NCBI GenBank assembly: GCA_046350795.1
Contig: JAXLZT010000001.1
Location: 80,468-144,467 of the forward strand
From: Minisyncoccota bacterium
GTDB taxonomy: Bacteria > Patescibacteriota > Minisyncoccia > Phycocordibacterales > CALRHW01
Direction of reading: 5' to 3'
DNA length: 64,000 nt
Part shown: positions 1-64,000 of the stretch, in pieces
Numbering within the stretch: the first letter of the stretch is position 1
How the letters are laid out: the number at the start of each line of letters is the position of its first letter
Made by a program: the position numbers and the translations under genes
The notes under the pieces: model-generated
What the model saw: only the letters and a program-made list of their open reading frames with translations
Told to the model about the DNA's origin: nothing
Databases searched by the model: none

Positions 1-194
1 ATAATGCTCTTTTATATATTCTCCATTTTAAAAATTTTCTTGTACATGGATAGTAAGTCGCATTCTGTAAGCGATACACTCATCAGCTTTTCTATACCAT
101 TTATAATATTAACCTGTCTTTTTCTTTTAATATGTTACAAAAAAGGTGAAAAACCTAGCTGGCATTGGGGTGATAAAAAATAAATAAACCAAAT

Positions 195-226
195 AAAAAA
201 ACCGGCATTAAGCCGGTTTTTTTATT
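195..226. terminator. rho-independent terminator hairpin ccggc-atta-gccgg flanked by A/T runs on both sides (bidirectional, ends ftsH)
   Basis: perfect GC stem with T-run seen in sequence 202-224. Confidence 0.6.
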
Positions 227-232
227 TGCTTA

Positions 233-2173
233 CTAGCCAGCATGTTCTATATCCATTTTATTTTTAAGCTGGATACCGTTTGCGACGATTATCTTTTCAT
301 ACTCTTCCCTTTCTATAGTTTCCACCTCTACTAGACGCAGAGCTATGATATCCAAAAGTTTTCTGTGTTTTGTAATAATATCCTCAGTTTTTTCGTAAGC
401 TTCTTTCATTATTTTAGACACTTCAGCATCTATCATCGCGCTTACCTCTTGGGAATATTCTTTTTCTTCTACACCTCTTCCAAACATAGCTCTACCACCA
501 GAACCCTCCAAAGCTATAGGTCCTATCTTTTCAGACATTCCGTATTTTGTAACCATATCGCGCGCGAGAGCTGTAGACACTTGCAAATCATTTGATGAAC
601 CGGTAGTAAGGTCGCCAAAAATATTTTTTTCTACTACATATCCACCAAGCGAAACCGCAATGTCATCTAGAAATTCATTTTTTGATTGCATCTTTTTGTC
701 ATCGAGAGGAAGCTTTAAAGTGTAGCCAGCCGCACGTCCACGAGAGATAATAGATATTTTGTGCACTGGATCAGCATACGGAAGCACTGAAGCGACGAGA
801 GCATGTCCGGCTTCGTGATACGCAGTGATTTCTTTTTCTTTTTTTGAAAGAATGTGACTTCTTCTCTCAGGACCAAGCATCACTTTTTCAATAGAACGAA
901 TCAGATCGTACTGAGAAACTTGTGTGCGGTTCTCTCGTGCAGCTAGTATTGCACCCTCATTCATTAGAGAGTACAAATCCGCACCAGAAAATCCTGGGGT
1001 ACGCTCTGCTATCACTCCCAAATTTACATCTTCTGCAAATGGTTTTGATTTTGAATGAATAGCCAAAATTTCTTCTCTGTCTTTTCTATCTGGAAAATCT
1101 AGAGTGACGCGTCGATCGAAACGTCCTGGTCGTAGCAGAGCCGGGTCAAGCACATCAGGTCTATTTGTCGCAGCCATTACTATCACCTTTTCATTTGGCT
1201 CAAAGCCGTCCATTTCTACAAGTATTTGATTTAGTGTCTGCTCTCTTTCATCATTTCCCCCACCAGCACCCACTCCTCTGACACGACCCACAGCGTCTAT
1301 TTCATCTACGAAAATTATCGCCGGCGCATTTTGTTTTGCCACCTTAAATAGATCACGCACACGTGAAGCTCCAACACCCACAAACATTTCAACAAACTCT
1401 GAACCAGAAATAGAAAAGAAAGAAACACCCGCTTCACCCGCGACCGCTCGCGCAAGCAAAGTCTTTCCTGTGCCGGGCGCGCCCATTAGCAAAATACCTT
1501 TTGGAATTCTTGCGCCAATATCTAGAAACTTTTTTGGATTCCTCAAAAAGTCGACAATTTCTTTCAATTCTTCTTTTGCTTCTTTTACACCAGCAACATC
1601 TTTAAAAGTCACTCTTTGTTTTTTGTCATCAGGAGAAATCATTCGCGCTTTTGATTGACCAAAAGTGAAAGCTTGTACTCCCGCACCACGCACCTGCCGA
1701 GTCATAAACCACAAAAAGAAAACTACGAAAATAATAGGAACGATTATCGGTGCTAAATTTATAACCCAATACCAAAAACCACTATCCCCCCTTATTTCTA
1801 TTTTCACTTCACTGAGTTTTTCTGGAGTGACCCCATAGTTTGTGAGAGTTTCAGAAAGTGCTGTCGTATCCTCTTTTTTTGCATCCTTTTTTTCTTGACT
1901 CTTGTAAACAATGTCTAAAAATTCCCCTTTTACATAAATATCTGACACAAGACCGGCATTTACATCACGTGCAAGCTCGCTGATAGATATTGTTGTGGAT
2001 TGTTTTTCTGCACCAGACAAAAAAGAATAAATAGTAAGAATGATAAAAAATATTAAAAATGTGCTACCAATATTTAGCCACATTTTATTTTTTTCTGGCA
2101 TACCTTTTTGTGGTACAGTTTTCTTTAAAACAACTTTAAGGTTTTTCTTATTTTTTTGATTAAATAGTTTCAT
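233..2173 (-). CDS. ftsH: ATP-dependent zinc metalloprotease FtsH
   Basis: N-terminal TM segments, AAA Walker [21 protein letters not shown], zinc site HEAGHALV; ORF-track start at 2290 adds 39 non-conserved codons, ATG at 2171-2173 (MKLFNQ) preferred. Confidence 0.93.
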
Positions 2174-2501
2174 ATGGACGATTATACAATAAAAGTTGAA
2201 GGGTCGCCTATGACAGCGACCCCTCCTGGGGACCAACGAGAGTTCGTGTGGCTCATGTATCGGGATTGAGCAACCTGCTAGAAAGCCCACGATTCCTCAT
2301 GCCTGTTGCGTGAGGATTGATCCTCCGTCTCGGAGGAAGTTTCTCCCACAGCCAGCTTCCCGCGTCACATGCCCAGGCAAGGGCAATGCAAAAGACAAGA
2401 ACAAACGTGGGAGGGAAATTGTCATCGAAACTCCCCTCAGCGTAACGTTCGCGACGCATAGCGTGTTCTCCTAAAGATGTGCGTACAGACCCTGCAAGAT
2501 T

Positions 2502-2984
2502 ATGCCAAAAATCCCCCATTTTTGCTATAGTAGGCTTGTGGCAACATTTATCCAAAATAAAAAAGCGCATTTCAACTATGAAATTACAGAAAAGCTCACT
2601 GCCGGTGTAGAGCTTCTTGGCTTTGAAGTAAAATCTGTGCGCGCGGGACAAGGATCTCTCGAAGGCTCATATGTCACCGTCCGTGGTGCAGAGGCATTCA
2701 TCATCGGCATGCATGTGGCACCATTTCAAGCTTTCAATACTCCACGCGATTACGATCCACTACGCAACCGCAAACTGCTTTTAACAAAAAAAGAAATCGC
2801 TACGCTCGGAGAAATAGAAAAAAAGAAGGGTTTGACAATAGTGCCTATTTCGGTGTATAGTATGGGCCGTAAGATCAAAGTGGAGCTAGGTATAGCGCGC
2901 GGAAAGAAAAGTTTTGATAAGCGCGAGACGATAAAAAAGCGAGACTCTGATCGAGACATACGACGCGCGATAAAAGATAGATAG
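2502..2984 (+). CDS. smpB: SsrA-binding protein SmpB
   Basis: KKAHFNYEI...GFEVKSVRAG...RNRKLLL..KKE...KG.TIVP..VY...KIKVELGIARGKK motifs typical of SmpB; true start may be GTG near 2538; located just upstream of tmRNA. Confidence 0.85.
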   Translation: MPKIPHFCYSRLVATFIQNKKAHFNYEITEKLTAGVELLGFEVKSVRAGQGSLEGSYVTVRGAEAFIIGMHVAPFQAFNTPRDYDPLRNRKLLLTKKEIATLGEIEKKKGLTIVPISVYSMGRKIKVELGIARGKKSFDKRETIKKRDSDRDIRRAIKDR

Positions 2985-3022
2985 TGATGCGCAGAAAATA
3001 CGCGTCGAGCGAACATTGAAAT

Positions 3023-3429
3023 GGGGATGATCGGCCTAGACAGGAGATCAAATCATATATGTGCAAAGTGGAGCTCTGGTGACTCCTAAATCCGCCAGAA
3101 ATTCTAAGTGCAAACGCCTTAGTTACAAAAGCAAAGATCGTCTCTCCATTTTTTGGACAGAAAGATTTTGCTTTCGCTTACGCTTTAGCCTAAGCGACGT
3201 CGCACGAGCCGGCTCCCGTAAAGCTCATTGCGGTGTTATATATTCGGGATAAAGTGTCAGGGCGTTTCGACTGACATTGAAAATAATTGAAACTAGGTAC
3301 TACAAGGTTTTGTTTGTTCCCTACTTGTAGTACTCAAATCGTTCGCAAGAACGAAGAAACATCCTAAACTTTGTAGACTCATATCTGATCATTTCTTGCA
3401 CCCGAGTTCGATTCTCGGCATCTCCACAA
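3023..3429 (+). ncRNA. ssrA: transfer-messenger RNA (tmRNA, one-piece)
   Basis: 5' GGGGAUGA pairs with 3' CAUCUCC to give a 7-bp acceptor stem plus discriminator A (3426); T-arm CCGAG-UUCGAUU-CUCGG at 3401-3419; internal tag ORF 3110-3193 reading ANALVTKAKIVSPFFGQKDFAFAYALA-stop (AYALA ending typical of tmRNA tags); adjacent to smpB. Confidence 0.8.
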
Positions 3430-3552
3430 ATTAGTTAAGAAAATCACGTGATGGAAAATAAGAAAAGAGAGTGGTCTATCGTTGAGACCCAAGATTTTTA
3501 TAAAAATCTGCTAAAAAAAGCGCTAGCGACTATTCCTGAAAAAGGAGCGGCT

Positions 3553-3855
3553 ATGGTACTTGGACCTATGTTTATTATTAGAGCGCCAGAAGAAAACTTC
3601 GCCTTATTTGAAAAAGCACAAAATGAGTTACAAGAAAAAGGTGTTGAGATTTTTAATCAATTACCTTTTGTTGACTATATTATCGGAGACGCACCATTTG
3701 ATTACAAAACTAAATTCGAATTATTTTATAAAGCACTCATAAACTCTGGGAAAATTACGTCCTGCTATTTACTTCCTGATTGGGAAAAGTCAGAAGGCAC
3801 AAGAAGCGAAATCCAGTATTGCAAAGATGCGAAAATACCGGTTTTTGAGATGTAA
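3553..3855 (+). CDS. DUF4406-like (nucleoside 2-deoxyribosyltransferase-like fold) protein
   Basis: MVLGPMFIIRAPEEN...CYLLPDWEKSEGTRSEIQYCKDAKIPVF resembles the DUF4406 pattern (AGPM...LPGWE.SRGA..E); RBS AAAGGAG 5 nt upstream of ATG 3553; ORF-track start 3448 probably too early. Confidence 0.5.
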   Translation: MVLGPMFIIRAPEENFALFEKAQNELQEKGVEIFNQLPFVDYIIGDAPFDYKTKFELFYKALINSGKITSCYLLPDWEKSEGTRSEIQYCKDAKIPVFEM

Positions 3856-3909
3856 GTATTTGTTGACATAATACACAAAAAGTACTATTTTCACTATGAA
3901 ATGCACAAA

Positions 3910-3927
3910 ACCGATAACGTTATCGGT
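3910..3927. promoter_or_regulatory. 18-bp perfect palindrome ACCGATAACGTTATCGGT upstream of high-GC gene (candidate operator)
   Basis: seen directly in sequence; lies between a TTGACA-like hexamer (3872) and the start codon at 3957. Confidence 0.3.
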
Positions 3928-3956
3928 CTGAACGAAGACCTGAAAGGATGGTCCAA

Positions 3957-4421
3957 ATGAAGGAGAACGACCTAAAAATCGGGAGAAAGGTGGAAGTGAC
4001 TTCCCTTTCCAACACACAGGATTGGGGAATTGATGACCAGTACCTCGCGGGGCGCAAGCTGGGGGCCGTAGGCACAGCGCACAAGGCTGCATTCGGCAGG
4101 TGCGCTGGTCTCTGGTACATCAGGGACAACGATGGGCGACTCTCCGTCTACCACGCAGACGAGCTGAGCATCCCTCGCGCGGAGCTCGAGCTAGAGCTTG
4201 CCGAAGCCAAGAACGCCATCGAGGAGTTGATCGCAAACGTGGATAGAGCGACCAATGAGGTGCTGTACCTGACCACTGCCCTGCACCATCTCTCCAATCT
4301 TCGGAAGGGCTGGTGGCCATTTGTCGCCAAGCACAGGATCGATGACATCTTCAAGGTACTCAAGGAGGCCCGCAGACTCTTTGAAGAAAGACTTGAAAAA
4401 AGCCGTGAGAAGCCGCAGTAA
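3957..4421 (+). CDS. hypothetical protein, high-GC, coiled-coil C-terminus
   Basis: long ORF with markedly higher GC and different codon usage than neighbours; second ATG preceded by GAAAGGA. Confidence 0.55.
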   Translation: MKENDLKIGRKVEVTSLSNTQDWGIDDQYLAGRKLGAVGTAHKAAFGRCAGLWYIRDNDGRLSVYHADELSIPRAELELELAEAKNAIEELIANVDRATNEVLYLTTALHHLSNLRKGWWPFVAKHRIDDIFKVLKEARRLFEERLEKSREKPQ

Positions 4422-4542
4422 GCGAGACTCACGGCTTTCTCATTTGTCTAAAGTTTTTTAATGGTAGATAATGTATGAGGCGTTCCCGTATCGCGCATTT
4501 ATGCGCAACAGAAGTTTGGGCAACTTACTGGGAGATCACATG

Positions 4543-4818
4543 GCTACGGTGGGAGACATCGTGGAGGTCGTGGACAAAATCAAGGAGGAAAACAAGAAAC
4601 TCAAGGGGTTGGACTTCACACGAGAGCAGTGTGAACTCATCAGCAAACTTGGAGACATCGTCTTTGAGCACATCGGACTGAGAGATGTTCGACGTCCATT
4701 CGCGCTCACCATTCAGGTCAACGCAGAAGCGGAGAGTGTCTTGCACACTCTCCGGGGGTTCTTGATCCAAACACACACAGAGACAAAGAGAAAGGAGCCT
4801 GAAGGCACACTCGTGTAG
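4543..4818 (+). CDS. hypothetical protein (high-GC)
   Basis: ORF 4471-4818; start ambiguous (MATVGDIV at 4543 plausible); followed by terminator. Confidence 0.4.
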   Translation, partial: ATVGDIVEVVDKIKEENKKLKGLDFTREQCELISKLGDIVFEHIGLRDVRRPFALTIQVNAEAESVLHTLRGFLIQTHTETKRKEPEGTLV

Positions 4819-4838
4819 GCGCAAGCCTGACACACATA

Positions 4839-4880
4839 CCGACCCGTAGGAAAGAAATTTCCCGGGTCGGTTTAATATTT
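4839..4880. terminator. bidirectional terminator hairpin CCGACCCG...CGGGTCGG plus T-run
   Basis: 8-bp GC stem 4839-4846 / 4863-4870 followed by TTTAATATTTT; sits between convergent genes. Confidence 0.55.
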
Positions 4881-5438
4881 TCTAACCACACCTTTTACCA
4901 CAGCAGCGATACGAAAACTTTCTGTGGGATAAATGGGTTTGTAGTTTTTGTTGGCTGGCTCGAGCCAAACTTTACCATTTTTTGATCTGTAAAATTTCAT
5001 AGTCCACCCACCATCTACTTCCGCAATAACTATTTCACCATCGCGTGCATACTCGCGTCTCTCCGCAACCACCATGTCTCCTTCTTGTATACCTTCTTCT
5101 ATCATTGAATCACCCTTTACCTCCAACATGTAGGTTTTGCTCTGATCTTCGATAAGAAGCTCGTCTATACTCATAGTGTCTAGCTGATCCTCTTCTGCAA
5201 CAGAAGGAAAACCAGCTTCCACCAAACCAAGGACAGGGACTTGTCCAAACATATTTTTAGGAATGAGCCGGCCTTGAGAATCTTTTTCTACTATCCCCGC
5301 CTCTACCATTTTATTGATGAGTTTGTAGACAGCATTTTTAGATTTGAAACCAACGAGTGCCATGATTTCTTTGTATCCAGGCATTCGTCGATGCTTTTTA
5401 TAAAATCCTAAAATTTTTTGTTTGTATTGTTCGTTCAT
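4872..5438 (-). CDS. lexA: LexA-family transcriptional repressor (S24 peptidase)
   Basis: N-terminal winged-helix (PGYKEIMALVGFKSKNAVYKLINKM), Ala-Gly cleavage site VEAGFP, catalytic Ser in VKGDSM and Lys in TMKFYRS. Confidence 0.85.
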   Translation of the reverse strand: MNEQYKQKILGFYKKHRRMPGYKEIMALVGFKSKNAVYKLINKMVEAGIVEKDSQGRLIPKNMFGQVPVLGLVEAGFPSVAEEDQLDTMSIDELLIEDQSKTYMLEVKGDSMIEEGIQEGDMVVAERREYARDGEIVIAEVDGGWTMKFYRSKNGKVWLEPANKNYKPIYPTESFRIAAVVKGVVRKY

Positions 5439-5459
5439 TTAAATCTATTGCACTCCTGA

Positions 5460-5654
5460 TTAAAGAAACGACGCAAAGCCAAATGATCTTGTGAGCCAAG
5501 CACTGCGACGCATCTGACTGAGCTGACTGCGAAGACGCTTGTGTGCTTTTGCTTCTTTGGAATATGATTGGCCTTTTATAATTTTTAAATCTATCTGATC
5601 ATTTAGCCTTTTGAGCTCATCGTGTATTGAATATAACATTCTGTTTTTACTCAT
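5460..5654 (-). CDS. small hypothetical protein co-transcribed upstream of lexA
   Basis: 64-aa basic ORF between LexA box and lexA, same strand. Confidence 0.35.
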   Translation of the reverse strand: MSKNRMLYSIHDELKRLNDQIDLKIIKGQSYSKEAKAHKRLRSQLSQMRRSAWLTRSFGFASFL

Positions 5655-5697
5655 GTTTTTTATGTTATTAAATAATTAATCTTTATATAGAGTATAG

Positions 5698-5713
5698 GTG
5701 AACTAGGGTTCAC
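5698..5713. promoter_or_regulatory. LexA (SOS) box GTGAAC-TAGG-GTTCAC
   Basis: perfect GAAC-N4-GTTC palindrome (Cheo-box type) about 45-60 bp upstream of the lexA operon start and in the divergent promoter of the 5867 gene. Confidence 0.55.
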
Positions 5714-5866
5714 CAGTCAATGTGGACAAGATTCTAGAAAATAAAAAATGGGTGCGGTCAACTCTACCCTATTTAAATTACGAGTGTATACTTTTATACG
5801 GCGTTCACAAACATTGTGCTGAGAAACAGACCCGGTCTTGCCACTTACAAAAGGAATGGTGACACA

Positions 5867-6205
5867 ATGTCCACCGAAGAAACACCGGAATACGATTTCG
5901 AGGGCGTAGCCCACAGGGTGTACCCAGGAACAAGGACTCGCAACCCCAACATTGCACCGATCCACGTCAGGGCATTCGGTACGTGCGGAGGAATCCAGCA
6001 TCCCATTCACGCTCAGCTGTTGGGTCTCGAAAGACCACAGTCGGCCACTGACCAACGCTCTCAGCCCTCTCTCTTTGGGGATGATGAAGAAAAGAGGTGC
6101 TGTGGCAATCCATCTTGTGCAGGATCTTGTCCGCACAAGAGAGAGGGTGCCGAGATCTCCGCTGACACCGACAGCGTCAACGTCACCTCTTCGGTGAAGC
6201 ACTAG
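5867..6205 (+). CDS. hypothetical Cys-rich protein (high-GC)
   Basis: ORF 5816-6205; MSTEETPEY start likely; CCGNPSCAGSCPH motif; followed by strong terminator. Confidence 0.45.
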   Translation: MSTEETPEYDFEGVAHRVYPGTRTRNPNIAPIHVRAFGTCGGIQHPIHAQLLGLERPQSATDQRSQPSLFGDDEEKRCCGNPSCAGSCPHKREGAEISADTDSVNVTSSVKH

Positions 6206-6237
6206 CCCACATCGCGACCAACGTGGTCGCGGTACAA

Positions 6238-6283
6238 GCCCAACCCCTATGGACGGGGGTTGGGCACTTTTTTTATTTTTTTT
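6238..6283 (+). terminator. rho-independent terminator GCCCAACCCC-tatggac-GGGGGTTGGGC plus T9
   Basis: seen in sequence. Confidence 0.65.
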
Positions 6284-6299
6284 GATGTAAAATAAGTAA

Positions 6300-7376
6300 A
6301 TGGAAAAAAACACTCCACAATTTTTCACCAGAACAGAAGAAGCTTGGGATGCAATGTTGGCCGAATGCTCAAAAGCAGAGCACTCTATAGATATAGAACA
6401 ATACATCTTTACAAATGATACCGTCGGTAAACGTTTCCTAGAGACATTAATACGAAAACAAAAAGAAGGAGTGAGAGTGCGTATGATTTGCGACACAGTG
6501 GGAAGTTATTTTTTTTATAATTCACTCACCCCAGATGAACTAAGAGCAATAGGAATACAAATACAATTTTTTAATATCATAAGTCCGTGGAGGTTGCATA
6601 ATATTTTTTCTTGGTATTTTAGAGATCACAGAAAAATACTCGTTATAGACGGAAAAACAGCTATCGTCGGTGGATCTGGAATACGAGAAGATATGCGTTT
6701 TTGGCGTGACACAAATGTGAAAGTGACGGGTGCGATAGCAGAAGAAATGCAAGAAATATTTAATGAAATGTGGGTGCTTGCTAAAGAAAAAAATATATTT
6801 AAAAGAATAAACAGGTCTAGAAGAAGAAAAAAACTGCAACACATCGTTACCAATGCCCCCTACCTACGTAGACGATTTTTATATCGCAGATTTCTAAAAG
6901 AAATACGTTATTCAAAAAAATATATTTTACTAACAACGCCGTATTTTGTACCAAATCAAAAATTACTTAATGCTTTATGCTACGCTGTGCGACGTGGAGT
7001 GGATGTGCGAGTTATAGTACCAAAAACATCTGACACCATCTTAGTAAACCGCGCATCTCATAGTTTTTTCTATGATCTACTAATGGGAGGGGTAAAAATA
7101 TACCAATACCCACATTATTTTATACACACAAAGACAGCCGTAATAGACGACACATGGTCTACGATAGGTAGTTTTAATTTTGATAATCTCAGTTTCTTTT
7201 ATAATCACGAAGCAAACATAGTTTCCAACAACAAATCGTTTATTTTCCCTCTAAAAAGACACTTTGAATATGATATGGCCAAATCTGAGATGGTCACTCT
7301 AGAGAATTGGAAAAAAAGGCCTATTTTATGGAAATTTCGTGAATTTATGGTTACCCCAATAAGGCGTTTTCTATAA
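6300..7376 (+). CDS. phospholipase D-family protein (cardiolipin synthase-like)
   Basis: two HKD motifs: HRKILVIDGKTAIVGGSGI and HTKTAVIDDTWSTIGSFNFD. Confidence 0.8.
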   Translation: MEKNTPQFFTRTEEAWDAMLAECSKAEHSIDIEQYIFTNDTVGKRFLETLIRKQKEGVRVRMICDTVGSYFFYNSLTPDELRAIGIQIQFFNIISPWRLHNIFSWYFRDHRKILVIDGKTAIVGGSGIREDMRFWRDTNVKVTGAIAEEMQEIFNEMWVLAKEKNIFKRINRSRRRKKLQHIVTNAPYLRRRFLYRRFLKEIRYSKKYILLTTPYFVPNQKLLNALCYAVRRGVDVRVIVPKTSDTILVNRASHSFFYDLLMGGVKIYQYPHYFIHTKTAVIDDTWSTIGSFNFDNLSFFYNHEANIVSNNKSFIFPLKRHFEYDMAKSEMVTLENWKKRPILWKFREFMVTPIRRFL

Positions 7377-7461
7377 ATAACATCAAGCCCCGTAGCCTAT
7401 TGCTCTATTTTCAAAAGAATGCTATATTTTTGGGACGTTATCAGGTTATTTCACACATATA

Positions 7462-7971
7462 TTGAGTACCAAGGTTAGAATCAATCATCAAATAAAAGCA
7501 CCGCAATTGCGGGTTTTAAGTGCCGATGGGGAAAATTTTGGGGTTATCTCTCTAGAAGAGGCCCTAAAAAAGGCAGAATTGGCTGGATTAGATCTCATTG
7601 AGATATCGCCAAACGCTACACCACCCGTTGCAAAGATAATGGACTATGGTAAATTCCAGTACGACGATAACAAAAAGCAGAAGCTCGCAAAGGCAAAAGC
7701 TCACGTAGTGGAAGTCAAAAATATACAGGTAAAAGTAGGTACCGGCGATCACGATCTAGCTCTAAAAGCAAAAAAGGCTTCAGAGTGGCTAGAAGAAGGA
7801 AATCGAGTAAAAATAGATCTTTTTCTACCAGGAAGAACTAAATACATGGATCTAAACTTTCTAAAAGAAAGAATGGATAGAGTACTTAAGCTCATCACAG
7901 TAGAATTTAAAATCGCAGATGCGCCAAAGAAAAGCCTAAAAGGACTTACAGCAATAATAGAGAGAAAATAG
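7462..7971 (+). CDS. infC: translation initiation factor IF-3
   Basis: INHQIKAPQLRVLSADGENFGVISLEEALKKAELAGLDLIEISPNATPPVAKIMDYGKF matches IF-3; TTG (or upstream ATA) non-canonical start as usual for infC. Confidence 0.9.
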   Translation: MSTKVRINHQIKAPQLRVLSADGENFGVISLEEALKKAELAGLDLIEISPNATPPVAKIMDYGKFQYDDNKKQKLAKAKAHVVEVKNIQVKVGTGDHDLALKAKKASEWLEEGNRVKIDLFLPGRTKYMDLNFLKERMDRVLKLITVEFKIADAPKKSLKGLTAIIERK

Positions 7972-7994
7972 AAAAGTGCACAAAAATAAAAATT

Positions 7995-8180
7995 ATGAAA
8001 ACAAACAAATCATTTTCAAAAAGATTAAAGCTTACAAAGCAAGGAAAAATCATTGCTCGTAAGACTGGTCAAAACCACTTCAATTCAAAAGAGAGTGGTC
8101 GAAGTCAGATTTCAAAAAAGCGATCTGTGGGTTTTGTGATGAGTAATAAAACAAAAAGCCGATATCTGATAAACATGTAA
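7995..8180 (+). CDS. rpmI: 50S ribosomal protein L35 (bL35)
   Basis: small basic protein between infC and rplT, KTNKSFSKRLKLTKQGKI pattern. Confidence 0.85.
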   Translation: MKTNKSFSKRLKLTKQGKIIARKTGQNHFNSKESGRSQISKKRSVGFVMSNKTKSRYLINM

Positions 8181-8199
8181 TAAATTTTAAATAAAGACC

Positions 8200-8544
8200 A
8201 TGACAAGAGTAAAAAAAGGAGTAAATGCATTAAAGACAAGAAAAAATGTACTCAAAAGAGTAAAGGGTTTTAGATTTGGACGTGGAACAAAAGAGCGCCA
8301 AGCATACGACGCTATCGCCCACGCCGGAGCACACTCTTTTGCACATCGACGCGATAAGAAAAATGATATGCGAAAGCTTTGGAATGTACGTATCAATGCT
8401 GCCCTAGATCCAAAAGGTCTTTCTTACAGTAAATTTATTGGTGCTTTAAAAAAGAAAAATATTGTCATAGACAGAAAAATACTTTCTCTCCTTGCAGACA
8501 AAAACCCAGAAACATTTGATCGAATCATAGCAAAGGTAAAATAA
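8200..8544 (+). CDS. rplT: 50S ribosomal protein L20 (bL20)
   Basis: MTRVKKGVNALKTRKNVLKRVKGFRFGR...LWNVRINAA...SYSKFIGALKK. Confidence 0.92.
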   Translation: MTRVKKGVNALKTRKNVLKRVKGFRFGRGTKERQAYDAIAHAGAHSFAHRRDKKNDMRKLWNVRINAALDPKGLSYSKFIGALKKKNIVIDRKILSLLADKNPETFDRIIAKVK

Positions 8545-8576
8545 CAAAAAACCCGCAGTAAGCGGGTTTTTTGTTT
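8545..8576. terminator. terminator CCCGC-agta-GCGGG plus T-run
   Basis: seen in sequence after rplT. Confidence 0.65.
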
Positions 8577-9961
8577 TAACAAGGCAACTCGTAAGTCTTC
8601 CCCCTTTCTGGATACAGTGCATCCACTCCCACATAGTCACGCAATCTTTGAACCAAAAAAAGGCCTGATTTTGGTTCACCTAAAACAACAAAAACTTTTT
8701 TTACAGTTTTACTAGTATGTTCTACGAATTCTATTAAATGATCAGAATCCTTGTGCGCAGAATATCCAGAAATATTTTCTATTCTTGCCCTTACAGATAC
8801 GTGCTCCCCTTTTATCACCACCTCACGCACGCCATCTTGTAGTTGGCGACCAAAAGTGCCCAGCCCTTGATACCCGATAAGTAAAATAGTATTTTTTTCA
8901 TCTGGCAAATAGTGCGCTTCATGTCCCACCACTCGCCCACCATTACTCATACCAGAACCAGCAATAATTATTTTTGGATTTGGTGTATTTATAATTCCTC
9001 GAGAATCCTCGCTACGAATAACATTTTTGAGTTTTGGAAAATTAAATATATGGTCACCACCAGCAATATCCCTTCTCGTAGCCTCGTTGAAGAGTTTTTG
9101 CGAACTCTGACGTTGATATATATCTGTAATCTTTATTGCAAGCGGAGAATCTAGGTAAACCGGAATTTGCGGTACAACTCCATCTTCCATCATATTATTT
9201 ATTTTATATAAGATAATCTGTGTGCGTTCTAGAGAAAAAGAAGGAATCACGAGAACTCCTTGTTTTTTTATAGTATCTTTTATGACCGCCACAAGTTTCT
9301 TATCAGAATCAGCCTGATTTTCATGATTCCTGTCACCGTATACACTATCTAAAACAAGATAGTCTGCATCCGTAACCCACTCTGTATCCTTTAAAAGCAT
9401 AGCCGGAGAATTACCCAAATCGCCACAAAAAACGATCTTTTTACCATTGTATGAAAGCTCGTATATAGCCGAACCAAGCACGTGTCCAGCATCCTTTAAA
9501 TATACTTTAAAGTCCGGCGCGCTTAGGTTGCCACCGACCACTTTCTCCTGATGATATGGAATAGTCTGCCAAAGCGAAAAAGCTTGGTTTACATGAATAT
9601 CAAAATACATTGGCGGTTTACCATTTGCCTTTGACTCCATTTCAATAATTTTTACAGCGTCTTCTAGCATCAGACGTGCTATTTCTCTCGTCTGCTCTGT
9701 AGAATAAATAACTCCCTTAAAACCGTCTTTTACGAGTTTTGGAATTCTACCTATATGATCTATGTGAGCGTGTGTTACAAAAAGTATATCAATACTCGCT
9801 GGATCATATGAAAAATCTTTTTTATTTTCTTCTTCTGCGTACTGACTTCCCTGCATTAATCCGCAATCAACAAGTATTTTTGTCTTGTCGCTTTCTAATA
9901 AAAAGTTGGCGCCAGTCACGGTGCCCACTCCCGTGCAAAATGTAAGTTTAAGAGATGACAT
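8576..9961 (-). CDS. metallo-beta-lactamase fold, beta-CASP family RNA-metabolising hydrolase
   Basis: HAHIDHIGRIP motif, MBL fold then beta-CASP-like C-terminal region; start taken at MSSLKLTF (9961), ORF-track start 10027. Confidence 0.7.
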   Translation of the reverse strand: MSSLKLTFCTGVGTVTGANFLLESDKTKILVDCGLMQGSQYAEEENKKDFSYDPASIDILFVTHAHIDHIGRIPKLVKDGFKGVIYSTEQTREIARLMLEDAVKIIEMESKANGKPPMYFDIHVNQAFSLWQTIPYHQEKVVGGNLSAPDFKVYLKDAGHVLGSAIYELSYNGKKIVFCGDLGNSPAMLLKDTEWVTDADYLVLDSVYGDRNHENQADSDKKLVAVIKDTIKKQGVLVIPSFSLERTQIILYKINNMMEDGVVPQIPVYLDSPLAIKITDIYQRQSSQKLFNEATRRDIAGGDHIFNFPKLKNVIRSEDSRGIINTPNPKIIIAGSGMSNGGRVVGHEAHYLPDEKNTILLIGYQGLGTFGRQLQDGVREVVIKGEHVSVRARIENISGYSAHKDSDHLIEFVEHTSKTVKKVFVVLGEPKSGLFLVQRLRDYVGVDALYPERGKTYELPC

Positions 9962-10379
9962 TTTTTTTGTTAGCAAAATATAAAAATATTGCAGAAACAA
10001 CACCACCCAAAGAATCCATAATGACATCTTTTACTGTATCAAAAATATGGTCGGCTAGTGGACCATATAAAAAAGTAATACCTGTAACGTATTCGAAAAT
10101 TTCCCAAACAAAACCTATACCAATAGCAACTGTGGTAGCGACAAGTATAAAAAACTTGAGATCACTCCTTTTTGGTACAGATATATATCCAGAAAAGAAA
10201 AGAATCCATAATGAAAAATACCCAAACCAAAAACCGCCAAGAAAATGCATTAAAATATCAAACCAATCCAAAGTCCAATACAGATAATAATGTACAGCGA
10301 CCTGCTGAAGTATTCCAATAACAAGTATTATGAAAAAAAGAAACAAAAAAAGTGGTTTTTTGAGCATCATTCTTTTCAA
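9948..10379 (-). CDS. VanZ-like integral membrane protein
   Basis: 4 predicted TM helices and D-x3-D-x2-GG motif (IFDTVKDVIMDSLGG). Confidence 0.45.
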   Translation of the reverse strand: MKRMMLKKPLFLFLFFIILVIGILQQVAVHYYLYWTLDWFDILMHFLGGFWFGYFSLWILFFSGYISVPKRSDLKFFILVATTVAIGIGFVWEIFEYVTGITFLYGPLADHIFDTVKDVIMDSLGGVVSAIFLYFANKKNVIS

Positions 10380-10710
10380 TAATAACTTTTTTATCTGAAA
10401 ATTAAAACATCCGCTTTCGCGGATATCTTAATAAGGGTTACTCGAGTATATTGCCCTAGTGTTTAGCTAGGTGGGTGCCCGAAACGCTATACCAAGGTAT
10501 AGAATTATCTTTGGCTCCCTGAATATTTATTTAATCTAGATAATATCCCAAATAACCCTGTCATAATTATACGCCTGTCTACACACCATTCAATCTTTTT
10601 GCACACATTTTGCATCATTGTGATACAAATCAGAAAGAGAAGCAAGAAAAGCAACAAAAAATGGCTTCAAAAAAGAGTTAAGTGAGATTGATTTTTAAAT
10701 GTACAAAATT

Positions 10711-11328
10711 TTATTCCAAAATACCGTCTAAATTTACATCGTAAAGCATCTGCTCTGCGAGAAGTCTGTAGTCCACCACCTCTTCTGGAGAAAACCAGTG
10801 ATTTATTTCATTGTTTGCTTCCTCTACTGAGCCTGAAGCATGCACTAGATTGCGCACTGCACGTCCATCTGTATCTGACATCATGTATGAATCAAGAACA
10901 AAGTCTCCGCGAATAGTACCGACATCTGTAGAAAGTGGCTCTGTGCCTCCAGTGATCTTGCGAACAATCTTTACAGCATGTGCACCCTGCCAGACCATAG
11001 CTATCACAGGACCACTTGTCATGTATTTCTTTAAAACATCCAAAACAACTCTTGTTATTTCTAGAGGGTCTTCTGTTGTGAGAGTCTCCCCTTTTTCTTT
11101 TGCTACTTTGATGCGCTTTTCACCTGTAATGCGTCGCCACTCTGGATCTAGTGTGTAATGTTGCTCGATTTTTTCTGCTGTAGGCACCAACATTTTGATA
11201 GCTACTAGCTTGAGGCCAGCTCGCTCGTATCTTTTGATAATCTCTCCGATGAGAGTTCGTTGCACGCCGTCTGGTTTGATAATCACGAGAGTCCGCTCGT
11301 TTTTCGGATGTGAATTTTTTGTCATTTT
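10711..11328 (-). CDS. ndk: nucleoside diphosphate kinase
   Basis: ERTLVIIKPDGVQR..., NLVHASGSVEEANNEINHWF; start at MTKNS. Confidence 0.85.
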   Translation of the reverse strand, partial: KMTKNSHPKNERTLVIIKPDGVQRTLIGEIIKRYERAGLKLVAIKMLVPTAEKIEQHYTLDPEWRRITGEKRIKVAKEKGETLTTEDPLEITRVVLDVLKKYMTSGPVIAMVWQGAHAVKIVRKITGGTEPLSTDVGTIRGDFVLDSYMMSDTDGRAVRNLVHASGSVEEANNEINHWFSPEEVVDYRLLAEQMLYDVNLDGILE

Positions 11329-11462
11329 GTAAGTATAAAAGAGGGGTTTGAAAAAGACAAGTTTAAAAATCAAAAAAGTGACTCCCTCTCTAAAGCGCTT
11401 CGCTAACCCATTCGGGAATTACTTTCTTGATTTTTTTACATTATCCTTTATTATTCAAAATT

Positions 11463-12143
11463 ATGAATGACTATGTTTTACTATCAGAAAGATTCTCCCG
11501 CTTTAAAGAAATAAGTAGAGAGGAGGAAACTATAATTAATCTAATAAGACAAAACATTTTGGTCAATGAAAATTGCAAAATATTGGATATTGGTTCAAAT
11601 AGAGGTGCAATATCTCATGCCCTGCAAAAAAATACAAACAACATAACCTTAATAGATGTAGAAGATTTTGACATTAAGACAGGTGCAAGATTTTTTAAAG
11701 GAAAATGGGAAGATCTAAATCTAGATGAAAAATTTGATGTTATCCTAGCTAGTCATATTTGGGGACATTTTCATTATGAAAAAACAACAAGAAAGTCTTT
11801 CGAAAAAGCTCTAAACTCCCTTACCCCTAAAGGCAAAATAATTCTTTGTTACAATTCCAACGATGATTTTGTTGGAAAACTAGTAAATTTTTGTAATACA
11901 ATATTTAATGATTTCCAATACGATATCTTTGATGAATCATTATTGGACAATCCCAAAATAGTAAACTTTTCTTTAACATTAAAATGTAAAGATTTCGGAG
12001 AGTTGGCAGATTTAGTCCAGGTATTGATTATCGTTCCAGATACTGAATTTGAGTCTAAGAAAGCAGAGATAGAAAGTTTTTTGCGCAACAATCTGGAAAA
12101 ACCAGAATTTGCTATAAACCAAAAACTGGTAATCATTGGTTAG
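11463..12143 (+). CDS. class I SAM-dependent methyltransferase
   Basis: motif I ILDIGSNRG, acidic residue after beta2 (LIDVED). Confidence 0.6.
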   Translation: MNDYVLLSERFSRFKEISREEETIINLIRQNILVNENCKILDIGSNRGAISHALQKNTNNITLIDVEDFDIKTGARFFKGKWEDLNLDEKFDVILASHIWGHFHYEKTTRKSFEKALNSLTPKGKIILCYNSNDDFVGKLVNFCNTIFNDFQYDIFDESLLDNPKIVNFSLTLKCKDFGELADLVQVLIIVPDTEFESKKAEIESFLRNNLEKPEFAINQKLVIIG

Positions 12144-12184
12144 TAAACAAAAAGTCCGTACCCTTTTTAGTACTTTTTGTTTAC
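12143..12184. terminator. bidirectional AT-rich hairpin GTAAACAAAAAGT...ACTTTTTGTTTAC
   Basis: 13-bp inverted repeat between convergent methyltransferase and map. Confidence 0.45.
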
Positions 12185-12188
12185 TACC

Positions 12189-12959
12189 TTACTCCCCCTT
12201 TGTCAAAACAATTGGCGGGCCATCTGTGATGGCCACAGTGTGTTCAAAGTGCGCGCTACGTTTGCCGTCGCGTGTGCGAAAAGTGTATCCATCCTGATCT
12301 AGTTTTATTTTTCCTGTACCAATATTTAGCATCGGCTCTATAGCTATGACCATACCGGGCTTGAGTAATATACCTGTACCTTTTTTACCGGTATTTGGTA
12401 CATACGGCTCTTCATGCACAGCATACCCCACACCATGACCAGCAAGACCTTCAGCATTTGAAAATCCACGTGATGTAGCAAAAGTTTCGATAGCGTATCC
12501 AATGTCACCTATGCGAGCTCCGCCACGCGCTGCTTCTATTCCCTTTTGCAAAGCTTCACGAGTCACTTTCAAAAGTGTCTTTGCTTCATCATCTATTTTT
12601 CCCACAGGCACAGTGATAGCAGAATCTACCACCATGCCTTTGTGTGTAATACAAAAATCCAAACCTACGATGTCGCCCTCTTTTAAGATACGATCTTCGC
12701 TCGGTATGCCATGTACCACTTCATCGTTTATAGAGACACACATACTAGCCGGATATGGTCTTTTTGCTCCATATGGCTTGTAGTGTAAAAGAGATAGCTC
12801 ATCCCCACCCTCTAGGGCAAGCTCGCGCGCACGGTCATCTAGAGCCTTTGTAGACACTCCCGGTGCCACCATCTTTTCTAGTTCACGCAAGATAAAAGCC
12901 AAGCGCTTTCCACCCTCTCTTAGAATCTCTATTTCCTCCTGTGTCTTTATTGTAACCAT
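12189..12959 (-). CDS. map: methionine aminopeptidase type I
   Basis: metal ligands in DIVGLDFC, GHGVG, VIAIEPM, HFEHTVAIT. Confidence 0.9.
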   Translation of the reverse strand: MVTIKTQEEIEILREGGKRLAFILRELEKMVAPGVSTKALDDRARELALEGGDELSLLHYKPYGAKRPYPASMCVSINDEVVHGIPSEDRILKEGDIVGLDFCITHKGMVVDSAITVPVGKIDDEAKTLLKVTREALQKGIEAARGGARIGDIGYAIETFATSRGFSNAEGLAGHGVGYAVHEEPYVPNTGKKGTGILLKPGMVIAIEPMLNIGTGKIKLDQDGYTFRTRDGKRSAHFEHTVAITDGPPIVLTKGE

Positions 12960-12995
12960 GGCAACAAGTGTATGAAACAAAAAGATAACTTTTAT

Positions 12996-13589
12996 TTAGT
13001 ATAAAATCAACTTTTCTTTGATGTCGGCAAAAACTTTTTCTCTCCCCTGCTCACCGTCTACTTCTATAAAATTATAGTTGGGATTGTTGCGATAATACTC
13101 TATAGCTGGCACCACATCAGTATCAAACCAGCCCAGACGTGTTTCTATGCCTTCTGGTGAGTCATCAGATCGTCCACGTGACATCAAATGCTTTCTGGAC
13201 CATTCGCGACTGACTCTAGGATAGATTACATTTGCCTTTCGCCCATAAAAAGAAAGCGCTGAATCGAAACTTTCAGCCTCTATGAGAGATCGAGCGACAC
13301 CGTCAATAATCAGATGCTCGTCTCCTTTGAAATTTTTTATCATCACATCAGCGGCAAGCCATATCGCAAGAAAATCTGGCTGACGTTCTTTTCTAGAATA
13401 AATTTTTGCAGAAAGCTCGCTCGTATAACCCTTTTCTTTTATAAACTCACGAAATTTTTCTCCGGACTCTAGATGAAAAACCGGACGGACTGCTGTGTCT
13501 TTTTCTTTTAAATATGCTTTTAAAAATTCAGCCTGAGTCCCCTTACCGCACCCCGAATTGCCTATGAATATAAATGTTTGTGGGTTCAT
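12996..13589 (-). CDS. adk: adenylate kinase-like nucleoside monophosphate kinase
   Basis: P-loop IGNSGCGKGTQAE, LIIDGVARS; conserved position after secY. Confidence 0.78.
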   Translation of the reverse strand: MNPQTFIFIGNSGCGKGTQAEFLKAYLKEKDTAVRPVFHLESGEKFREFIKEKGYTSELSAKIYSRKERQPDFLAIWLAADVMIKNFKGDEHLIIDGVARSLIEAESFDSALSFYGRKANVIYPRVSREWSRKHLMSRGRSDDSPEGIETRLGWFDTDVVPAIEYYRNNPNYNFIEVDGEQGREKVFADIKEKLILY

Positions 13590-13667
13590 GAGTTAAGTAT
13601 ACCAGTAGACAAGAGAAAAACATCATAGCGATTGACGCGTGCTTTTCAAATGATGTTTTTCGTTGGC

Positions 13668-14939
13668 CTAGTACTCTCTTATTGAGATTTGCGCCTCAGT
13701 CTTTTTGATGAGATCAATAACCACAGAAACCACGATAAGTAGCGCGGTACCACCAACAGAGAAAGCTGTGATACCTGTACCCGCTTTTACGACAAGAGGA
13801 AGCACAGCGATGATACCTAGGAATAGCGCACCAAAAAGTGTGAGACGAGTGAGTATGCGAGCGATATGATCTGAAGTGGATTGACCTGGTCGCACACCTG
13901 GGATAAATGCTCCACCTTTTTGCAGGTTTGTAGAAATAGAGTCTGGATCAAAAGTCACGGCTGTGTAGAAATATGTGAAGATAAACACAAGGAAGAAATA
14001 CAATACACCGTGTATCCAGCCGTTATTTAGGAAATCCAGGACAAACCTTGAAACACTCTGAAATGTTGCATTGTTTACATTATGAAGGAAATTAAAAATC
14101 ATCTGAGGGAAAAGCAGGATAGAAAGAGCAAAGATGATTGGAATCACTCCAGCTTGATTGAGTCGCAAAGGCAAATATGTAGACACGCCACCGTATACCT
14201 TTGCTCCACGAACACGCTTTGCATATGTAATAGGAATAGGTCGCTCTGCTTCTGTAATCACCACTACACCAGCGATGACCACGAGTGTCACAGCAACAAA
14301 CAAAATGTATGTAGGTATTTGAGAAGGTTCAAAAATCAAAGCAAGTTGAGAAATACCTGAAGGAAGTCTAGATACTATACCAGCGAAAATGATAAGTGAT
14401 AGACCGTTACCTATACCATACTCAGAAATAAGCTCACCTATCCACATAAGCAACATAGCACCAGCTACAATGATGGCGATATTTACTATCTGATCAAAAC
14501 CACTTATAGAAGCGAGTACACCGTTTGTTCTCAAAAGTGCCAAAAATCCAAAAGCTTGCACAGCTGCAATAGGCACAGTGAGCATACGTGAATATTGTGA
14601 AAACTTTTTTCGTCCAGCATCTCCCTCCTCTTGGTATAAAGCCTTTAATCTAGGAGACATGATGGTCGAAAGTTGCATGATAATAGAAGCCGTAATGTAT
14701 GGACTCACTCCAATCATCACTATAGATAGATTTGAAAAACCACCTCCAGAGAAAATATTGAAAAGATTTAGAAAATCATTACCAGCAAAAAGAGCTTGTA
14801 ACTTTAAAGTATCCACACCTGGAATAGGAATAGCAGCGAAAAGACGAAAGACCACTAGAGCTCCCAATGTGAACAAAATTCTCTTTCGTAGGATTCGATC
14901 CTGAAAGATTGATTTTATTTTTGCGAAAAAAGTTTTCAT
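13668..14939 (-). CDS. secY: preprotein translocase subunit SecY
   Basis: 10-TM protein, GGGFSNLSIVMIGVSPYITASIIMQL. Confidence 0.93.
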   Translation of the reverse strand: MKTFFAKIKSIFQDRILRKRILFTLGALVVFRLFAAIPIPGVDTLKLQALFAGNDFLNLFNIFSGGGFSNLSIVMIGVSPYITASIIMQLSTIMSPRLKALYQEEGDAGRKKFSQYSRMLTVPIAAVQAFGFLALLRTNGVLASISGFDQIVNIAIIVAGAMLLMWIGELISEYGIGNGLSLIIFAGIVSRLPSGISQLALIFEPSQIPTYILFVAVTLVVIAGVVVITEAERPIPITYAKRVRGAKVYGGVSTYLPLRLNQAGVIPIIFALSILLFPQMIFNFLHNVNNATFQSVSRFVLDFLNNGWIHGVLYFFLVFIFTYFYTAVTFDPDSISTNLQKGGAFIPGVRPGQSTSDHIARILTRLTLFGALFLGIIAVLPLVVKAGTGITAFSVGGTALLIVVSVVIDLIKKTEAQISIREY

Positions 14940-14940
14940 A

Positions 14941-15375
14941 TTATTCTGCTACTGTACCGCCAGCTTTTTCTATCTTTGTCTTTGCGCCAACTGATACTAG
15001 ACATCCTGAAATAGTTAGCTTTTTTGTAAGGTCACCACCAGCAAGAATCTTTACTGTTGCTCGTGTTCCCTTTCTTAAGTTTATCACACCCTTTTCTACT
15101 AGTGTGTTTGGGGTTACGCTTTCACCATTTGAAAAAGCAGTCTCTATTACGCCCAGGTTTACAGATATAGATTTTGAACGAATAGTGTTGAAAGAATATC
15201 CGCGTAGCTTTGGTAGACGCTTTATGAAATCACGAATCTCAGGTCGTAGCTTTCCACCTGCGCGAGCTTTCTGACCCTTTGTGCCTCGGCCAGAAGTTTT
15301 GCCACGCTTACCGCCACGTCCCACTGATTGAGACTTTTTGTTTGATGTTTTTCTTTTTATATTATGAATCTGCAT
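14941..15375 (-). CDS. rplO: 50S ribosomal protein L15 (uL15)
   Basis: Gly/Lys-rich N-terminus GRGGKRGKTSGRGTKGQKARAGG; operon position. Confidence 0.92.
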   Translation of the reverse strand: MQIHNIKRKTSNKKSQSVGRGGKRGKTSGRGTKGQKARAGGKLRPEIRDFIKRLPKLRGYSFNTIRSKSISVNLGVIETAFSNGESVTPNTLVEKGVINLRKGTRATVKILAGGDLTKKLTISGCLVSVGAKTKIEKAGGTVAE

Positions 15376-15379
15376 GGTT

Positions 15380-16024
15380 TTATGCTTTTACACTTTCAGC
15401 TGCCACTTTTGCCGCTTCTACTGAAGCTTTTACCTTTCTTGTTTTTAGTTTTCTCAAAGCTTCGATAGCTGCACGGGCATTGTTTAATTTGTTTTTACTT
15501 CGAGAAAAAATCTTTGCACCTGAGTTTTTAATACCAGCAAGCTCTAGTACAGGTCGTACTGAGCTACCTGCGATAATACCTTTTCCTGGAGCTGGCATAA
15601 TCATTACCCTAGATCCACAGTACTTTGCCTCCACGTCATGAGAAATAGACATGTCTTTTGTCAAAGTCACAGTAATCATGTTTTTCTTTGCATCTCGCAC
15701 TGCTTTATCAATAGCCAAAGAAGTGTCTCCTGCTTTTCCTATACCCACTCCCACAGAGCCTTTTTTATTACCAGCCACTATAGCCACACTAAAGCTAAAT
15801 CGGCGTCCTCCAGTTACCACACGAGTCACTCGGCGAATACTGATGATTTTCTGATCAAATTCTGGCTTTGCTCGAGCTTCGCGTCGTGGAGATTTTCTCG
15901 GATTTTTCTGAAAAGAAGATCGGCGATCTTGACCACCTACACCAAAAGTCTTTTGAGTTTTAGACTCTGTTGTCGCAGTCTCTACTGGTGGAATATTTTC
16001 TGTTGTAGTTGTTTCTGTTTCCAT
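15380..16024 (-). CDS. rpsE: 30S ribosomal protein S5 (uS5) with N-terminal extension
   Basis: VTRVVTGGRRFSFSVAIVAGNKKGSVGVGIGKA...IMPAPGKGIIAG. Confidence 0.92.
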   Translation of the reverse strand: METETTTTENIPPVETATTESKTQKTFGVGGQDRRSSFQKNPRKSPRREARAKPEFDQKIISIRRVTRVVTGGRRFSFSVAIVAGNKKGSVGVGIGKAGDTSLAIDKAVRDAKKNMITVTLTKDMSISHDVEAKYCGSRVMIMPAPGKGIIAGSSVRPVLELAGIKNSGAKIFSRSKNKLNNARAAIEALRKLKTRKVKASVEAAKVAAESVKA

Positions 16025-16027
16025 ATA

Positions 16028-16378
16028 TTAAAACTTTAATCCTCCCTCTCTAGCACCCTCTGCCACCGCTTTTATCTTGCCAGTATACACAAATCCGCCT
16101 CGATCAAAAACAACTTCTTTGATGTTTTTTTCCAAAGCTTTTTTTGCTATCTCTTTTCCAGCAGCCAAAGCCTTCTCTGTGCCAGTCTTTCCTTTTACAT
16201 CTTTTGTAGAAGAAGCGACTAGAGTCTTGCCCGCTTCATCATCTATAAGCTGTAGATAAAGAGCTGTGTTTGTTTTTGCTACTGAAAAACGTGGGCGTAG
16301 AGAAGTACCAGAAATCACTGTTCGGATTTTCTTGTGTCGTCTTACTCTTTTTTCTGTTTTAATCTGACTTTTACTCAT
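16028..16378 (-). CDS. rplR: 50S ribosomal protein L18 (uL18)
   Basis: RPRFSVAKTNTALYLQLIDD...FDRGGFVYTGKIKAVAEGAREGGL. Confidence 0.92.
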   Translation of the reverse strand: MSKSQIKTEKRVRRHKKIRTVISGTSLRPRFSVAKTNTALYLQLIDDEAGKTLVASSTKDVKGKTGTEKALAAGKEIAKKALEKNIKEVVFDRGGFVYTGKIKAVAEGAREGGLKF

Positions 16379-16387
16379 GTTATTTTT

Positions 16388-16918
16388 TTATGCGGCCTTC
16401 TTTCCCTGCTTTCGGCGAATTACTTCATCTGAATATCGGATACCCTTACCTTTGTAAGGCTCAGGCTTTTTCAGTGAACGAATCTTTGCCACAAACTGAC
16501 CTACTTTTTCTATATCAATACCAGTCACAGTGATATTACCTTTTTCAGAGACCACTTTTAGATCAGCTGGGATAGGCACTTTTACTAAATGTGAAAAACC
16601 AAGTCCCATCACTAGCTCAGCTCCCTTTACTTCCGCCTTGTATCCAATACCTTCTATGATGAGCTTTTTTTCAAATGCTTTGTTTACACCAGCAATCATG
16701 TTGGTTAGATGAGAAGCAAATGTGCCCCAAAGAGCTACGTTTTTGTTTTCTTTGTTTAGAGAAAGAACAGCAGTACCGTCAGCAACAGTCACCACTACTC
16801 CGCCACCAAACTCCCTTGAGATCTCACCGAGAGGACCTTTTACTATGACCATATCACCAGAAGTTTTCACTTCTGTTTTCTCTGGGATTGTTATTACTTT
16901 TTTACCGATTCTAGACAT
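16388..16918 (-). CDS. rplF: 50S ribosomal protein L6 (uL6)
   Basis: MSRIGKKVITIP...GIGYKAEVKG...GFSHLV; operon position. Confidence 0.92.
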   Translation of the reverse strand: MSRIGKKVITIPEKTEVKTSGDMVIVKGPLGEISREFGGGVVVTVADGTAVLSLNKENKNVALWGTFASHLTNMIAGVNKAFEKKLIIEGIGYKAEVKGAELVMGLGFSHLVKVPIPADLKVVSEKGNITVTGIDIEKVGQFVAKIRSLKKPEPYKGKGIRYSDEVIRRKQGKKAA

Positions 16919-16944
16919 TTTTGTTTTATTTTCTTCGCTGATTT

Positions 16945-17334
16945 TTACCAGATCTTAAACAATACTTCACCTCCCACCTTTTCTTTCTTTGCTTCTTTAT
17001 TTGTCATTATTCCTTTTGGTGTAGTGAGGACGAGTAAACCTGTGCCATATTTTACAGATCGCAAATCTTTTGATTTTTGATAAATTCTTTTTGAAAGTTT
17101 TGAAACGCGCTGTACACCTCTAACCTTTGGAGATCCATCAGCTTCATAGTTGAGCTCTGCCTCTATAAACTTTGTCACTTTTTTTCCTTTCTTTGCTACA
17201 GATTTTAGGTAACCCTCTTTTTGTAACACAGAAGCAATTTCGAATTTGATTTTTGAATATGGAAATACGAGAGACTCCTTTTTTACGTCTCCAGCGTTTT
17301 TTATTCTTGTTATCATGTCAGCTATTTGATCCAT
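16945..17334 (-). CDS. rpsH: 30S ribosomal protein S8 (uS8)
   Basis: MDQIADMITRIKNA...GGEVLFKIW; start at MDQIAD (17334). Confidence 0.9.
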   Translation of the reverse strand: MDQIADMITRIKNAGDVKKESLVFPYSKIKFEIASVLQKEGYLKSVAKKGKKVTKFIEAELNYEADGSPKVRGVQRVSKLSKRIYQKSKDLRSVKYGTGLLVLTTPKGIMTNKEAKKEKVGGEVLFKIW

Positions 17335-17344
17335 ATATGTATTT

Positions 17345-17530
17345 TTACCAAGAAGATTTCTTGATTCCCGGGATTTTACCCTCGTTAGCAAACTCTCTAA
17401 AACAGATACGGCATAGATCAAAATCTCTCATATATCCTCGCTTTCGACCACATCTAAAACATCGTCTTACCACTCTCGTGCTAAACTTTGGTTCCTTTTT
17501 TGATCTTGCTATAACTGATGTTTTTGCCAT
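17345..17530 (-). CDS. rpsZ: 30S ribosomal protein S14 type Z (zinc-binding)
   Basis: 61 aa, CFRCGRKRG...CRICFRE Zn ribbon. Confidence 0.92.
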   Translation of the reverse strand: MAKTSVIARSKKEPKFSTRVVRRCFRCGRKRGYMRDFDLCRICFREFANEGKIPGIKKSSW

Positions 17531-17550
17531 ATTGTGTAGGGATTAGAATA

Positions 17551-18138
17551 CTAGGATTTAGCCTTTTTAGCAACCTTTTTACCCTTTTCATTCTCCTCCG
17601 ACTTTTTGAATGGAAAACCTAGGTGGTCAAAGAAAGCCTTAGCCTCTTCCTTGCTTTTTGCTGTAGTCACCACAGTAATAGACATACCGAAAATATCCTT
17701 TAGTTCTTCATCTGTAGTTTCCGGGAAAATAGTATGCTCTCTGATGCCTAGGGTGTAGTTGCCCATACCATCAATAGCGCTAGAAGAAATACCTCGAAAA
17801 TCCTTTGTACGAGGCAAAGCGATATTGATGAGTTTATCTAGAAAGTCATACATTCGCTTGCCACGAAGTGTGACCTGAAAGCCTACTGGATCGCCTTGTC
17901 TTACCTTAAAGGCAGCGATAGAAACTTTTGCACCCTTTTTTACTGCTTTTTGTCCGGTAATTTTTGTTAGACGATCAGCTACTAGATCGATTTTCTTTTT
18001 ATCCTTAAAAGATCCAACACCAGAGCTCACTACCACTTTTACTATATGTGGAGCTTGCATAGGATTCTTATATCCCTGCATTTCTGAAAGAGCTTTAAAA
18101 GTTGAGTCGTTTTTTTCTTTTATAGTTTTGATAGACAT
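17551..18138 (-). CDS. rplE: 50S ribosomal protein L5 (uL5)
   Basis: NPMQAPHIVKVVVSSGVG...GFQVTLRGKRMYDFLDKLINIALPRTKDFRGI. Confidence 0.92.
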   Translation of the reverse strand: MSIKTIKEKNDSTFKALSEMQGYKNPMQAPHIVKVVVSSGVGSFKDKKKIDLVADRLTKITGQKAVKKGAKVSIAAFKVRQGDPVGFQVTLRGKRMYDFLDKLINIALPRTKDFRGISSSAIDGMGNYTLGIREHTIFPETTDEELKDIFGMSITVVTTAKSKEEAKAFFDHLGFPFKKSEENEKGKKVAKKAKS

Positions 18139-18149
18139 ACTTTTGAAAT

Positions 18150-18455
18150 TTATACCTTTGCTCCGCTCTTTTTAGTCATGCGGATTTTTTTACCATTCTC
18201 TATTTTTAGAGTGACACGTGTACCTTTATTTGTCTTAGGATCAACAATCATGACATTTGAAACGTTTATGGGCATAGCTTTGTCTATGATCTGACCCTTT
18301 TGTCCGCCGTTTCTTGCGCGCTCATGCACTTTGCGTAGGTTGATTCCAGCTACAATTACTTTATTTTCTTTAGGCAAAGACTTGGTAACTTTTCCAGTTT
18401 TACCTTTGTCTTTTCCAGTGATCACTATGATGTTGTCGTCTTTTCGGATTTTCAT
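18150..18455 (-). CDS. rplX: 50S ribosomal protein L24 (uL24)
   Basis: MKIRKDDNIIVITGKDKGKTGKV... KOW motif. Confidence 0.92.
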   Translation of the reverse strand: MKIRKDDNIIVITGKDKGKTGKVTKSLPKENKVIVAGINLRKVHERARNGGQKGQIIDKAMPINVSNVMIVDPKTNKGTRVTLKIENGKKIRMTKKSGAKV

Positions 18456-18460
18456 AATAT

Positions 18461-18832
18461 TTATACTACTTCTGGCGCCTTTGAAATGATTGTTTGAAAA
18501 CCTTTTTCAGCCATTTCTCTAGGAATAGGACCGAAGATTCTACCAGCGATAGGCTCATCTTTCTCTTTTTCTAGTATGACTACTGCGTTTTCATCAAATC
18601 GGATATATGATCCGTCCTTTCGGCGGAAAGCTGCTTTTTGTCGCACAACCACTGCGCGAAGTACATCTTTCTTTTTTACAGATTTTCTAGGAGCTGCTTT
18701 TTGCACAGAAAGAATAATAGTATCGCCAATAGTTGCCCATCTTTTCTTTGAGCTACCTAGCACCTTAAACACTCGTCCGATTTGTGCTCCGGAGTTGTCA
18801 GCTATTTTAATAATTGATCGTGGTTGAATCAT
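18461..18832 (-). CDS. rplN: 50S ribosomal protein L14 (uL14)
   Basis: MIQPRSIIKIADNSGAQIGRVFKVLG. Confidence 0.93.
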   Translation of the reverse strand: MIQPRSIIKIADNSGAQIGRVFKVLGSSKKRWATIGDTIILSVQKAAPRKSVKKKDVLRAVVVRQKAAFRRKDGSYIRFDENAVVILEKEKDEPIAGRIFGPIPREMAEKGFQTIISKAPEVV

Positions 18833-18843
18833 GGTTTTAAATT

Positions 18844-19098
18844 TTACGCCGCTTCTTGCACGACTTTAAAATGTTTATCCTTTGAAATAGGAGCTGTCTC
18901 CTCTATCACTACTTTGTCTCCAATCTTTTTTGTATTACCAGCATCGTGAGCTTTGTACTTTTTGTGTATATGAATATATTTGTGATACTTTGGATGTTTT
19001 TCGTATCGAGCTACACGCACAGTCACAGTATCCTTCATCTTGTCTGAAGTTACTATTCCTGTAAGTGTTCTTTTTGTTTTTTCTACTTTCTTTTCCAT
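18844..19098 (-). CDS. rpsQ: 30S ribosomal protein S17 (uS17)
   Basis: TLTGIVTSDKMKDTVTVRVARYEKHPKYHKYI. Confidence 0.92.
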   Translation of the reverse strand: MEKKVEKTKRTLTGIVTSDKMKDTVTVRVARYEKHPKYHKYIHIHKKYKAHDAGNTKKIGDKVVIEETAPISKDKHFKVVQEAA

Positions 19099-19121
19099 GT
19101 TTTTGTTTGTAGCTGTTTTGT

Positions 19122-19346
19122 TTAAGCTTTTTTGCTTAGTACAGAAAGCTCAGTCATGATACGCGCTATGTCTTTCTTTAGCTCTCGGCCTTCTTTTACG
19201 TTTCTGATCTTGCTTCCAGAAATACCAAAACGGAAATTCTTTAAAGCCACCCTCTTGTCGTAGAGTGCTTTTTGTAGATCTTTTTCTGTTTTGTTTTTAA
19301 ATTCTGACATAACGTTGTATACTATCTTTTTTTTGATTTTAGTCAA
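19122..19346 (-). CDS. rpmC: 50S ribosomal protein L29 (uL29)
   Basis: helical protein with KTEKDLQKALYDKRVALKNFRF; true start may be MSEF at 19310. Confidence 0.85.
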   Translation of the reverse strand: MTKIKKKIVYNVMSEFKNKTEKDLQKALYDKRVALKNFRFGISGSKIRNVKEGRELKKDIARIMTELSVLSKKA

Positions 19347-19349
19347 ACT

Positions 19350-19775
19350 TTAAGCCATTTCTCGGGCTATCACCTTTGATTTAAGTGGTAGCTTTGTACC
19401 CGCCTTTCGCAAAGCCTCGCGAGCTGTAGCCTCATCTACTCCGTCTACTTCAAAGACCACTCGTCCTGGCTTTACAGGTACCTGATATCCCTGAGGATCT
19501 CCCTTTCCTTTTCCAAGCTTTACTTCAGCTGGCTTTGATGTAAATGGCATGTCTGGGAAAACGCGAATCCAGATACGGCCGTTTTTACCGAGAGCTTTTG
19601 AAAGCGCCTTTCGAGCAGCTTCTAGCTGATTTGAACGCACTCGCTCATATGTAAGAGCCTTTAGTCCAAAAGATCCAAAAGAGATTTTTGTACCACGAGT
19701 AGCCACGCCGATTTTTTTCGGGTTTTCACGGAAGGTATGCCACTTTCGATATTTTACTTTTTTAGGGACTAACAT
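19350..19775 (-). CDS. rplP: 50S ribosomal protein L16 (uL16)
   Basis: MLVPKKVKYRKWH...RIWIRVFPD... Confidence 0.93.
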   Translation of the reverse strand: MLVPKKVKYRKWHTFRENPKKIGVATRGTKISFGSFGLKALTYERVRSNQLEAARKALSKALGKNGRIWIRVFPDMPFTSKPAEVKLGKGKGDPQGYQVPVKPGRVVFEVDGVDEATAREALRKAGTKLPLKSKVIAREMA

Positions 19776-19789
19776 GGTGTTTATTTAAA

Positions 19790-20461
19790 TTATGCTTTCT
19801 TTATATCCTTTGCGAAAATATCGCCTTTGTAAATCCAAGTCTTGATACCTATTTTTCCGTAAGGCAAATAAGCTTCGTATTTACAAAAATCTACATCAGC
19901 ACGCAAAGTCTGTAGAGGGATGCGTCCTTTTTTAAGCTTTTCTGTACGTGACATTTCAGCTCCACCTAGACGACCTGATAGCTCTATTTTTACTCCAAGC
20001 ACCTCACGATTTGCCATGACTTTTTCTACCATTTGCTTCATGACTCGGCGGAAAGGCATTCTTTTTTCTAGACCCTCAGATACCATTTGAGCTACGATGA
20101 CAGCGTTTGATTCTGGGTATCGGATTTCTTTGATGTCTATTTTTAGATCTTCTTTTACTTCAAGACCTTTTTTAGCAAGCATTGAAAGAAGGTCAGCGCG
20201 TAGCTTTGTCATTCCCTCTCCATTTCGGCCGATGATAGCTCCCGGTCGTGAACTCTCGATAATGATGCGTAGAGTCTTTGAACCTCGCTCAATGTCTATG
20301 CCACTCACAAACATTCCTCGGAGTTTCTTTTCTAGATATTCTCGAATAGTAATATCACTCTTTAGAAATTTTTTGTATTGTGTTCCCACACCAAACCAGC
20401 GAGATTTCCAATCTTTTATTATTCCTAGTCTATGTGCATATGGATGGACTCTGTGTGACAT
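19790..20461 (-). CDS. rpsC: 30S ribosomal protein S3 (uS3)
   Basis: MSHRVHPYAHRLGIIKDWKSRWF, KH domain. Confidence 0.93.
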   Translation of the reverse strand: MSHRVHPYAHRLGIIKDWKSRWFGVGTQYKKFLKSDITIREYLEKKLRGMFVSGIDIERGSKTLRIIIESSRPGAIIGRNGEGMTKLRADLLSMLAKKGLEVKEDLKIDIKEIRYPESNAVIVAQMVSEGLEKRMPFRRVMKQMVEKVMANREVLGVKIELSGRLGGAEMSRTEKLKKGRIPLQTLRADVDFCKYEAYLPYGKIGIKTWIYKGDIFAKDIKKA

Positions 20462-20467
20462 ATTATT

Positions 20468-20866
20468 TTATTTTTTTACGGCCTTAGCCTTTACTGGCTT
20501 TGGTTTTGAAACTTTTTCTACTTTTTCTTTAGCCATTTTTTCTCCAAGTACCACTACTACCTTGCTAGTGCGCTTTCGCATAGGAAAAGCTCGGCCTCGT
20601 GCCATAGGTAGAGATCGGTAAAGAATAGCACCACCGTTTACTGTGACAGATTTTACTACTAGATTTTCTACATCTAGATTTAGGTTTTTTGCATTTGAAA
20701 GTGCAGATCGCAAAAGCTTTTCGATAGGAAGAGCTGCTTTTTTGTCTGCAAACTGAAGAGCAGATATGGCTTGCTCTACTTTTTTTCCTCTAACGAGGTC
20801 TGCTACGAGACGAACCTTTCTCGGAGATTGTCGGTAGTTATTGAGTTGTGCTGTAGCAGTGTTCAT
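20468..20866 (-). CDS. rplV: 50S ribosomal protein L22 (uL22)
   Basis: SPRKVRLVADLVRGKKVEQA...GAILYRSLPMARGRAFPMRKRTS. Confidence 0.92.
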   Translation of the reverse strand: MNTATAQLNNYRQSPRKVRLVADLVRGKKVEQAISALQFADKKAALPIEKLLRSALSNAKNLNLDVENLVVKSVTVNGGAILYRSLPMARGRAFPMRKRTSKVVVVLGEKMAKEKVEKVSKPKPVKAKAVKK

Positions 20867-20874
20867 ATATAAAT

Positions 20875-21228
20875 TTATTTCTTAGCGCCTGCGCCTGCAG
20901 TAGTAGCAGCCTTTGCTGATTGTGCAGCAGCAATCTCGCTTTCCTTCTTTTTAATTTCAAGGTCTTTCTGCATCTTTCCACCGTGCTTAATAAACTTTCG
21001 AGTAGGAGAAAATTCACCGAGTCTGTGACCTACCATGTCTTCTGTAACAAGCACTTCTATGTGCTCTCGGCCGTTGTGAACCCCAAACACGAAACCAACC
21101 ATTTCTGGCGCTATTTGACTATCACGAGCCCAAGTCTTTATAACCCCAGTTTCTAGGGGTTTTTTGCCCTCAATTTTTTTGAGAAGCTTTTCGTAGACGT
21201 ATGGACCTTTTTTAAGTGATCGTGTCAT
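20875..21228 (-). CDS. rpsS: 30S ribosomal protein S19 (uS19) with Ala-rich C-terminal tail
   Basis: [11 protein letters not shown]...[36 protein letters not shown]. Confidence 0.92.
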
Positions 21229-21324
21229 TTTTTAAATATTTTTTGACGGATATAAACAAAAACAGCACCAAGCTGCGTATGCACCATAATAGCCAAAAGG
21301 GCTATAATAGTCAATCGCTAAACC

Positions 21325-22164
21325 TTATTTCTTCCCCACCTTTCGACGGCTAACAATAAGTCGATTTGAGTACTTCTTTGGAGTACGTGACTTTTGTCCC
21401 TTGCCTGTAGGCTTGCCCCAACGGCTCTTTGCACGTCGTGTACCTCGTCCTTGTCGTCCTTCTCCTCCACCGTATGGATGATCCACAGGGTTCATGGCTG
21501 TACCACGAACAGTAGGACGGATACCAAGCCATCGGCTTCGGCCAGCTTTTCCGATATTTACAAGGCGATTTTCATCATTTGATACTTCACCTACAGTAGC
21601 CCAAGCAGTCTCAGGCATCTTTCGCACTTCTGTAGAAGGCATCTTGATATCTACATATCCAGCGTCTTTTGCTACTACTTCTGCAAAACTTCCAGCAGAT
21701 CGAACGAGCTTTGCTCCACCCTTTGGCTTGATTTCAATATTGTATACAAATGTTCCTACAGTAATGTTGCGTAGTGAAAGACGATTACCCGGCTTGATGT
21801 CTGCCTTATCTGAGTTGATGAGAGTATCGCCTACTTTTACACCCTTTGGCAAAAGCACATATCGCTTTTCACCATCTTTGTAGAAAACAAGACCGATAAA
21901 ACCAGAACGATTTGGATCATACTCTACAGTCTTTACAGTGTAAGGAATGTCTATTTTTTCTAAAGTAAAATCAATCTCTCGATAAAGGCGCTTGTGTCCA
22001 CCTCCTTTGTGACGAGTAGTGATACGTCCGCGGTTGTTGCGTCCGACAGCTCGAGTAAAACCATGAGTTAAAGATTTCTCAGGAGTGCTAGTAGTAATGA
22101 CATTGCTGTATGCAATACCTGTCATTCCGCGACGTGATGGTGATGTTGGTTTATATCTTTTCAT
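21325..22164 (-). CDS. rplB: 50S ribosomal protein L2 (uL2)
   Basis: GGGHKRLYR..., ...GRNNRGRITTRHKGGG. Confidence 0.94.
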   Translation of the reverse strand: MKRYKPTSPSRRGMTGIAYSNVITTSTPEKSLTHGFTRAVGRNNRGRITTRHKGGGHKRLYREIDFTLEKIDIPYTVKTVEYDPNRSGFIGLVFYKDGEKRYVLLPKGVKVGDTLINSDKADIKPGNRLSLRNITVGTFVYNIEIKPKGGAKLVRSAGSFAEVVAKDAGYVDIKMPSTEVRKMPETAWATVGEVSNDENRLVNIGKAGRSRWLGIRPTVRGTAMNPVDHPYGGGEGRQGRGTRRAKSRWGKPTGKGQKSRTPKKYSNRLIVSRRKVGKK

Positions 22165-22182
22165 GGTTTTATTTATGCAGGA

Positions 22183-22461
22183 TTAAATTATTTCAATCTT
22201 GTCTCCTGCCTTTAGATAAACATAGGCTTTTTTGATAGCCGCTTTTTTGCCGACTTTTCCTCGGACAAACACTTTCTTTGCTGGGGTCTTTGTGATGTTT
22301 ACAGATATTGGATGCACTTTGTAGTTTTCAAAAATAGCGTTTGCCACATCTGTTTTGTTTGCCTTTGCATCAATCTCAAAAACATATGCATTCTTTTCAT
22401 TTTGCACTGTAGCTTTTTCTGTAATTCTCGGTCGGAGAAGTGTTGTTGTAGAGTTTTTCAT
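22183..22461 (-). CDS. rplW: 50S ribosomal protein L23 (uL23)
   Basis: LLRPRITEKAT...YVFEIDAKANKTDV. Confidence 0.9.
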   Translation of the reverse strand: MKNSTTTLLRPRITEKATVQNEKNAYVFEIDAKANKTDVANAIFENYKVHPISVNITKTPAKKVFVRGKVGKKAAIKKAYVYLKAGDKIEII

Positions 22462-22462
22462 A

Positions 22463-23221
22463 TTATTTCTTTGCTACTGTTTTCTTTTTTGGCGCAGGCT
22501 TAGCCTTTGTCGCTTTAGCTACTTTTGGCTTTGACGGTGCCTTTTCTTTTACCTCTCCCACAACTTCTGTACGAGAAATAGCTCGTAGAGACGTCTCTGG
22601 ATCTACGATGACTACATATTTTGTATTTACGAGCTGCACTGGATTTATATTTCGTGCCTCACTCATTTCTATATTTGAAAAATTACGGAAACTTTTTTCT
22701 GTAGCAGAATCTTTTTTTGAAAGCGCGATAGTCGCTGCGTTGTTTTTCTTATTTGAAATTGCCTCAAAACCTTTGACAGTGGCAAAAGCATTTAGAACTG
22801 TTTTTGCTTCTGCTGTCTTTGGCGCATTAAATGAAAGTGAATCTATGAAAAGTACTTCGCCATCCTTAAACTTTCGAGAAAGTATAGTAAAGAGAGCCTT
22901 CGCCTTCATCTTTTTATTTATCTTTCGATCAAAGTTTTTGTCATTGCGAGGACCATGTGTGACTCCTCCACCCACCCATATAGGAGAACGTGTAGAACCA
23001 TGTCGAGCACGACCAGTACCTTTTTGCTGCCAAGGCTTTTTTCCTCCTCCACGTACATCACCTCGCATTTTTGTATGAGCTATAGGACTACGAGCACTAG
23101 AAGTCATAGAAGTAACAACCTGATGCACTAAATCAGAATTCCATTTTAAGCCAAAAACACTCTCTGGAAGTGTGATGCTTCCTGTCTCTTTGCCTTTTTG
23201 GTTGTATACTTTTGCTTCCAT
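22463..23221 (-). CDS. rplD: 50S ribosomal protein L4 (uL4) with Lys/Ala-rich C-terminal extension
   Basis: KKPWQQKGTGRARHGSTRSPIWVGGGVTHGP. Confidence 0.92.
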   Translation of the reverse strand: MEAKVYNQKGKETGSITLPESVFGLKWNSDLVHQVVTSMTSSARSPIAHTKMRGDVRGGGKKPWQQKGTGRARHGSTRSPIWVGGGVTHGPRNDKNFDRKINKKMKAKALFTILSRKFKDGEVLFIDSLSFNAPKTAEAKTVLNAFATVKGFEAISNKKNNAATIALSKKDSATEKSFRNFSNIEMSEARNINPVQLVNTKYVVIVDPETSLRAISRTEVVGEVKEKAPSKPKVAKATKAKPAPKKKTVAKK

Positions 23222-23239
23222 TTTAAATTTCTAAATTTA

Positions 23240-23857
23240 TTACATTCCAAACACCTCTACTACAGTGCCACGTCGTCCTGGAATAGATCCACTGATTAAA
23301 ATCTGATTGTTGGCTGTGTCTACATCTACAATCTTTAGATTTTTTGTAGTCATACGATCACCACCCATGCGTCCGGCCATGCGCATATTTTTTGGCACAC
23401 GTCCTCCGTTGCGCACTCCTCCAGAAATACTTCCAGGCTCTCGCTCTGAATGCTTTTGTCCGTGACTTCGTGGGCCTCCACCGAAACCATGTCGCTTGAC
23501 CACACCCTGGAAGCCTTTTCCTTTTGAAACAGAAGAAACAACAACAGCATCCCCCGCTACAAAAGCGCCTACATCTATCTTGTCACCCACCTTTATTGTG
23601 ATGTCACCGCTCTTTACCCGAAATTCTTTTGTATGAGCAAAATTGCCTAGATTTTTGAAATGTCCCTTTTGAGCTTTAGCAATGTTGCTTTCTTTTCGCT
23701 CTCCAAAACCTACCTGCACAGCCTTGTATCCATCCTTTCCACCATCTTTCACCTGAGTTACTACCACAGGTCCGGCATCAATAACAGTCACAGGAACAAC
23801 CTCGCCTTTGGCGTTGAAGATTTGTGACATATTTACCTTTTTTCCAAGAATGAATTT
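23240..23857 (-). CDS. rplC: 50S ribosomal protein L3 (uL3)
   Basis: GKKVNMSQIF...QVGFGERKESN..., FQGVVKRHGFGGGPRSHGQ; start at MKFILG. Confidence 0.92.
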   Translation of the reverse strand, partial: KFILGKKVNMSQIFNAKGEVVPVTVIDAGPVVVTQVKDGGKDGYKAVQVGFGERKESNIAKAQKGHFKNLGNFAHTKEFRVKSGDITIKVGDKIDVGAFVAGDAVVVSSVSKGKGFQGVVKRHGFGGGPRSHGQKHSEREPGSISGGVRNGGRVPKNMRMAGRMGGDRMTTKNLKIVDVDTANNQILISGSIPGRRGTVVEVFGM

Positions 23858-23938
23858 CATGCTAATACTGTTTGTTTTACAGAGTATATTAAGGCTCAAG
23901 GCAGGCTCTCACCCGCCTATTGAAGCCCCATACTACCC

Positions 23939-24298
23939 TTACATTATCTTTACGTCAATGTTTACACCCGATGGCAGACTCAAGTTGGTCAAAGATTCAA
24001 TAATCTTTGGACTTGGGTTTAAAATATCGATGAGTCTCTTGTGGATTCTCATTTCAAACTGTTCTCGTGCATTTTTGTACACGAACGCAGCTCTGTTTAC
24101 TGTGTACTTCTTTATCTCTGTTGGAAGAGGAATAGGACCAAGTACTTTTGCATCATATCTGATAGCAGTGTCGATGATTTGCTTTACAGAAATGTCTAGC
24201 ACTTTGTATTCATATGCTTGCACACGAATACGAAGCTTTTGAATGACATCTCCGTCTGCTTTCTTTGGCGATTTTTTTGTTGCTGTTGCTTTGGTCAT
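23939..24298 (-). CDS. rpsJ: 30S ribosomal protein S10 (uS10)
   Basis: KLRIRVQAYEYKVLD...GPIPLPT...FEMRIHKRLIDI. Confidence 0.92.
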   Translation of the reverse strand: MTKATATKKSPKKADGDVIQKLRIRVQAYEYKVLDISVKQIIDTAIRYDAKVLGPIPLPTEIKKYTVNRAAFVYKNAREQFEMRIHKRLIDILNPSPKIIESLTNLSLPSGVNIDVKIM

Positions 24299-24337
24299 AT
24301 TTTTAAAGTACTAGATTTTTGCGTGTGTTGCTTTTGA

Positions 24338-25537
24338 CTATGCAATGATCTTTGTAACAACTCCCGCACCCACTGTCTTGCCTCCTTCTCGAATAGCAAA
24401 GTTTTGTTTTTCCTCAAGAGCAACTGGCGCTACAAGCTTTACCTTGAAAGTCACTGTATCTCCAGGCATAACCATTTCTACTCCCTCTTTTAGAGTCACA
24501 TCTCCTGTAACGTCTGTTGTACGGATGTAAAATTGTGGCTTGTATCCTGAGAAGAATGGAGTATGTCGTCCACCTTCTTCTTTCTTTAGAATGTAAACTT
24601 CTGCTTCGAAATCAGTGTGAGGAGTCACAGATCCTGGCTTTGCTAGCACCTGTCCTCGAGAGATATCTTCTTTCTTTAGACCTCGCACTAGAATACCGGC
24701 GTTGTCTCCAGCCATACCTTCTGATAGAGATTTGTTGAACATTTCAATACCAGTCACCACTGTCTTTGCAGCAGCCTTTAGACCAATAACCTCAACTTCT
24801 TCACCTACCTTGATGCGTCCTCGCTCAATACGACCTGTAACCACTGTTCCACGGCCTTCGATAGAGAAGATGTCTTCTACTGGCATAAGGAAAGGTTTTT
24901 CTAGATCACGCTCTGGGATTGGTACATATGTATCAAGAGCGTTTGCGAGCTCAAGAATCTTTTGTGCCCATTCATCTGAGTTGTCCTTTGACTCAAGAGC
25001 CTTTAGACCAGAACCTCGAATAATAGGAGTATTTGCTCCATCGTAACCATTCTTTGTAAGGAGCTCTCGCACCTCTTCTTCCACAAGGTCAATAAGCTCT
25101 TTATCAGGCACCATATCACACTTGTTTAGGAACACGAGGATTTTTGGCACACCGATTTGATGAGCTAGGAGTACGTGCTCACGAGTTTGTGGCATCACAC
25201 CGTCAGTAGCAGCTACCACGATAATAGCGCCGTCCATTTGAGCAGCACCAGTAATCATGTTTTTGATGTAGTCGGCATGTCCAGGAGCATCAATATGAGC
25301 ATAATGACGAGTAGGAGTCTCGTATTCATTGTGAGAAAGGGCAATAGTAATTCCACGAGCCTTTTCTTCAGGCGCCTTATCAATACCGTCGATACCGACG
25401 ATCTTTGCACTATAGCCATTACCCTGTCGTCCAAGGACTGAAAGGATAGCCGCTGTCAAAGTTGTTTTACCATGATCCACGTGTCCGATTGTTCCTACGT
25501 TCACGTGTGGTTTTGATCGATCAAATTCTCCTGCCAT
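24338..25537 (-). CDS. tuf: elongation factor Tu
   Basis: [29 protein letters not shown], full-length EF-Tu. Confidence 0.97.
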
Positions 25538-25680
25538 ATTTTTATAAAATTAATTTTTAATAAATAATTATTTTATGCCCTATTTTGCTAGTGTTTTTGT
25601 CGGATTTTTAAAAACCCAAAAACAAAAACGGCGCAAAAAGCGATAACGCTCATATTAACAAACGCCTTGCAATAGTCAAG

Positions 25681-26805
25681 TTATTTTTTACTACCGTCTG
25701 GATAGAAAAACTCTGGTATGGTTTTATGGAAATCTCGCTTTGATTCGTAAGTGAGGCATGCCCACAAAACAGGTCCTTTTTTATTTATACATGACTCAAT
25801 CATCTCCTTTACCTCCGGAAAATCATTACCATAATAATCAGTGTAAGGACTAATAGCTACGCGTTGTCCTTCAAAATCTAAAAAGTTGCCATGCTCATCT
25901 AAACCGCGCAAATACTGTGTGTATGGGTACGCTTTATATAATTTATCGCGTAGTGGCAAATGTGGTGGCACTTGGTCAAATGGCCCATCAAAATAATTGT
26001 TTGCCATGATACTGTAAGCATCAACCCCTATCAATATCTTCCTTCGTGTATCTTCATCGTTCCAATAAATAAATTTTGTCCTATCACCCAGCAAAAGATG
26101 CTCACCTAAATCAGTAAGTGTCTCTGTAATAGGATAATCTTCATTTACAACATAATAAAAACTCTTTGTCGTATTATTAAAAATTAAAAAAAATCTAATA
26201 GCGGACTCGTCTTGTATATTTGCCACAAACTCCTCATCTGGTAAGAGAGAAAAACTATTAGGTAAATTTGTGTCCTGTGATGGTAGATGGAAAAAGACCG
26301 TTTTGCCAGCATAAGATAACTTTACAAGTTTTTCAGAGATCATTTTTACATCTAAACCATCTTTTTGCGATAAAACAGTATACTGAAACTGTAGTGTATC
26401 CTCTGTATTAAAATATGCGAAAGACAATAAACCAGTCTCGATATCCGCAAACCTCAGATTACCAGCAAGTGATATTGATGGGATAGAAAAATAATAATAC
26501 CTTTCGGTTGGATATACGATAGCGTAATAAGGTAGTTTTTTCCAAACATAATCAAAAACATTCTTAGGATTAGACAAATCAAGCTCTTCAGAAAAGCTAC
26601 CGTTAAAAAAATTATTTAACCTAGCTGAATAATTTGATAGACCAAACAATAAGAAATCACTCTTTGAATAAGATTTAAAACTTCTAAATAGTTCTTCCTG
26701 AAATCGTTGATTGAACGAGATATTATTACTCTTAAATGGGACGTTGAAAGATAAAACAATAGTTAAAAAAATAACAACACCAAGCAATACTAGAGATTTT
26801 TTCAT
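25681..26805 (-). CDS. hypothetical signal-anchored extracytoplasmic protein (inserted between tuf and fusA)
   Basis: N-terminal hydrophobic anchor LVLLGVVIFLTIVL, Tyr/Phe-rich 374-aa body, no recognised motif. Confidence 0.6.
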   Translation of the reverse strand: MKKSLVLLGVVIFLTIVLSFNVPFKSNNISFNQRFQEELFRSFKSYSKSDFLLFGLSNYSARLNNFFNGSFSEELDLSNPKNVFDYVWKKLPYYAIVYPTERYYYFSIPSISLAGNLRFADIETGLLSFAYFNTEDTLQFQYTVLSQKDGLDVKMISEKLVKLSYAGKTVFFHLPSQDTNLPNSFSLLPDEEFVANIQDESAIRFFLIFNNTTKSFYYVVNEDYPITETLTDLGEHLLLGDRTKFIYWNDEDTRRKILIGVDAYSIMANNYFDGPFDQVPPHLPLRDKLYKAYPYTQYLRGLDEHGNFLDFEGQRVAISPYTDYYGNDFPEVKEMIESCINKKGPVLWACLTYESKRDFHKTIPEFFYPDGSKK

Positions 26806-26822
26806 AATTTAAACTAAAGCCT

Positions 26823-27854
26823 CTATCTGCTTGTACTAGGAGTAACTATCCCTGAAGCCGGCTTGCCTCCCAAAGAAACATTGTATAAATGATCAATCGA
26901 CATAGACGAACTTATAGTAGCACTGTGGTTTGGTGGCCATGTTTGACTATGCTGAAAGCTATGTGTCGGTGGCCAAGACTGACTAGTATTAACGGCGTGC
27001 TGAGAATAATCAGAACTAGTAGTCTTATCATGATTTGGTGGCCAAGAAGGACTAGTCATTGGCATGTGGCTTGGTGGCCAAGTGAGACTTGTATCTGTTT
27101 TATGATTTGGTGGCCACGGTAGTGGTAAAGGAGGATATTGATACTGACTACTCCATGCAGTCTTATGATTTGGTGGCCAATCCTTACTGTAATAAAGATT
27201 ATGTCCAGCCGGCCAAGTAGCACTTAATGCTGTATTATGAGAAACCCACGTATTACTAGGATACGCCTGATGACCAGTAGGCCACAAACTACTCATAGCG
27301 AAAGAGTGATTTTTTGGCCAATTTTTACTTAGATCTACACTGTGATTATTCTCGGTCCATGTTTTACTAAAAGAATACTCATGATTTGGCAACCAAGTTT
27401 TACTTAGAGTATAAGAATGGTTGAAAGGCATTGGCCAACCTTTACTTATAGAAAAACCGTGATTAGCTGGCCAAGATGAGCTGTCGGCAAGAGAGTGGTT
27501 GTTTTGATTCCAAACCTTACTTACACTTAAATTGTGATTTGGTGGCCATGTCCAGCTTGTATTTACAGAATGATTGGTCCAAGTAGTACTCACCTGAGAA
27601 CCATGACCTGGTGGCCATGTTCTGCTTATTGATTGAGAATGTTCTGGTTGGATTGTGCCTTCTGCAGACAGAGTGGTTTGTGAAGAAGGGCCACTTTTTA
27701 CAATAGTCGTTCCAGCTGAGACAGAAGCTAAGCTTTCGTAATTATCAGAAGAAAAAAAGCCCTCACCATCATCTCTAAATAGAAAGAATATGTTCCAAAT
27801 TATAAATAATAATAAAACAACATCAATAACGTTTCTTGTTTTTTTACTAACCAT
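26823..27854 (-). CDS. membrane-anchored protein composed of ~18 tandem ~12-aa W-P-P-N-H repeats
   Basis: N-terminal TM VIDVVLLLFIIWNIFFLF then repeats such as TWPPGHGSQVST / WPPNHNLSVSK / SWPANHGFSISK / TWLPNHEYSFSK / WPPNHKTDTSL / WPPTHSFQHSQT / WPPNHSATISS seen in translation. Confidence 0.7.
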   Translation of the reverse strand: MVSKKTRNVIDVVLLLFIIWNIFFLFRDDGEGFFSSDNYESLASVSAGTTIVKSGPSSQTTLSAEGTIQPEHSQSISRTWPPGHGSQVSTTWTNHSVNTSWTWPPNHNLSVSKVWNQNNHSLADSSSWPANHGFSISKGWPMPFNHSYTLSKTWLPNHEYSFSKTWTENNHSVDLSKNWPKNHSFAMSSLWPTGHQAYPSNTWVSHNTALSATWPAGHNLYYSKDWPPNHKTAWSSQYQYPPLPLPWPPNHKTDTSLTWPPSHMPMTSPSWPPNHDKTTSSDYSQHAVNTSQSWPPTHSFQHSQTWPPNHSATISSSMSIDHLYNVSLGGKPASGIVTPSTSR

Positions 27855-27871
27855 ATGCCCTAAGTATAGGA

Positions 27872-30016
27872 CTATTTTCGAGACTCAACAATAGTCTTCT
27901 CCACGTTTGGAGGTACGATTTCGTAGTGATCGAATTCCATTCCAGCGTTTCCACGACCTTCTGTCATAGAGCGAAGCTGTGTAGTGTATCCAAACATTTC
28001 AGAAAGAGGCACCATCGCACGAATTACTTTTATATTCGCAGGACGATCTTCAAAGCCTTCGATAGTTGCACGCTTTGATGAAAGGCTACCCGTAATATCT
28101 CCAAAGAATTTTTCAGGCACAGTCACTTCTACTTTCATTATAGGCTCCAAGATAACAGGTCGTGCTTTCTTTGCGGCTTCTTGGAAAGCTTGTGAAGCGG
28201 CGATTTTGTAAGCGATTTCAGATGAGTCCACATCATGGTAAGAACCAAAAGTAAGCTCACAGGATACGTTTACCATTTTGTAGCCAGCCACGATACCTCT
28301 ATCCATAGCTTCTTTTACTCCCTTTTCTACAGCAGGAATAAACTCCTGAGGAATAACTCCTCCTTTGATAGAATCAATAAACTCAAATTCATCGTATCGT
28401 TTTACGTTTTTTGGTACCTTTGCTCCCTCTTCAAGCTTTTCCATAGGCTTGATAGTGATACGCACGTGACCGTACTGACCTTTTCCTCCAGATTGCTTGA
28501 TATATTTGTGTTCTGCCTCAGCAGTACCTGTAATAGTTTCCTTGTATGACACTTGTGGCTGACCGACGTTTGCTTCTACAGCAAATTCTCGTTTCATACG
28601 ATCCACCATGATTTCTAGATGCAACTCTCCCATTCCTGAGATAATAGTCTCACCTGTGTCAGAGTTTGAACTGATTTTAAATGTAGGATCTTCGTCTGAA
28701 AGTTTTTTTAGAGCAATACCCATCTTTTCCTGATCAGCTTTTGTCTTTGGCTCTATACGTAGAGATACCACAGGCTCTACGAATTTAATAGGATCAAGAA
28801 CTATCGGATTATTTTCATCAGAGAAAGTGTGAGATGTACGTGCAGATTTTAGTCCCACAGCAGCAGCGATCTCTCCAGCAAAAACTTTTTTCACTTCTTC
28901 TCGCTTGTCTGCTTGTAGTCGCACGATACGACCAAGTCGTTCTTTTTCACCAGTTGTTGAGTTGTAAATATATGTTCCCGCTTCGATAGTACCAGAATAC
29001 ACGCGGAAGAATGTGAGCTGTCCTACGAATGGGTCGTTTTGTAGTTTGAAAGCAAGTGCAGCAAATGGCTCTGTATCAGATGCTTTACGCTCTATAGTCT
29101 CTCCTGTCTTTGGATCCAGACCCGTTACAGGTGGAATATCAAGTGGAGACGGAAGGTACTCCACCACACCGTCGAGCACTAGCTGTACTCCTTTATTTTT
29201 TAGAGCAGAACCAGCGTATACAGGAATGAGTTTTACAGCTAGAGTCGCTTTTCGAAGGGTTGCCTTTAGCTCTGCAAGAGACGGCTCTTTTCCCTCTAGG
29301 TACATACTCATCTGTGCATCATCTTGCTCTACGATTTTTTCTATAAGCTCTGCGCGAAACTTTTTTGCTTCTTCTAAATATTCAGCAGGGATTTCAGCCT
29401 CACGAATAGTGTTACCCATGTTTCCTTCAAAATAGTAGGCCTTCATTTTCAAAAGATCTATCACACCTTCGAAATTTTCTTCTAGACCAATAGGAATCTG
29501 CACTCGCACAGCATTTTTATTTAGTCTGTCTACGATAGACTTGTATGAACGCTCAAAGCTTGCACCCATTCGATCGAGTTTGTTTATAAAACACACTCGT
29601 GGCACCTTTCCATCATCAGCATATCGCCAGTTGGTCTCAGATTGAGGCTCCACTCCAGCCACTCCGTCGAAAACTACCACAGCTCCGTCGAGTACTCGCA
29701 AAGAACGCTTTACCTCAGCAGTAAAGTCGATGTGTCCCGGTGTGTCGATAATATTGAATCGAAACATTTTCGCAGGATCTTTTACCTCGTATGTAGGATT
29801 CCAGAAACATGTGATAGCAGCGGCAGTAATAGTGATACCTCGCTCTCTCTCCTGCTCCATCCAGTCAGTAGTAGTGTTTCCTTCGTGCACTTCACCTATT
29901 TTGTGGCTTTCTCCTGTGTAATAAAGTACGCGCTCTGATGTAGTCGTCTTTCCAGCGTCGATATGCGCAATGATTCCAAAATTTCTAACTTTCTCTAATG
30001 GGTAGTCTCTGTTCAT
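27872..30016 (-). CDS. fusA: elongation factor G
   Basis: [19 protein letters not shown], five-domain EF-G length. Confidence 0.96.
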
Positions 30017-30041
30017 AAGTATTTTTGTTCTGTTTTATTTA

Positions 30042-30566
30042 TTAGAAAAAGAGTCGGCTAAATACAAAGAAGAAGTAAGCCAAGACGATAACAAGAACGA
30101 TACCGCCAATAGAGAAATTCCTACCCTGCTTCTTGAACACTGTATTCCCTTCTCCCTGAAGACAAGTCATTACAATGATAAATGAGCCAAAAGCGAGTAC
30201 TGCTACTGAGCCAAGAGATTTGTAAAGCACATCCTTATCAGCAATAACATCCCAAATAGCAAGTACACCAAGAAGTGCCAAAATAGCAGCTGAAATTATT
30301 AGTATTACTACAGTTACGCTTCTTATTACTTGAAAAGCTGGATTTGCTACTACTGGCATAGTGATTTCTACAGCATTTTTACTTTGCATAAACTTTCCAG
30401 CGACCATTATTACTACAGCAACCGCCGCAAGAAGACCTAGAGTCTCAAAAGATTTTACGATTACATCGCTAGCAAAGAAATCCCAAATACCCAACACTGA
30501 GATGATAGAAAGCAAAGCTACCGCACAAATAAAAATAAGCCCAGCAACGTCTTGAAGTTTTTTCAT
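30042..30566 (-). CDS. hypothetical 4-TM membrane protein with internal two-fold duplication (inserted between rpsG and fusA)
   Basis: halves LLSIISVLGIWDFFASDVIVKSFETLGLLAAVAVVIMVAG and ILALLGVLAIWDVIADKDVLYKSLGSVAVLAFGSFIIVMT align. Confidence 0.55.
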   Translation of the reverse strand: MKKLQDVAGLIFICAVALLSIISVLGIWDFFASDVIVKSFETLGLLAAVAVVIMVAGKFMQSKNAVEITMPVVANPAFQVIRSVTVVILIISAAILALLGVLAIWDVIADKDVLYKSLGSVAVLAFGSFIIVMTCLQGEGNTVFKKQGRNFSIGGIVLVIVLAYFFFVFSRLFF

Positions 30567-30609
30567 AAAAACATTTACTAATTTTTAATTATTAAAATAC
30601 TAACCAATT

Positions 30610-31080
30610 TTACCATGCAAAATGAGCAAAAGCTTTGTTTGCTTCAGCCATCTTGTGTGTGTTTTCTCGCTTCTTCACAGCCTCACCTTCATTTTTACTT
30701 GCTGCGATTATTTCCTCAGCTAGTCTCATGTGCATAGGAGAGCCTTTTTTTGCACGAGCTGCCTCGATAATCCATTTCATAGATAGAGCTAGCTTTCTCT
30801 CTGGTCGTACTTCACGAGGAATTTGATAGTTGGCACCTCCCACTCGGCGAGATCGCACCTCCATCAAAGGGCCAGTATTTTTCAAAGCCATATCAAGAAC
30901 CTCAATAGGGTCTTCTGTTTTTTGCTTCTCTTTTATCTCTTGTAGAGCACCGTATACTATCTTTTGAGCAGTCTGCTTTTTGCCACTGTCCATCACATAG
31001 TTGATAAGCTTGCCCACTTTTGTGGAGTCGTATGTAAAGTCTGGACCTACTATATTTCTATTTTTTACTTTTCTTCGCAT
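30610..31080 (-). CDS. rpsG: 30S ribosomal protein S7 (uS7)
   Basis: MRRKVKNRNIVGPD..., GGANYQIPREVRPERKLAL..., AFAHFAW C-terminus. Confidence 0.93.
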   Translation of the reverse strand: MRRKVKNRNIVGPDFTYDSTKVGKLINYVMDSGKKQTAQKIVYGALQEIKEKQKTEDPIEVLDMALKNTGPLMEVRSRRVGGANYQIPREVRPERKLALSMKWIIEAARAKKGSPMHMRLAEEIIAASKNEGEAVKKRENTHKMAEANKAFAHFAW

Positions 31081-31097
31081 GGGAAATTCTGTTTATT

Positions 31098-31508
31098 TTA
31101 TTTCTTAGGCTTTTTAGCTCCGTACACAGATCGACTTGTCATTCTGTCTGCAACGCCAGTAGCATCAAGTACTCCTCGCACGATAGTGTATCGTAGACCT
31201 ACGTCCTTTACACGTCCACCTCGTATCATTACCACTGAATGCTCTTGGAGATTGTGACCAATACCTGGGATGTATGCTGTGACTTCCATACCGTTTGTAA
31301 GGCGTACACGAGCGATTTTTCGGATAGCTGAGTTTGGCTTTTTAGGAGTCTTTGTTGTCACTTTTGTACATACACCTCGCTTGAAAGGAGCAGGATAGTA
31401 GACTGGTCGGTTTTTGATAACGTTAAATCCACGAGAAAGAGCGACAGCTTTTGACTTTCGCTTGTTTTTACTTCTCTTTCGTTTTACGAGCTGATTTATC
31501 GTTGACAT
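31098..31508 (-). CDS. rpsL: 30S ribosomal protein S12 (uS12)
   Basis: MSTINQLV...[45 protein letters not shown]; start at MSTINQ. Confidence 0.94.
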
Positions 31509-31610
31509 TTTGTCGATCGGCACAATTTGCCGAATAAAAAACCGCCTAGCGGAATACCACACACTTTAATATGTAACCGTAAAAAATGCAAGCGCCTTGG
31601 CGACTGCCGG

Positions 31611-32225
31611 CTAAAAACCAAGACCTGTAATCAAAGAAAAGAAAAATCCTATGATCGGAGATAAAAATCCAGCTAGGAAAAATATGAAGAAAAGCACCAT
31701 AACAAAGCCGTAGGATTCAAAAGCATTTCTAAATCTCTGGAAGTGATATGGCAATACAGAGAAAAGTATTTTTGAACCATCAAGTGGTGGAATGGGTACC
31801 AGATTAAAAACAGCAAGCATTAGATTGATGATGACCAATGTCGCAGAAATAGAAATAAATGCCGGTGAAAGTAACCCAGATCCTCCCGCGAATCTAATGA
31901 GTAAACCAAAAAATAAAGCAATGATAATATTGGACGCCGGCCCAGCCCCCGCTACTATCGCCTCTCCCCATCGTCGCGCGCGCAGATTGTAAGGATTATA
32001 CGGCACTGGTTTTGCCCAACCAAAAAGAAATCCTGATTTTGTAATAACCAAAAACGCGGGAATAATAATAGAACCCCAAAGATCGAGGTGTTTTATAGGG
32101 TTTAAAGTAAGTCTTCCCTGATGTTTGGCGGTAGGATCACCCAACATATAAGCTGCATATCCGTGAGATACTTCGTGTACCACTACGGACATTACCAAAA
32201 GAATAATTTGAAAAAAGGTTTCCAT
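31611..32225 (-). CDS. site-2 protease family (M50) zinc metalloprotease
   Basis: HEVSHG (HExxH) in TM helix and NLVPIPPLDGSKIL (LDG motif). Confidence 0.8.
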   Translation of the reverse strand: METFFQIILLVMSVVVHEVSHGYAAYMLGDPTAKHQGRLTLNPIKHLDLWGSIIIPAFLVITKSGFLFGWAKPVPYNPYNLRARRWGEAIVAGAGPASNIIIALFFGLLIRFAGGSGLLSPAFISISATLVIINLMLAVFNLVPIPPLDGSKILFSVLPYHFQRFRNAFESYGFVMVLFFIFFLAGFLSPIIGFFFSLITGLGF

Positions 32226-32278
32226 ATACTTGCCAAATATGAAACATATGATAGCATACAGAACATTCATTTAAAAAC

Positions 32279-32521
32279 ATGGCTAATACATGCGCAGTTA
32301 CAAAAAGGGGTTCAATTGTTGGCGGTGGCTATAGCAACCGTACTCGTGCTACACAATTTAATCCAACAGGAAAAGTCCGAAAATACCTAAATCTTCAAAA
32401 GAAGAAAATCTACGTGCCTGAATTAAAAAAGTACGTAAATATTACACTATCCACACGAGCGATAAAGACTATTAATAAAAACGGGGCTTTCGCAACACTA
32501 AAGAAAGCAGGACTAATTTAA
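32279..32521 (+). CDS. rpmB: 50S ribosomal protein L28 (bL28)
   Basis: MANTCAVTKRGSIVGGGYSNRTRATQFNPTGKVRKY... Confidence 0.85.
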   Translation: MANTCAVTKRGSIVGGGYSNRTRATQFNPTGKVRKYLNLQKKKIYVPELKKYVNITLSTRAIKTINKNGAFATLKKAGLI

Positions 32522-32546
32522 AAAACCGCCTTCGGGCGGTTTTTTG
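32521..32546 (+). terminator. terminator CCGCC-ttcg-GGCGG plus T-run
   Basis: seen in sequence right after rpmB. Confidence 0.7.
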
Positions 32547-32618
32547 CAATTGAAAACCCCACGCGCAGATACGCATGGGGTCGTGATTCATGATTGCCCG
32601 GAATCAATTCGGGTCAGG

Positions 32619-33356
32619 TCAGCCCCTCTCTCCCAACAACTCTTGATCTATGGGAGAAAATTTCGCCCTCGCCACACTCCAGTAGCGTCCTGCCTCTGAG
32701 ACAAGACCAAACTTCAGAGCAGCGGCATACAGCGATGAAAACTCCCTCTTGCGGTAATAACGATGAAACGCGGCCCGACACTGCTCATCCATACTCAGCT
32801 TCTTGTCACCCAAAGAAAGTTCCGCCTTGAGCACCATGAAGGCCAAGTCAACGAGGTGGCGTTCGACCATTTCCCTGCCCAGAGACTCACCCAGATACTC
32901 GCTTCCAAGACCGAGCTCATCCCGAAGACTGTGGATGTTGCGCACGATCTCAACACCAGCAGAACGGAGGCGGTCAAAATGACGACGAAACTTGATGACA
33001 ATCTCAAGCAGGATGAAGGAGATTGCCATGGCGATGGTGTGGTATACCAACTGAAAATCTGGTTCAAAGGACCACACAACAATTCCCAAGGAGGACAAGG
33101 TCGTCCCGAACCCGAAGAGAATAATCAGCCACATCACAATCCCCAGAATGTGAAACAGTCGGTCCGCCCTCAACACACCGTCAACCGTTTGCTGAGTTTT
33201 CTCCCAGCCAATCCATCGATCGACAAGATCCCTCGACGCCAGATTCTGATTAAGAACAGATTGCAGTGTCATTACGACACTCCTTGTTGCCCAGATTGAA
33301 ATTGGTGGGGTCAGCCACATCCATTTGCAAGTGTCAGCAAGCAAAGGATACTTCAA
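32619..33356 (-). CDS. hypothetical high-GC protein with two central TM helices and helical C-terminal domain
   Basis: TM1 FHILGIVMWLIILFGFGTTL, TM2 HTIAMAISFILLEIVI; GC and codon usage differ from flanks; start ambiguous (33356/33320/33272). Confidence 0.5.
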   Translation of the reverse strand: MKYPLLADTCKWMWLTPPISIWATRSVVMTLQSVLNQNLASRDLVDRWIGWEKTQQTVDGVLRADRLFHILGIVMWLIILFGFGTTLSSLGIVVWSFEPDFQLVYHTIAMAISFILLEIVIKFRRHFDRLRSAGVEIVRNIHSLRDELGLGSEYLGESLGREMVERHLVDLAFMVLKAELSLGDKKLSMDEQCRAAFHRYYRKREFSSLYAAALKFGLVSEAGRYWSVARAKFSPIDQELLGERG

Positions 33357-33423
33357 TTTCTGATAATGCGGGCCACATTTCTCTAAAGTTGATTAAATAT
33401 CGTTTTTAGTTAAAAGTCAATGT

Positions 33424-34329
33424 CTATTTTCTACCAAACCACCCCTCCCCGTCTGATTCAAAAATAATCGTGCCACTATCGTACGTACCAAAAATCTGAA
33501 TTTTATTCTCTTTTAAACGATGAGTGACTTCTGGGCTCGGATGACCATAAGAATTGTTTTTTCCAGCAGAGATAACTGCGTATTTAGGTAAAACTTTTTG
33601 CAAAAAATCCTGACTTGTAGAAGTTTTTGATCCATGATGACCCACTTTTAAGATATCGCTATATAAATGCGCGCTACTTGTAGCAGAAAGACCCGTCTCA
33701 AGTGCGACCAAATATTTTTCTGTTTTTTCTGGAGCATCACCAGTGAGCATTATAGATGTGTTTTTATACACCAACTTCGCGACTATCGAGCCGTCATTTG
33801 TAGAAAAAGTCGATACGTCTTTGTCAGGAAAAAGTATGAATAGATGCACGTCAGTATCAAGTAAAAAATCCATGCCTCGGCGTGCGATTATCTTTTTTGC
33901 TGGCACATCATTTATATTTTTCTCTGTAGCAATAGCTTTCTCTAAATTTTTATATACCTGTGTGTCAGTGACTGTCCCAGGCTCGACCACCAAACCAACA
34001 TCAAACTTTTTTAAAACACCAAGAAAACCTTCTATATGATCCCTATCGGGATTTGTTACCACAATCATGTCTATTGAATCATCAAAAAAAGACATTCGTT
34101 TTGATAATTCACCAATGACATTATTACCAGGTCCTCCATCTACAAGAATCTGATTTCCGTTGGGGGTTTCAATAAAAATAGCGTCACCCTGTCCAATATT
34201 TAAAAAAGCAACCTCAAGCAAACCACCGCCTTTGCTAGAAAAGATAAACACCTGATACCAGACAAGCATTGAAGTAATAACGAAAAGTGTTATGAGCGAA
34301 AGTCGTGGGTATTTAAATAAGTTTTTCAT
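33424..34329 (-). CDS. ComEC/Rec2-related membrane-anchored MBL-fold protein (ComEC C-terminal domain as separate gene)
   Basis: N-terminal TM then LNIGQGDAIFIETPNGNQILVDGG and HHGSKTS MBL motifs. Confidence 0.75.
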   Translation of the reverse strand: MKNLFKYPRLSLITLFVITSMLVWYQVFIFSSKGGGLLEVAFLNIGQGDAIFIETPNGNQILVDGGPGNNVIGELSKRMSFFDDSIDMIVVTNPDRDHIEGFLGVLKKFDVGLVVEPGTVTDTQVYKNLEKAIATEKNINDVPAKKIIARRGMDFLLDTDVHLFILFPDKDVSTFSTNDGSIVAKLVYKNTSIMLTGDAPEKTEKYLVALETGLSATSSAHLYSDILKVGHHGSKTSTSQDFLQKVLPKYAVISAGKNNSYGHPSPEVTHRLKENKIQIFGTYDSGTIIFESDGEGWFGRK

Positions 34330-34473
34330 GATGAAGGTGATTTTTGGATTATGACCTTCGAAGGGGGTCGCGAGCGCGACGGTGCGAGCGTTTCAGGACT
34401 TTTTAAGCTTCAAAAAGTCCGTACCCTGAGAATGTCATAATCCAAAAATCAAATAATTTGATATGATAAACGC

Positions 34474-35073
34474 ATGAAACCATACACAGAACAAAAATTT
34501 AATATTCCAGAGCTTACAGGTATTTCTAAGAAAAATATCGAAGAGCATCTCAAGCTTTACTCAGGGTATGTAAAAAATACCAACCTTATAGCAGAAAAAA
34601 TAGCCGATCTGCAAAAAGACAGCGAAAAAAATGCTTACATGATCGGCGAGCTTCAGAGGCGTTTTGGTTTTGAATTTGATGGAATGAGAAATCATGAATA
34701 TTATTTTAAAAGCTTAGAGGGCGGACACTCAGAGATCAACGCAGGTGACCTAAAGAGTATGATTGAGTCCCAGTTTGGTAGCTTTGACGCTTGGCTTGCT
34801 ACATTTACAGCTATGGCAATGACTCGAGGAGTGGGCTGGGCAATGCTTTACTACGATCATCACGCTGGACAGCTCGTACATGCTTGGGTAGAAGAACAAC
34901 ACCTCGGACATCTTACCGGTCTACAGCCAGTCCTCGCTCTCGATATGTGGGAACATGCATATGTATATGACTATGCAACATCTGAAAAGAAAAAATACAT
35001 CGAGGCTTTTTTCAAAAATCTAAATTGGACTGCAATCGAAAATAATTTTACGGCGGCAAAGAAACTCGGCTAG
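34474..35073 (+). CDS. sodA: Fe/Mn superoxide dismutase
   Basis: HH..H N-terminal metal ligand region and DMWEHAYVYDY C-terminal motif. Confidence 0.9.
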   Translation: MKPYTEQKFNIPELTGISKKNIEEHLKLYSGYVKNTNLIAEKIADLQKDSEKNAYMIGELQRRFGFEFDGMRNHEYYFKSLEGGHSEINAGDLKSMIESQFGSFDAWLATFTAMAMTRGVGWAMLYYDHHAGQLVHAWVEEQHLGHLTGLQPVLALDMWEHAYVYDYATSEKKKYIEAFFKNLNWTAIENNFTAAKKLG

Positions 35074-36547
35074 AACGACCCCTTACCTTTCTCCATACGT
35101 AGACGACAGCAAAAACAAAATAGAAAGAAAAAACTAGCCACACGGACACTTGTGGCAAGTTTACATACGCAAAAGGCAAAGCTGAAAATATTTCTACAAC
35201 AGAAAGCATGTATTGCAGTAACAAATAAGCAAGATACCCCACCACAACAGAGAAAAAGCTACTCACGAAACCCAATATTCCTGCCAAAAAGCTCACAGCC
35301 ATAGCCATAGGCACCACAATTAACACTAAAATATTTGTAACAAGGGAAACTATAGACACCATGCCTGTCATGTATACAAGCATTGGCAAAAGAAAAACTT
35401 GAGTCGCTAAAGTCGAAGCAATAGTAGCGCGAATACCAAGTCTTTCTGGCAAAAACCATAAATACCTTTCAAAAAATGGCGAGCATACCACCAAAGCAAA
35501 TGTAGCCATACAAGAAAGCTGAAAAGATGGATCCGAAAGTAAAATAAATGGATTATGAAAGACCATCACACACGCGGCCAGAAAAAGTGCGCGCATGATG
35601 TCATACGTCCTGCCTGTCGATCTACCCACAAGTGCAATACAGGCCATGACAGAAGCACGTACCACTGTAGCACCACTACCAGTGATGAGAGCAAAAGCGA
35701 AAATACCAAATATTCCACCAGCTACACCAGCATACTTTGGCAGAAAAGAAAATATTTTTATTATAAAATCAGCGACTATAGTGACGTTGTATCCAGACAA
35801 TACCACTACATGTATGAGTCCGGACTGTCTGAATGCATTTGTAAGCTCTTTACCCAAAGAATGTTTTGCGCCAAGCAAAATGCCACCAGCTAGAGATGAG
35901 TGCGGCGCAGGTATTGCACTTTCTAAATTTTCTATAAAAGACTTCTTAGCAAACAGAAGTATACTTTTTATAAAATGACCTTGGCTGTGCGCTATGAGTG
36001 AGATCTCAGGCCGATACATTTGATAACCGATACCATCTTTTGCTAGATATGACACATAATCAAACTCTCTTCCTGTATCAGTTTCAAAATTTTCAGGCAA
36101 CTCAAGAGTGCCGGACACTAGCACTGAGTCTCCGTATGAAAAATCCTCACCCAAAGCATCATGAGCTACAGTAACCAGTATTTTCTTTTTAAAATTTTCA
36201 GCATAAGCAAATCTTTTTGGCAAAAAAGTAAGACGTGTATTATTTTCACGGATATCTGGCTCATCTACTATGAGCCCATCAATCTCTACATTTTCTCCTA
36301 CAAAATCTTCCAATGAATCATCTGAAAAATTATAAATAGCGTACGAATTCCGTAATATCCCTATGCTGGCCGAAAATACAAATACTGCACATAAAAAAAT
36401 CACAATAACCTTACGAAACAAAATAAAAACAAACAAAGATAAAACAAAAATCAATAAAGATAAGTAAAAACTCAATGGTACCAAAGAATCTATAGCCACA
36501 CCGCACAAAAAACCTGCCAAAACTGTGTATAAAATATAACCGCGCAT
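35048..36547 (-). CDS. comEC: ComEC/Rec2 DNA internalisation channel (DUF4131 + competence domain), lacks MBL domain
   Basis: multi-TM, GLIHVVVLSGYNVTIV competence-domain motif; 3' end overlaps sodA convergently by 26 nt. Confidence 0.8.
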   Translation of the reverse strand: MRGYILYTVLAGFLCGVAIDSLVPLSFYLSLLIFVLSLFVFILFRKVIVIFLCAVFVFSASIGILRNSYAIYNFSDDSLEDFVGENVEIDGLIVDEPDIRENNTRLTFLPKRFAYAENFKKKILVTVAHDALGEDFSYGDSVLVSGTLELPENFETDTGREFDYVSYLAKDGIGYQMYRPEISLIAHSQGHFIKSILLFAKKSFIENLESAIPAPHSSLAGGILLGAKHSLGKELTNAFRQSGLIHVVVLSGYNVTIVADFIIKIFSFLPKYAGVAGGIFGIFAFALITGSGATVVRASVMACIALVGRSTGRTYDIMRALFLAACVMVFHNPFILLSDPSFQLSCMATFALVVCSPFFERYLWFLPERLGIRATIASTLATQVFLLPMLVYMTGMVSIVSLVTNILVLIVVPMAMAVSFLAGILGFVSSFFSVVVGYLAYLLLQYMLSVVEIFSALPFAYVNLPQVSVWLVFSFYFVFAVVYVWRKVRGRSSRVSLPP

Positions 36548-36591
36548 CTATAAAATATAATGCGCAGTTATAAATTATTTTTAAATAAAAA

Positions 36592-37332
36592 CTAAAGTTT
36601 TTTCCAATCAGCAATAATCGCTTTTTCGTCACTTGCACTTAGCGCTTTTTTAAATTTAGCTCCTCGCACGCCTTTTACATGCTTTTCACACTCCGCCCAA
36701 GTAGTGTGCGTCTTTACAACACCATTTACCATACTGACATATGAATACGCTTTTGCGCGGGATCTACTTTTTGCTTCACTTTTGTCTTTTTTCTGTGCTA
36801 TTTGCCTTTCATCTAAAGAAACATTTTTTATACCACTTTTATATTCAGAAATTCTCCCAGAAAAAAGTGTTGGTGTATCTCCGGTTGCAAAACTAGACGC
36901 TATCTCATCTACCCTTTCATTACCCACAATACCAATATGACCACCAACGTAGACCCATTTTATTTTTACATCATTATTACGGAAATTTTCTACCAATAAA
37001 TCGAGCTTCTCCCACAAATCTCTATTTACCACATCTTCTTTTTGCAAAGTCTTCCAGTCACGCTTTTTCCAGTTGGAAATCCATTTTGTAATGCCATTTA
37101 TAACATAGCGTGAGTCTGTATATAGTGTGACAGATGCGGAAATTTTCTTACTAGCAAAATTTTCTAGCGCCTTTATAGCACCCACGAGCTCCATTCTGTT
37201 GTTGGTTGTATATGTTTCTCGTCCACCAAGCTCTACCACATCACCACCCGCAACAACAACAGCGCCCCACCCTCCCGGACCAGGATTTCCCTTTGATGCA
37301 CCATCACTAAATACAACGATTTCTTCTGTCAT
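36592..37332 (-). CDS. rnhA: ribonuclease HI with C-terminal hybrid-binding-like domain
   Basis: DGASKGNPGPGGWG, TNNRMEL, DSRYV catalytic motifs; C-terminal YSYVSMVNGVVKTHTTWAECEKHVKGVRGAKFKK resembles RNase H HBD/Cauli_VI domain. Confidence 0.85.
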   Translation of the reverse strand: MTEEIVVFSDGASKGNPGPGGWGAVVVAGGDVVELGGRETYTTNNRMELVGAIKALENFASKKISASVTLYTDSRYVINGITKWISNWKKRDWKTLQKEDVVNRDLWEKLDLLVENFRNNDVKIKWVYVGGHIGIVGNERVDEIASSFATGDTPTLFSGRISEYKSGIKNVSLDERQIAQKKDKSEAKSRSRAKAYSYVSMVNGVVKTHTTWAECEKHVKGVRGAKFKKALSASDEKAIIADWKKL

Positions 37333-37334
37333 TG

Positions 37335-39068
37335 TTAAACAATAATATCAACCACCCTTAAACGCAATTCTGGATAATTTTTAAACATAGATTTTTCAAA
37401 AGTCGCTACCAGATTGATTTTCATACCAGCGACCAAACTTTCCCGATAATGTACTGAAGCAAAAAAACAAATAGCTGGGACCGACTTACCTTGTGGATGC
37501 GCAAAGCGAAGCTCTAAGTGGTTTTTTTCTTTACCAAAAAGTTTGGCTTCTTTTATCTCTACTTGCTCAAAAAGAAAAAGTGGCTTTGGATTGCCCACAC
37601 CAAAAGGAGCCAGCTTTTCTATCATCTTATATGTATTCCAGTTTACGTCCCCGATTGTGAGTTTTTTATCTATGACAATCTTTTCTATCTCCCGCCCCTT
37701 ATCACCGGCCATGATTTTTTCGTATGCAGACAAAATCTCATCTTCTAGTGTGTGAATTTTTTCATGAGACACAGCAAACCCACCAGACATTTTATGTCCA
37801 CCAAAGTGTGTAAAAGAATCTTTCGTCGCTTCCATCAGCTCCACCACACTTACTCTACCATCAGACCGACAAGATCCTTTTATAGTAGATCCGCCTTCAC
37901 GACCCCACAAAAACACAGTTACACCATAGTCATCTTTCAAAGTATTGGCCGCCAATCCGAGTAGTGATGGTCTCCAGTCAGGATTACCTATGACCACAAC
38001 TTTTTTCATTGTGCCGTTTTCTACACGATGTGTCAGAATTTTTTTAATCTCTTTTACCATTGATGCGACAATTCCCTTTCTCTCATCATTTATACTATTT
38101 AAATGCTCACTCAACACCCCGGCCTCGACTTCATCGCGAGTAGAAAGGAGTTTGAAAGCATCTAGTGGTACACCCATACGAGATGCGGCGTTGATACGAG
38201 GAGAAATCATAAAACCAATATCATCTTCAGAAATATGTCGTTGATTTGTTTTTACGGTGCGCAAAAGTTTGAGCAATCCAACACGAGGAGAAATCCGTAA
38301 AACCTTTAAACCATAATACGCAAAGACTCTATTTTCTCCGACAAGTGGCACCATATCTGAAAGCGTTGCAAGCCCCACCATATCCAGAAGCCATTTTTCC
38401 CAGCCATATCGCACATCTTTTATCATGTCCCTCTGACGCATGGTGTAAATAAGGCCCTGAACAAATTTAAAAATCACCCCAGAACCACAAAGAGTCTTTT
38501 CTGGATACTGACAGTCTACTTGTTTTGGATTGAGGATTGCGTATGCGGGAGGTATTTCACTACCAGCCTCATGATGATCTGTAATAATCACATCTAAACC
38601 AAGCTCTGATGCACGCTTTACAGCAACCACATCAGTAATGCCACAATCAATACTAATGACCAATCCCGCCCCACTCTTTGCAAACTCTTCTATAGCATCC
38701 ACGTGTATACCAAAGCCTTCATCTATACGATGTGGAATATAATTTTCAAAATTCTCGTAGCCGATTTTTTTAAAAATATCATGAAGCACTACCGCACCTG
38801 GTATACCATCAGCATCATAGTCACTATAAATAATTATTTTTTGTTTTTCTGATATTGCTTTTAGCACTCGCTCTACTGCGCGCTCCATATCTTTCATTCT
38901 ATATGGATGATGATTGTCTCGATCGTAGTCTGGATTTAAAAATTGCTCTGCTTGTTCACGACTCATTATCCCCCGCGCTCGCAACAAATCTCTGAGTAGC
39001 TCGGGGTAAGTATCCATTTCACCTTCTGTCGTTTGTGGTAAATTTTCCCGAAGCAAATATTGATTCAT
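37335..39068 (-). CDS. recJ: single-stranded-DNA-specific exonuclease RecJ
   Basis: DHH family motifs [23 protein letters not shown]1 domains. Confidence 0.88.
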
Positions 39069-39090
39069 ACATTTATTTTATCACATCAAA

Positions 39091-39468
39091 ATGTATAATA
39101 TAGATATGAATGATTGTATCTTTTGTAAAATAGTGCGCGGAGAAATACCTTCGCATAAAGTATACGAGGACGATAAGTTTTTAGCTTTTTTGGACATCAA
39201 CCCTCGTGCGCCAGGACATACGCTAGTGGTACCAAAAGAGCATCACAGATGGGTATGGGACGTGCCCGAAGTAGGCGCTTATTTTGAAATCGCTTCCAAA
39301 ATAGCAAAAGCTCAGCAAAAAGCTTTTGACACAGAAATGATTCTCTCTAGAGTCACAGGAGAAGAAGTACCTCATGCACACATTTGGGTATTTCCAAATG
39401 CAGAAAAAGCTGTCGGTGATAAAAAAGATTTTGTATCAAACGCAGATAAAATAAAAGAAAACTTATAA
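39091..39468 (+). CDS. HIT-family (histidine triad) hydrolase
   Basis: CIFCKIV...[11 protein letters not shown]...HAHIWVFP. Confidence 0.85.
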
Positions 39469-39586
39469 ATAAAAGACGTATTAGACCAGACTTGACTTTT
39501 CTATAAAAAATGTTAGATTTTGCTGGTTCGTGGAAACAATTCACGACAAGCACATTCACACTTCAAATCTCACAGGAGACTGGACA

Positions 39587-40673
39587 CATGAAGAAGGTTC
39601 TTTTCGTCGCACAAGATGCGGCGCCAAGCAGGGCATTCCAGAGGTTTGCCCCTGCTTTGACTGAGGCTGGTTTTGGCGTTGAGCTCATTGTCGCTGACGG
39701 CAAGACCTTCCCGACAATCGACGGAGGCATGTCTCGAAAGGTGGGGTCTGCGGACCTACTTGTCATTGGCATGTCCTCACGACCTGAGTACGCAACGGAC
39801 GAATTGTTTGCCGCCAAGCAAGCAATCAAGTCTGGGGTGCCACTCGCCTGCTACGGTGACGTGCCAGGCTGTCATGTGCGTCACGCTTTCTGGGGGAATG
39901 ACATCTCCCGAGAGCTTTCGCTCTACCTCGGCTACAACCAAGCAGAGGAGGACGGCGTGCGGAAGTCTTTCCCAAACGCTCGTTTCCGTGCGATCGGCAA
40001 CCCACTTCGTGAGGAGATGGCATTTGCGCGATATACTCGCGAAGAGGTGCGTCTCCGTCTGGGTGTCACCCCAGATGACAAGGTCATTCTGGTGGGCGGT
40101 GGCAAGAGTCCATACAGCAACATGGTTCGTATCGGGCTCGTGCTCGAAACGATGAACATGTTGGATGGATTCCGCAAGACGCCCATCAAGGTGTTGCTCT
40201 CTCTGCATCCGGGAGACAAGGCGCCGGTCTCCAACTACGACGAAATCGTCAAGGAGAGTCCGGTGCCATTCCGGATTGCTGAGTCCATCAAGGGAAAGTT
40301 CGAGACCTCCGACATGATCGGGGGCGCCGATCTGGTCTTTTGCGGACTCACTGGTTCGACAGCCATCGAAGCCGCCTACAAGCGGATTCCGGTCATTCAG
40401 ACCGGTGGTGAGATCGAGCTTGTGAAGCTCTTCAAGGAAACCGGATCAAGGACTCCTGAAGCAGTGGCCGTTGGAGCATCATTGTTCTGCAACGGAGGAA
40501 ACTGCGGGCTCGATCTCGTAAGAGCAATGGATCTGATCTGGGGCACTGGTGTGGGAGCAAGCCTCATGAACGACCAAGCCTCCGCCTACCCGATCCCACA
40601 AAGGGTCGGGCAGGCAACGGAAAACGCTGTCAACGTAATCCGTGAATTCTTGGAAGTTCCGGCCATGGCCTGA
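39587..40673 (+). CDS. high-GC hypothetical protein, two Rossmann-like halves (GT-B glycosyltransferase / UDP-sugar epimerase-like)
   Basis: RBS AGGAGA before ATG 39587; KVLFVAQDAAPSRAFQRFAPAL N-terminus, KVILVGGGKSP and DLVFCGLTGSTAIEAAYKRIPVI in second half; about 60% GC. Confidence 0.5.
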
Positions 40674-40715
40674 CGACCTTGCACCAAGTGGTGCACACGC
40701 TCTTTTTGAAACAGT

Positions 40716-40760
40716 GGGGCCGGCGCGTTTCGCGCCGGCCCTTTCTCTTTGTATTTTATT
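40716..40760. terminator. bidirectional terminator GGGGCCGGCGCG-tttc-GCGCCGGCCC plus T-rich tail
   Basis: 12-bp GC stem between convergent genes. Confidence 0.7.
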
Positions 40761-41880
40761 TTTTCAAAGCTTCAATCCCCGGCAGTGTCCCATTCGCCAA
40801 AAAATCAAGCATCGCACCACCACCAGAAGATACGAAGTTAAATTTTTTTTCTAGATCCATAGAAGAAATAGCAGCAAGAGTATCTGCCCCACCCACCACA
40901 GACTCTGCAGATGTATCTGCTATTTTCCCAGCAAGCTCCAGGGTTCCTTCCTTAAAACCAATTTCAAAATTACCCAGAGGTCCATTCCATAATACATACT
41001 GGGCACTATCTACAAGCTCAGCTAGATTTATGAGAGTCTCAGCACCAGCGTCTACTATTACATCATCCTGTCCCACCTCAGTCGGTAACTTTATAGATAT
41101 CTCATCACCATGCTTTACCACCACATCCGTAGGCAAAACTATCTTTTTGCTATCAAGCATTTCTTTTAGTTCAAAAACTCCCTCAGACACAACAGACGCA
41201 CCGATAGGATAGCCTAGCTCTTTGAAAAAATTGTGTGCAAGTGCCCCACCCACAAATACAGTGTCAGCTATTTTCAAAAACTTTTTTATAAGAGGTATTT
41301 TTGTATCAAACTTTGCGCCACCGAGAATAAAAACAAAAGGATGCGGAGGATTGAACGTTTTTGATAAATGCTCTATCTCACTTTGAAAAAGAAGACCGAC
41401 AAATCCGGGTAAATATTTAGGAATACCGACTATAGAAGAGTGCTCTCTGTGTGAACAAGAAAAAGCATCATTTACATAAAAATCAGCAAGGCTAGCGAGT
41501 GACTTTGCAAAATCTTGATCATTTTCTTTTTCACCTGGATATACTCGTAAATTTTCAAACAAAACCACCTCACCATCTTTCATAGCGTTAACGGTCTCTA
41601 AGGTCGTAACATCTACATATTTTTCTATAAAAGAAATCGGCATTCTTTCTTTTAAATATTCAAAAACGGGTTTTAAAGTAGCGGACTCCTTCCCTTCGCA
41701 GTGACTTAGTATGATTATTTTTGCTCCACGAGACTGTAGTAGCTCTATGGTAGGCATGGATTTTCTAATACGAAAATCATCAAAAACTTTTCCATTACGC
41801 AAAGGCACATTAAAATCTAAACGCAAAATAACCTTTTTACCCCTTACATCATTCATTTCTGTTACTGAGCGTGGCATCAT
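40756..41880 (-). CDS. pgk: phosphoglycerate kinase
   Basis: RLDFNVPL, hinge and C-terminal GGGA motifs. Confidence 0.92.
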   Translation of the reverse strand: MMPRSVTEMNDVRGKKVILRLDFNVPLRNGKVFDDFRIRKSMPTIELLQSRGAKIIILSHCEGKESATLKPVFEYLKERMPISFIEKYVDVTTLETVNAMKDGEVVLFENLRVYPGEKENDQDFAKSLASLADFYVNDAFSCSHREHSSIVGIPKYLPGFVGLLFQSEIEHLSKTFNPPHPFVFILGGAKFDTKIPLIKKFLKIADTVFVGGALAHNFFKELGYPIGASVVSEGVFELKEMLDSKKIVLPTDVVVKHGDEISIKLPTEVGQDDVIVDAGAETLINLAELVDSAQYVLWNGPLGNFEIGFKEGTLELAGKIADTSAESVVGGADTLAAISSMDLEKKFNFVSSGGGAMLDFLANGTLPGIEALKK

Positions 41881-41893
41881 AATATTAAAAATT

Positions 41894-42670
41894 TTATTTT
41901 GCAGTACTAACTATTTTTATAATCTCTCCAAAATTTATTGGCTCAAGACTTTGTCTACCCACCAAAAAACCATCAACCTGCCCAGACTCTATAATATCCC
42001 TAGCGTTTATCGGCGCCACAGATCCACCATATAAAATAAGATTTTTTGATGTCTCATCTTTACCGTAAATATCCGCGAGTACTTTTTTTATAAAAATAGA
42101 AATTTCCTGCATGTCTTTTCCAACCATTGCATTGTTAAAACTTTTTCCTATAGCCCAGACAGGTTCGTATGCAATAACTATGTTTGATAGGTAACGCTTT
42201 TGCACTTTTGAAAGCGACTCGGTAAGTTGGTTTTTTAAAAACTCCAGATAATCACCATTTTCATCACGCACTTTTTCACCAATACACAAAATAACTTTTA
42301 GATTTTTCTCGACAGCTTCCTTTACCTTTTTTGTAATCATCTCACTTGTTTCTCCCATCGCCCTCCTCTCAGAATGTCCCACTATCACATATGTACATCC
42401 TAAATCACGCAACATACTAGCGCTCACCTCTCCAGTAAAAGAACCCGCCTCCTCCCAAAACACATCCTGAGCACCAATAAATATACCTCCGGCTATTTTA
42501 TTGAGAGGATAGATATGAGAAAAAGAAGGACATATTGCTACATTTACACCCTTTATGCTATCTGCCGCCTTTTTTATTCTTTTAAAAATTTTACGTGCGT
42601 CTTCTGTTGTCTGCGGATTCATCTTCCAGTTACCCACCACTAGTTTCTCTCTTTTTGTTGTTTTTGCCAT
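41894..42670 (-). CDS. tpiA: triosephosphate isomerase
   Basis: VVGNWKMN, IVGHSERR, YEPVWAIGKS. Confidence 0.93.
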   Translation of the reverse strand: MAKTTKREKLVVGNWKMNPQTTEDARKIFKRIKKAADSIKGVNVAICPSFSHIYPLNKIAGGIFIGAQDVFWEEAGSFTGEVSASMLRDLGCTYVIVGHSERRAMGETSEMITKKVKEAVEKNLKVILCIGEKVRDENGDYLEFLKNQLTESLSKVQKRYLSNIVIAYEPVWAIGKSFNNAMVGKDMQEISIFIKKVLADIYGKDETSKNLILYGGSVAPINARDIIESGQVDGFLVGRQSLEPINFGEIIKIVSTAK

Positions 42671-42686
42671 TACTGTATTTTATCAC

Positions 42687-44162
42687 TTATTCTATCTCTT
42701 CCCAAGACAGTATCGTATATTGATCAGATGTAAGAGGAAAACTAGGCGGTGGACCATATAGAAGATTGGCATCATATATTATCTGTCTTGTGTCATATCC
42801 GGTCCCATCTGTATAAGCAAAACCATAACGATTGTAGGTAGCCAACATTCCATACAGAGTAATAATGCTTCTTGTATACCAATTATTTCCACCAGATTTA
42901 CAGCTAGTACTGTAATAATACCTTCCCACTCTGCCGTTTTGTGCCACCAAAGCAGCATCTATACGTAGATCGTTCTCGCTCACCATTCCCACGTTTATAT
43001 CTTTCTGTGCAATAAGAGAAAGAACGTCTTGTCCATCATAGTTTGTATATTTTAAATCATTATTTACTGTAATACTCGTGCGTGTAGACGAGTTATCTGG
43101 AAACTTACCCGAAGCAATGGTGAGTCTAGCTGTATTTATAGTGCCCTCTACCCACAAATTGTCCTCAACAAAAATAATTCCGTTGGTTGGAAAGTTCTGA
43201 TTTGATTGCAAAAGAGTCGTACCATTGACACTCCATGTTCCCCATCCAGTTTGATTTTGAGAATTGGAACAACTACCGGGTGGAGACACCAGTGTGTTTA
43301 CTTTGTATAAATCAAACTTATCATTATTTTTTAAAACTAGTTTATATCCAAGGGCACCAGATCCAGCAAAATATCTTCCAGAAGACTGAGCGCTGGATTT
43401 CATCTGGGCTAAATCAGAAGTAAGACCAGTAAAATCAACTGCTGGCACAGGAAACTGTCTGCCGGCCTCAAAAACATCTGCTCTAGTGGGCACGGGACTA
43501 GTAGGCGGTGCCTCATTTGGACGAAAAGCATCATTTATTCCAGAAGACGGTGGTGCGTTAACATGTGTATGTACAGCAAACTCATTATTACCACTATGAT
43601 CTGGGTCGTCGTACTCAGAAAGAGCACTTGAAATAGTGTTATGTGCCAAACCATCAAAACGAATTCCACCGTTTGAATGAATTGGTCCAAATACTTCTGT
43701 ACCTTCTCCAAAACGCATATCTCCGTTTGAAACAAAAGCAAATTTTGCAAAAGAAGCTATAGCCAACTGTGATTCTATAGTACGAGAGGCGCTGGGATCA
43801 GCGAGTACATTACCGGTAGACCTAATCTTTACAATAGTTGTGCCAGTAGGCGGTGGTGTTATGGTTAAAACAAAATTTCCAACTTCCACACCGTCTTTAT
43901 CATAAAAAGAATGAGTATATGGTCCAGGCTGACCAGTACCATCTTGATAGTCTTGTGGTGCATGAGCTAAATGCCACCTATAATAATCTATCCCTGCTTC
44001 TGCTATTTGTATTGCTTGCTCTCTGTATACAGAGCGTTTTGATAATTTTATATTTGAAGCGCCCCACATAATAAGACCACCCATTACAACCACAGCAATA
44101 GAAGAAAAAACGAGCGCTTGGATTATTAGAAAACCACTTTTTTTGTTTCGAGAAGCTATCAT
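42687..44162 (-). CDS. type IV pilus-associated protein with PilX-like N-terminal anchor (putative minor/tip pilin)
   Basis: N-terminal KKSGFLIIQALVFSSIAVVVMGG hydrophobic helix, large Gly/Asn/Thr-rich beta domain; in pilin cluster. Confidence 0.55.
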   Translation of the reverse strand: MIASRNKKSGFLIIQALVFSSIAVVVMGGLIMWGASNIKLSKRSVYREQAIQIAEAGIDYYRWHLAHAPQDYQDGTGQPGPYTHSFYDKDGVEVGNFVLTITPPPTGTTIVKIRSTGNVLADPSASRTIESQLAIASFAKFAFVSNGDMRFGEGTEVFGPIHSNGGIRFDGLAHNTISSALSEYDDPDHSGNNEFAVHTHVNAPPSSGINDAFRPNEAPPTSPVPTRADVFEAGRQFPVPAVDFTGLTSDLAQMKSSAQSSGRYFAGSGALGYKLVLKNNDKFDLYKVNTLVSPPGSCSNSQNQTGWGTWSVNGTTLLQSNQNFPTNGIIFVEDNLWVEGTINTARLTIASGKFPDNSSTRTSITVNNDLKYTNYDGQDVLSLIAQKDINVGMVSENDLRIDAALVAQNGRVGRYYYSTSCKSGGNNWYTRSIITLYGMLATYNRYGFAYTDGTGYDTRQIIYDANLLYGPPPSFPLTSDQYTILSWEEIE

Positions 44163-44776
44163 AAATTATCTTTCAAATTTCTTGGTGTTACTTGAGATGT
44201 AACAGTAGATGGACCAGGTGGACGATTTACATCTTTATCAATTGTAACGTTGATTTTTATAAGGCGCACTGAAAGCGTATCTACCGGCATAGATAAAGGT
44301 GTAGTAGTGCCAGCATAAGATGAATCATAATAACTAAATATTGGTGAGCTTGTAGCGTTTACCACATTTGTTATTAAAGTTTCTATTTTTTCTGTACCAG
44401 TATAACCCACTGGATTACCCGAAGGATCTACCACACCCTTTTTTAAAGATCCATTTTGTAAATAATAACGCACTTTTTCTTTTGACCCATCATTATCTAT
44501 ATCAGTGTAAAAAGTCATAGTACTAGTGGCCGCCTGAGCTATAGGATATGCACCGGCTGCAGACTGAGACATAGATCGTAATTCCCCCACCATAATACGA
44601 AGCACCCTACCACCTTCAAATTGCGCATTGAGACTACCCTGCAAACTATAATTGAGAGAAAAAATATCTTTCTGAAATGTTGTAATGCCCACTATTATCA
44701 GAGTCAAAATACCGAGCACCACTAGGGTTTCTACAATCGAATATCCGCTATTATTTTTTTTAAATCTAAAATACAT
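44159..44776 (-). CDS. type IV pilin-like protein (prepilin-type N-terminal domain)
   Basis: NNSG-YSIVETLVVLGILTLIIVGI class III signal / methylation motif. Confidence 0.7.
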   Translation of the reverse strand: MYFRFKKNNSGYSIVETLVVLGILTLIIVGITTFQKDIFSLNYSLQGSLNAQFEGGRVLRIMVGELRSMSQSAAGAYPIAQAATSTMTFYTDIDNDGSKEKVRYYLQNGSLKKGVVDPSGNPVGYTGTEKIETLITNVVNATSSPIFSYYDSSYAGTTTPLSMPVDTLSVRLIKINVTIDKDVNRPPGPSTVTSQVTPRNLKDNL

Positions 44777-44780
44777 AAAT

Positions 44781-46559
44781 TTATTCTGGTAAAAGGACAA
44801 TGTCATGTTGTTGCCAATTTGCTGAGACCGGTACAGAATCAGTCACATCCTCATATCCAGTTCTAGAAACAGTTACATCATAAGTGCCAGCAGATAAATC
44901 AGAGAAGAAAGCTTGTCCGGGCGGTATACAAGAGGAGGTATAAGTAAAAGAAATCTGCGCGATATTTGGTGTAAGCGTTGTGCTAGCTGTGTTTAAGAAA
45001 ATTTTATATCTTAAATATTCATTGTTATTGTGTGCTGAACTTAAATCTGGTGTAGAAATTGTGTAATAAGATCCAGCGGTACCATCTGGTCCAATAAAAT
45101 TCCATGTAGCATTGTCATTGTTAGTTGCCACTTTGAAACGTACATTGTCAGCACCAGTATCTGCTGGCTGACCTACAGGCTCCCACAATATCTTATTAAA
45201 ATTGCTTGTCGTACCGGTATCAAAAGTTGAGCTTATCAAAAAACCATCAGTAATATATGTACCGAATACATTTCTCAATCTCAACTCACCTGTCGGATTA
45301 TTTGTCTCAATATTTCCATCTGAACTAAAATACTGATCATCATTTACCATATTTGATTGACCACTACCGCCAGACCAATCACTTTGAGTAGAGAAACCTT
45401 GACCAGTAATAAGGGTTTGAGTGAAAGAACCAGATGTAATAGTCACCTCTGCGCCAGATATCGGTAGTTGTGTACTCGCATCCCTCACAGATACGAGCAG
45501 GCTTTTAGTATTTTTAGGAACCACAATCAAGTCCACGTCTTGGGACGAATTTGGAACAAGAGCAAATGGGTTTGGCGGATTCATACCCACCAAATCATAT
45601 GAGCTATCAGTAAGGTCAACAGTGTATGTATCCCAGCGCATATTTGACACAGTTTTTCTCCCAGAAGAATTTGTAACATGATCCACAGAATATTTCCTTA
45701 CATCAGGATTTGTACCAATAGAAGTAGCGCCGGTAAGTGTAAAATCGATATTTGGCACCGTCGCGCAAGATGGAGTAATACTAGAAAAATTGATGGTGCT
45801 CACGCGATCTATAACCAAAGTGACTTGGGTCACTTGTTGCACTGCCACAGTTGCGTGTGGCTTTATTGGATTTGGATTATTTACATCACCTGAAGTATAT
45901 GTCTGATCACTTGTATACCCGGACTTGCTTACTGTTATCTGATAAGACTGCACTCCAGGTGGCACATCCACCACCTGCAACATACCAGATGTATTGGTAA
46001 CGTCATCAATTACAAGATCCGGATTGGGTTGCGTATTTACAATATGCACATCTGCATCAGATACGGGCTGACCATTTGAATCCAATACCTGAATAAAAAG
46101 TGCGCCATTTGTAGAAGCTGTCTCTAAATTTTTTGGAGCAACCCTAGAAGTAATACTCATTCCAGAAAAATTTTTACATGTATCACAAGTCACCCCTATT
46201 TCCACAAGACGATAGTCAGCTGGAGAGAGATCATTTGGTGATTGACCAATAAGCCCATCAAAAGGATCGTCTATATTTCTTATGGTTGTGGTGACCAAAA
46301 AAGAAACACCGTCTCGCACCAAAGTCTGCTCATGTGGCAAAACACCAGACGGCACAGAGTTGACTATACCTACATCTACATATTCAAGATTGCGAATAAT
46401 TTCAAACTGTTCGTTTATCAAATTCGCAGCTGTTATTTTTACATGCGAAGCGCCTACTACACCATATATAGAAGTAAATCCGCCATAAACACTGACAGAT
46501 ACAAGTAAAAACAGAGCGACTCCCACAAGCACTTCTACTAGAGTAAGACCTTTATTCAT
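44781..46559 (-). CDS. large (592 aa) type IV pilin-like protein with C-terminal beta-sandwich domains
   Basis: MNKG-LTLVEVLVGVALFLLV prepilin N-terminus followed by long Thr/Ser/Asn/Val-rich domains. Confidence 0.7.
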   Translation of the reverse strand: MNKGLTLVEVLVGVALFLLVSVSVYGGFTSIYGVVGASHVKITAANLINEQFEIIRNLEYVDVGIVNSVPSGVLPHEQTLVRDGVSFLVTTTIRNIDDPFDGLIGQSPNDLSPADYRLVEIGVTCDTCKNFSGMSITSRVAPKNLETASTNGALFIQVLDSNGQPVSDADVHIVNTQPNPDLVIDDVTNTSGMLQVVDVPPGVQSYQITVSKSGYTSDQTYTSGDVNNPNPIKPHATVAVQQVTQVTLVIDRVSTINFSSITPSCATVPNIDFTLTGATSIGTNPDVRKYSVDHVTNSSGRKTVSNMRWDTYTVDLTDSSYDLVGMNPPNPFALVPNSSQDVDLIVVPKNTKSLLVSVRDASTQLPISGAEVTITSGSFTQTLITGQGFSTQSDWSGGSGQSNMVNDDQYFSSDGNIETNNPTGELRLRNVFGTYITDGFLISSTFDTGTTSNFNKILWEPVGQPADTGADNVRFKVATNNDNATWNFIGPDGTAGSYYTISTPDLSSAHNNNEYLRYKIFLNTASTTLTPNIAQISFTYTSSCIPPGQAFFSDLSAGTYDVTVSRTGYEDVTDSVPVSANWQQHDIVLLPE

Positions 46560-46567
46560 GGTTTAAA

Positions 46568-47788
46568 TTAAATTGCGTCGGCAAGAGAATACATCGGTCC
46601 GAGCATAGATATCGCAAAAAATCCAACACCGATACCAATAACGACCATCAAAAATGGTTCTATAATGGTCGACATGTCTTTTGTTTTTTGATCAACCTCT
46701 TCTTCATAAAATTGAGCTACGTTTGCAAGCATTTCAGATAATTTTCCTGTCTCCTCTCCAATGCTCACCATCTCCCCCACAAACACCGGGTAAAGTTTTT
46801 CGTGTTTTAAGAAAATATTTGAAACCGGATCTCCTTTTTCTATATTTATCTCAGCCTCTTTTAACACAGCTTTATAATAAGAATTTTGAATAACATCTTG
46901 TGTAATACGTACAGCCACAAGCACATCCACACCAGAAGAAAGTAGAGAAGAAAAAGTACGTGCAGTACGAGCGGAGTTGAGATCTTTTACAATTCCAGAA
47001 ATCACGGGTACGTGAAGCACAAAAGTATCTAAAGCCCTCTTGCCTCTTTTTGTCTTTATAGAAAAATAAAAAACCAAACCAACAGTAATAAGGATTAATA
47101 GATTTATAATAATATGATTTTTCAAAAAGTCTGACAGCCAAATAACCATTTTTGTAGAAAAAGGTAAGGAAACATTCAAATCTTTAAAGGTTGATGTAAG
47201 TGTCGGCACCAAATATATAAGCATCAAAACACCTATAGTAATCATAATAGACAAAATAATTGCTGGATATATGAGCGCTCCACGAATTTTTTTTGTAAGC
47301 TGATAAGCTTTTTCAAGCTGAGCAGACACCACCTTAAGAGACTGAGTGACACTACCGCTTTCCTCTCCAGATTTAACCATTGATACAAAGAGTGAAGAAA
47401 AAACATCCAAATGCTTTGCCATTGCCTCACTTAGAGCACTTCCCTTGCCGATATCAACATTGAGTTCACCTATTACTTTTTTAAATTTCTTATTTTTTGT
47501 CTGTCGCTCCATTACAGAAAGCGCACGCGCCAAAGGCAATCCAGCTTCTATCATTGTGCCGAGGTTTTTTGCAAACATTATCTTGTCTATTGTCTTAACC
47601 CTACCCAGTAGATTGCCAAAATGAATATTTTTAACAAAACCCACTCCATCTTTTTGCTCCTCAGCAAAAGTAACGGTGTCCCCGTCTAGACGAATCTGCT
47701 GATATAGAGCAGATTTACTTTCTGCTTCTTTTACACCACTATATTTTTCACCCGTCTTTTTTACCGCTTTGAAGTTAAATTTTGGCAT
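46568..47788 (-). CDS. pilC: type IV pilus assembly platform protein PilC (GspF family)
   Basis: two T2SS-F repeats, three TM segments. Confidence 0.88.
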   Translation of the reverse strand: MPKFNFKAVKKTGEKYSGVKEAESKSALYQQIRLDGDTVTFAEEQKDGVGFVKNIHFGNLLGRVKTIDKIMFAKNLGTMIEAGLPLARALSVMERQTKNKKFKKVIGELNVDIGKGSALSEAMAKHLDVFSSLFVSMVKSGEESGSVTQSLKVVSAQLEKAYQLTKKIRGALIYPAIILSIMITIGVLMLIYLVPTLTSTFKDLNVSLPFSTKMVIWLSDFLKNHIIINLLILITVGLVFYFSIKTKRGKRALDTFVLHVPVISGIVKDLNSARTARTFSSLLSSGVDVLVAVRITQDVIQNSYYKAVLKEAEINIEKGDPVSNIFLKHEKLYPVFVGEMVSIGEETGKLSEMLANVAQFYEEEVDQKTKDMSTIIEPFLMVVIGIGVGFFAISMLGPMYSLADAI

Positions 47789-47815
47789 ATAGTTTTACGA
47801 TATTTATTAGAAAAA

Positions 47816-49570
47816 TTATTCTGATACCACACGCAATATTTCTTCTATTGTGGTCTGACCCTGAACAGCTTTGAAAATGCCGTCTTCTATCATAGACAAC
47901 ATACCTTCGGCTTTTGCTTGTTTCTCTATTTCTTTATCAGTCTTACCCTGCATCACAAGCTCTTTTATAGCTGGAGACACCTTGAGCACTTCGTATATAC
48001 CCACTCGGCCACTAAAAGCTTGCTCAGGGTCTACACCGGCTTTTGGTCTATAAAAAGGTATTTTGTCCCAAGACACTTTTCCTTCTACCACCTTTTCTTC
48101 TTTCAAAAACTTTAAGACACGATCAAGGTCAACGGTTTTTTTCAAAGTTTCTATCTCGGCGTCAGTCAAAAAGTATTTTTCTTTTTTATCAGTAAGTTTA
48201 CGAACGAGACGCTGTGCAATAACTACGTTTAATGTAGAGACGATTAAAAACGGCTCGACTTTCATATCTATGAGACGAGGTATCGCACCTGCAGCTGAGT
48301 TGGTGTGCAGTGTGGAAAGCACGAGATGACCTGTAAGTGATGCGTTGACCGCAAGAGAAGCTGTCTCACCATCACGGATCTCTCCCACCATGATAATGTC
48401 TGGGTCCTGACGCACTAGTGTGCGTAGACCGTTACTAAAGGTCAATCCTATCTCAGACTTTACTTGCGTTTGGTTGATACGATTCATTTGATACTCTACC
48501 GGATCCTCTATAGTAGAAATATTTACGTCAGGCGTATTTAAAATATCAAGCATTGTATATAGAGAAGTGGTCTTTCCAGATCCTGTCGGTCCAGTAGTGA
48601 GTATGAGTCCAGTCGTCTGATTCATTGCCTTGTGTATTTGCTCTAGAGCCTCACCGTGATAACCGAGTACTTCGAGAGTAAATCCAGAAGCTGATTCGCG
48701 AAGCAAACGCATTACAGTCTTTTCTCCGTAGTAAATAGGCAAAGTAGAAACACGGAAAGAAACTTTTTCTCCGTTCATGTCTATTTTAAAGCGACCGTCT
48801 TGTGGTAAACGCTTTTCATCTAGCTTTAGATTTGCGAGCACTTTTATGCGTGCGGTGATACTAGTAGAAATATTTTTAGGTAATGTCATAGCGTCATGAA
48901 GCATACCGTCGATACGGTATCTGACTATCACCTGATTTTCGAGGGGCTCGATGTGAATATCAGAAGCGTTTTGAATAATTGCATGTTTTAAAAGAGTATC
49001 GACTATGCGCACCACAGGCATATCCTCAGCAAGCTTCTTGAGGTCGCTCTCTGACACATCTTCGTTTTCACCTCCATCGGCTACAGCTTTTATGGACACG
49101 GATTCTTTTTGAATCAAATCTCCAAATTCTGCCTTAAGACTTTTTTGATATTGCAAAAGCACACTCTTAATAGATTCGCTATCAGTCAAACGAGGCAATA
49201 TTTTCAATCCAACTTTCTTTTTTACAAAATCAATAGCGGTCAGATTGGCAATATCAAGCATTGCCACCTCGAGTCCCCCAGGTACTTTTTTAAAACCAAC
49301 TATATTGTGATTGCGAGCAATAGGTTCTGGAATAAGAGCGAGCACATCAAAATCTATCTTTATACCCTTTAAATCAACAAAAGGAATACCTAAAATATTA
49401 GCCTGAATCTTGCGCAATTCATCCTCACCTATCTTACCCTTGCTTACAAGTACTTCTCCCACATCAACATCCTTTTCCTCTGCCTCTTTTTCTGCAGAAG
49501 CAAAATCGGCTTTTGATACAAGACCAGAGTCCAAGATGAAATCTTTAAATTGTTTTTCTTCAATGTGCAT
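47816..49570 (-). CDS. pilB: type IV pilus assembly ATPase PilB (GspE family)
   Basis: N-terminal GSPII_E_N domain, Walker A TGPTGSGKTTSLY, Asp box, His box. Confidence 0.92.
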   Translation of the reverse strand: MHIEEKQFKDFILDSGLVSKADFASAEKEAEEKDVDVGEVLVSKGKIGEDELRKIQANILGIPFVDLKGIKIDFDVLALIPEPIARNHNIVGFKKVPGGLEVAMLDIANLTAIDFVKKKVGLKILPRLTDSESIKSVLLQYQKSLKAEFGDLIQKESVSIKAVADGGENEDVSESDLKKLAEDMPVVRIVDTLLKHAIIQNASDIHIEPLENQVIVRYRIDGMLHDAMTLPKNISTSITARIKVLANLKLDEKRLPQDGRFKIDMNGEKVSFRVSTLPIYYGEKTVMRLLRESASGFTLEVLGYHGEALEQIHKAMNQTTGLILTTGPTGSGKTTSLYTMLDILNTPDVNISTIEDPVEYQMNRINQTQVKSEIGLTFSNGLRTLVRQDPDIIMVGEIRDGETASLAVNASLTGHLVLSTLHTNSAAGAIPRLIDMKVEPFLIVSTLNVVIAQRLVRKLTDKKEKYFLTDAEIETLKKTVDLDRVLKFLKEEKVVEGKVSWDKIPFYRPKAGVDPEQAFSGRVGIYEVLKVSPAIKELVMQGKTDKEIEKQAKAEGMLSMIEDGIFKAVQGQTTIEEILRVVSE

Positions 49571-49656
49571 AATAGTAGTGCAACAATGAAATTATTATAT
49601 CAGAAAACAAAACACACATCTGTGGAGATGTGTGTTTTGTTTAAAAAAACGCAAAA

Positions 49657-50463
49657 TTAATTTTTAACACAATACAACAAAGCAATGTATGGATTTAACA
49701 TGTTCATTGCCTCAGCGTTTCCAGTAGCACCTATACTAGGTGAGGACGTATTTGGATTATCCCAAGGAATGTCTACGTTTTGTTGACAAGTGCCCCCAGA
49801 ACAATAATTTTTTCCTGTATTTCCAAAAGCGTTTACAAGATAATTTCCATTATTATTTATGGTGTGATTATGAGATGCCATCTGTTCTAAAGTCTGTACA
49901 ATAGCCTCCTGACCACCCTTTTGTCCTAAAGTATGATTTGTACTAGCAGTGGATCCACTTCCTGTATTAGAGTTTCCTACTCCCAGTATTACTCTACCTG
50001 CACCATCAGTAAAAGGACTCCATCCAGATGGGCATGAAGATAGGTTGAAAGACATGACCGCACCAGAAGGAGCATTTATCACAACACCGCCACTATTTGT
50101 CGGCCACTGTGTAATACAAGCATCTCCTATACAAAAACCTGTGCGACTTTTTGAGTATCCCACCACATCAAGCATTTGAGTTGGCGCATCTGTACCAATA
50201 CCAACCTTGCCAGCATAAGCAGAAAAACCGAGATCATCTTGCAACACAGCGGCGCCCACAGTAAGTCCTCCTTGTTTTATCTGACCGACTGTACCTAAAT
50301 TTATAGGCGGTCTACATCCAGGCGTAAAGTTGTTAGCACAATCTGGCGGTGGAGATGAAGGCGCACTCCAACCAAAAACAGTTACAGAACCAAAGTAAAA
50401 TACGCAGGTTAAAAGAACAATCTTAATATTTTTTATAATTTCTTTTTTATTATTCATATTCAT
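49657..50463 (-). CDS. secreted phage tail-collar/MdpB-like domain protein, paralog 1
   Basis: signal peptide, conserved CPSGWSPFTDGAGRVILGVG...LGQKGGQEAIVQ...H-x-H...NPYIALLYCVKN resembling tail-collar / microcystin-dependent protein domains. Confidence 0.65.
   Translation of the reverse strand: MNMNNKKEIIKNIKIVLLTCVFYFGSVTVFGWSAPSSPPPDCANNFTPGCRPPINLGTVGQIKQGGLTVGAAVLQDDLGFSAYAGKVGIGTDAPTQMLDVVGYSKSRTGFCIGDACITQWPTNSGGVVINAPSGAVMSFNLSSCPSGWSPFTDGAGRVILGVGNSNTGSGSTASTNHTLGQKGGQEAIVQTLEQMASHNHTINNNGNYLVNAFGNTGKNYCSGGTCQQNVDIPWDNPNTSSPSIGATGNAEAMNMLNPYIALLYCVKN
49895..50051. repeat. 157-bp block 100% identical to 50711-50867 and 51530-51686 (within three paralogous genes)
   Basis: direct comparison of sequence text. 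Confidence 0.9.
50132..50184. repeat. 53-bp block identical to 50939-50991 and 51770-51822
   Basis: direct comparison; encodes QMLDVVGYSKSRTGFC on minus strand. Confidence 0.85.
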
Positions 50464-50469
50464 AATCTT

Positions 50470-51267
50470 CTAAGGTAAATCTTTAGAACAATAAAGCAAT
50501 GTGACATATGGATCCGTAATATTCATTGGACTGCCACCCAAATTGTTATTAACGGTTGGGGTAAAAAAATCTCCAGTAGTAATAATAGAATTTGAACTAA
50601 CACAAGATTGATTGGTGCAAAAATTTTTTTGTTGTTTACCAAGATAGTTCACCCAAATAGGATAGTTGCCGGTCGCGGCATGATTGTGCGGAGGAAGTTG
50701 AGACGCTTCTTGTACAATAGCCTCCTGACCACCCTTTTGTCCTAAAGTATGATTTGTACTAGCAGTGGATCCACTTCCTGTATTAGAGTTTCCTACTCCC
50801 AGTATTACTCTACCTGCACCATCAGTAAAAGGACTCCATCCAGATGGGCATGAAGATAGGTTGAAAGCCGCAACAATAGCGCCAGAAGGTATACTTGATC
50901 CACCAGCATTCCAGTTTTGTATACAACTATCATTGATGCAAAAACCTGTGCGACTTTTTGAGTATCCCACCACATCAAGCATTTGAGTTGGTTCAATAGT
51001 GCCTATACCGGCCTTTCCTTTCAAGACCAAAAGGCTTGGTTGGCTTGCATCCAAACCATAACCAACAGTAAGGCCTCCCTGTTTTATTTGACCGTCACCC
51101 CCCAAGTGTAATGGCGCATCACATCCAGGATAATTTGTAGGGCAATTGGTTGGACTGCCTGGTGGAGGGCTCCATGCTCCATAAACAGCATTTACACCAA
51201 CACTCAAAAAAAATGCAATTACTACTATCTTAAAATTTTGTAATATTTTTTCTTTTAGAAGATTCAT
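50470..51267 (-). CDS. secreted phage tail-collar/MdpB-like domain protein, paralog 2
   Basis: same conserved core as 49657-50463, divergent N- and C-terminal flanks. Confidence 0.65.
   Translation of the reverse strand: MNLLKEKILQNFKIVVIAFFLSVGVNAVYGAWSPPPGSPTNCPTNYPGCDAPLHLGGDGQIKQGGLTVGYGLDASQPSLLVLKGKAGIGTIEPTQMLDVVGYSKSRTGFCINDSCIQNWNAGGSSIPSGAIVAAFNLSSCPSGWSPFTDGAGRVILGVGNSNTGSGSTASTNHTLGQKGGQEAIVQEASQLPPHNHAATGNYPIWVNYLGKQQKNFCTNQSCVSSNSIITTGDFFTPTVNNNLGGSPMNITDPYVTLLYCSKDLP
50711..50867. repeat. 157-bp identical block, copy 2
   Basis: direct comparison. Confidence 0.9.
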
Positions 51268-51279
51268 GGCGTATTTAAA

Positions 51280-52107
51280 TTAATTTTTGGAACAATAAAG
51301 TAATGTGACATATGGATCCATAATATTCATCGGTAACGGACTATCTGAACCTATTGGTTGCAACCACACCGTACCTTGATTGTTATATGCATTTTTAAAA
51401 TTTCCACCACTGCAATTATTTGATCCCTGTTGACAGCTATTAATACTAGGAACACCAATAGGCCTCAACCAACCAGAAGACCCGCCACCATTAAACGAAT
51501 GGCTATGAACTGCCACCTGTGATTCGTCTTGTACAATAGCCTCCTGACCACCCTTTTGTCCTAAAGTATGATTTGTACTAGCAGTGGATCCACTTCCTGT
51601 ATTAGAGTTTCCTACTCCCAGTATTACTCTACCTGCACCATCAGTAAAAGGACTCCATCCAGATGGGCATGAAGATAGGTTGAAAGGTAAAACGGTACCA
51701 GAAGGAAGTTCTACCACATTATCACCGCCAGTCGCCCATGAAAAAGACGTGATACAGCTATCGTTGATGCAAAAACCTGTGCGACTTTTTGAGTATCCCA
51801 CCACATCAAGCATTTGAGTTGGTTCGGTCGTACCTATACCAGCTTTTCCGCCAGCAACAGCAAAGCCAAGAGAATCTGTAGACAAACTTTCACCAAGTAT
51901 TAAACCGCCGTCTTTTATCTGCCCGTAAGATCCAATATGAACTGGTTTATCACAACCAGTAGCGCCAGAAGGGCAATTGTTTTCAATGTTTGGAATACCA
52001 GGTGGACCCACCCAAGCCAAAAGAGTGCTCACCCCTGTGCCAAGCATAAAGGTTAACAAAGCTATTTTCATCCAATCAATAATTTCTTTTTTTATAAAGC
52101 TTTTCAT
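51280..52107 (-). CDS. secreted phage tail-collar/MdpB-like domain protein, paralog 3
   Basis: same conserved core; C-terminus DPYVTLLYCSKN. Confidence 0.65.
   Translation of the reverse strand: MKSFIKKEIIDWMKIALLTFMLGTGVSTLLAWVGPPGIPNIENNCPSGATGCDKPVHIGSYGQIKDGGLILGESLSTDSLGFAVAGGKAGIGTTEPTQMLDVVGYSKSRTGFCINDSCITSFSWATGGDNVVELPSGTVLPFNLSSCPSGWSPFTDGAGRVILGVGNSNTGSGSTASTNHTLGQKGGQEAIVQDESQVAVHSHSFNGGGSSGWLRPIGVPSINSCQQGSNNCSGGNFKNAYNNQGTVWLQPIGSDSPLPMNIMDPYVTLLYCSKN
51530..51686. repeat. 157-bp identical block, copy 3
   Basis: direct comparison. Confidence 0.9.
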
Positions 52108-52116
52108 TTTTTAAAA

Positions 52117-52452
52117 TTATTTTGCTGTCATTGAGTTGATAAGTTTGTTCTTTTTCTCTACGGACAGGCCCGCTTGGCTTGATTTTGCTGTACTAGACTT
52201 TATAAGTGCCTGTCTTTCTTTTTCAGTAAGATTTGATGGGCCTTTTGCTGTCATTGAATTGATAAGTTTTTGTTCTGGAGTCATCTGAGAATCTGGAGAA
52301 GTGCCCGTCTTTTCTTTAAACATAAAAATTATAGCAACAAAAACAATTAGGCACGCTATAAAAATAACAACCCATCTAGTTTTATTGTGTTGAGAGTCGG
52401 CAACTTGATTTATGTTATTTAGATTGTTATCCATGTCATTTAAATTATACAT
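52117..52452 (-). CDS. small single-TM protein with three (L/I)INSMTAKGPS-type repeats
   Basis: TM WVVIFIACLIVFVAIIFMF; repeats seen in translation; ATG overlaps stop of upstream 762-aa gene (translational coupling). Confidence 0.55.
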   Translation of the reverse strand: MYNLNDMDNNLNNINQVADSQHNKTRWVVIFIACLIVFVAIIFMFKEKTGTSPDSQMTPEQKLINSMTAKGPSNLTEKERQALIKSSTAKSSQAGLSVEKKNKLINSMTAK

Positions 52453-54740
52453 TAAAATTCATTTGTATCTGGTTGCGCTACTACAACTATAGAGTTATCA
52501 CATTTTTTAACAGTAGAAACACCATTTACATTTGTAGCTGTAACATAAAGCTCTTTTATTCCAGTTGTAGCATATGTTTTTACAAAGTTTGTATTAGAAC
52601 CCGTAGATGTTGGATTAACATTTGTTCCCTCCCAAGAATATGTTAGTGGATTTAGTGGATCAACAGTCGCTGGTGTAGCCACCCAAGTAACAGGATTGTT
52701 TACCAAATATGGCGGACCGCCCGCTGCTTTACATGAGGCCAAATCGAAAGATGGTACAAGCACTGGAATAGTAACTGTTTTTTCTGGAATAGAAGATTGG
52801 CCCTTAACAATAACTTCGTACATACCAGGGTCAGTATCTGGAGATACATTTATTGAAAGAGTCTTTTGACAATCTGGTTTGCAACTAGCATTTGCAGGCA
52901 GAGACGCTGTGAGTGGTGAGGTAGCACCACCCGGCGCATTTACCTGAACTGATAAATCAACTGTTTCTGTCTTTCCAGAAGTAAGGGTTAAATTGATATC
53001 GGAAGTTACATTGTGAGTTTCTCCCGGAACAGTCCAGCTAGTAAAACCACTCGGTAAAGCAGTAATAGAATAATCAAAAGGAGCTGGAACGCCATAGGTT
53101 ACCTTATGATAACCATTCACAGGATCATTAAACCGGATCCATCCAAGCGCTTCTCCACCCCACATTGATCCCATTATACGAGCAGTCTTTCTGTTGTAAG
53201 TAAGTCCAGCATCTCCGTGTTCATGACTATAGCCGGTTGGGAAAGTATTATCAGAAAGTTTTATCCAACCATCAAATCCTGGAGTGCTATCTCCACTCAA
53301 GACTCTAGCCCAACCAGCAATAGAACCAACATTCTGATCTATGTTTGTTAGACTAGCAACGTCACTTGAATTATTTGGTCCTGTTAGACCACCAAAATTT
53401 ATCCAACCCACAGAATCACTCCAAGCATGACCAGAAAGTGTTCCAGATCCACCCATAACACCGCCATTATTTACACTTACTCCAAAACCACCGGATGTAG
53501 CACAAGGTGAATCGGCCACACCATCCTGATCTTCATCAAAACAACTATTCATCTGTATCCAGCCAATGTTGTCTGACCAAGCATATCCAAAAATATTACC
53601 AATTTCATTTTCTACACACTGGCCATTTACAGGCTCAGTATTGCCCTGACACTTTGCTTCACATTTTGGCGCACTACCAGATGGAGAACTACATGAAGCT
53701 ACTGTTGTATAAGGAGTATCAGCTGTCAGACCGGTGCCATCTCCAGCACAAAGGGTAGAATTTGCAGGAAGAGTACCTGTGCATGAATAGGTGGGAGCTG
53801 GAACACAAGAATCTGAATTACCCGGACCAGGAGAATAAACGTATCCTATGTCACACTCTCTTTCACATTTTGGTGCGCTTCCTGTTGGAACGCTACAAGA
53901 CTGGACCAAATCATACTGTATATTGCCACTAAACCCAGCGTTGTCTCCCGAACAAAGTACTGAATTTGATGCAACATTTCCATTACATGACCCACTCAAA
54001 CCACCTCCACCGGATTGAGTAATAGTGCCTGATTGTCTCCACTCACTCCACAATCCCTGACAGCTATCCCAATTACGCACTGCTATTTTTATAGGTTCTC
54101 CTTGATATTTTGTTGGGGTCTGAAGTTGAGCTACACCACTATATCCAGCAGGAATTACTGGTGGATAATCTACCCATATCGGCACACTTACATCTTCTGG
54201 CTCCTGATTATTTAAAATTACAATAACCTGATGCTCCTCTCCTGTTCCGTTGTTTGCAGCTGGCGGAATAGTAATATTTAGATCGTTTAAACCGGGATTT
54301 ACATACGAACCAGAAAAGCTACCGGATACCCATGTAGGTGGTACTGGAAAATCATTTGTACAAGGACCCTCTTTTCCGCCTCCACCATTGCCTCCATCAC
54401 CATCTGACATTGTTGGAGTGTAATCTTGAATACCTCCCACACCATCATTATCAATAGTAGTTATCTGGCAAGTACCGACGTTTTCAGCAGTACAAGCTGG
54501 TGGATTTCCAATACCGTTCACACCCACACAAAGACCAGACTGACACTGACTATTACTAACACATATACCACCATTTGGGGTGTTATTGGTACAAGAGAGT
54601 ACTGTTGGGTTAGCACCTTTTCCCTCTACACCAGGTGAATGAGCAACAAAAAGCATTCCTCCAAAAAGCACAGCCACAGCTAAAGCAAAAAACAAAAGTG
54701 ATCTATTACGAATAATTCCTTCTTTTATATTTTTCACCAT
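52452..54740 (-). CDS. large Cys-rich secreted surface protein with AWS-x-NIGWI repeats and C-terminal PKD-like domain
   Basis: signal anchor; CSxPxGSAPKCE Cys repeats; four G(Y/W)AWSxNIGWI-like repeats; C-terminal PYLVNNPVTW...YSWEGTN...TTGIKELYVTATNVNG PKD-like; ends ...PDTNEF. Confidence 0.65.
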   Translation of the reverse strand: MVKNIKEGIIRNRSLLFFALAVAVLFGGMLFVAHSPGVEGKGANPTVLSCTNNTPNGGICVSNSQCQSGLCVGVNGIGNPPACTAENVGTCQITTIDNDGVGGIQDYTPTMSDGDGGNGGGGKEGPCTNDFPVPPTWVSGSFSGSYVNPGLNDLNITIPPAANNGTGEEHQVIVILNNQEPEDVSVPIWVDYPPVIPAGYSGVAQLQTPTKYQGEPIKIAVRNWDSCQGLWSEWRQSGTITQSGGGGLSGSCNGNVASNSVLCSGDNAGFSGNIQYDLVQSCSVPTGSAPKCERECDIGYVYSPGPGNSDSCVPAPTYSCTGTLPANSTLCAGDGTGLTADTPYTTVASCSSPSGSAPKCEAKCQGNTEPVNGQCVENEIGNIFGYAWSDNIGWIQMNSCFDEDQDGVADSPCATSGGFGVSVNNGGVMGGSGTLSGHAWSDSVGWINFGGLTGPNNSSDVASLTNIDQNVGSIAGWARVLSGDSTPGFDGWIKLSDNTFPTGYSHEHGDAGLTYNRKTARIMGSMWGGEALGWIRFNDPVNGYHKVTYGVPAPFDYSITALPSGFTSWTVPGETHNVTSDINLTLTSGKTETVDLSVQVNAPGGATSPLTASLPANASCKPDCQKTLSINVSPDTDPGMYEVIVKGQSSIPEKTVTIPVLVPSFDLASCKAAGGPPYLVNNPVTWVATPATVDPLNPLTYSWEGTNVNPTSTGSNTNFVKTYATTGIKELYVTATNVNGVSTVKKCDNSIVVVAQPDTNEF

Positions 54741-54907
54741 ATAAAAACAACAAAGATTAATGTCGATTAAAATTATAGCACATTGCTCAAACTAAAATTT
54801 AGTTTTAAATCTGTTATGTGGATAATACTTGACTTATTGCTCAAATTTTGCTACTGTATTTGTATTAGAAGTTCGCCTCACGGCGGACTAATTTTTTTAA
54901 AAAATAT

Positions 54908-56050
54908 ATGTTAGATCTAAAAGTAATTCATTCAGTGCTTCATCAGCTCGAAGAAGAGCGAGGCATTCCAAAAGAGAAAATAATAGAGGCCATAGAAATG
55001 GCTCTTGCTACTGCGTATAAAAAAGAATATGGCGAAAAAGGCCAAATTGTTCGCGCTAAATTTGATATAAACTCAGGAAAAACAGAATTTTTGCAGGTGA
55101 AAATCGTCGTAGACGATACTACAGTTATAATTCCAGATAAAAATGGCGAGGTAGATTTTGAGCGTGCAGAAGCCGAAGAAAAAGATATTTTCAATCCAGA
55201 ACATCACATTCTCCTAAACGATGCTAAAAAAATCAAAAAAGACGTAGCGCTTGGCGAAGAAATGGTTTTCCCTCTAGAGGGACATGACGACTACGGACGC
55301 ATTGCTTCTCAAACAGCAAAGCAGGTCATCATCCAAAAGATTCGCGAGGCAGAAAAAACAGCTGTGCTAGGTGAATACGGCAAACAAGAAGGAACTATAG
55401 TAAACGGAACAGTTCAAAGAATGGAAAGAGGTGCAATATTCGTCGATATGGGCAGAGCTACAGGTATTCTTTCATATGAAGACCAAATTCCAGGAGAGAG
55501 ATACTCTCAAGGAGAGCGTGTCCGAGCATATCTATATAGAGTAGAAGAGACTCCTCGAGGAATCTTCCTACGACTTTCTCGTTCACATCCACAATTCCTA
55601 CAAAAACTTTTTGAGGTAGAAACTCCAGAGATCGGTGCGGGTGTAGTGCAGGTAAAATCTGTTGCCCGCGAAGCTGGTGCTCGTACAAAAATAGCAGTAG
55701 CTTCTACAGATGAGCATATTGACCCTGTCGGCTCTATGGTGGGTCAGCGTGGAGTACGCGTAAGCACAGTCATGAGCGAGCTTGGTGGCGAAAAAATTGA
55801 TATTATAGAGTGGTCAGCAGATCCTAAAAAGTTTGTTGAGGACTCTCTTTCTCCAGCAAAAGTTATTTCTGTTGAAATAGATGAGACAGAAAAGAAAGCT
55901 ACAGTAAAAGTCTCAGAAGACCAACAGTCTCTGGCTATCGGAAAAGGTGGTCAAAACGTGCGACTAGCAGCAAAGCTCACAGGATGGAAAATAGACATAC
56001 AGTCTGTGAAAGGAGAATCCGTAGCTGACTCAGAAGAAGTACAAGCTTAA
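54908..56050 (+). CDS. nusA: transcription termination/antitermination factor NusA
   Basis: N-terminal domain, S1 and two KH domains; 380 aa (no AR repeats). Confidence 0.9.
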   Translation: MLDLKVIHSVLHQLEEERGIPKEKIIEAIEMALATAYKKEYGEKGQIVRAKFDINSGKTEFLQVKIVVDDTTVIIPDKNGEVDFERAEAEEKDIFNPEHHILLNDAKKIKKDVALGEEMVFPLEGHDDYGRIASQTAKQVIIQKIREAEKTAVLGEYGKQEGTIVNGTVQRMERGAIFVDMGRATGILSYEDQIPGERYSQGERVRAYLYRVEETPRGIFLRLSRSHPQFLQKLFEVETPEIGAGVVQVKSVAREAGARTKIAVASTDEHIDPVGSMVGQRGVRVSTVMSELGGEKIDIIEWSADPKKFVEDSLSPAKVISVEIDETEKKATVKVSEDQQSLAIGKGGQNVRLAAKLTGWKIDIQSVKGESVADSEEVQA

Positions 56051-56089
56051 ATTTATCAGGGTGCATTTGCACCATAATAAAAAATAAAT

Positions 56090-56614
56090 ATGAATTTGTG
56101 GCACGATATTGCATCAGGAGAAAAAGATTCAATAAATACTATTATTGAAATCAACAAAGGTTCAAAAAATAAATATGAAATAGACAAAGAAACAGGCATG
56201 ATCGCTCTTGATCGTGTTCTCCACTCTTCCCAAGATTACCCCTTTGACTATGGCTTTGTACCACAGACTCTTTGGGATGACGGAGACGCTGTAGACGTAA
56301 TAGTCCTTACTACTTACCCGCTTTTACCTGGCATTCTAGTACGAGTACGCCCTGTAGCTATCATGGACATGGTTGATAGCGGTGAGTCAGATGCAAAAAT
56401 AATTGCTGTGCCAGTAGATGATCCTAGATGGAATGATGTAAAAGATTTAGCTGATGTAAATAAACACACCCTAAAAGAAATGGAACACTTCTTTTCAACG
56501 TATAAAAAACTACAAAACAAAGAAGTGTCAGTGCAAGGATTCCACGGAAAGGACAAAGCAGAAGAAGCGTTTTTGCGAGGAATAGAGTTATATAAACAAA
56601 AGTTTTCTAAATAA
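56090..56614 (+). CDS. ppa: inorganic pyrophosphatase (family I)
   Basis: DYPFDYGFVPQTLWDDGDAVDVIV signature. Confidence 0.92.
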   Translation: MNLWHDIASGEKDSINTIIEINKGSKNKYEIDKETGMIALDRVLHSSQDYPFDYGFVPQTLWDDGDAVDVIVLTTYPLLPGILVRVRPVAIMDMVDSGESDAKIIAVPVDDPRWNDVKDLADVNKHTLKEMEHFFSTYKKLQNKEVSVQGFHGKDKAEEAFLRGIELYKQKFSK

Positions 56615-56619
56615 ACAAA

Positions 56620-56657
56620 ACAAAAAACACCAATGCATAAGCTTGGTGTTTTTTGTT
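56620..56657 (+). terminator. terminator ACACCAA-tgcataagc-TTGGTGT plus T-run
   Basis: seen in sequence after ppa. Confidence 0.6.
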
Positions 56658-56750
56658 TGTCTAACAATTTATCTGTATAATGTAAGCAGACAAGACGCTT
56701 TCCGTCTTATTATTTAGTAGAACACGCTTATAAAATATAACTTACAAAAT

Positions 56751-57485
56751 ATGAAAAAAATTATCTATAGCTTTTTGTTTATTGCACTCGCTTTTGTTTT
56801 ATTTCCTGGTTTTTCACATGCACAAACAGGTGTTGCGCCAATGAAAAACAATTATGCTGGTAAAAAAATCGATCCACCAGGAGTAAGGCCTACCAACATG
56901 ATGGAAAAGGCACAAAACATAAAAGACACAGCCTTTGATGACAGAGTTCGACTCGCTCCAGATCTAGAAAAAAGACGTGAATTTGAAATGACAAAAGACG
57001 GTCAGATACGAGCAAAAGACGGTCAACCAGTAGGTAGACGAGAGAAACTTGGAAAACACGTTGAAATAATCACAACCAGACTAAATGCTGGTGTAATGCG
57101 ACTAGAACAAATAATCACCAGAATAGAATCTCGAAATGAAAAGATAAAATCAGAAGGAGGTGATGTTTCCGCTTCAGAAAAAGCAATAACTAGCGCACAA
57201 ACAGAAATAGAAAAGGCAAAAACAGACATCTCTTCCCTATCGACAATGTTTGAAAGTGTTGTAGAAGAATCAGATTTGTCCACAACAGAAGGAGCTGCTG
57301 CGATAAGCGCTATAAAAGCCACACAACAAGCAAATAAAGACGCACTAATGAAAATGCGCGCAACTATTCAAAGTGCGAAAGGACACCTAGAGTCTGCAAG
57401 AAAATATCTCGTAAACTCTGTTACAGTAATAAAAAGTATGCGTTCAACATCACCAACATCCGCTACGCCAGTTGAATCAATATAA
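56751..57485 (+). CDS. hypothetical secreted coiled-coil protein
   Basis: signal peptide ending FSHA-QT, charged helical body. Confidence 0.5.
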   Translation: MKKIIYSFLFIALAFVLFPGFSHAQTGVAPMKNNYAGKKIDPPGVRPTNMMEKAQNIKDTAFDDRVRLAPDLEKRREFEMTKDGQIRAKDGQPVGRREKLGKHVEIITTRLNAGVMRLEQIITRIESRNEKIKSEGGDVSASEKAITSAQTEIEKAKTDISSLSTMFESVVEESDLSTTEGAAAISAIKATQQANKDALMKMRATIQSAKGHLESARKYLVNSVTVIKSMRSTSPTSATPVESI

Positions 57486-57519
57486 AAAATTAATAATTAA
57501 TTATTAAGAAAATAAAAAT

Positions 57520-57891
57520 ATGGATATACAACAAAATGGAATGGGAATGCAAAGTGGAATGAACACACCCCCACCTACACCACAACCACCAGTAATGCCA
57601 ACAATAGAATCTCCAAAGAAAAGCCCAATTGGTCCAATGATTGGTCTAATAGTAATACTGGCAATAATAGTAGTGGGCACATTATATTTTTGGGGCCAAA
57701 GAGTAGATAAAACACAAAATGTTCAACAAAAAACAGAAACACAAACAGAAAATGTAGCACCGGTAGTGACAGACACTCAAACAGAACAGTTACAGGTTCA
57801 AAACACATCAGACGATATAGATTCAATAGACGCTGATCTAAACTCAACAGATTTTGGAAATATAGACTCAGGAGTAGAACAACTACAATAA
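57520..57891 (+). CDS. hypothetical single-TM protein (Pro-rich N-term, acidic/Thr/Gln-rich C-term)
   Basis: TM IGPMIGLIVILAIIVVGTLYFW. Confidence 0.45.
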   Translation: MDIQQNGMGMQSGMNTPPPTPQPPVMPTIESPKKSPIGPMIGLIVILAIIVVGTLYFWGQRVDKTQNVQQKTETQTENVAPVVTDTQTEQLQVQNTSDDIDSIDADLNSTDFGNIDSGVEQLQ

Positions 57892-57973
57892 ACCGCTCTC
57901 GTATTTCTTGCAAAAAATAAGCGCAGACTATACACTGTAGCCTATTATTTCATCACATTTTTTACCAAAGCAC

Positions 57974-59026
57974 ATGTCAAAAAAAGATAAAAAATATTCA
58001 AATATAAAGATATCAAACCTTGAAAACTCTGAAGTGGAGATAGAGGGAGAAATCGCTGCCGACCTACTCGAAGAGCATCGTCAAATTGTTATAAAAAAAT
58101 TGGTTAGCAGTGCGGAACTACCGGGCTTCCGCAAAGGTTTTGCTCCAGAAAATCTAGTAGTACAAAAGTTTGGTGACATGAGAATATTAGAAGACGCTGC
58201 AGAAGAAGCCTTGCATTCACAATACGTTAGTATAATCACTGATAATTCTATACAAGCTATGGGTGATCCAAAAGTAACGATCACAAAACTCGCAGTGGGT
58301 AGTCCACTTGGTTTTAAAATAAAGACTGCTATTTTCCCAGAAGTAAAACTGCCTGATTACAAATCAATCGCCAAAAAAGAAATGGCGAGCGTAAAAGAAA
58401 TCACAGAAGTAGATGAAAAAGAAATAGAGGCAATCATTGATCAAATTCGAAAATCAAAAGCAAAAGAAGGTGGTGAAGAAAAAGAAAATACCGAAGGAAA
58501 AACAGAACTTCCCGATCTTGATGACAACTTTGCCCAATCACTCGGTGACTTTAAAACAGTAAATGATCTTAAAGAAAAAATAAAAGAAAATGCTTTGTTT
58601 GAGAAGAAAATGCAAGCAAAAGAAAAGAGTAGACTTTCTATTATTGAAGCTATAGTCAAAGAGAGCGACATCACTGTGCCAGAACTCATGATAGAAAGTG
58701 AGTTTCTAAAAATGTTAGCTCAATTTAAAGACGATATCACTCGCGCAGGATTAACGTATGAGGCCTATCTTTCTCATATAAAAAAGACTGAGGATGATAT
58801 TAGAAAAGAGTGGAGAGACAACGCGATAAAGCGCGCAAAAACACAACTCATTTTGGCAAAAATAGCCAAAGAAGAAAAACTAGCACCAGATGAAGAGGTG
58901 ATAAAAAAAGAAGTAGATCATATTATTTCACACCACAAAGATGCTGACAGATATAGAGTACGAATGTATGTAGAAAATATGTTGACTAATGAGAAGGTGT
59001 TGGAGTTTTTGGAAAATCAAAAATAG
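57974..59026 (+). CDS. tig: trigger factor lacking the PPIase domain
   Basis: ribosome-binding signature LPGFRKGFAPENLVVQKFG in N-domain; 350 aa (too short to contain FKBP domain); precedes clpP region. Confidence 0.65.
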   Translation: MSKKDKKYSNIKISNLENSEVEIEGEIAADLLEEHRQIVIKKLVSSAELPGFRKGFAPENLVVQKFGDMRILEDAAEEALHSQYVSIITDNSIQAMGDPKVTITKLAVGSPLGFKIKTAIFPEVKLPDYKSIAKKEMASVKEITEVDEKEIEAIIDQIRKSKAKEGGEEKENTEGKTELPDLDDNFAQSLGDFKTVNDLKEKIKENALFEKKMQAKEKSRLSIIEAIVKESDITVPELMIESEFLKMLAQFKDDITRAGLTYEAYLSHIKKTEDDIRKEWRDNAIKRAKTQLILAKIAKEEKLAPDEEVIKKEVDHIISHHKDADRYRVRMYVENMLTNEKVLEFLENQK

Positions 59027-59259
59027 CAATAGCGTAAAAAGAGCTTTTGAAAAGCACGCGTCAATCGCTGCTGCGATTGCTGCTCCGCTCGGCGCCGTCG
59101 CGCCTGCGCGAGTCTTTTCAAAAGCTATTTTTACTTGACCCTCCTTATTTGTTTATACAAAAGAAAAAGCTCCCGGTCCGCTTGCGCGAAACCGAGAGCT
59201 TGAGATCAAAACCGAGTGATAGTGCTGTAGCCGAAGCCAGAGCACAGAACTCAGTCAAT

Positions 59260-59814
59260 TCAGTTGTTGTGTGGAGAGAAGCGACCTCCATAGCTGTCGT
59301 CCCCCGGGGACTTTCCCTTCTTCCACCAGTCAGCGGGGTCTTCTGTCTCCCTCTTGGGGCCAAACAGATTCTTGAGAAACACCCCCCAGAATCTTGCCTT
59401 GGCAGATCCAGTCTTCCTTGACTGGTGTTCTGCAACATCCGCGGCTGCCATCAGCCCAGCGGTAATCACATCCGCCAAGACGTCGTTGTCAGTGTTGATC
59501 TTCCTGGGTTCCTTCCACCGGAACGTCCAGGCCACCACAAGTCCCACCATCGCACACATCAAAGATTTGACGATCCACAACTGAGTTATGGAGAGGCCCG
59601 TGCTGGTCGGGACACCGTCGATCAGCATCGACATGCAGAAGCATGTCACGGCGACCGCCCTCACTGCATTGTTTGCCATCGTTCGCTTCCACCGAAGCGG
59701 AAGGACAAACGACACAAACAGAACGCCTGAAGAGATGAGAAACATCATAGCGGGAACGAAGGTCATGAATAGCTCCTTGTAAATCAAGTTTTTGACCACC
59801 GCATTGGTAGCCAT
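59260..59814 (-). CDS. hypothetical high-GC membrane protein
   Basis: 3 predicted TM helices, about 58% GC, start at MATNAVV (ORF-track start 59871). Confidence 0.45.
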   Translation of the reverse strand: MATNAVVKNLIYKELFMTFVPAMMFLISSGVLFVSFVLPLRWKRTMANNAVRAVAVTCFCMSMLIDGVPTSTGLSITQLWIVKSLMCAMVGLVVAWTFRWKEPRKINTDNDVLADVITAGLMAAADVAEHQSRKTGSAKARFWGVFLKNLFGPKRETEDPADWWKKGKSPGDDSYGGRFSPHNN

Positions 59815-59934
59815 ATTTACAAAACCCCCACTGATAAAGAATCTTGTAAATATGGCCACCTCACACAACAAATGTTAAAGAACCCTACTTTTATATTATA
59901 CACCTAAAATATCTACCTGTCAATAGACCATATT

Positions 59935-60663
59935 TCACCCCATCAAAAACAATGTCGCCGTTGCGACAGCCGCCGTCTCCGCCCGCAGTATCTGATTGCC
60001 CATAGTTTTTAGGTCTACCTCTTGTTTTTTAAAAAATTCAATCTCTTTTTCACTCCAACCACCCTCTGGTCCGATGAAAATAGCGACAGGCTCTGTATCA
60101 GACGTGTCCTTTGAAATCATGGCTATACCCCCTGGATCAAAGGCTATTTTATGAGCCGGAAATTTAAAAAACGAATCATTACTGTTAGAAAAAATATCTT
60201 CAAGTGTCATCACCGGATGAATTTCTGGCACAGTACCTCTACCAGACTGCTCACTTGCTTCGCGAGCTATTTTTATGAGACGCTCCATATTTAAATCTTT
60301 TTTCTCAGAACGCTCTGCAACCACCGGTACAAAATGATTGACGCCTATTTCAGTCCCCTTTTCTACTATCCATTCAAAATTATCTTTTTTTACAATAGCC
60401 ATACAAAGCCATACGTCTTTTTTGGCTGTAGGTACGGTGCGTGATTCACCTACAGAGATTTGCGCTGATTCTTTTGAAAGCATTTCTATCTTGCATGTGT
60501 ACTCTCGGCCAGAGCCGTCAAAAAGTATCACATTGTCGCCCGTGCCTAGCCGGAAAACCTTTTTCCATTGATGTATCAAATCCGCATCAAAAATATCGAG
60601 TCTTTTTTGCTCTCCTATCTGCTTAGCACCTTTCTCTCCGACAAAAAATCTATGTAATCTCAT
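59935..60663 (-). CDS. rsmE: 16S rRNA (uracil1498-N3)-methyltransferase RsmE (SPOUT)
   Basis: MRLHRFFV N-terminus, PUA-like domain, GPEGGWSEKE SPOUT knot motif. Confidence 0.85.
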   Translation of the reverse strand: MRLHRFFVGEKGAKQIGEQKRLDIFDADLIHQWKKVFRLGTGDNVILFDGSGREYTCKIEMLSKESAQISVGESRTVPTAKKDVWLCMAIVKKDNFEWIVEKGTEIGVNHFVPVVAERSEKKDLNMERLIKIAREASEQSGRGTVPEIHPVMTLEDIFSNSNDSFFKFPAHKIAFDPGGIAMISKDTSDTEPVAIFIGPEGGWSEKEIEFFKKQEVDLKTMGNQILRAETAAVATATLFLMG

Positions 60664-60723
60664 ATGGTTTGATTATACACAAATTTTGCTATAGTATATG
60701 GGTCTTATCATTAAATAAAACAT

Positions 60724-61293
60724 ATGTTAATACCAACAGTTATTGAAAAAACAAATTTTGGGGAGCGAGCATATGACATTTATTCTCGCTTACTAAAAGA
60801 GCGCATTATCTTTTTAGGAGGACCGATAGACGATCATATGGCAAATATAGTCATTGCTCAGCTACTTTTCCTAGAATCAGAAGACCCTAAAAAAGATATC
60901 CAACTATACATCAACTCTCCAGGTGGTTCTGTCACTGCTACCCTAGCAATGCTAGATACAATGAATCACATAAAACCAGACATTTCTACTGTATGCGTAG
61001 GTATTGCGGCGTCTGGTGCAGCTATTTTGCTAGCAGGGGGTAAAAAAGGAAAGCGACTTGCTCTACCAAATGCAGAAGTGATGATTCATCAACCTTGGGG
61101 TGGAGCGCAAGGACAAGCCACAGACATAGAAATCACAGCACGGCAAATACTAAAGACTCGATCAAAATTAAATAAAATTCTCGCAGACACTACAGGTAAG
61201 CCACTAGAACAAATAGAGAAAGATGTGGAACGTGACTACTTTATGGACGCAACAGAAGCAAAAAAGTACGGAATTATCGACAAAGTTTTGTAA
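60724..61293 (+). CDS. clpP: ATP-dependent Clp protease proteolytic subunit
   Basis: catalytic Ser in GIAASGAA, His in MIHQP, RIIFLGG. Confidence 0.94.
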
Positions 61294-61309
61294 TTATATT
61301 TACAAAATA

Positions 61310-62185
61310 TTATTGAATTCTCACAGCCCAACCGTTTCTTGTTTCTCCACAGTCGTAATCATTTCCTGTGGTTGTACAGTCTGTAGGTGGTACTCCTAAA
61401 ATACTTCCGATACTTGTGCCACCATTTACTACAGTCAAACTTACATATGGAATTGAAGTATACATTTCTCGATCAGCTGCACTATCTCCTATCTGATCCA
61501 TTCTCACCATATTTACCATCCACTTGGCACTAGATCCACCAGGCAAAGCTGGACCTGTACCACCAGTTACAGTACCGGCCCATGAAGTTGCCCACTTTCC
61601 ACCGGTCACACCAATATTATGACCAGGTTCTTGACCGTATGCTTCTGAATATCCAAAGGCAAAAGATACGGTAGCGCCCACACCAGTAGTTTGATTTGAT
61701 CCGGTTCCATATGGCTTCATATTAAGACCTGACTGTGCCTGAGGAAGATCTCTCCACTCCGCAACACCAGATGTACCAATAGCTGTAAGCACTTGCCCAT
61801 TTGAAATAAGACCATCAGAAGCTGTTGCTCCACCACGAATTCTTACTTGACCGCCCACATCAAGCTTGATGTTGTCATTTCCGGTATCATTTAAATAATT
61901 ATTTATAGCGACTCTACCGTTTACTACAAAAAGTCCAGGTGCTCCGGGAGCTGGAGTACCAGAAGATACTATCAACCCTCCTACCTTTGACTGAGCAACA
62001 CCACTTATGTTTATAGGTGGATTACAGCCAGGAATACTCATATCTGTACATACTGGAGGATCACCTGCTGGTGGTGGGGTCCATGCACCATGCACCACTC
62101 CTATGCCCATTACCAAAACAAGAGCAAGTATCAAAACCCTCACACTTTGTAATATTTCTTTTTTAAATGAATTCATTTTTTTCAT
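61310..62185 (-). CDS. secreted protein sharing the N-terminal AW(S/T)PPP...C...GC.PP...Q.K.GGL module with the tail-collar paralogs but with a different Gly/Thr-rich C-terminal domain
   Basis: VHGAWTPPPAGDPPVCTDMSIPGCNPPINISGVAQSKVGGLIV aligns with N-termini of 49657/50470/51280 proteins. Confidence 0.55.
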   Translation of the reverse strand: MKKMNSFKKEILQSVRVLILALVLVMGIGVVHGAWTPPPAGDPPVCTDMSIPGCNPPINISGVAQSKVGGLIVSSGTPAPGAPGLFVVNGRVAINNYLNDTGNDNIKLDVGGQVRIRGGATASDGLISNGQVLTAIGTSGVAEWRDLPQAQSGLNMKPYGTGSNQTTGVGATVSFAFGYSEAYGQEPGHNIGVTGGKWATSWAGTVTGGTGPALPGGSSAKWMVNMVRMDQIGDSAADREMYTSIPYVSLTVVNGGTSIGSILGVPPTDCTTTGNDYDCGETRNGWAVRIQ

Positions 62186-62212
62186 AATAATTTTAATAAT
62201 TTTTTGATTATT

Positions 62213-62488
62213 TTACTGACTACTCATCGACTTTATTATTTTTGCCATCTCCTCATCTGATATTGTACTTTCTTTTGTACTTGTCATCTCTTTTATAATT
62301 CTTTTACTTTCTTCAGAACTTAATGTCGATGGTCCGGTTGCGGTCATTTCTTCTATTATCCTCTGAGAATCTGTTGCTTCTGGTAAATTGGGAGCGGATG
62401 AGTATTTTTTTATTATCCCAAACACCACCACAATCACCGATATGCACATTATTAGAGTAATAATTTTTTTATTTTTTAAATAATTCAT
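62213..62488 (-). CDS. small single-TM protein with three RIIEEMTATGPS-type repeats (paralog of 52117-52452)
   Basis: TM IITLIMCISVIVVVFGII; repeats RIIEEMTATGPS / RIIKEMTSTKES / KIIKSMSSQ. Confidence 0.55.
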   Translation of the reverse strand: MNYLKNKKIITLIMCISVIVVVFGIIKKYSSAPNLPEATDSQRIIEEMTATGPSTLSSEESKRIIKEMTSTKESTISDEEMAKIIKSMSSQ

Positions 62489-62493
62489 GTTTT

Positions 62494-64000
62494 TTAAAAT
62501 TCACCAGTTTTTGGTTTAGCTAATATCAATACTTCAGCGTCATTACATGTCACAGGTATGCTTCCGCTTGAACTATCTCTAATGGTTAGACTCATTCTTT
62601 TTGTACCAGTAGTTTCATATGATCTATTAAAAGATACTTCTGTGGCATTTGTTGTCTCAGAACTTAAAACAACACCGCGCTCAACCCAATCGTATTGATA
62701 AGGTGGAGTACCTCCCGAAATTTGAGCCTTCCATTCTACTGGCTTGTTTATTACAACAATAGATTTTGTTGATTGTAGAGAGGAACATGTTGGACTAATC
62801 GAAACATCACCACTGATATTCGCAGTAACTGTTACCGGTATATCTATTGATTTTGTTGGTAAATCAGCTGTTGTCGCTTTTACACGAACATTATAAAGTC
62901 CCGGAGTAGTAAGCGTTCCAGCATTAACGGTAAGTGTTTTTTCACATGCAGGGGCCGGCGGTGTCGTAGGAATACATTTATTATTTCCATTAAAAGAAAC
63001 ACTTAAAGGATGGAGTAAATCATTGTTTGTAACGAGAGAAGCCAGAGTAACTTCTTGCGCTACAGGATTATCTAAAATAACACCAATTTTTGTTGTCTTT
63101 GAGCTTCTTTGCGTCATGGAAAGAGATGCGGGTGTCGCTGTAAGATGATAATTAAAAGTATTTGTTGGCACACTATATGTAACATCAGAAAAATTAACCC
63201 AACCCAACACATCACCACCCCAAGCATATCCTACGATGTGAGCTGTTGGCTTATTGAAAGTAACCCCAGCCAATCCATCGGTATGAGTAGGGCCAGATGG
63301 AAAAGAAGTACCGGCCAGACTAAGCCAACCATCCCAGCCAGATGTATTGTCACCCCAAAAAGCTCTTGCCCACCCACGAATAGTGGCTTGGTCTGGCATT
63401 AATTCTGCATTTACGGATTCTGTTCCACCGCCAGACGGAAAACCAGACAAGCCACCAAATTTAATAAAACCAATATTTGGACTCCAAGCATAACCAGTAA
63501 TGGTTCCAGGACCAGACGGTATGTTTGTGCTCACATCATTATTTGCATTATTGATTCTCACACCATAGCTGTTTGGTCCACAACTTCCAGAATCAGCAAA
63601 ACCGTTATGATCTTCATCTTTACAACTATTCATACTTATCAAACCAATATTTGAAGACCATGCCCAACCATACACATTACCCGTTTCAGTCATAGCAGAA
63701 ACAACTTCACACTTTGTATTTTGTGTACAACTAGAAACCACTGACCATGGTGTATTTTGTGTCACATTGGTATCACCGGGACACACTTGACCAGGTGGTT
63801 GTGTACCAACGCAAGAGGGCGCTGGTGGCAAAACACAAACACCGCCCTGATTTATATATGGCGCATTACAAGTCATTTCACACTTTTTACCGTCGGTACA
63901 AGCAGAAACGATTGACCATGGCACATCTCCGGATACACCATCTGTATCATTTGGACAAACTGTATTATTGGAAGGATCTGGTGGTGTACCAACACATTGA
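62494..64000 (-). CDS. large Cys-rich surface protein with AWS-x-NIGWI repeats and C-terminal PKD-like domain (paralog of 52452-54740), N-terminus beyond window
   Basis: frame stays open to 64000 with repeat CVGTPPDP...VCPNDTDG...PWSIVSACT; YGWAWSSNIGLI, GYAWSPNIGFI, GYAWGGDVLGWVNF repeats; PYQYDWVERG...TTGTKRMSLTIRD PKD-like; ends ...PKTGEF. Confidence 0.65.
   Translation of the reverse strand, partial: QCVGTPPDPSNNTVCPNDTDGVSGDVPWSIVSACTDGKKCEMTCNAPYINQGGVCVLPPAPSCVGTQPPGQVCPGDTNVTQNTPWSVVSSCTQNTKCEVVSAMTETGNVYGWAWSSNIGLISMNSCKDEDHNGFADSGSCGPNSYGVRINNANNDVSTNIPSGPGTITGYAWSPNIGFIKFGGLSGFPSGGGTESVNAELMPDQATIRGWARAFWGDNTSGWDGWLSLAGTSFPSGPTHTDGLAGVTFNKPTAHIVGYAWGGDVLGWVNFSDVTYSVPTNTFNYHLTATPASLSMTQRSSKTTKIGVILDNPVAQEVTLASLVTNNDLLHPLSVSFNGNNKCIPTTPPAPACEKTLTVNAGTLTTPGLYNVRVKATTADLPTKSIDIPVTVTANISGDVSISPTCSSLQSTKSIVVINKPVEWKAQISGGTPPYQYDWVERGVVLSSETTNATEVSFNRSYETTGTKRMSLTIRDSSSGSIPVTCNDAEVLILAKPKTGEF

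Follow-up and report, generated by a model that had tools for sequence, protein, structure and literature searches.

In the spore coat of Bacillus subtilis, CotG is a disordered tandem-repeat protein rich in Ser, Lys and His, and its gene lies beside that of the modifying enzyme CotH. The two genes treated here, ORF343 and ORF374, resemble this pair in that a disordered His/Ser-rich tandem-repeat protein is encoded beside a dedicated globular partner, and the related arrays of Legionella and of alphaproteobacteria (SHDKxx, SHxKxG) are similar to CotG in composition. However, ORF374 has no Pfam CotH match and no kinase is among its fold matches, the module is predicted to be exported to where ATP is absent, and the constant part of its motif is H-x4-S. 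In the BURP-domain peptide cyclases of plants, repeated core peptides are fused to the enzyme that acts on them. These substrate motifs are also tandem and contain Trp, and fused and split forms coexist in both systems, but the present module lacks a BURP domain and conserved His/Cys metal ligands, and it is prokaryotic and membrane-tethered. The cohesin-dockerin scaffoldins share with it an extracellular, multivalent repeat protein with partners encoded nearby, and dockerins occur in homologues of ORF343; in contrast, ORF343 itself has no dockerin, its repeats are 12-residue motifs and not folded cohesins, and ORF374 is not a cohesin. The His/Trp octarepeats of the prion protein bind copper. 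They likewise are tethered to the membrane, disordered and built from short repeats that each contain one His and one Trp, but the sequences are unrelated, and only the present array has a strictly kept Ser at +5 and a partner gene of its own.

For the genomic position, the closest description is that of an earlier paper on translation operons, which reported that some lineages have small insertions of several genes between such operons, and that terminators and promoters can overlap from one operon to the next. The present locus agrees with it in gene order, strand and head-to-tail arrangement of the operons. It differs in that the break lies between fusA and tuf, so that tuf goes with the S10 operon and has a conserved promoter-like site of its own, in that the str operon regularly includes an additional gene for a membrane protein, and in that an occupied junction is the norm in the lineage and not the exception.

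The window, i.e., the whole stretch of DNA that was analyzed, comprises 64,000 nucleotides of a Paceibacteria genome, a Candidatus Paceibacterota MAG. Two genes for predicted exported proteins are located within its fusA-tuf junction, and the order on the minus strand is rpsL, rpsG, ORF174, fusA, ORF343, ORF374, tuf and rpsJ, followed by the S10 operon:

31098..31508, minus strand: rpsL (S12), which heads the str operon
30610..31080, minus strand: rpsG (S7)
30042..30566, minus strand: ORF174, an open reading frame for a multi-TM protein of 174 amino acids
27872..30016, minus strand: fusA (EF-G), confirmed by Pfam
27855..27871, minus strand: spacer of 17 nt between fusA and ORF343
26823..27854, minus strand: ORF343, a putative membrane-anchored repeat protein of 343 amino acids
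26806..26822, minus strand: spacer of 17 nt between ORF343 and ORF374
25681..26805, minus strand: ORF374, a predicted signal-anchored globular protein of an uncharacterized family
25652..25679, minus strand: tuf promoter-like site, TTGACT-16 nt-TAATAT with a TG upstream of the -10 hexamer
25538..25651, minus strand: AT-rich tuf leader
24338..25537, minus strand: tuf (EF-Tu), confirmed by Pfam, head of the tuf-S10-spc gene string
23939..24298, minus strand: rpsJ

For rpsL, the list of open reading frames contains a GTG start at 31562, which is probably over-extended; the ATG at 31508 leads to the usual 136 amino acids. The four genes of the str unit (rpsL-rpsG-fusA-tuf) are co-directional, but their contiguity is broken by three extra genes. 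The intergenic gaps are 43 nt (rpsG-ORF174), 25 nt (ORF174-fusA), 17 nt (fusA-ORF343), 17 nt (ORF343-ORF374) and 143 nt (ORF374-tuf), in agreement with the initial annotation, which had described two genes for signal-anchored proteins between fusA and tuf on the same strand with short gaps; the signal anchors are predictions. An Rfam scan of the window matched tmRNA alone.

The junction is genuine and not an assembly artefact, because it recurs in two Logan assemblies, L006 and L007, which are independent and stem from different runs, and which differ from the window across it at 17 of 11,929 nt and at 2 of 1,643 nt, respectively. Both inserted reading frames can be regarded as real genes, ORF374 because it has 619 homologues and a very confident structure model, and ORF343 because its N-terminus and its repeats recur in the gene that precedes ORF374 homologues in other genomes. 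When the three inserted proteins were scanned against Pfam, NCBIfam, PADLOC and PHROGs, no match exceeded the threshold, and the matches of ORF343 and ORF374 below threshold were profile noise (DUF3470 with E = 0.43, and Phr_nterm with E = 0.058 on the signal segment).

That ORF343 and ORF374 belong together had been overlooked in the initial annotation. The pair, or a fusion of its two parts in either order, is present in Patescibacteria, DPANN archaea, Phycisphaerae, Bdellovibrionota and Proteobacteria, and its surroundings always differ. A module was defined by at least five H-x4-S units within 150 residues of the partner, by a repeat gene that either directly precedes its partner in the same orientation or is fused to it, and by export or extracytoplasmic anchoring of both products, which is a prediction for the present pair; ORF343 has 21 of these H-x4-S units. 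The same upstream arrangement is found at L001, L004 and most of the loci L008-L066, and in the closest ORF374 homologues (51-52% identity) a repeat protein of the ORF343 type is encoded 10-13 nt upstream, with the locus lying between pheS and gyrB. Among the 80 best genome loci, 56 have an H-x4-S array in the same open reading frame or within 1.5 kb, and arrays were detected in 73 of 1744 nearby but in only 4 of 2583 distant open reading frames (odds ratio 28, p = 1e-24). In fusions the domain may precede the repeats (P0121) or follow them (P0067, P0240, P0304), and 44 of 73 homologues have a C-terminal tail with H-x4-[ST] repeats, as a rule three to four of them in the examples read. The ORF374 domain may also work without an array, because more distant family members (L062-L087) mostly have no detectable array nearby. 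No further conserved operon member besides the pair emerged from a search in Phycisphaerae, an archaeon and Patescibacteria. By this pattern of co-occurrence, ORF343 and ORF374 are one conserved, uncharacterized module that is widespread over phyla.

In both proteins, hydropathy indicates a single N-terminal hydrophobic segment after Lys/Arg residues and no further transmembrane segment, and homologues have lipobox-like or signal-like N-termini. By the positive-inside rule, this pattern fits signal-anchored, outward-facing proteins. In the AlphaFold model of ORF374 (pLDDT 95.8) an anchor helix of residues 2-21 precedes a domain that extends from about residue 30 to residue 374. The nearest homologue is 52-53% identical, and in the family alignment across bacteria and archaea 17 positions are invariant and 33 more are nearly so, with D, E, R, N, Q and Y frequent among them. 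The invariant residues are P99, Y103, Y105, G115, N116, E191, L258, D273, G274, F276, D277, Q278, Y293, P294, R315, Y321 and Y324; no His or Cys is invariant in the alignment. Judged from model and alignment, ORF374 is folded and strongly constrained. Comparison of the model with PDB and viral structures revealed no similar fold, and neither a catalytic motif nor a cofactor site nor a relative in fold points to a chemistry of ORF374.

ORF343 contains 22 His, 21 Trp and 60 Ser, and no Cys. Its transmembrane anchor (27780..27830, minus strand; residues 9-25 by hydropathy and as an AlphaFold helix) is preceded by K4, K5 and R7 and followed by RDDGEG, and the topology is likely N-in, C-out. In the array (26868..27659, minus strand) a 12-residue unit, [ST]-W-P-P-N-H-x4-S-x, is repeated about 21 times, and 18 of the 21 distances from one His to the next are 11-14 residues; as DNA, the 36-nt units are only 60-75% identical. 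The array is predicted to be disordered (pLDDT 44), and this low value could also stem from the thin alignment of 26 sequences instead of true disorder. A self-folding beta-solenoid is not supported, as AlphaFold gave no fold at this pLDDT. An N-glycosylation sequon (N-H-S) was rejected: Asn is present at -1 in 57% and Ser at +1 in 38% of the units. A full-text literature search for WPPNH, WPANH and WPxNH returned irrelevant matches alone. Across genomes the motif length ranges from 6 to 18 residues, and the variants include 12-mers (WPPNHx4S), 6-mers in Legionella (SHxKxx), 7-mers in Rhizobium (SWHxxxx) and a Thr variant at L061. The sole constant is H-x4-S, i.e., the His and the Ser/Thr at +5 persist in every repeat type. 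Dockerin_1 or EF-hand modules are present in 15 of the 26 homologues of the repeat protein; Pfam detected neither in ORF343, and Patescibacteria repeat proteins have the transmembrane anchor where others bear the dockerin.

We propose that ORF343 would tether to the membrane an extended disordered stretch in which the short motif W-P-P-N-H-x4-S recurs about 21 times, that ORF374 would recognize the minimal H-x4-S unit in the manner of a sequon, and that it is most likely an enzyme which modifies or cleaves each repeat, yielding a mature surface structure. Unlike the anatomy, the pairing, the fusions and the constancy of the motif, which are shown, recognition and catalysis by ORF374 are our inference. 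The enzyme reading is weakened by the lack of a catalytic motif, a cofactor site, a fold relative and an invariant His or Cys in ORF374, and by the fact that ATP and SAM would be out of reach for an extracytoplasmic enzyme. The further suggestion that the ORF374 family represents a new fold class of extracytoplasmic enzymes, which recognize a minimal H-x4-S "sequon" and process long tandem-repeat surface proteins or modify them covalently, is tentative.

A rather doubtful but serious alternative is that ORF374 is a non-catalytic adaptor that docks on the WPPNH motifs of a multivalent scaffold, and that the short repeat tails of homologues chain the domains into a surface coat or an adhesive layer, comparable to cohesin-dockerin scaffolds. 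The absence of any detected cofactor or catalytic signature in ORF374 and the predicted disorder of the array would agree with this possibility, as would the invariant aromatic residues Y103, Y105, Y293, Y321, Y324 and F276, which recall domains binding Pro/Trp peptides, and the dockerin and EF-hand modules of the homologues, which are typical of extracellular assemblies. However, there is one domain gene per 8 to 70 motifs, the ORF374 domain has unusually many invariant charged residues, and a motif that varies so widely in length around two constant positions looks more like an enzyme sequon than like a docking interface.

It is unlikely that the array serves to chelate Cu, Zn or Ni at the surface by its spaced His together with Trp, Asn/Asp and Ser, with ORF374 loading, unloading or using the metal, in the manner of the prion octarepeats or of His-rich metallochaperones. 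The His never varies in any repeat type, the 22 His of ORF343 are about 12 residues apart and accompanied by 21 Trp without any Cys, and a metal site could be built from acidic residues that are invariant in ORF374. But the Ser/Thr at +5 is just as strict and its use in chelation is not obvious, none of the known metal-binding families is matched, and no conserved transporter or metal regulator is encoded nearby.

The initial annotation had presented the pair as an insertion into an otherwise universal fusA-tuf junction. Comparison with relatives leads to a different picture. Together with the window, 10 junctions could be read from fusA to tuf, and 9 of them are interrupted by 1.2-6.6 kb of unrelated genes, which in the relatives are toxin-antitoxin pairs, a pilin-like gene, glycosyltransferases or a 174-aa protein of the ORF174 type. 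Only L116 has a canonical junction (164 nt). The ORF343/ORF374 pair was found at none of the 9 junctions of relatives, and none of the 80 best module loci in other genomes is near fusA or tuf; thus, this particular insertion was encountered solely in the window, but insertions of some kind are the rule at this site. The additional membrane protein between rpsG and fusA, which had been singled out as well, is indeed present and turned out to be a lineage-wide trait. Its family is specific for Paceibacteria and a habitual resident of the str operon, with 21 loci between rpsG and fusA and 6 after fusA. ORF174 has 4-5 transmembrane segments and an internal duplication, in which the motif G-x-W-D...D-V-x-x-K-S occurs twice.

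The promoter-like site of tuf starts 1 nt past the ORF374 stop codon, and an identical TTGACT-16-TAATAT is found 24 nt past the fusA stop in L116. The -35 and -10 hexamers and the A.CGC are kept in 10 sequences (the window and 9 relatives), whatever gene is upstream; the A.CGC is invariant, lies 7-9 nt past the -10 and is followed in the leader by a small hairpin and a U-rich run. Over the whole scan, 20 promoter sites were predicted, compared to 20.6 expected from shuffled sequence. A scan for intrinsic terminators detected none on that strand in the 143-nt spacer between ORF374 and tuf, and a strong terminator or structured element there was rejected, as the fold is no more stable than those of shuffles (z = -0.75). 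Internal terminators, which would have argued against co-transcription, were also sought in both 17-nt gaps, and neither a promoter-like nor a terminator-like site was found. Therefore, co-transcription of ORF343 and ORF374 with fusA is the simplest reading. Use of the tuf promoter and read-through from fusA are predicted from consensus matches and conservation. Very high expression does not follow, since the genes lie at an operon boundary and tuf would have its own promoter.

On this comparative evidence, the fusA-tuf junction of Paceibacteria is a boundary between operons at which unrelated genes are frequent, and the pair was appended at the 3' end of the str operon and not wedged into an indivisible unit, because tuf has its own conserved promoter-like site. 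The str operon (rpsL-rpsG-[ORF174]-fusA) would stop after fusA, and tuf would open a new transcription unit. The interval of about 24 nt between the fusA stop and the tuf promoter may represent a permissive site, at which lineages gathered different genes. In the window, a two-gene module without a promoter would be hooked by its 17-nt spacers onto the 3' end of the str transcript, its expression would most likely result from read-through from the str promoter, and tuf expression would be independent of it.

Close to the initial annotation is the reading that the position is functional, namely that the pair was recruited so that a surface component scales with the synthesis of ribosomes and elongation factors. 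We regard this as quite improbable. The pair shares the strand of fusA, has 17-nt spacers and no promoter of its own, and in the closest relatives it again trails housekeeping translation genes (rpsB-tsf...pheS); but none of at least 80 other module loci is near fusA or tuf and the neighbours vary everywhere, the toxin-antitoxin, pilin-like and glycosyltransferase cargo of relatives argues for a permissive site instead of a selected coupling, and fusA and tuf both have a higher GC3 than the pair. That a mobile element inserted the pair recently by horizontal transfer is very improbable and was rejected: despite the patchy distribution of the ORF374 family over phyla and across the bacterial-archaeal divide and the lowest GC content of the neighbourhood in ORF374 (0.33), the insertion lacks a target-site duplication, terminal inverted or other flanking direct or inverted repeats, an integrase, transposase or other mobility gene and a tRNA, the composition of the pair is native (GC3 0.27-0.28, within 0.6 sd of the window mean of 0.33, sd 0.10), and both the repeats and the nearest homologue have diverged to the identities given above.

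Taken together, we lean slightly towards a joint explanation, in which a boundary site, read-through from the str operon and an action of ORF374 on the H-x4-S array are combined. It follows for genome scanning that an operon junction regarded as "universal" should be judged against the baseline of the lineage concerned. The fusA-tuf junction of Paceibacteria seems to be open to the arrival of genes while a tuf promoter is conserved there, and an insertion is unremarkable in itself. The cargo is more interesting than its location, a globular protein of no known fold that is genetically tied to disordered H-x4-S arrays, and the pairing of motif and domain singles out an exact peptide and an exact protein. 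Patescibacteria and DPANN archaea have tiny genomes and rely on surface contact with their hosts, and a module that is kept in such genomes is a reasonable candidate for envelope or attachment biology. If the proposed action of ORF374 is true, it would represent a previously unrecognized maturation route for cell-surface polymers, and the system would be common to ultra-small episymbionts (Patescibacteria, DPANN), predators (Bdellovibrionota), Phycisphaerae and some Proteobacteria.

The genes of the str locus, as given by the list of ORFs, are arranged as follows:

31098-31508, minus: rpsL
30610-31080, minus: rpsG
30042-30566, minus: ORF174, a hydrophobic protein of 174 aa
27872-30016, minus: fusA (EF-G according to Pfam)
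26823-27854, minus: ORF343, the repeat protein
25681-26805, minus: ORF374, its globular partner
24338-25537, minus: tuf (EF-Tu according to Pfam)
23939-24298, minus: rpsJ, followed by the S10 genes

Two genes for putatively exported proteins on the same strand are indeed present between fusA and tuf, as the initial annotation had proposed. The spacers are 17 nt (fusA/ORF343), 17 nt (ORF343/ORF374), and 143 nt (ORF374/tuf). Hydropathy analysis revealed in both proteins a single N-terminal hydrophobic segment after basic residues and no further transmembrane segment, and AlphaFold modelled N-terminal helices at residues 9-25 of ORF343 and 2-21 of ORF374. The same arrangement was found, with 99.9% identity, in two Logan assemblies from separate sequencing runs, which rules out a mis-assembly of the junction.

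The insertion had been regarded as exceptional, and this view was not upheld. The str operons of relatives were fetched via the ORF174 family (91 homologues, all from Parcubacteria/Paceibacterota), and rpsL, rpsG, ORF174, fusA, tuf, rpsJ, and rplC were placed on the fetched loci by tblastn. Among the nine relatives in which both fusA and tuf were visible, only L116 has a short junction (164 nt), while the distances in the others are 1.24 kb (L102), 1.28 kb (L110), 1.42 kb (L142), 2.08 kb (L108), 2.1 kb (L096), 2.15 kb (L152), 2.6 kb (contig of P0153), and 6.6 kb (L111), compared to 2.3 kb in the window. An occupied fusA/tuf junction is ordinary for Paceibacteria. The cargo in relatives includes RelB/YafQ-like and HicAB-like pairs, a prepilin-like protein, small proteins with coiled coils, ORF174 itself, and a secreted protein of 1464 aa that is accompanied by a multi-TM protein and a glycosyltransferase-like ORF. 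Because these contents differ and are mutually unrelated, the site is a hotspot. Relatives of ORF343 or ORF374 were absent from the tblastn-mapped junctions of all nine; insertions of other genes are frequent there, but this cargo occurs at fusA-tuf in this genome alone among those sampled. In Gammaproteobacteria, genes inserted between concatenated translation operons are already on record, as are overlaps of terminator and promoter from one such operon to the next (PMC6735719). At the fetched locus L090 (10180-12309), tblastn recovered fusA in three pieces, gene calling gave two genes (103 and 566 aa), and fusA appears split or frameshifted, which may reflect faulty assembly or a real break in the gene; the str region of L090 also has extra genes (phosphoglucomutase-like, 418 aa).

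The membrane protein noted between rpsG and fusA is present at that position, but it is a lineage trait, since 21 loci share the position; in six further loci the homologue follows fusA, i.e., it is located in the fusA-tuf junction. ORF174 has 4-5 TM segments, is internally duplicated (G-x-W-D-x-x-x-x-D-V-x-x-K-S occurs twice), and matches no Pfam family. This membrane protein is habitually co-located with ribosomal genes.

Directly upstream of tuf, the promoter scan, which overall yielded no more promoter-like sites than shuffled sequence, identified TTGACT-16-TAATAT with an extended -10 TG (25679-25652, minus), the -35 hexamer of which starts 1 nt past the ORF374 stop codon. L116 has identical -35/-10 hexamers 24 nt past the fusA stop, and the equivalent position is occupied by TTGAC-type sites in L102, L108, L110, and L111, by TTGCAT-type sites in L152, L142, and L096, and by the -10 hexamer and downstream element only in L124. 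A.CGC, 7-9 nt past the -10, is invariant in all ten sequences (window and nine relatives). In most of the ten, the tuf leader contains a 4-5 bp ACGC/GCGU hairpin followed by a U-rich run (the alignment includes window 25538-25679, L116:6470-6655, L102:5950-6174, L152:10400-10587, and others). No Rfam family matches the leader, and structure in the 143-nt spacer of the window was not above shuffles. The conserved leader could represent a start-site element, an attenuator, or a terminator-promoter overlap between operons. Because the sites and A.CGC are conserved upstream of tuf, tuf appears to be the first gene of a separate transcription unit (tuf-S10-...). The str operon would end after fusA and tuf would start its own unit across the lineage, and the inserted genes would occupy the short stretch from the fusA stop to the tuf promoter. 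That an operon boundary and a hotspot together account for the location is very probable.

The scan found neither promoter-like nor terminator-like sites in the two 17-nt spacers, and the simplest inference is therefore that the str mRNA would extend at its 3' end through ORF343 and ORF374. The proposed co-transcription may thus hold for fusA, but probably not for tuf, which appears to belong to its own unit. The very high expression postulated for the pair does not follow, and its GC3 (0.27-0.28) is lower than in fusA and tuf (0.33-0.34).

Several observations argue against a recent insertion. The insertion is accompanied by no mobility gene and has neither a target-site duplication nor inverted repeats at its ends, the composition is near the window mean (GC 0.40 for ORF343 and 0.33 for ORF374, mean 0.407, sd 0.049; GC3 within 0.6 sd of the mean), and the 36-nt repeat units of ORF343 have diverged to 60-75% identity. 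Six other ORFs have a GC content of 0.51-0.56 and a GC3 of 0.58-0.70, versus 40% GC and a mean GC3 of 0.33 in the window:

3948-4421, plus: GC-rich ORF
4471-4818, plus: GC-rich ORF
5816-6205, plus: GC-rich ORF
39510-40673, plus: GC-rich ORF
32619-33356, minus: GC-rich ORF
59260-59871, minus: GC-rich ORF

None of the six has a Pfam match, and they may represent genes gained recently or GC-rich elements that do not code for protein; one adjoins the far side of the genes for L28 and an M50 peptidase ahead of the str operon. The sole Rfam match in the window is a tmRNA gene (3023-3429, plus; RF00023, 117.8 bits).

The initial observation is real, but its framing was off: the unexpected element is the cargo, not the site. 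ORF343 and ORF374 form one module, the two parts of which are neighbours in many phyla. The closest ORF374 homologues (51-53% identity) are located between pheS and gyrB, and 10-13 nt upstream of each a 280-296-aa protein is encoded that has the N-terminus of ORF343 (MSNKTRNIIDIVL...) and the same repeats. An array, defined as an ORF with at least five H-x4-S units in 150 residues, was present in the same ORF or within 1.5 kb at 56 of the 80 best ORF374-family loci, and in several of the remaining loci the contig is truncated. Array ORFs make up 73 of 1744 nearby ORFs versus 4 of 2583 more distant ones (odds ratio 28, p = 1e-24). No other neighbour of the module is conserved across the compared loci, and none of the 80 best loci adjoins fusA or tuf. 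Both partners carry predicted export signals. They are also found fused, in the order domain-repeats in P0121, which has a long WPxxH array, and repeats-domain in P0067, P0240, and P0304, and 44 of 73 ORF374 homologues have a short C-terminal repeat tail. The proteins of Patescibacteria and DPANN, including ORF374, have no such tail and end with ...KRDFHKTIPEFFYPDGxKK. In a Bacteroidetes MAG (L074:4580-7023) two tandem ORF374-family paralogues have no detectable H-x4-S array nearby, and in distant members the domain may therefore have roles that need no array.

In ORF343, a TM anchor is followed by about 21 units of 12 residues, with a His-to-His spacing of 11-14 residues in 18 of 21 intervals. 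Relative to His (100%), Trp occupies position -4 (62%), Pro -3 (62%) and -2 (48%), Asn -1 (57%), and Ser +5 (100%); 2465 homologue units have the same profile, with Ser (91%) or Thr (9%) at +5. Among 1.84 billion cluster representatives, 136 belong to the rare WPxNH family. In 15 of 26 ORF343 homologues a signal peptide and dockerin/EF-hand modules replace the TM anchor, and one family member has FG-GAP repeats. In the AlphaFold model (pLDDT 44; a thin alignment of 26 sequences) confidence is confined to the anchor helix, and each His is followed by a one-turn helix; the low pLDDT argues against an autonomous solenoid, and the array probably consists of short linear motifs that are disordered. 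In distant modules the unit has changed completely, and His and Ser/Thr at +5 are kept in all, e.g., in 24 S-H-x-K-x-x hexamers of Legionella gresilensis, S-W-H-x4 heptamers and 18-mers of Rhizobium, S-H-x-K-x-G units of an alphaproteobacterium, and 16 H-x4-T units of L061. Neighbours of the ORF374 domain in L067:6910-7557 (L. gresilensis), L077:2507-5788 (Rhizobium sp. LjRoot254), L078:2267-5332, and L082:2122-5559 have up to 70 units of the S-H-x-K-x-x or S-W-H-x4 type, and some exceed 1000 residues.

The homology search retrieved 619 homologues of ORF374, and 506 loci were found with one genome per species, in Patescibacteria, DPANN archaea, Phycisphaerales/Planctomycetota, Bdellovibrionota, Acidobacteriota, Alpha- and Gammaproteobacteria (including L. 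gresilensis and Rhizobium sp. LjRoot254), and others; one archaeal contig has RFC genes. In the AlphaFold model (pLDDT 95.8, pTM 0.92), the anchor helix is accompanied by three other helices and a beta region of 14 strands (residues 94-262), and most of the invariant residues are located in the C-terminal part, which is rich in loops. Across 68 sequences with 31-53% identity to ORF374, 17 columns never vary and another 33 reach 90% conservation or more; they are rich in D/E/R/N/Q/Y (N116, E191, D273, D277, Q278, R315, and eight Tyr). ORF374 had no match in Pfam, NCBIfam, PADLOC, or PHROG, no sequence relative in the PDB, and no viral fold match, and Foldseek retrieved nothing from the PDB at E <= 0.001 (TM <= 0.15).

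Only the two motif positions are constant while the unit length ranges from 6 to 18 residues. Recognition of the H-x4-S unit by the ORF374-family domain is likely. ORF374 would modify or process each repeat; we favour such a catalytic role tentatively, because one domain gene serves 8-70 motifs, the recognition resembles that of a sequon, the invariant positions include many charged residues, and such enzyme-substrate fusions are known elsewhere, with BURP cyclases and CotG/CotH as analogies. Neither is a homologue, because the fold and profile tests gave no match. The main rival to catalysis is a non-catalytic binder and scaffold, which is supported by the aromatic-rich invariant set of ORF374 and the dockerin context of ORF343 homologues. 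A metal-handling array would be a third reading.

The cargo is thus a conserved two-gene module that spans bacteria and archaea, with an undescribed repeat motif and a partner without a detectable fold relative. Uncharacterized families are numerous in these lineages; the pairing of motif and domain makes this one unusually testable, and organisms with an ORF374-family domain that are cultured or proteobacterial would be tractable test systems.

Follow-up and report, generated by a model that had tools for sequence, protein, structure and literature searches.

The window, that is, the whole 64,000-nucleotide stretch of DNA that was analysed, contains two neighbouring minus-strand genes that lie within the str operon, flanked by fusA and tuf (Table 1). 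The first encodes a protein built largely of short repeats, and the second encodes a partner protein. The genes are closely packed: 17 nt separate the stop of fusA from the start of the repeat gene, and the same distance separates the stop of the repeat gene from the start of the partner gene. From fusA through the repeat gene to the partner gene, the minus strand has no terminator-like site, and a promoter-like sequence, TTGACT-16-TAATAT, is located ahead of tuf at 25679..25652. An AGGG Shine-Dalgarno-like site lies 5–8 nt upstream of the ATG of the repeat gene. The original prediction, which described the repeat protein, overlooked the minus strand and the downstream partner gene.

Table 1. 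Positions of the repeat gene, its parts and the neighbouring genes in the window
Feature	Position	Strand	Details and basis
fusA (EF-G)	27872..30016	minus	Directly upstream of the repeat gene; Pfam domains, identical contigs
Repeat-protein gene	26823..27854	minus	343 aa; ATG 27854..27852, stop TAG 26825..26823; ORF list
N-terminal TM signal-anchor	27771..27830	minus	Residues 9–28, KKTR before; AF2 helix, pLDDT about 85
Ser/Thr/Gly-rich linker	27642..27770	minus	Residues 29–71; sequence; pLDDT 27–36
Repeat array	26874..27641	minus	Residues 72–327; 21 H-x4-S units (18 W-P-x-N-H), period about 12
Partner gene	25681..26805	minus	374 aa; membrane-anchored, orphan-fold domain; MFO0718531.1, locus tag U0522_00670
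tuf	24338..25537		Beyond the partner gene

The repeat protein and its motif

The N-terminus of the repeat protein (MVSKKTRNVIDVVLLLFIIWNIFFLFRDD) is positively charged and is followed by a hydrophobic helix, and the topology is predicted to be N-in, C-out. The CPR orthologues P0004 and P0002 carry the same N-terminal anchor, and the sequence K-x-R-N-[VI]-I-D together with the TM segment is kept in P0004, P0148 and L005_414. Behind the anchor, the chain passes through the linker into the array and ends in a short C-terminal tail after residue 327; a stretch of units of the array type reads SKVWPPNHNLSVSKVW. A regular expression of the form W-x(1-5)-[NGTS]-H matches 18 units between residues 80 and 310. 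This confirms the original description of a protein that is anchored in the membrane and consists almost entirely of W-P-P-N-H repeats of ~12 residues.

The composition of the protein is strongly biased (S 60, P 34, T 33, N 26, H 22 and W 21 of 343 residues), and an antisense ORF of 77 aa is found at 26889..27122, inside the span of the repeat gene. These two features could be taken to indicate a low-complexity ORF, an antisense shadow or a decaying pseudogene. However, the reading frame is intact with zero frameshifts and fits precisely into the interval from fusA to the partner gene, Shine-Dalgarno-like sites are present, and 12 contigs, drawn from several samples or sequencing runs, code for exactly the same protein. 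One variant contig carries four nucleotide changes in the gene, all four of which are synonymous. The relatives of the protein described below display position-specific conservation, and the TM anchor is common to the orthologues. The probability of an artefact is therefore negligible; frameshifts, which had been named beforehand as the sign of a degraded gene, are absent, the pseudogene reading was rejected, and the repeat gene is real.

The position of Ser relative to His is the most regular feature of the array. Ser is found at position +5 from 21 of the 22 His residues of the protein, compared with a mean of 4.0 and a maximum of 13 in 10,000 permutations of the repeat region, and 17 of the His–His spacings are 11–13 residues long, compared with a mean of 2.0 and a maximum of 9 in the same shuffle control. 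When 439 in-register units from the repeat protein and its homologues were counted, the unit consisted of W (74%), P (71%), A/P, N (41%, with D in 15%), H (100%), four variable residues, S (98%, with T in the remaining 2%) and two further variable residues; few residues per unit are held constant. In the consensus put forward originally, (S/T)-W-P-P-N-H-x-(F/Y)-S-x-S-K, the (F/Y) position and the terminal K are confined to some units of the window protein, and the invariant core of the repeat is H-x4-S. An N-glycosylation sequon (N-H-S/T) was dropped as a candidate, since only about six of the 18 window units fit it and it is not conserved in the homologues. Tandem Repeats Finder returned no rows for the DNA, i.e. 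there is no tandem repeat at the nucleotide level, so the units are old and diverged.

No recognised family accommodates the repeat, in agreement with what had been noted from the letters alone. The best Pfam-A match of the repeat protein is DUF3470 at an E-value of 0.43 (11 bits against a cut-off of 23.2) and is not significant; searches of NCBIfam, PADLOC and the sequences in the PDB gave no match, and full-text literature searches for WPPNH, WPANH, WPxNH and WPPGH, and separate ones with repeat and RiPP keywords, retrieved nothing relevant. The AF2 model has a mean pLDDT of 45.1, a pTM of 0.28 and zero β-strands, although the underlying alignment of 26 sequences is shallow and repeat-misaligned, so that a folded state may be missed. 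The TM helix is its sole confident part, and each unit is modelled with one four-residue helical turn, roughly from His+2 to His+5. According to this model, the array is probably disordered.

A word-indexed search with the repeat protein retrieved 25 homologues, CPR orthologues included. With a profile of three units, 233 proteins were matched at E≤1e-3 among 1.84 billion representative proteins; homologues of the WPPNH repeats, for which a search had been proposed, thus do exist, and the repeat family is small. Most of the profile-matched proteins start with a signal- or anchor-like hydrophobic segment. In the Phycisphaerales homologues, a signal peptide and Ca-binding modules of the dockerin/EF-hand type precede the array. 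Pfam assigned Dockerin_1 to 38 of 120 repeat proteins, EF-hand families to up to 19 and FG-GAP to 2, and no further domain; the repeat occurs alone, with dockerin/EF-hand, with FG-GAP in two proteins or with the orphan domain of the partner, and with nothing else. The last combination accounts for 7 of 137 repeat-profile matches. It is exemplified by P0001, in which an array of about 14 repeats is fused behind a globular domain homologous to the 374-aa partner.

The partner family and its association with His/Ser arrays

The partner family comprises 619 matches, with 492 loci among species-representative genomes. Its carriers include Saccharibacteria and other CPR bacteria, DPANN archaea (Woese-, Pace-, Nano- and Parvarchaeota), Phycisphaerales and other Planctomycetota, and Bdellovibrionota; more distant carriers are Legionella gresilensis, Rhizobium sp. 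LjRoot254, Acidobacteriota, Opitutaceae, Hyphomicrobiales and others. The family is marked by the motifs VYPTExYYY, SGNLRF, DESG, NNYFDGPFDQVPP and RVAISPY. In an alignment of 94 partner sequences, N118, R120, D201, D275, D279, Q280, D305, R317 and five Tyr residues are invariant (in the numbering of P0054) and lie in these motifs, and no His or Cys is invariant or nearly so. This pattern is more typical of an active site or a metal- or ligand-binding site than of a simple scaffold.

Pfam, NCBIfam and PADLOC searches gave no match to the partner protein. A search of PDB sequences with the partner and with the partner profile yielded one match with an E-value of 0.02, no stretch of which passes on its own. 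The AF2 model of a family member 40% identical to the partner has a pLDDT of 93, and a fold search with the partner-family model against the PDB found no structural neighbour; the modelled fold is accordingly regarded as novel. Altogether, the partner presents no recognisable catalytic signature, no cofactor-binding His or Cys and no structural relative.

The arrangement seen in the window, with the repeat gene followed by the partner gene, also occurs at L005/L006 (with two repeat paralogues), L009, L092 and L093, and in the Phycisphaerales loci L010/L011 (locus tags IT437_14170 and IT437_14175), in which the gap is 14 nt; the partner of P0147 is apparently adjoining as well. Among the 80 best partner loci, a WPxNH-repeat ORF, sometimes two, lies directly upstream on the same strand in about 55, and another H-x4-S/T array adjoins the partner in ten more, so that an array is adjacent or fused to the partner in about 65. 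At the remaining 15 or so, which are the most distant, there is no obvious His/Ser array nearby. The wider context varies from the str operon in the window to ClpB in Phycisphaerales and the dcw cluster in L092. Across 81 loci, no third gene is conserved near the partner, and neither are genes for proteases, exporters, metal transport or metal resistance; extra neighbour clusters at these loci were set aside as antisense shadow ORFs or local synteny.

Fusions are found in addition to adjacency. Most partners outside CPR and DPANN end in two or three WPxNH-x4-S units with a spacing of exactly 12 residues, some of them in six units, whereas CPR and DPANN partners have no C-terminal repeat tail. 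In P0092, eleven units precede the partner domain and three follow it. The number of units per array is highly variable.

The arrays beside the partner differ considerably in sequence, and WPxNH is missing from those at the more distant loci. In Legionella, the array consists of the hexapeptide GSHDKDESHYKTGSH and is very rich in His (35 in 216 aa). Heptapeptides, SWHxxxxSWH and HRPPKSPHLPRGSFH, make up the arrays of Rhizobium and a Hyphomicrobiales MAG, and forms of H-x4-[ST]-x2-W-x(2-4)-H occur in Nanoarchaeota, Saccharibacteria, Bdellovibrionota, Opitutaceae and Acidobacteriaceae. Certain variant arrays form the tail of an extracellular protein that carries either Laminin_G_3 or both PG_binding_1 and DUF11. 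The hexapeptide variants are devoid of Pro and Trp, and some of the arrays of 6–7 residues are highly charged. In the eleven arrays examined, 71–95% of the His residues have Ser or Thr at +5 (90% in the Rhizobium tail), with the other offsets near background. Arrays with this feature have periods of 6, 7, 12 or 14 residues and are spread over 8+ phyla, and an aromatic residue at His+8 is frequent. P0193 mixes WPPEH and GH-x4-S-x2-W forms, and the array types therefore form a continuum. The distance from His to Ser is fixed, while that from Ser to the next His ranges from 0 to about 8 residues, which would make the His/Ser pair itself the functional unit. The association between motif and domain is tight, extends over many phyla and includes fusions. 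Taken together, these observations point to an undescribed two-part cell-surface system composed of the repeat and the partner.

Possible roles of the array and the partner domain

Both proteins are predicted to face outward on the basis of their N-terminal anchors, the signal- or anchor-like segments of most homologues and the extracellular-type domains found with them. We propose, with a probability of roughly 0.6, that the array is a dedicated client of the orphan-fold partner, either as its substrate, which we favour, or as a multivalent ligand. The repeat protein would be a surface-exposed, membrane-anchored and largely disordered chain that offers about 21 copies of H-x4-S-x2-W(-P-x-N), and the globular domain of the partner would make contact with every unit at its invariant His and at the hydroxyl of the Ser/Thr five residues further on, the Trp at +8 serving as a secondary contact. 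This reading draws on the conserved adjacency, the fusions, the narrow set of companion domains, the constant Ser/Thr at His+5, the invariant residues of the partner and the tight operon in the window. Physical recognition of the motif by the partner domain is quite probable. A weak hint in the same direction is given by the AF2 model of the fused P0054, in which the C-terminal repeats have a pLDDT of 63–80 compared with about 45–58 for the motif without the domain, as might be expected if the tail docks onto the partner domain.

The most likely role for the partner would be catalysis on the units, with the His/Ser pair as the site of a covalent modification, a cross-link or processing; that recognition goes beyond mere binding in this way is put forward tentatively. 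The array would then be comparable to a protein substrate with many sites, or to a precursor with many cores, either split from its enzyme or fused to it. Catalysis is favoured over plain binding because the universal determinants are a reactive imidazole and a hydroxyl and not hydrophobic anchors, because the partner has a dense set of invariant Asp, Arg, Tyr, Asn and Gln residues, and because the split and fused architectures and the variable copy number mirror multi-core precursors. There is no ATP outside the cytoplasm, which limits the possible chemistry of the partner; hydrolysis or processing, transfer from a lipid-linked or phospholipid donor to the Ser hydroxyl, metal/O2 cross-linking and transpeptidation-type reactions may all proceed without it. 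In its fullest form, the proposal describes an extracytoplasmic system for protein modification or for maturation of multi-core peptides, in which a new enzyme fold makes a new His/Ser-centred modification or cross-link in each unit without ATP. We hold this fullest form to be somewhat doubtful; it would range over CPR, DPANN, Planctomycetota, Bdellovibrionota, Proteobacteria (Legionella and Rhizobium included), Acidobacteriota and Verrucomicrobiota. Counted against the client reading are the loci with no obvious array nearby, the missing catalytic signature and, unlike in classical RiPP clusters, the lack of a conserved protease or exporter.

The partner may instead be a non-catalytic reader that binds each H-x4-S-x2-W unit non-covalently, so that the array lines up partners and those partners with two or three units of their own bind head-to-tail into a surface coat or mesh. 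The adjacency and fusion data fit such a scaffold equally well, a domain with a short tail is the expected look of a self-polymerising unit, the unit number is highly variable, and the Tyr-rich motifs VYPTExYYYY, AYPY and SPY..Y of the partner resemble aromatic cradles that bind Pro/Trp-rich peptides. It is nevertheless considered unlikely: the only universal residues are His and Ser/Thr, which are small and polar and hold very little information for recognition by affinity, the hexapeptide variants have neither Pro nor Trp, CPR and DPANN partners are without a tail, and the many invariant Asp and Arg residues look more catalytic or metal-site-like. A metal site is the core of another proposal, in which, as in the octarepeat of the prion protein, every unit is a His-anchored site for Cu(II), Ni(II) or Zn(II) with Pro as break points and a Trp nearby, the array buffers, stores or senses metal at the surface, and the partner loads, unloads or uses it. 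The unit sequence named for this role is WPPNHNLSVSKV. The invariant His and the usual single Trp of each unit would suit it, as would a chain modelled as disordered without ligand on an extracytoplasmic membrane-anchored protein, the very His-rich Legionella variant and the Ca-binding modules of homologues. Yet it leaves unexplained why Ser, a poor metal ligand, stands at exactly +5 in 98% of the units and is replaced only by Thr; neither the gene neighbourhoods, without conserved metal-transport or metal-resistance genes, nor the partner, without invariant His or Cys, speak for it, and it is judged improbable.

The least supported of the functional readings is the one offered originally, a carbohydrate- or cell-wall-binding solenoid. 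According to it, the array would form a β-solenoid or superhelix that binds carbohydrate or a wall polymer, acting as a generic anchor in the manner of choline-binding or LysM repeats, and for an episymbiotic CPR cell the polymer in question might belong to the wall of its host. Its attraction is understandable, given that Trp, Asn, His and Ser, which typically contact sugars, recur at regular intervals, that a catalytic domain followed by two or three C-terminal repeats is the architecture of autolysins, that variant arrays sit on proteins with Laminin_G_3 or PG_binding_1, and that episymbionts and predators (Saccharibacteria, DPANN and Bdellovibrionota) are among the holders. However, structure prediction, which had been suggested as a check, gave the low-confidence, strand-free model described above from its shallow alignment; the units of related arrays, at only 6–7 residues, are too short for a coil or a sugar-binding module; no Pfam repeat family was matched; the repeat, different from true anchor modules, is never attached to diverse enzymes; and the tail-less CPR/DPANN partners still keep the repeat gene adjoining. 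We regard this reading as very improbable.

Relation to known systems and significance

The client reading finds its closest likeness in multi-core precursors that are fused to, or split from, their enzymes, namely the plant BURP-domain cyclases with their repeated cores, the borosin OphMA, in which the core is fused to the enzyme, together with the bacterial split borosins, and fungal dikaritin precursors, UstA among them, with their DUF3328 oxidases, which work in the secretory pathway. As in these systems, tandem units that otherwise vary share two or three invariant reactive residues a fixed distance apart, the protein dedicated to the array is encoded beside it or fused to it, with both forms in existence, and the copy number varies; the fungal process likewise takes place outside the cytoplasm. 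On the other hand, the partner has no relation in sequence or fold to BURP, methyltransferase, DUF3328, rSAM or P450 proteins and thus belongs to no known class of modifying enzyme, a conserved leader peptide, protease or exporter is absent from the partner loci, and the array remains attached to a membrane anchor or to a large extracellular protein.

The octarepeat of the prion protein, (PHGGGWGQ)n, which binds metal at His-anchored sites, shares with the array disordered units that have one His and one Trp each, Pro near the metal-anchoring region and a location on an outward-facing, membrane-tethered protein. It differs in its period (8 instead of 12) and in its Gly, as the residues after His in the array units are not Gly-rich; it also has no counterpart to the Ser at His+5, and the array, unlike it, has an obligatory partner gene. 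The choline/wall repeats of CW_binding_1 are likewise short aromatic repeats located C-terminal to an extracytoplasmic globular domain, with repeat-rich stand-alone surface proteins in the same genomes. Their unit of about 20 residues, however, compares with 12 in the array (6–14 in its relatives), and the array has no match to the HMM and no predicted β-hairpin or superhelix, has few co-occurring domains and is tied to one domain only. The 12-residue β-helix of the Tenebrio antifreeze protein (TCTxSxxCxxAx) has the same period and is also rich in Ser and Thr, but its conserved residues are entirely different and no β structure is predicted for the array, the units of which lack Cys, so that the disulfide ladder of that fold is impossible. 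Dockerin/EF-hand modules (PF00404, PF00036) precede the WPxNH array in 38 of 120 homologues, most of them from Phycisphaerales; the window protein has none and carries a TM anchor in their place.

Neither half of this system has been described: no curated family, solved structure or paper was found for the repeat or for the partner. The module spans bacteria and DPANN archaea, has been fused repeatedly and is kept in tiny genomes, those of Paceibacterota (CPR), to which the window belongs, included, and in the window the pair sits in the str operon, which is highly expressed. Because episymbionts with small genomes retain few non-essential genes, such a surface module likely matters for the biology of the envelope or for contact with the host. 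A His followed by Ser or Thr at exactly +5 provides a testable handle, and Legionella gresilensis and Rhizobium sp. LjRoot254 are culturable carriers. If the partner is an enzyme, it would represent a new fold and a new extracytoplasmic chemistry; if it is a reader, repeat and partner would represent a new motif–domain pair that builds assemblies at the cell surface.

Transcription and gene content around the repeat gene

The partner gene, which encodes the membrane-anchored protein downstream of the repeat gene, is separated from tuf by 143 bp, and this gap contains a promoter-like site. This suggests, from the sequence, that tuf has its own promoter, and that the repeat gene and its partner are transcribed by read-through from fusA. 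The str operon also carries a gene for a 174-aa membrane protein, which has no significant Pfam match (the best, PIRT, has an E-value of 0.0026 and is below the cut-off). In contig L002, otherwise 99.6% identical, a 583-bp segment with this gene is missing, a strain-level presence/absence polymorphism within a core operon.

The tmRNA gene is the sole Rfam gathering-level match in the 64-kb window. The 'WWP'-rich antisense ORF opposite the repeat gene is not a gene; it simply mirrors the repeat codons in reverse complement.

Features of the window and of the compared loci
Feature	Locus	Position (strand)	Details
tmRNA gene	window	3023..3429 (+)	Rfam RF00023, 117.8 bits, full length
Promoter-like site	window	25652..25679 (-)	TTGACT, 16-nt spacer, TAATAT, with TG
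Antisense ORF	window	26889..27122 (+)	77 aa, 'WWP'-rich
Multi-pass membrane protein	window	30042..30566 (-)	174 aa; between rpsG and fusA
Tandem repeat paralogues	L005	150..1394, 1422..2456 (+)	
Tandem repeat paralogues	L093	4001..5443, 5447..5968 (+)	
Partner-domain homologue	L071	4872..5909	
Secreted protein	L071	5910..6560 (+)	216 aa; Legionella gresilensis
Long-tailed repeat protein	L081	1522..4791 (+)	Rhizobium sp. LjRoot254
Long-tailed repeat protein	L082	1267..4332	
Long-tailed repeat protein	L086	1235..4672	

Variation among the repeat proteins

At some loci, in CPR and elsewhere, a single partner gene is preceded by two tandem repeat-protein paralogues, and several Phycisphaerales loci likewise have two repeat genes upstream. 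Phycisphaerales repeat proteins (P0006, P0010, P0017, P0024 and others) share a conserved C-terminal motif, roughly W-P-x-F-P-P-G-H-x-W-x-T-T-x-x-x-I-x-D-x-x-P-x-L-P, which, judged by sequence, may serve as a signal for sorting or anchoring; the 343-aa repeat protein of the window is without it.

The long-tailed proteins reach 1000-1150 aa, their tails being arrays of heptapeptide or hexapeptide H-x4-S units (SWHxxxxSWH, HRPPKSPH..., SHDKRGSH...), and partner-domain homologues adjoin all three. Extra domains are Laminin_G_3 in the L082 protein and PG_binding_1 with DUF11 in that of L086.

The pair in Legionella gresilensis

The secreted protein of Legionella gresilensis, with 35 His, consists of about 25 hexapeptide units S-H-x-K-x-x, again H-x4-S, and its start directly follows the stop of the partner-domain homologue. 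Since this species is culturable, the pair could be used as an experimental model.

What the first reader, a model, noticed from the sequence alone, without database searches (positions are those of the whole stretch)
49657..54740. Surface-protein cassette downstream of pilB: three tail-collar-like paralogs, a triplicated-repeat TM protein and an AWS-repeat/PKD giant protein
Immediately after the pilB-pilC-pilin genes (same strand, short gaps) lie three tandem secreted proteins. Their conserved core (CPSGW..GRV.LG.G...G.KGG.E....L.QM..H.H...N..PY..L.YC) resembles the phage tail-collar / MdpB domain. Next is a 111-aa TM protein with three MTA-GPS repeats, then a 762-aa protein with Cys-rich CSxPxGSAPKCE repeats, four AWS-x-NIGWI repeats and a PKD-like C-terminus. 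Phage-tail-fibre-like receptor-binding domains co-operonic with type IV pilus machinery in a probable episymbiotic CPR cell suggest an uncharacterised adhesion or host-recognition system. The AWS-NIGWI repeat did not match any family I can name.
Basis: partly seen in the sequence, partly recalled or inferred. Interest (0 to 1): 0.88.

Follow-up and report, generated by a model that had tools for sequence, protein, structure and literature searches.

The report
Phage-fibre-like surface proteins beside pilus genes
A tiny uncultured (CPR) bacterium carries, next to its pilus motor genes, a fast-evolving five-gene operon for secreted proteins, including three short fibres whose tips resemble the receptor-binding ends of phage tail fibres; these are plausible host-recognition adhesins, but a working link to the pilus is not shown.

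Summary
The five ORFs are real and tightly packed, all on the minus strand. They lie upstream of pilB, not downstream. The three paralogs each have a Sec-type signal peptide, a conserved mature N-terminus, one tail-fibre stalk unit and a C-terminal head. The head is homologous to the MdpB / phage tail-collar + T4 Gp10_C domain at family level: 26 of 46 relatives hit PF21939, and hhalign against an MdpB gives 97% probability. The window copies themselves are below Pfam thresholds.

The 762-aa protein has a four-hairpin AWS module, common in CPR and matching no Pfam or NCBIfam model, followed by two Ig/PKD-like domains.

The order nusA | AWS protein – small TM-repeat protein – 1 to 3 fibres – pilB – pilC recurs in six other loci. 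However, a strong hairpin plus a TGATATAAT box separates the fibres from pilB. The flanking housekeeping genes are equally syntenic, and relatives occur away from pilB.

The cassette evolves far faster than its neighbours. The paralogs share two 100%-identical DNA blocks, which indicates gene conversion.

Best reading: secreted, probably trimeric, tip-swappable adhesin fibres, analogous to Bdellovibrio MAT fibres. Coupling to the pilus is unproven.

The parts
52452..54740 (-). First gene of the cassette, 762 aa. N-terminal signal peptide or anchor, a Cys-rich region, the AWS four-hairpin module and two Ig/PKD-like domains. It ends in '...NEF'.
   Evidence: ORF. 100% match to U0522_00805 of a Ca. 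Paceibacterota MAG. AF2 model of residues 370-762, pLDDT 88.9. Ig-like structural matches.
53121..53597 (-). AWS module (residues ~382-540). Four beta-hairpin repeats of the form G-[YHW]-A-W-S-x3-G-W-I-x-F.
   Evidence: Repeat positions. Aligns to the N-terminal module of ~430-aa CPR proteins. No Pfam or NCBIfam family. All-beta with pLDDT mostly 80-93 in the model.
53649..53900 (-). Two Cys-rich '...SC-S-x-P-x-GSAPKCE...' repeats. The repeat cores are at 53649-53696 and 53853-53900.
   Evidence: family D5, 75% identity; translation.
52479..53075 (-). Two C-terminal Ig-like / PKD-like beta-sandwich domains (residues ~556-662 and ~668-754).
52117..52452 (-). 111-aa single-pass membrane protein. 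TM helix at residues 27-45, followed by three short repeats (residues 57-111).
   Evidence: A counterpart sits at the same position in L003, L004, L006, L010, L011 and L012. One is paired with a fibre gene in L014.
51280..52107 (-). Fibre paralog C (275 aa). Signal peptide, conserved mature N-terminus, one stalk unit and an MdpB/Gp10_C-like head (from residue 135; HxH at 201).
50470..51267 (-). Fibre paralog B (265 aa), same architecture (head from residue 127; HxH at 194).
49657..50463 (-). Fibre paralog A (268 aa), same architecture (head from residue 132; HxH at 198).
49895..50051 (-). Block R2 in parA: 157 nt that are 100% identical in all three paralogs. The other copies are at 50711-50867 (parB) and 51530-51686 (parC). 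It encodes FNLSSCPSGW...GGQEAIVQ.
50711..50867 (-). Block R2, copy in parB.
51530..51686 (-). Block R2, copy in parC.
50132..50184 (-). Block R1 in parA: 53 nt that are 100% identical in all three paralogs. The other copies are at 50939-50991 and 51770-51822. It encodes PTQMLDVVGYSKSRTGF.
50939..50991 (-). Block R1, copy in parB.
51770..51822 (-). Block R1, copy in parC.
54772..54780 (-). Extended -10-like box TGCTATAAT, about 32 nt upstream of the 762-aa gene, in the divergent nusA intergenic region.
   Evidence: Read directly from the sequence. A consensus match only.
49605..49642 (-). Perfect 17-bp hairpin with A-tract and U-tract arms after the parA stop codon. Terminator-like.
   Evidence: dG -21.8 kcal/mol, z -7.1. 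Comparable hairpins at the same place in L003, L011, L004 and L010.
49594..49602 (-). Extended -10-like box TGATATAAT just upstream of pilB.
   Evidence: The same box precedes pilB in L011, L004 and L012.
47816..49570 (-). pilB (T2SSE ATPase with MshEN domain). A neighbour of the cassette, not shown to be part of it.
   Evidence: E 1.9e-124.
46568..47788 (-). pilC (T2SSF platform protein). Neighbour.
   Evidence: E 1.2e-53.
42687..46559 (-). Three pilin-like genes after pilC. They are a 592-aa modular pilin (N_methyl plus CarboxypepD_reg/PEGA), a 215-aa pilin-like protein and a 491-aa protein that I read as PilX-like.
   Evidence: The PilX-like reading is by inspection of the N-terminus only.

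Best explanation
The five genes form one operon for cell-surface proteins of a Paceibacteria (CPR) cell.

Fibres. The three 265-275-aa products are short phage-tail-fibre-like fibres. Each is exported by Sec and probably cleaved at a conserved A|W site. Each then presents a conserved mature N-terminus (W-x-x-P-x3-P...Q-x-K-x-G-x-L) that keeps it at the cell surface. Next come one 'G-I-G-T-x-x-P-x3-L-D-V' stalk unit and a C-terminal head of the MdpB / tail-collar + Gp10_C kind. By analogy with phage fibres the fibres are homotrimers, and the nearly invariant H-x-H holds a metal ion on the three-fold axis. The head is the ligand-binding tip.

Partners. The small membrane protein with three extracellular repeats is the fibres' conserved partner. 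I propose it acts as a membrane anchor or assembly factor. The 762-aa AWS/Ig protein is a co-expressed wall- or surface-associated component.

Variation. The cassette is a diversifying locus. Copy number differs between genomes (1 to 3), heads are swapped between relatives, and gene conversion between tandem copies keeps short blocks identical while the flanks diverge.

Purpose. The likely role is recognition of, and attachment to, host cells or other surfaces. The neighbouring pilB-pilC-pilin genes are a separate transcription unit. Pilus retraction may act together with the fibres, but that is not shown.

Shown here: gene structure, homology of the head, conserved gene order, fast evolution, identical DNA blocks, and the hairpin plus promoter-like box before pilB.

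Inferred: secretion and cleavage, trimer and metal site, anchoring by the small protein, the adhesin role, and any link to the pilus.
For: Gene packing: gaps of 6-12 nt and a one-base overlap.

Export and conserved motifs. N-terminal hydrophobic helix (residues 2-30, pLDDT 73-89). The A|W junction, the mature N-terminal motif, the nearly invariant HxH and an invariant Cys pair are conserved across 46 relatives.

Head homology:
- PF21939 in 26 of 46 relatives, best E 3.8e-13.
- MdpB-named proteins with PF07484+PF21939 found by the family profile.
- hhalign 97.2% probability.
- PHROG tail proteins, E 3e-7 and 8e-8.
- Phage antireceptor hits, E 3e-7.
- Relatives on viral contigs.
- Weak PDB hits, all of them tail fibres aligned at the 'GG..h.lt...P.H.H' motif.

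Fibre character:
- One homologue has a collagen triple-helix repeat before the same head.
- Large relatives repeat the stalk unit 10-49 times. Two of the three of these that were scanned (P0086, P0087) end in the Peptidase_S74 trimerisation chaperone.

Head swapping. The L003 fibre and the third L004 fibre keep the N-terminal part but carry unrelated C-termini.

Partner protein. A small TM-repeat protein lies directly upstream of the fibre gene(s) in all seven loci. It is also there in L014, which has no pilB nearby.

Fast evolution:
- Against L003: NusA 97%, PilB 95%, PilC 82%, TpiA 75%, but AWS protein 41%, TM protein 36% and fibre 32%.
- Against L006: NusA 99%, AWS protein 65%, TM protein 55%.

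Gene conversion. 157-nt and 53-nt blocks are 100% identical in three copies, with flanks around 40-65% identical. In L004 a 307-nt N-terminal block is identical between two copies. In L012 there are no identical blocks, so protein-level constraint alone does not explain them.
Against: - No structure for the fibres. The only AF2 run used a shallow alignment and failed (pLDDT 43), so fold, trimer and metal site rest on homology.
- The window paralogs are below Pfam thresholds on their own.
- tblastn of paralog B against 50,697 phage records found nothing.
- No signal-peptide predictor was available; the cleavage site is read by eye.
- MdpB-type proteins have no established function in bacteria (my own knowledge), so 'adhesin' is not implied by homology.
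- Nothing here shows surface display, binding or a host.
- The role of the small TM protein is a guess from co-occurrence.
Confidence: 0.6

Rival explanations
1. The fibres are accessories of the type IV pilus itself. They would be non-pilin adhesins that dock by their conserved N-terminus onto the minor-pilin tip complex, functionally like PilY1/PilC, so that pilus extension presents the phage-like head and retraction pulls the host in. The AWS and TM-repeat proteins would be part of that assembly.
For: - The cassette is immediately upstream of pilB, on the same strand, in seven loci whose NusA identity to the window ranges from 62% to 99%.
- Pilin-like genes, including a 592-aa modular pilin, follow pilC.
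- Authors of the Bdellovibrio fibre work raise possible interplay between such fibres and type IV pili (PMC10769870).
Against: - A strong hairpin plus its own TGATATAAT box lies between the fibres and pilB, here and in related loci.
- nusA, tpiA and pgk are equally syntenic, so adjacency is not specific.
- Family members, one with the TM-repeat partner, sit in ribosomal-protein or other contexts with no pilB within 8-9 kb.
- The fibres have no prepilin motif.
- No PilY1-type domain was found.
- In L010 a GIY-YIG gene is inserted between the fibre gene and pilB.
Confidence: 0.15
2. The cassette encodes ordinary envelope or S-layer-like structural proteins of the cell, with no role in partner recognition. 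Fast divergence would reflect relaxed constraint or evasion of phages that use these proteins as receptors. The position next to pilB is inherited gene order only.
For: - The fibre family is very large: 10,515 cluster representatives at E<=1e-3. It is also found in non-CPR-like contigs.
- The whole nusA...pgk region is syntenic.
Against: - The head is the kind of domain phages use at the receptor-binding ends of fibres.
- Head swapping on a constant N-terminus and variable copy number are what binding modules typically show, not scaffold proteins.
- The Ig-like matches are generic.
Confidence: 0.17
3. The genes are a remnant of a prophage or tailocin (tail-fibre genes left in the chromosome).
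For: Phage-type head and stalk motifs. Relatives occur on contigs classed as viral.
Against: - No other phage gene is nearby. The cassette lies between nusA and pilB in seven loci of differing relatedness.
- All products have N-terminal export signals.
- GC content matches the surroundings.
- No defence-system or other mobile signature.
Confidence: 0.03

Closest known systems
Bdellovibrio bacteriovorus MAT (mosaic adhesive trimer) fibres (PMC10769870)
   Same: - Cell-encoded, not phage-encoded.
- A signal peptide is followed by an invariant N-terminal region thought to hold the fibre on the cell.
- A trimeric phage-like stalk with a 'G-small-x-x-P-x3-L' loop motif.
- C-terminal tips that are swapped between family members, some with an S74 chaperone and some without.
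- Multiple paralogs per genome.
- The bearer is a bacterium that lives on other bacteria.
Sources: searches compared.
   Different: - The fibres here are very short (about 230 mature residues against up to about 1,000).
- The tip is an MdpB/Gp10_C-type head.
- The stalk motif has one extra residue (V-G-I-G-T-x-x-P against V-G-G/N-small-x-x-P).
- The conserved N-terminal part is shorter than the ~130-aa MAT domain, and its homology to that domain was not tested.
- The genes are tandem, with a dedicated small membrane protein and an AWS protein, beside pilB.
- The organism is a monoderm-like CPR cell.
MdpB ('microcystin-dependent protein', COG4675) / phage tail collar (PF07484) + Gp10_C (PF21939) domain proteins, including T4 gp10/gp12 C-terminal domains
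   Same: Homologous head. The shared motifs are '..PxGW..', 'GR.i.G.G', 'lG..GG.e.h.lt..e.P.H.H' and the closing '..N.qPY..l.y'. Evidence: hhalign 97.2%, PF21939 in 26 of 46 relatives, and MdpB names among the hits.
   Different: - About 30 residues of the Collar segment (the '..CDG...LPDL' part) are missing, so PF07484 is not matched.
- An invariant Cys pair brackets the head.
- The domain is fused to a Sec signal and a stalk.
- T4 gp10/gp12 are virion baseplate parts.
PilY1 / PilC non-pilin adhesins of type IV pili
   Same: A Sec-exported non-pilin protein encoded next to pilus genes, with a possible adhesive role (inference).
   Different: No PilY1/PilC domain, a much smaller protein, a separate transcription unit, and no evidence of association with the pilus.
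Choline-binding / cell-wall-binding aromatic hairpin repeats of Gram-positive surface proteins (functional analogy for the AWS module only)
   Same: Tandem aromatic-rich beta-hairpin repeats (G-x-A-W-S...G-W-I-x-F), placed right after the signal peptide in many ~430-aa CPR proteins.
   Different: No sequence-family match. The fold could not be compared separately from the Ig domains. The wall-binding idea comes from memory and is untested.

Membership tests
Pfam PF07484 Phage tail collar domain | Match to the 57-position Collar HMM at or above the gathering score (24 bits) | tested here: not met
   No hit for any window paralog at E<=1. None among 46 relatives at E<=0.01. The best related case is the first L004 fibre: 15.3 bits, profile positions 1-21 only.
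Pfam PF21939 Gp10_C (T4 baseplate gp10 C-terminal domain) | Match to the HMM at or above 27 bits | tested here: inconclusive
   Window paralogs score 19.3, 18.8 and 15.6 bits over profile positions 29-133 of 139, below the cutoff. 26 of 46 aligned relatives match at E<=0.01, best 3.8e-13. Several homologues carry a precomputed PF21939 hit.
MdpB / collar-type head domain | Profile-level homology to a bona fide PF07484+PF21939 protein | tested here: met
   hhalign of family alignment A5 against Dyadobacter soli 'microcystin-dependent protein' P0325: probability 97.2%, E 3.9e-11, 90 columns. P0325 has Collar x3 (E 4.7e-66) plus Gp10_C. The profile search E-value was 5e-26.
MdpB / collar-type head domain | Conserved H-x-H after the 'lt..e.P' motif (the metal site of phage fibres; my knowledge of T4 gp12/gp37) | tested here: met
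   H198 and H200 (parA numbering) are present in at least 90% of 46 sequences. They are present in all three paralogs. Metal binding itself was not tested.
Trimeric phage-type fibre | Homotrimer with intertwined stalk | not testable with these tools
   No multimer prediction was available, and the monomer model failed. Indirect support: a collagen repeat precedes the same head in P0009, and large relatives P0086 and P0087 end in the S74 chaperone.
Bdellovibrio MAT superfamily | Signal peptide followed by an invariant N-terminal domain | tested here: inconclusive
   The signal-like N-terminus and conserved mature motif are present. Homology to the ~130-aa MAT N-domain was not tested because no MAT full-length sequences were in hand.
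Bdellovibrio MAT superfamily | Variable C-terminal tips on a common chassis, S74 or non-S74 | tested here: met
   Different heads on the same N-terminus in L003 and L004. S74-ending relatives.
Type IV pilin / pseudopilin | Class III signal: G|[FM]xxxE followed by a hydrophobic helix (N_methyl) | tested here: not met
   A motif scan of the whole window finds it only in the 215-aa and 592-aa genes after pilC. The fibres have no N_methyl hit.
PKD domain (PF18911/PF00801) | HMM match at or above 27 bits; Ig-like beta-sandwich | tested here: inconclusive
   Sequence: 14.1 bits, E 0.049. Structure: two confident beta-sandwich domains with PKD and S-layer Ig matches. Homologues pass PKD_4 in their C-terminal region.
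Operon with pilB (co-transcription) | No terminator or promoter between the fibre genes and pilB | tested here: not met
   Hairpin of -21.8 kcal/mol, z -7.1, followed by TGATATAAT. Comparable hairpins at the same place in L003, L011, L004 and L010. Read-through cannot be excluded without RNA data.
DGR (diversity-generating retroelement) target | Template/variable repeat pair differing at adenines | tested here: not met
   The repeated blocks are 100% identical, so there are no adenine-specific differences. A reverse transcriptase was not searched for.

The most novel reading that the evidence does not exclude
The two invariant DNA blocks (53 nt and 157 nt) serve as fixed crossover points. They would let the three tandem genes exchange their N-terminal, middle and head modules, so one cell line could generate up to 27 fibre combinations by homologous recombination. 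This would be a cassette-shuffling system for surface variation in a CPR bacterium.

Two independent public assemblies carry such recombinants, with switches exactly at the blocks. L001 has modules C/A/B. L002 has modules B/C/A and comes from a slightly different strain (about 10 SNPs). Both fit a single alternative gene order.
Probability: 0.12. Interest if true: 0.8.

Novelty: new variant of a known kind. Interest (0 to 1): 0.6.

Why it matters
How episymbiotic CPR bacteria recognise their hosts is an open question, and for Paceibacteria I know of no adhesin or host-recognition protein that has been described (my own knowledge). My literature checks were narrow: two searches pairing 'tail collar' with Patescibacteria or CPR found nothing, and one broader search on type IV pili in Parcubacteria found nothing relevant.

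This locus offers concrete candidates. It is a conserved three-part cassette whose fibre tips are of the type phages use for receptor binding. It evolves many times faster than its neighbours and swaps tips between genomes.

It also defines three sequence modules that matched no Pfam or NCBIfam model in the proteins scanned: the AWS hairpin module, the mature N-terminal 'WTxPxxxPP...QxKxG' motif and the small TM-repeat protein. The first two are common in CPR.

If the fibres bind host glycans, their heads could be used to predict or capture hosts of uncultured CPR. The parallel with Bdellovibrio MAT fibres would then point to a general solution for bacteria that live on other bacteria.

Tried and rejected
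1. Direct Pfam, NCBIfam and PDB sequence searches with the window proteins gave only sub-threshold or chance hits. The catechol dioxygenase hit is noise.
2. AF2 of paralog B with a 15-sequence alignment failed (pLDDT 43).
3. Three fold searches with the 762-aa C-terminal model returned only generic Ig-like matches. The AWS module could not be searched alone. The afdb50 library was unavailable.
4. PDB profile searches with A5 and A3 gave only non-significant tail-fibre hits.
5. The genome-contig scan needed near-exact peptide patterns and returned only 3 distant loci, so it gave no co-occurrence statistics.
6. tblastn of paralog B against phage records found no match. A more typical relative did hit.
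7. Prophage and defence-system readings were rejected: no phage neighbours, and PADLOC found nothing.
8. The pilin reading of the fibres was rejected: no class III signal.
9. The DGR reading was rejected because the repeats are identical.
10. A shufflon or invertase reading was rejected because the blocks are direct repeats; I did not look for a recombinase gene in the window.
11. The recombinant Logan contigs were considered as proof of shuffling. I did not accept this. As far as I know (not checked here), Logan contigs are built from short k-mers (k=31), which cannot resolve exact repeats of 53 and 157 nt. An independent, diverged ortholog (P0005) is collinear with parA in all three modules.

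Full report
**What is there**

Region 49657-54740 holds five ORFs, all on the minus strand. In the order of transcription they are:
- a 762-aa protein (54740->52452);
- a 111-aa protein (52452->52117, sharing one base with the previous gene);
- three paralogs of 275, 265 and 268 aa, here called parC, parB and parA, separated by 6-12 nt.

After these come pilB (T2SSE, E 1.9e-124) and pilC (T2SSF, E 1.2e-53). Next are a 592-aa modular pilin, a 215-aa pilin-like protein and a 491-aa protein that I read as PilX-like. tpiA follows. nusA is divergent on the other side.

So the cassette is promoter-proximal to pilB. The window is identical to a 562-kb contig of a MAG named Candidatus Paceibacterota bacterium, locus tags U0522_00785-00805.

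**The three paralogs**

They are 54-56% identical. Each has four parts:
- an N-terminal hydrophobic helix;
- a junction that is '...A|W' in most relatives, followed by a conserved mature motif W-x-x-P-x3-P-(P)...P-x-N/H-x-G...Q-x-K-x-G-x-L;
- one 'G-K-x-G-I-G-T-x-x-P-T-Q-M-L-D-V' unit and an 'F-C-I-x-D-x-C-I' pair;
- a C-terminal head, 'PSGAV..FNLSSCPSGWS..GRVILGVG...LGQKGGQE...Q...H-x-H...(variable)...MN..(D/N)PY..LLYC.K'.

On their own the paralogs reach no Pfam threshold. There is no PF07484 hit, and Gp10_C (PF21939) scores 15.6-19.3 bits against a cutoff of 27. parA and parB hit PHROG tail-protein families (E 3e-7 and 8e-8; 'tail collar fiber protein' at 1.4e-4).

A word-indexed search found only 14 relatives. 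An exhaustive profile search found 10,515 cluster representatives at E<=1e-3 and 1,784 at E<=1e-10.

Evidence from these relatives:
- Of 46 aligned relatives, 26 match Gp10_C, best E 3.8e-13.
- The family profile retrieves proteins that their sources call 'microcystin-dependent protein' and that carry PF07484 plus PF21939.
- hhalign against one of them gives 97.2% probability, E 3.9e-11.
- A relative (the L014 fibre) hits the 'putative antireceptor' of Lactobacillus delbrueckii phages at E 3e-7.
- Related heads occur on IMG/VR contigs.
- Non-significant PDB hits are all tail fibres, aligned at the 'GG..h.lt...P.H.H' motif.

The difference is that about 30 residues of the Collar segment are missing, which explains why PF07484 fails.

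An invariant Cys pair (C144, C265 in parA) and a nearly invariant HxH fit an extracellular fibre tip. By analogy with T4 gp12/gp37 (my knowledge), that tip would be trimeric and hold a metal ion on the axis.

Other relatives show the fibre nature directly. One has a collagen repeat before the same head. Large ones repeat the stalk unit 10-49 times, and two of the three of these that were scanned (P0086, P0087) end in the Peptidase_S74 trimerisation chaperone.

**Mosaic DNA**

All three paralogs share two blocks of 100% DNA identity:
- R2, 157 nt, at 49895-50051, 50711-50867 and 51530-51686;
- R1, 53 nt, at 50132-50184, 50939-50991 and 51770-51822.

The flanks are roughly 40-65% identical. Protein constraint does not explain this. 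A triplet of the same family in L012 has no shared block of 25 nt or more. In L004 the identical stretch is instead the N-terminal 307 nt of two copies. Recent gene conversion between tandem copies is the simplest account.

Two Logan contigs carry genes that switch between the window's paralogs exactly at R1 and R2:
- L001 = C / A / B, with 0 SNPs relative to the window.
- L002 = B / C / A, with about 10 SNPs relative to the window, so it comes from another strain.

Both fit one alternative order of the same pieces. I treat these as probable assembly chimeras. As far as I know, Logan contigs are built from short k-mers (k=31), which cannot resolve exact repeats longer than k. In addition, the diverged ortholog P0005 is parA-like in all three modules. 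Real shuffling is not excluded, and I give it as the novel case.

**The 762-aa protein**

Four AWS/GWI hairpin repeats lie at residues 385-537. They align to a module that sits right after the signal peptide in many ~430-aa CPR proteins from Azambacteria, Niyogibacteria, Minisyncoccales and others. No Pfam or NCBIfam model covers it.

AF2 of residues 370-762 is confident (pLDDT 88.9, pTM 0.74). It gives an all-beta AWS module followed by two beta-sandwich domains.

In L004 the Cys-rich part and the AWS/Ig part are separate genes.

**The 111-aa protein**

It has one TM helix followed by three short repeats. A counterpart with the same layout lies directly before the fibre gene(s) in every related locus.

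It also accompanies a fibre gene in L014. There the pair sits with an IS200-type transposase inside the S10 ribosomal-protein operon, far from any pilB. This makes the small protein and the fibre a two-gene unit. An anchor or assembly role is my proposal, not a result.

**Context**

The order nusA | AWS protein – TM-repeat protein – 1 to 3 fibres – pilB – pilC – (pilins) – tpiA recurs in whole or in part in L003, L004, L006, L010, L011 and L012/L013. L006 and L012/L013 are short contigs that break off before or just after the fibre genes. NusA identity to the window ranges from 62% to 99%.

Three facts limit what this adjacency means:
- After parA there is a perfect 17-bp hairpin with A- and U-tracts (-21.8 kcal/mol, z -7.1), followed by TGATATAAT just before pilB. 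A strong hairpin follows the last fibre gene in L003, L011, L004 and L010 as well. The same TGATATAAT box follows it in L011 and L004. In L010 a TATAAT precedes an inserted GIY-YIG gene, and L003 has only a weak box. L012 has the box but no hairpin. The cassette has its own TGCTATAAT box. These are two transcription units, with read-through possible.
- nusA, tpiA and pgk are just as syntenic.
- Family members occur without pilB nearby.

The cassette evolves much faster than its neighbours:
- Against L003: NusA 97%, PilB 95%, PilC 82%, TpiA 75%, but AWS protein 41%, TM protein 36% and fibre 32%, with a different head.
- Against L006: NusA 99%, but AWS protein 65% and TM protein 55%.

**Interpretation**

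The best-supported reading is a diversifying surface-fibre operon. It encodes secreted, probably trimeric, short fibres with phage-type, swappable binding heads. These are co-expressed with a small membrane partner and an AWS/Ig surface protein.

An adhesive or host-recognition role fits three things: the domain type, the tip swapping and the rate of change. It also fits the lifestyle assumed for CPR cells. It remains an inference. Cooperation with the neighbouring pilus is possible but not shown.

The closest described system is the Bdellovibrio MAT fibre family. It has a signal peptide, an invariant N-terminal domain, a trimeric stalk with a similar loop motif, and swappable S74 or non-S74 tips. 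Its authors also raise possible interplay with type IV pili (PMC10769870).

The narrow literature searches I ran found no paper linking tail-collar-type proteins to CPR or Patescibacteria.

I rate it a new variant of a known kind, of moderate to good interest.

Noticed in passing
window 42687-44162 (-) and 52452-54740 (-); proteins P0015-P0079; L010 10210-11940: Many AWS-module proteins end in a conserved extreme C-terminal motif, either '..P-x-W-[KQ]-E-[IV]-x-P-[FR]' or '..[NIKQ]-E-[FI]'. The window protein ends '...TNEF'. The 491-aa protein after the pilins ends 'SWEEIE', and its L010 counterpart ends 'SWKEVE'. No TM helix follows, so it is not a sortase-type tag. It may be a shared terminal strand or a recognition tag.
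   Followed up: partly
window 54695-54740, 50420-50463, 52060-52107 (N-termini of the 762-aa protein and the fibres): The positively charged regions before the hydrophobic core of the signal peptides share a motif ('K-(K/E)-(E/G)-I-I-x-N-x-(K/R)') between the 762-aa protein and the fibres, here and in L003 and L006. That is unusual for Sec signals and may mark a dedicated targeting step.
   Followed up: no
L014 8691-10489: A 94-aa TM-repeat protein, a 227-aa fibre and an IS200/IS605-type Y1 transposase are inserted between rplB and rpsS in the S10 ribosomal-protein operon of another genome. This suggests the two-gene fibre unit can be moved.
   Followed up: partly
L010 5491-5769; L011 5100-6299: In L010 a GIY-YIG nuclease-like gene is inserted between the fibre gene and pilB. 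In L011 a 399-aa secreted protein with a Q-rich stretch is inserted between pilB and pilC.
   Followed up: no
window 44781-46559 (-): A 592-aa pilin with a prepilin N-terminus fused to CarboxypepD_reg / PEGA-type beta-sandwich modules. It is a modular pilin that could itself be adhesive.
   Followed up: no
window 54870-54889 (+): A GC-rich hairpin followed by a T-run lies just upstream of the nusA start, in the divergent intergenic region. Its role (leader or attenuator of nusA, or a bidirectional terminator) is unknown.
   Followed up: no
window 49949-50179, 50765-50986, 51584-51817 (+): Three plus-strand ORFs of 73-77 aa with identical N-termini (MDPLPVLEFPTPSITLPAPSVKGLHPDGHEDRLK). They are simply the antisense reading of the invariant R2 block, not genes.
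   Followed up: yes
L015 9001-9708; P0266, P0319, P0325: Full-length or head-only relatives occur in contigs that look proteobacterial (phasin, GGDEF/EAL, COX1 neighbours). They also occur in Polyangia and Bacteroidota (Dyadobacter) proteins. So the 'A|WTGPxxxPPxGN' N-terminus and the head are not restricted to CPR.
   Followed up: partly

What the first reader, a model, noticed from the sequence alone, without database searches (positions are those of the whole stretch)
49895..51822. Perfectly identical 157-bp and 53-bp DNA blocks inside three diverged tandem paralogs
The three tail-collar-like genes share 100% identical nucleotide blocks (157 bp and 53 bp), while the flanking parts of the genes have diverged substantially, including synonymous positions. 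This pattern suggests concerted evolution or gene conversion, or a cassette mechanism that holds a constant scaffold while the termini vary, as in antigenic or receptor-variation systems.
Basis: seen in the sequence. Interest (0 to 1): 0.65.

Follow-up and report, generated by a model that had tools for sequence, protein, structure and literature searches.

The report
Gene-conversion islands in three fibre genes
Three neighbouring, anciently duplicated surface-fibre genes of an ultrasmall (CPR/Paceibacteria) bacterium share two DNA stretches that are letter-for-letter identical because the copies keep overwriting each other there (gene conversion); this is a clean example of a well-known process, not a new mechanism.

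Summary
Three tandem minus-strand genes (A 49657-50463, B 50470-51267, C 51280-52107) share a 157-bp and a 53-bp block at 100% identity. The rest of the genes is 43-61% identical, and synonymous sites there are saturated. The proteins carry a signal peptide and a phage-tail-fibre-like (gp10/gp12 "collar") C-terminal domain. The genes lie directly upstream of pilB/pilC/pilin genes in a Candidatus Paceibacterota MAG. The decisive test used an A-type orthologue from a related species (L028, also next to pilB). Outside the blocks it is closer to A than B or C are. Inside the blocks it is only 81-87% identical, with synonymous sites as free as in pilB. So the duplication predates the species split, the block DNA is not constrained in itself, and the within-genome identity is post-speciation homogenisation: concerted evolution by gene conversion confined to the conserved core. 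No RNA element, recombinase or reverse transcriptase was found nearby. Other assemblies of the same or a sister strain show module chimeras whose junctions lie inside the blocks. These cannot be told apart from short-read assembly mis-walks, so a working cassette-shuffling system is not shown. Ordinary kind, tidy example, unusual organism.

The parts
51280..52107 (-). Gene C (275 aa): first of three tandem paralogs. Signal peptide or anchor, IGT..PTQMLDV motif, collar-like C-terminal domain with an HxH motif.
   Evidence: ORF list. Identical to NCBI protein U0522_00795. Alignments.
50470..51267 (-). Gene B (265 aa): second paralog, 12 nt downstream of C.
   Evidence: Identical to U0522_00790.
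49657..50463 (-). Gene A (268 aa; NCBI starts it at the second ATG, 266 aa): third paralog, 6 nt downstream of B and 86 nt upstream of pilB.
   Evidence: The orthologue in L028 is also adjacent to pilB.
49895..50051 (-). 157-bp identical block, copy in A (aa 138-190: FNLSSCPSGWSPFTDGAGRVILGVGNSNTGSGSTASTNHTLGQKGGQEAIVQ). It is the conserved core of the collar-like domain and ends 8 codons before the HxH motif.
   Evidence: The family's nearly invariant residues cluster here. It is the highest-pLDDT part of the model.
50711..50867 (-). 157-bp identical block, copy in B (identity with C extends to 50708).
51530..51686 (-). 157-bp identical block, copy in C.
50132..50184 (-). 53-bp identical block, copy in A (aa 94-111: PTQMLDVVGYSKSRTGFC).
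50939..50991 (-). 53-bp identical block, copy in B (identity with C covers 50933-50994, 62 bp).
51770..51822 (-). 53-bp identical block, copy in C.
50052..50131 (-). A 'mid' module (80 nt) between the two blocks. It is 51-59% identical to the B and C mid modules, with indels.
50868..50938 (-). B 'mid' module (71 nt). It is absent from the sister-strain assembly L005, where the C mid module takes its place.
51687..51769 (-). C 'mid' module (83 nt). It is present twice (genes 1 and 2) in sister-strain assembly L005.
47816..49570 (-). PilB-type assembly ATPase immediately downstream (context only).
   Evidence: Pfam T2SSE 1.9e-124 and MshEN. The adjacency is kept in L003, L005 and L028.
46568..47788 (-). 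PilC-type platform protein (context only).
   Evidence: Pfam T2SSF 1.2e-53.
44781..46559 (-). 592-aa pilin-like protein with a weak N-terminal methylation motif (below Pfam's cut-off) and CarboxypepD_reg domains (context only).
52117..54740 (-). Upstream partners in the same gene string: a 762-aa Cys-rich secreted protein (52452-54740) and a 111-aa repeat protein (52117-52452). The big-protein, small-protein, three-paralog, pilB order is also seen in distant species L003.

Best explanation
A, B and C are old tandem paralogs. They encode secreted, probably trimeric, tail-fibre-like proteins linked to the type IV pilus gene string of a CPR bacterium. Homologous recombination between the direct repeats (non-reciprocal gene conversion, presumably RecA-dependent) keeps copying two short segments from one copy to another. 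These segments encode the most conserved structural core: the IGT..PTQMLDV motif and the first half of the collar-like domain. Because the core is under strong protein-level constraint, its DNA stayed similar enough to recombine. Each conversion restores perfect identity, which makes the next conversion easier. The N-terminal stalk, the 71-83-nt 'mid' module and the C-terminal segment after the HxH motif (inferred to be the ligand-binding head) stay different. Either they are too diverged (about 50% identity, with indels) to support strand exchange, or conversions that erase their differences are selected against. The result is islands of 100% identity with sharp, shared edges inside genes that are otherwise saturated. 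SHOWN: the blocks, the saturated flanks, the paralog-versus-orthologue incongruence, and the absence of DNA-level constraint between species. INFERRED: the recombination pathway, the role of selection in fixing the edges, and the adhesin or receptor-binding role.
For: 1) The blocks are exact and the flanks are saturated at synonymous sites.
2) Orthologue test. L028 carries an A-type gene next to pilB (pilB 91% aa, 83% nt identity, so a different species).
 - In the flanks, A-to-orthologue nt distance is 0.31 and A-to-B distance is 0.50 (mid module 78% vs 56-59% identity; C-terminal part 69% vs 43-50%). The triplication therefore predates the species split.
 - In the blocks, A = B = C, while the orthologue differs at 37 of 210 nt. 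Its same-codon fraction is 25/48 = 52% in the 157-bp block, like pilB at 95/155.
 - If A and B had diverged at least as much as A and its orthologue, P(0 differences) is about 2e-18.
3) There is no alternative DNA- or RNA-level reason for the identity: no Rfam hit at E <= 1, RNA folding z = +0.53, and promoter-like sites at the shuffle expectation.
4) No recombinase or reverse transcriptase was found among the larger ORFs scanned between 33 and 64 kb.
5) The same behaviour occurs in other lineages of the family, but at other positions. L003 paralogs 2 and 3 share 343 nt at 99.4%, and all three share 141 nt at 95.7%, at the N-terminus. L010 has a 171-nt, 94% tract. That pattern fits opportunistic conversion rather than a dedicated device.
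6) Two MAG assemblies of strains about 0.5% apart agree on gene order and on all N-terminal to C-terminal pairings. The array is therefore stable and is not scrambling at high frequency.
Against: Everything rests on assemblies and no reads were available. Bubble-popping could have produced the perfect identity from near-identity. Only one orthologue (A-type, a partial gene on a 1.7x-coverage contig) was available, so the reciprocal half of the concerted-evolution test is missing: it is not known whether the other species' own paralogs share its own block variant. Four or more independent conversion tracts with edges coinciding within 6 nt need an extra assumption, either selection or a mismatch barrier. 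Conversion alone does not predict such sharp, shared borders.
Confidence: 0.75

Rival explanations
1. Working cassette or module-shuffling system. The two identical blocks serve as recombination anchors through which the N-terminal, mid and C-terminal modules of the three genes are reassorted (up to 27 combinations, plus deletions) within populations. This would vary the binding specificity of a pilus-associated fibre, in the manner of bab chimeras or tail-fibre motif swapping.
For: Other assemblies carry module chimeras with every junction inside a block.
- L005 (sister-strain MAG): gene 2 = B-Nterm / C-mid / B-Cterm.
- L001 (same strain as L005): B-Nterm / C-mid / A-Cterm followed by pilB. 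This is what a single unequal crossover in the 157-bp block of the L005 arrangement would give.
- L002 (100% identical pieces of the window strain): C-Nterm / A-mid / B-Cterm.
- In the L003 lineage, a second assembly (L029) lacks the body of gene 1, with the junction in the shared N-terminal tract.
- C-mid appears in both assemblies of the L005 strain. This weakly favours a real B-mid to C-mid conversion (inference).
Against: A short-read de Bruijn assembler cannot resolve 53-bp and 157-bp exact repeats. From my own knowledge, Logan contigs use k = 31, and metagenome assemblers collapse parallel paths of similar length. The B and C mid modules lie between two shared nodes and differ by only 12 nt in length. 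Every chimera is therefore also a legal mis-walk through the same graph. Five assemblies of the L003 lineage simply break at the repeat edges, which shows assemblers struggle here. The two long MAG contigs agree on gene order and on N-terminal to C-terminal pairings. No site-specific recombinase, reverse transcriptase or silent-cassette store is present. All repeats are direct, so simple crossovers would delete genes rather than shuffle them.
Confidence: 0.15
2. Assembly artefact. The blocks are similar but not identical in the real genome, and consensus collapse or bubble popping wrote the same sequence into all three copies.
For: The 157-bp block is longer than the k-mers short-read assemblers normally use (own knowledge). 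Assemblies of this and the related lineage demonstrably disagree or break at such repeats.
Against: The same block sequence is found in four assemblies from at least three samples and two strains. Collapse needs high similarity in the first place, so the contrast with the roughly 50% identical flanks and the 81% identical orthologue remains, and so does the conclusion of homogenisation. In L003 the assembler kept 2 mismatches in a 343-nt tract, so near-identical tracts are not always flattened.
Confidence: 0.07
3. Recent triplication followed by import of diverged flanks. The three genes are young copies, which is why the blocks are identical. Their variable modules were later replaced by alleles from other strains or species, through transformation and homologous recombination anchored in the conserved blocks.
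For: The locus lies beside DNA-uptake and recombination genes: type IV pilus genes, ComEC and RecJ. Mosaic tail-fibre genes are known to evolve this way (PMC3157838).
Against: It needs about seven separate imports, all ending in the same two blocks. The A-type flanks sit in the same position (next to pilB) in a related species, with divergence comparable to pilB. That fits vertical inheritance of an old paralog.
Confidence: 0.05
4. Sequence-level functional constraint. The blocks contain an RNA, a regulatory site or an antisense gene that forbids synonymous change.
For: An antisense frame is open through the blocks in all three genes (49949-50179, 50765-50986, 51584-51817) and also in L028.
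Against: The orthologue's block differs at 37 of 210 nt, with synonymous sites as free as in pilB. There is no Rfam hit and no unusual folding. The antisense frame pairs wobble with wobble positions, so it stays open and conserved as a by-product of the sense frame, and it is interrupted in L003.
Confidence: 0.02

Closest known systems
Concerted evolution of bacterial paralogs by gene conversion (e.g. tufA/tufB, rRNA operons; PMC6053082; Santoyo & Romero 2005, cited there)
   Same: Paralogs within one genome are more alike than orthologues between species, at synonymous sites too. This is the criterion used in PMC6053082, and the two blocks meet it.
   Different: In the classic cases homogenisation covers the whole gene and keeps the copies functionally uniform. 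Here it covers only 210 of about 810 nt, split into two islands, and the rest of each gene stays at about 50% identity.
Helicobacter pylori babA/babB/babC adhesin paralogs (PMC4552749)
   Same: Three adhesin-type paralogs have homologous regions flanking a paralog-specific variable region. Intragenomic gene conversion through the homologous regions makes chimeras.
   Different: The bab genes are at dispersed loci, the homologous regions are terminal and long, and the chimeras were verified in isolates. Here the genes are tandem, the conserved parts are short and internal, and the chimeras are seen only in metagenome assemblies.
T-even phage tail-fibre adhesins (gp37/gp38): conserved motifs flanking hypervariable segments (PMC3157838; Tetart et al. 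1998, cited there)
   Same: A fibre-tip protein has a conserved structural core (the glycine-rich motifs) separating hypervariable specificity segments, and recombination in the conserved motifs swaps the segments. The proteins here also have a phage-fibre-like tip domain.
   Different: In the phages the exchange is between genomes during co-infection. Here it is between tandem copies in one cellular chromosome. No homology to gp38 was shown, and only weak similarity to the gp10/gp12 C-terminal domains.
Silent-cassette antigenic variation (Neisseria pilE/pilS) - own knowledge
   Same: Short conserved stretches flank variable mini-cassettes and act as recombination anchors in a pilus-related gene family.
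   Different: That system has one expressed gene, promoterless truncated donor copies and a dedicated initiation element. Here all three copies are complete genes in one co-directional string, and no such element was found.

Membership tests
Concerted evolution / interlocus gene conversion | Paralogs within a genome are more similar than orthologues between species over the tract | tested here: met
   Blocks: A = B = C at 100%, versus 81% (157-bp block) and 87% (53-bp block) to the A-type orthologue in L028.
Concerted evolution / interlocus gene conversion | The duplication is older than the speciation, so the identity is not due to a young duplicate | tested here: met
   In the flanks A is closer to the orthologue (nt distance 0.31) than to B (0.50), and the A-type gene is next to pilB in both species. 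Only one orthologue was available.
Concerted evolution / interlocus gene conversion | The identity extends to synonymous sites and is not explained by selection on the sequence itself | tested here: met
   65 of 65 codons are the same in the blocks, against 50% in the flanks. The orthologue uses the same codon at only 52% of identical residues. No RNA family and no unusual fold.
Concerted evolution / interlocus gene conversion | Reciprocal homogenisation in the sister species (its paralogs share its own variant) | not testable with these tools
   Only a 1.2-kb contig of the sister species is on record. The metagenome and genome scans found no closer material.
Programmed cassette / antigenic-variation system | Recombinant variants coexist within a population and are verified at read level | tested here: inconclusive
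   Chimeras occur in L001, L002, L005 and L029 with junctions in the identical tracts. All of them are also explicable as assembly-graph mis-walks, and no reads were available.
Programmed cassette / antigenic-variation system | Dedicated machinery or a donor store (invertase, reverse transcriptase, silent truncated cassettes) | tested here: not met
   All three copies are full-length ORFs. The larger ORFs scanned between 33 and 64 kb gave no recombinase or RT domain. There is no further block copy in the window. The rest of the 562-kb genome was not seen.
Diversity-generating retroelement target | Template/variable repeat pair differing at adenines, plus a nearby reverse transcriptase | tested here: not met
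   The repeats are 100% identical, not A-mutated, and no RT was found among the scanned neighbours.
Phage tail collar / gp10-gp12 C-terminal domain proteins (Pfam PF07484, PF21939) | Significant match to the family profile | tested here: inconclusive
   Gp10_C gives E = 2e-3 and 19 bits for A and B, below the 27-bit cut-off, and nothing for C. 11 of 90 family members hit Gp10_C and 2 hit Collar. The profile against PDB gives C24 (6ov6) at E = 0.012 and T4 gp12 at E = 0.04.
Phage tail collar / gp10-gp12 C-terminal domain proteins (Pfam PF07484, PF21939) | Fold similarity to solved fibre-tip domains | tested here: inconclusive
Type IV pilins | Class III signal peptide / N-terminal methylation motif | tested here: not met
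   A, B and C give no N_methyl hit, whereas the neighbours 44781-46559 and 44159-44806 do, though below Pfam's 21.2-bit cut-off. The N-termini look like ordinary signal peptides or anchors (model helix 3-25).

The most novel reading that the evidence does not exclude
The two identity islands are maintained as recombination anchors. The bacterium would use them to reassort the stalk, mid and head modules of three pilus-linked fibre proteins (up to 27 combinations, plus array contraction), so the chimeras in L001, L002 and L005 would be real population variants. This would be a combinatorial host-recognition switch in an episymbiotic CPR bacterium that works without any dedicated recombinase. 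A related speculation: the three genes encode one heterotrimeric fibre whose shared collar core must stay identical for assembly, so that avoiding 'paralog interference' (PMC6053082) selects for the homogenisation.
Probability: 0.15. Interest if true: 0.7.

Novelty: new member of a known kind. Interest (0 to 1): 0.33.

Why it matters
The example is unusually clean: two short, sharply bounded conversion islands sit inside otherwise saturated tandem paralogs. It shows how a conserved structural core can be homogenised while the putative specificity-determining parts stay distinct. It also flags a conserved gene string in Paceibacteria (large secreted protein, small repeat protein, three fibre-tip paralogs, pilB/pilC/pilins) as a candidate host-attachment module in organisms whose host recognition is largely unknown. 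Practically, it warns that module linkages in such arrays cannot be trusted in short-read MAGs. Different assemblies of the same strain give different chimeric proteins, and these now sit in public protein databases as if they were distinct genes (P0002, P0004, P0016).

Tried and rejected
- RNA element: no Rfam match at E <= 1 over 49000-53000, and folding of the 157-nt block gives z = +0.53. Rejected.
- Internal promoter or terminator: counts are at the shuffle expectation. Rejected.
- Antisense ORFs through the blocks: the frame is open in L028 but broken in L003. It is a wobble-on-wobble frame that follows from the sense frame. Rejected as the cause.
- DGR, shufflon or invertase: no A-specific mismatches, no inverted arrangement, and no RT or recombinase among the scanned neighbours.
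- 'Three alleles mis-assembled in tandem': rejected, because the inter-gene junctions recur in independent assemblies.
- Close relatives: the genome-contig scan returned only relatives at 25-39% identity, plus two short-fragment matches. The metagenome-contig scan returned nothing close. The reciprocal concerted-evolution test could therefore not be done.
- Sample provenance: searching papers for the run and assembly accessions found nothing.
- A GENECONV-type test on A, B and C alone is uninformative, because the tracts are monomorphic among the three. The orthologue comparison was used instead.
Full report
OBSERVATION. The region holds three co-directional minus-strand ORFs: C (51280-52107, 275 aa), B (50470-51267, 265 aa) and A (49657-50463, 268 aa). 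They are separated by 12 and 6 nt. An exact-match scan finds a 157-bp block at 49895-50051 / 50711-50867 / 51530-51686 and a 53-bp block at 50132-50184 / 50939-50991 / 51770-51822. B and C share 160 and 62 bp. Allowing 3 mismatches, there are no further copies in the window, and shuffles expect none.

In a codon alignment the remaining parts are 44-59% identical. Outside the blocks only 109 of 218 codons for identical residues are the same codon. Inside the blocks all 65 are the same in every pair (P about 3e-20 per pair).

WHAT THE GENES ARE. The window comes from a Candidatus Paceibacterota (CPR) MAG. The proteins are annotated as hypothetical U0522_00785, 00790 and 00795 on a 562-kb contig. 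Each protein has the following parts:
- an N-terminal hydrophobic helix, probably a signal peptide or anchor;
- a W-x-x-P..PP stretch;
- a 'GKxGIGTxxPTQMLDVVG' motif, which contains the 53-bp block;
- a short variable 'mid' segment;
- a C-terminal domain whose first half is the 157-bp block, followed by an invariant HxH motif, a roughly 65-75-residue variable segment and a conserved last strand (PY..LLYC.K).

Similarity to phage fibre-tip domains is consistent but weak:
- Pfam Gp10_C gives E = 2e-3 for A and B, below the cut-off.
- Of 90 family members, 11 hit Gp10_C, 2 hit Collar and 42 carry collagen triple-helix repeats, which implies trimeric fibres.
- The profile against PDB gives C24 (6ov6) at E = 0.012 and T4 gp12 at E = 0.04.
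- The AF2 model has pLDDT 66 and is confident only at 131-165 and 258-268.

Downstream lie pilB (T2SSE, 1.9e-124), pilC (T2SSF) and two proteins with weak N-terminal methylation-motif (pilin-type) hits. Upstream lie a 111-aa repeat protein and a 762-aa Cys-rich protein. ComEC, RecJ and RNase H are nearby. The string large protein, small repeat protein, three paralogs, pilB is conserved in a distant species (L003, 38% aa). I infer secreted, trimeric, pilus-associated surface fibres, plausibly for attachment. This inference was not tested.

THE DECISIVE TEST. P0003 (HMP32210.1) is encoded on L028, directly upstream of a pilB that is 91% aa and 83% nt identical to the window's. It is therefore an A-type orthologue from a different species.
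- Outside the blocks it is closer to A than B or C are. The mid module is 78% nt identical to A, against 56-59% between paralogs. The C-terminal part is 69%, against 43-50%. Flank distance is 0.31, against 0.50. The A/B/C triplication therefore predates the species split.
- Inside the blocks the topology flips. A = B = C, while the orthologue is 81% (157-bp block) and 87% (53-bp block) identical. It has 4 amino-acid changes, and in the 157-bp block only 25 of 48 identical residues use the same codon. That is the same freedom as in pilB (95 of 155).
- If A and B had diverged at least as much as A and its orthologue, the chance of zero differences in 210 nt is about 2e-18.

This is the defining signature of concerted evolution (definition in PMC6053082). 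It also excludes any intrinsic DNA- or RNA-level constraint on the block sequence. In agreement with that, Rfam finds nothing and the block RNA folds no better than shuffles (z = +0.53). Promoter-like sites are at expectation. The antisense ORFs are a by-product of a wobble-on-wobble frame and are interrupted in L003.

MECHANISM. The best explanation is recurrent non-reciprocal homologous recombination (gene conversion) among the tandem direct repeats, confined to the two segments that encode the conserved core. Protein-level constraint kept these segments similar enough to recombine, and each conversion resets them to identity. The flanks, at about 50% identity with indels, can no longer pair, or conversions that erase their differences are removed by selection. 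The two islands are separated by a diverged 71-83-nt module, so at least four tracts are needed. Their edges coincide within 6 nt in all pairs. That argues for selection or a mismatch barrier in addition to conversion itself; this step is inferred.

No dedicated machinery is present among the scanned neighbours. The repeats are not A-mutated, so this is not a DGR, and they are not inverted, so it is not a shufflon. The same family shows homogenised tracts in other lineages, but at other positions. In L003, paralogs 2 and 3 share 343 nt at 99.4%, and all three share 141 nt at 95.7%, at the N-terminus; its third copy even has an unrelated C-terminal domain. L010 has a 171-nt tract at 94%. This fits opportunistic conversion between neighbours rather than a device built around one scaffold.

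THE CHIMERAS. Other assemblies contain module chimeras, written here as N-terminal | mid | C-terminal.
- L005 (GCA_964417815.1) is a sister strain about 0.5% diverged. It has C|C|C, B|C|B, A|A|A: the B mid module is replaced by the C mid module, with both junctions inside the B-C identical tracts.
- L001 (Logan DRR198509) carries the same SNPs as L005. It has B|C|A followed by pilB, exactly the product of one crossover in the 157-bp block of the L005 arrangement.
- L002 (Logan SRR26835457) consists of pieces 100% identical to the window. It has C|A|B followed by the start of A.
- In the L003 lineage, L029 lacks the body of gene 1, with the junction in the shared 141-nt tract. Five other assemblies stop at the repeat edges.

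These are what real recombinants would look like. They are equally what an assembler produces when it walks a graph containing 53-bp and 157-bp exact repeats. From my own knowledge, Logan uses k = 31, and metagenome assemblers merge parallel paths of similar length; the B and C mid modules lie between two shared nodes and differ by 12 nt. The two long MAG contigs agree on gene order and on every N-terminal to C-terminal pairing, which argues against high-frequency scrambling. C-mid occurs in both assemblies of the L005 strain, which mildly favours a real B-to-C mid conversion there (inference). I therefore treat active cassette shuffling as unproven (about 0.15).

COMPARISON WITH KNOWN SYSTEMS.
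- The blocks meet the criteria for concerted evolution by gene conversion. The difference from the classic cases (tuf, rRNA; PMC6053082) is that only two short internal islands are homogenised.
- In architecture and likely consequence it most resembles the H. pylori bab adhesin paralogs, which have homologous regions around a paralog-specific variable region and make chimeras by intragenomic conversion (PMC4552749).
- It also resembles the T-even tail-fibre adhesins, in which conserved core motifs separate hypervariable specificity segments and mediate swaps (PMC3157838).
- It does not meet the defining features of silent-cassette antigenic variation, DGRs or shufflons.

VERDICT. The kind is already known (interlocus gene conversion / partial concerted evolution in tandem surface-protein paralogs). 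The instance is tidy and sits in a poorly understood CPR pilus-linked gene string. Interest is modest at 0.33. The reading that would raise it, true combinatorial module shuffling or a heterotrimeric fibre that requires an identical collar, needs read-level or long-read data that these tools do not provide.

Noticed in passing
window 61310-62185 (-): A fourth, distant member of the same protein family (291 aa, about 30% identical to A, B and C) lies 9 kb away. It has no Pfam hit and carries none of the identical blocks.
   Followed up: partly
window 52117-52452 (-), repeats at 52120-52146 / 52183-52209 / 52243-52269: The 111-aa gene just upstream of the array contains three 27-nt repeats encoding a reiterated peptide (..KLINSMTAK..). 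The syntenic 98-aa gene in L003 (8884-9180) has an analogous reiterated peptide although its sequence differs.
   Followed up: no
window 52452-54740 (-); internal repeat 53649-53696 / 53853-53900: A 762-aa Cys-rich secreted protein with no Pfam domain and an internal Cys-motif repeat. Homologues sit next to family members in several CPR loci (L003, L006, L008, L020), so it may be a conserved partner of the fibre-like genes.
   Followed up: partly
window 49949-50179, 50765-50986, 51584-51817 (+): Antisense ORFs of 73-77 aa start at a GTG inside the 157-bp block and run through the mid module and the 53-bp block. The frame is also open in the orthologue L028 but interrupted in L003. It is the wobble-on-wobble frame and is probably spurious.
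   Followed up: yes
L029 (GCA_005795885.1) versus L003 (GCA_005795865.1) 9185-10132; L031-L035: In a distant species, two assemblies of the same strain differ by presence or absence of the whole first paralog, with the junction inside a shared 141-nt tract. Five further assemblies end at the repeat edges. The same real-or-artefact ambiguity applies as in the window lineage.
   Followed up: partly
L028 (ERZ794932 NODE_29378, 1255 bp): The protein HMP32210.1, labelled 'Saprospiraceae bacterium' in nr, sits on a 1.2-kb, 1.7x-coverage contig beside a pilB that is 91% identical to the Paceibacterota one. It is very likely a mis-binned CPR contig.
   Followed up: partly
public protein records P0002 (268 aa), P0004 (271 aa), P0016 (269 aa): Three database proteins are exact mosaics of the window's A, B and C modules. 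They inflate the apparent diversity of this family and may be assembly artefacts.
   Followed up: yes
window 35048-39068 and 44159-49570: The type IV pilus genes (pilB, pilC, two proteins with weak pilin-type N-terminal methylation motifs, one of 592 aa with CarboxypepD_reg domains) lie close to ComEC, RecJ and RNase H. The combination suggests a DNA-uptake neighbourhood.
   Followed up: no
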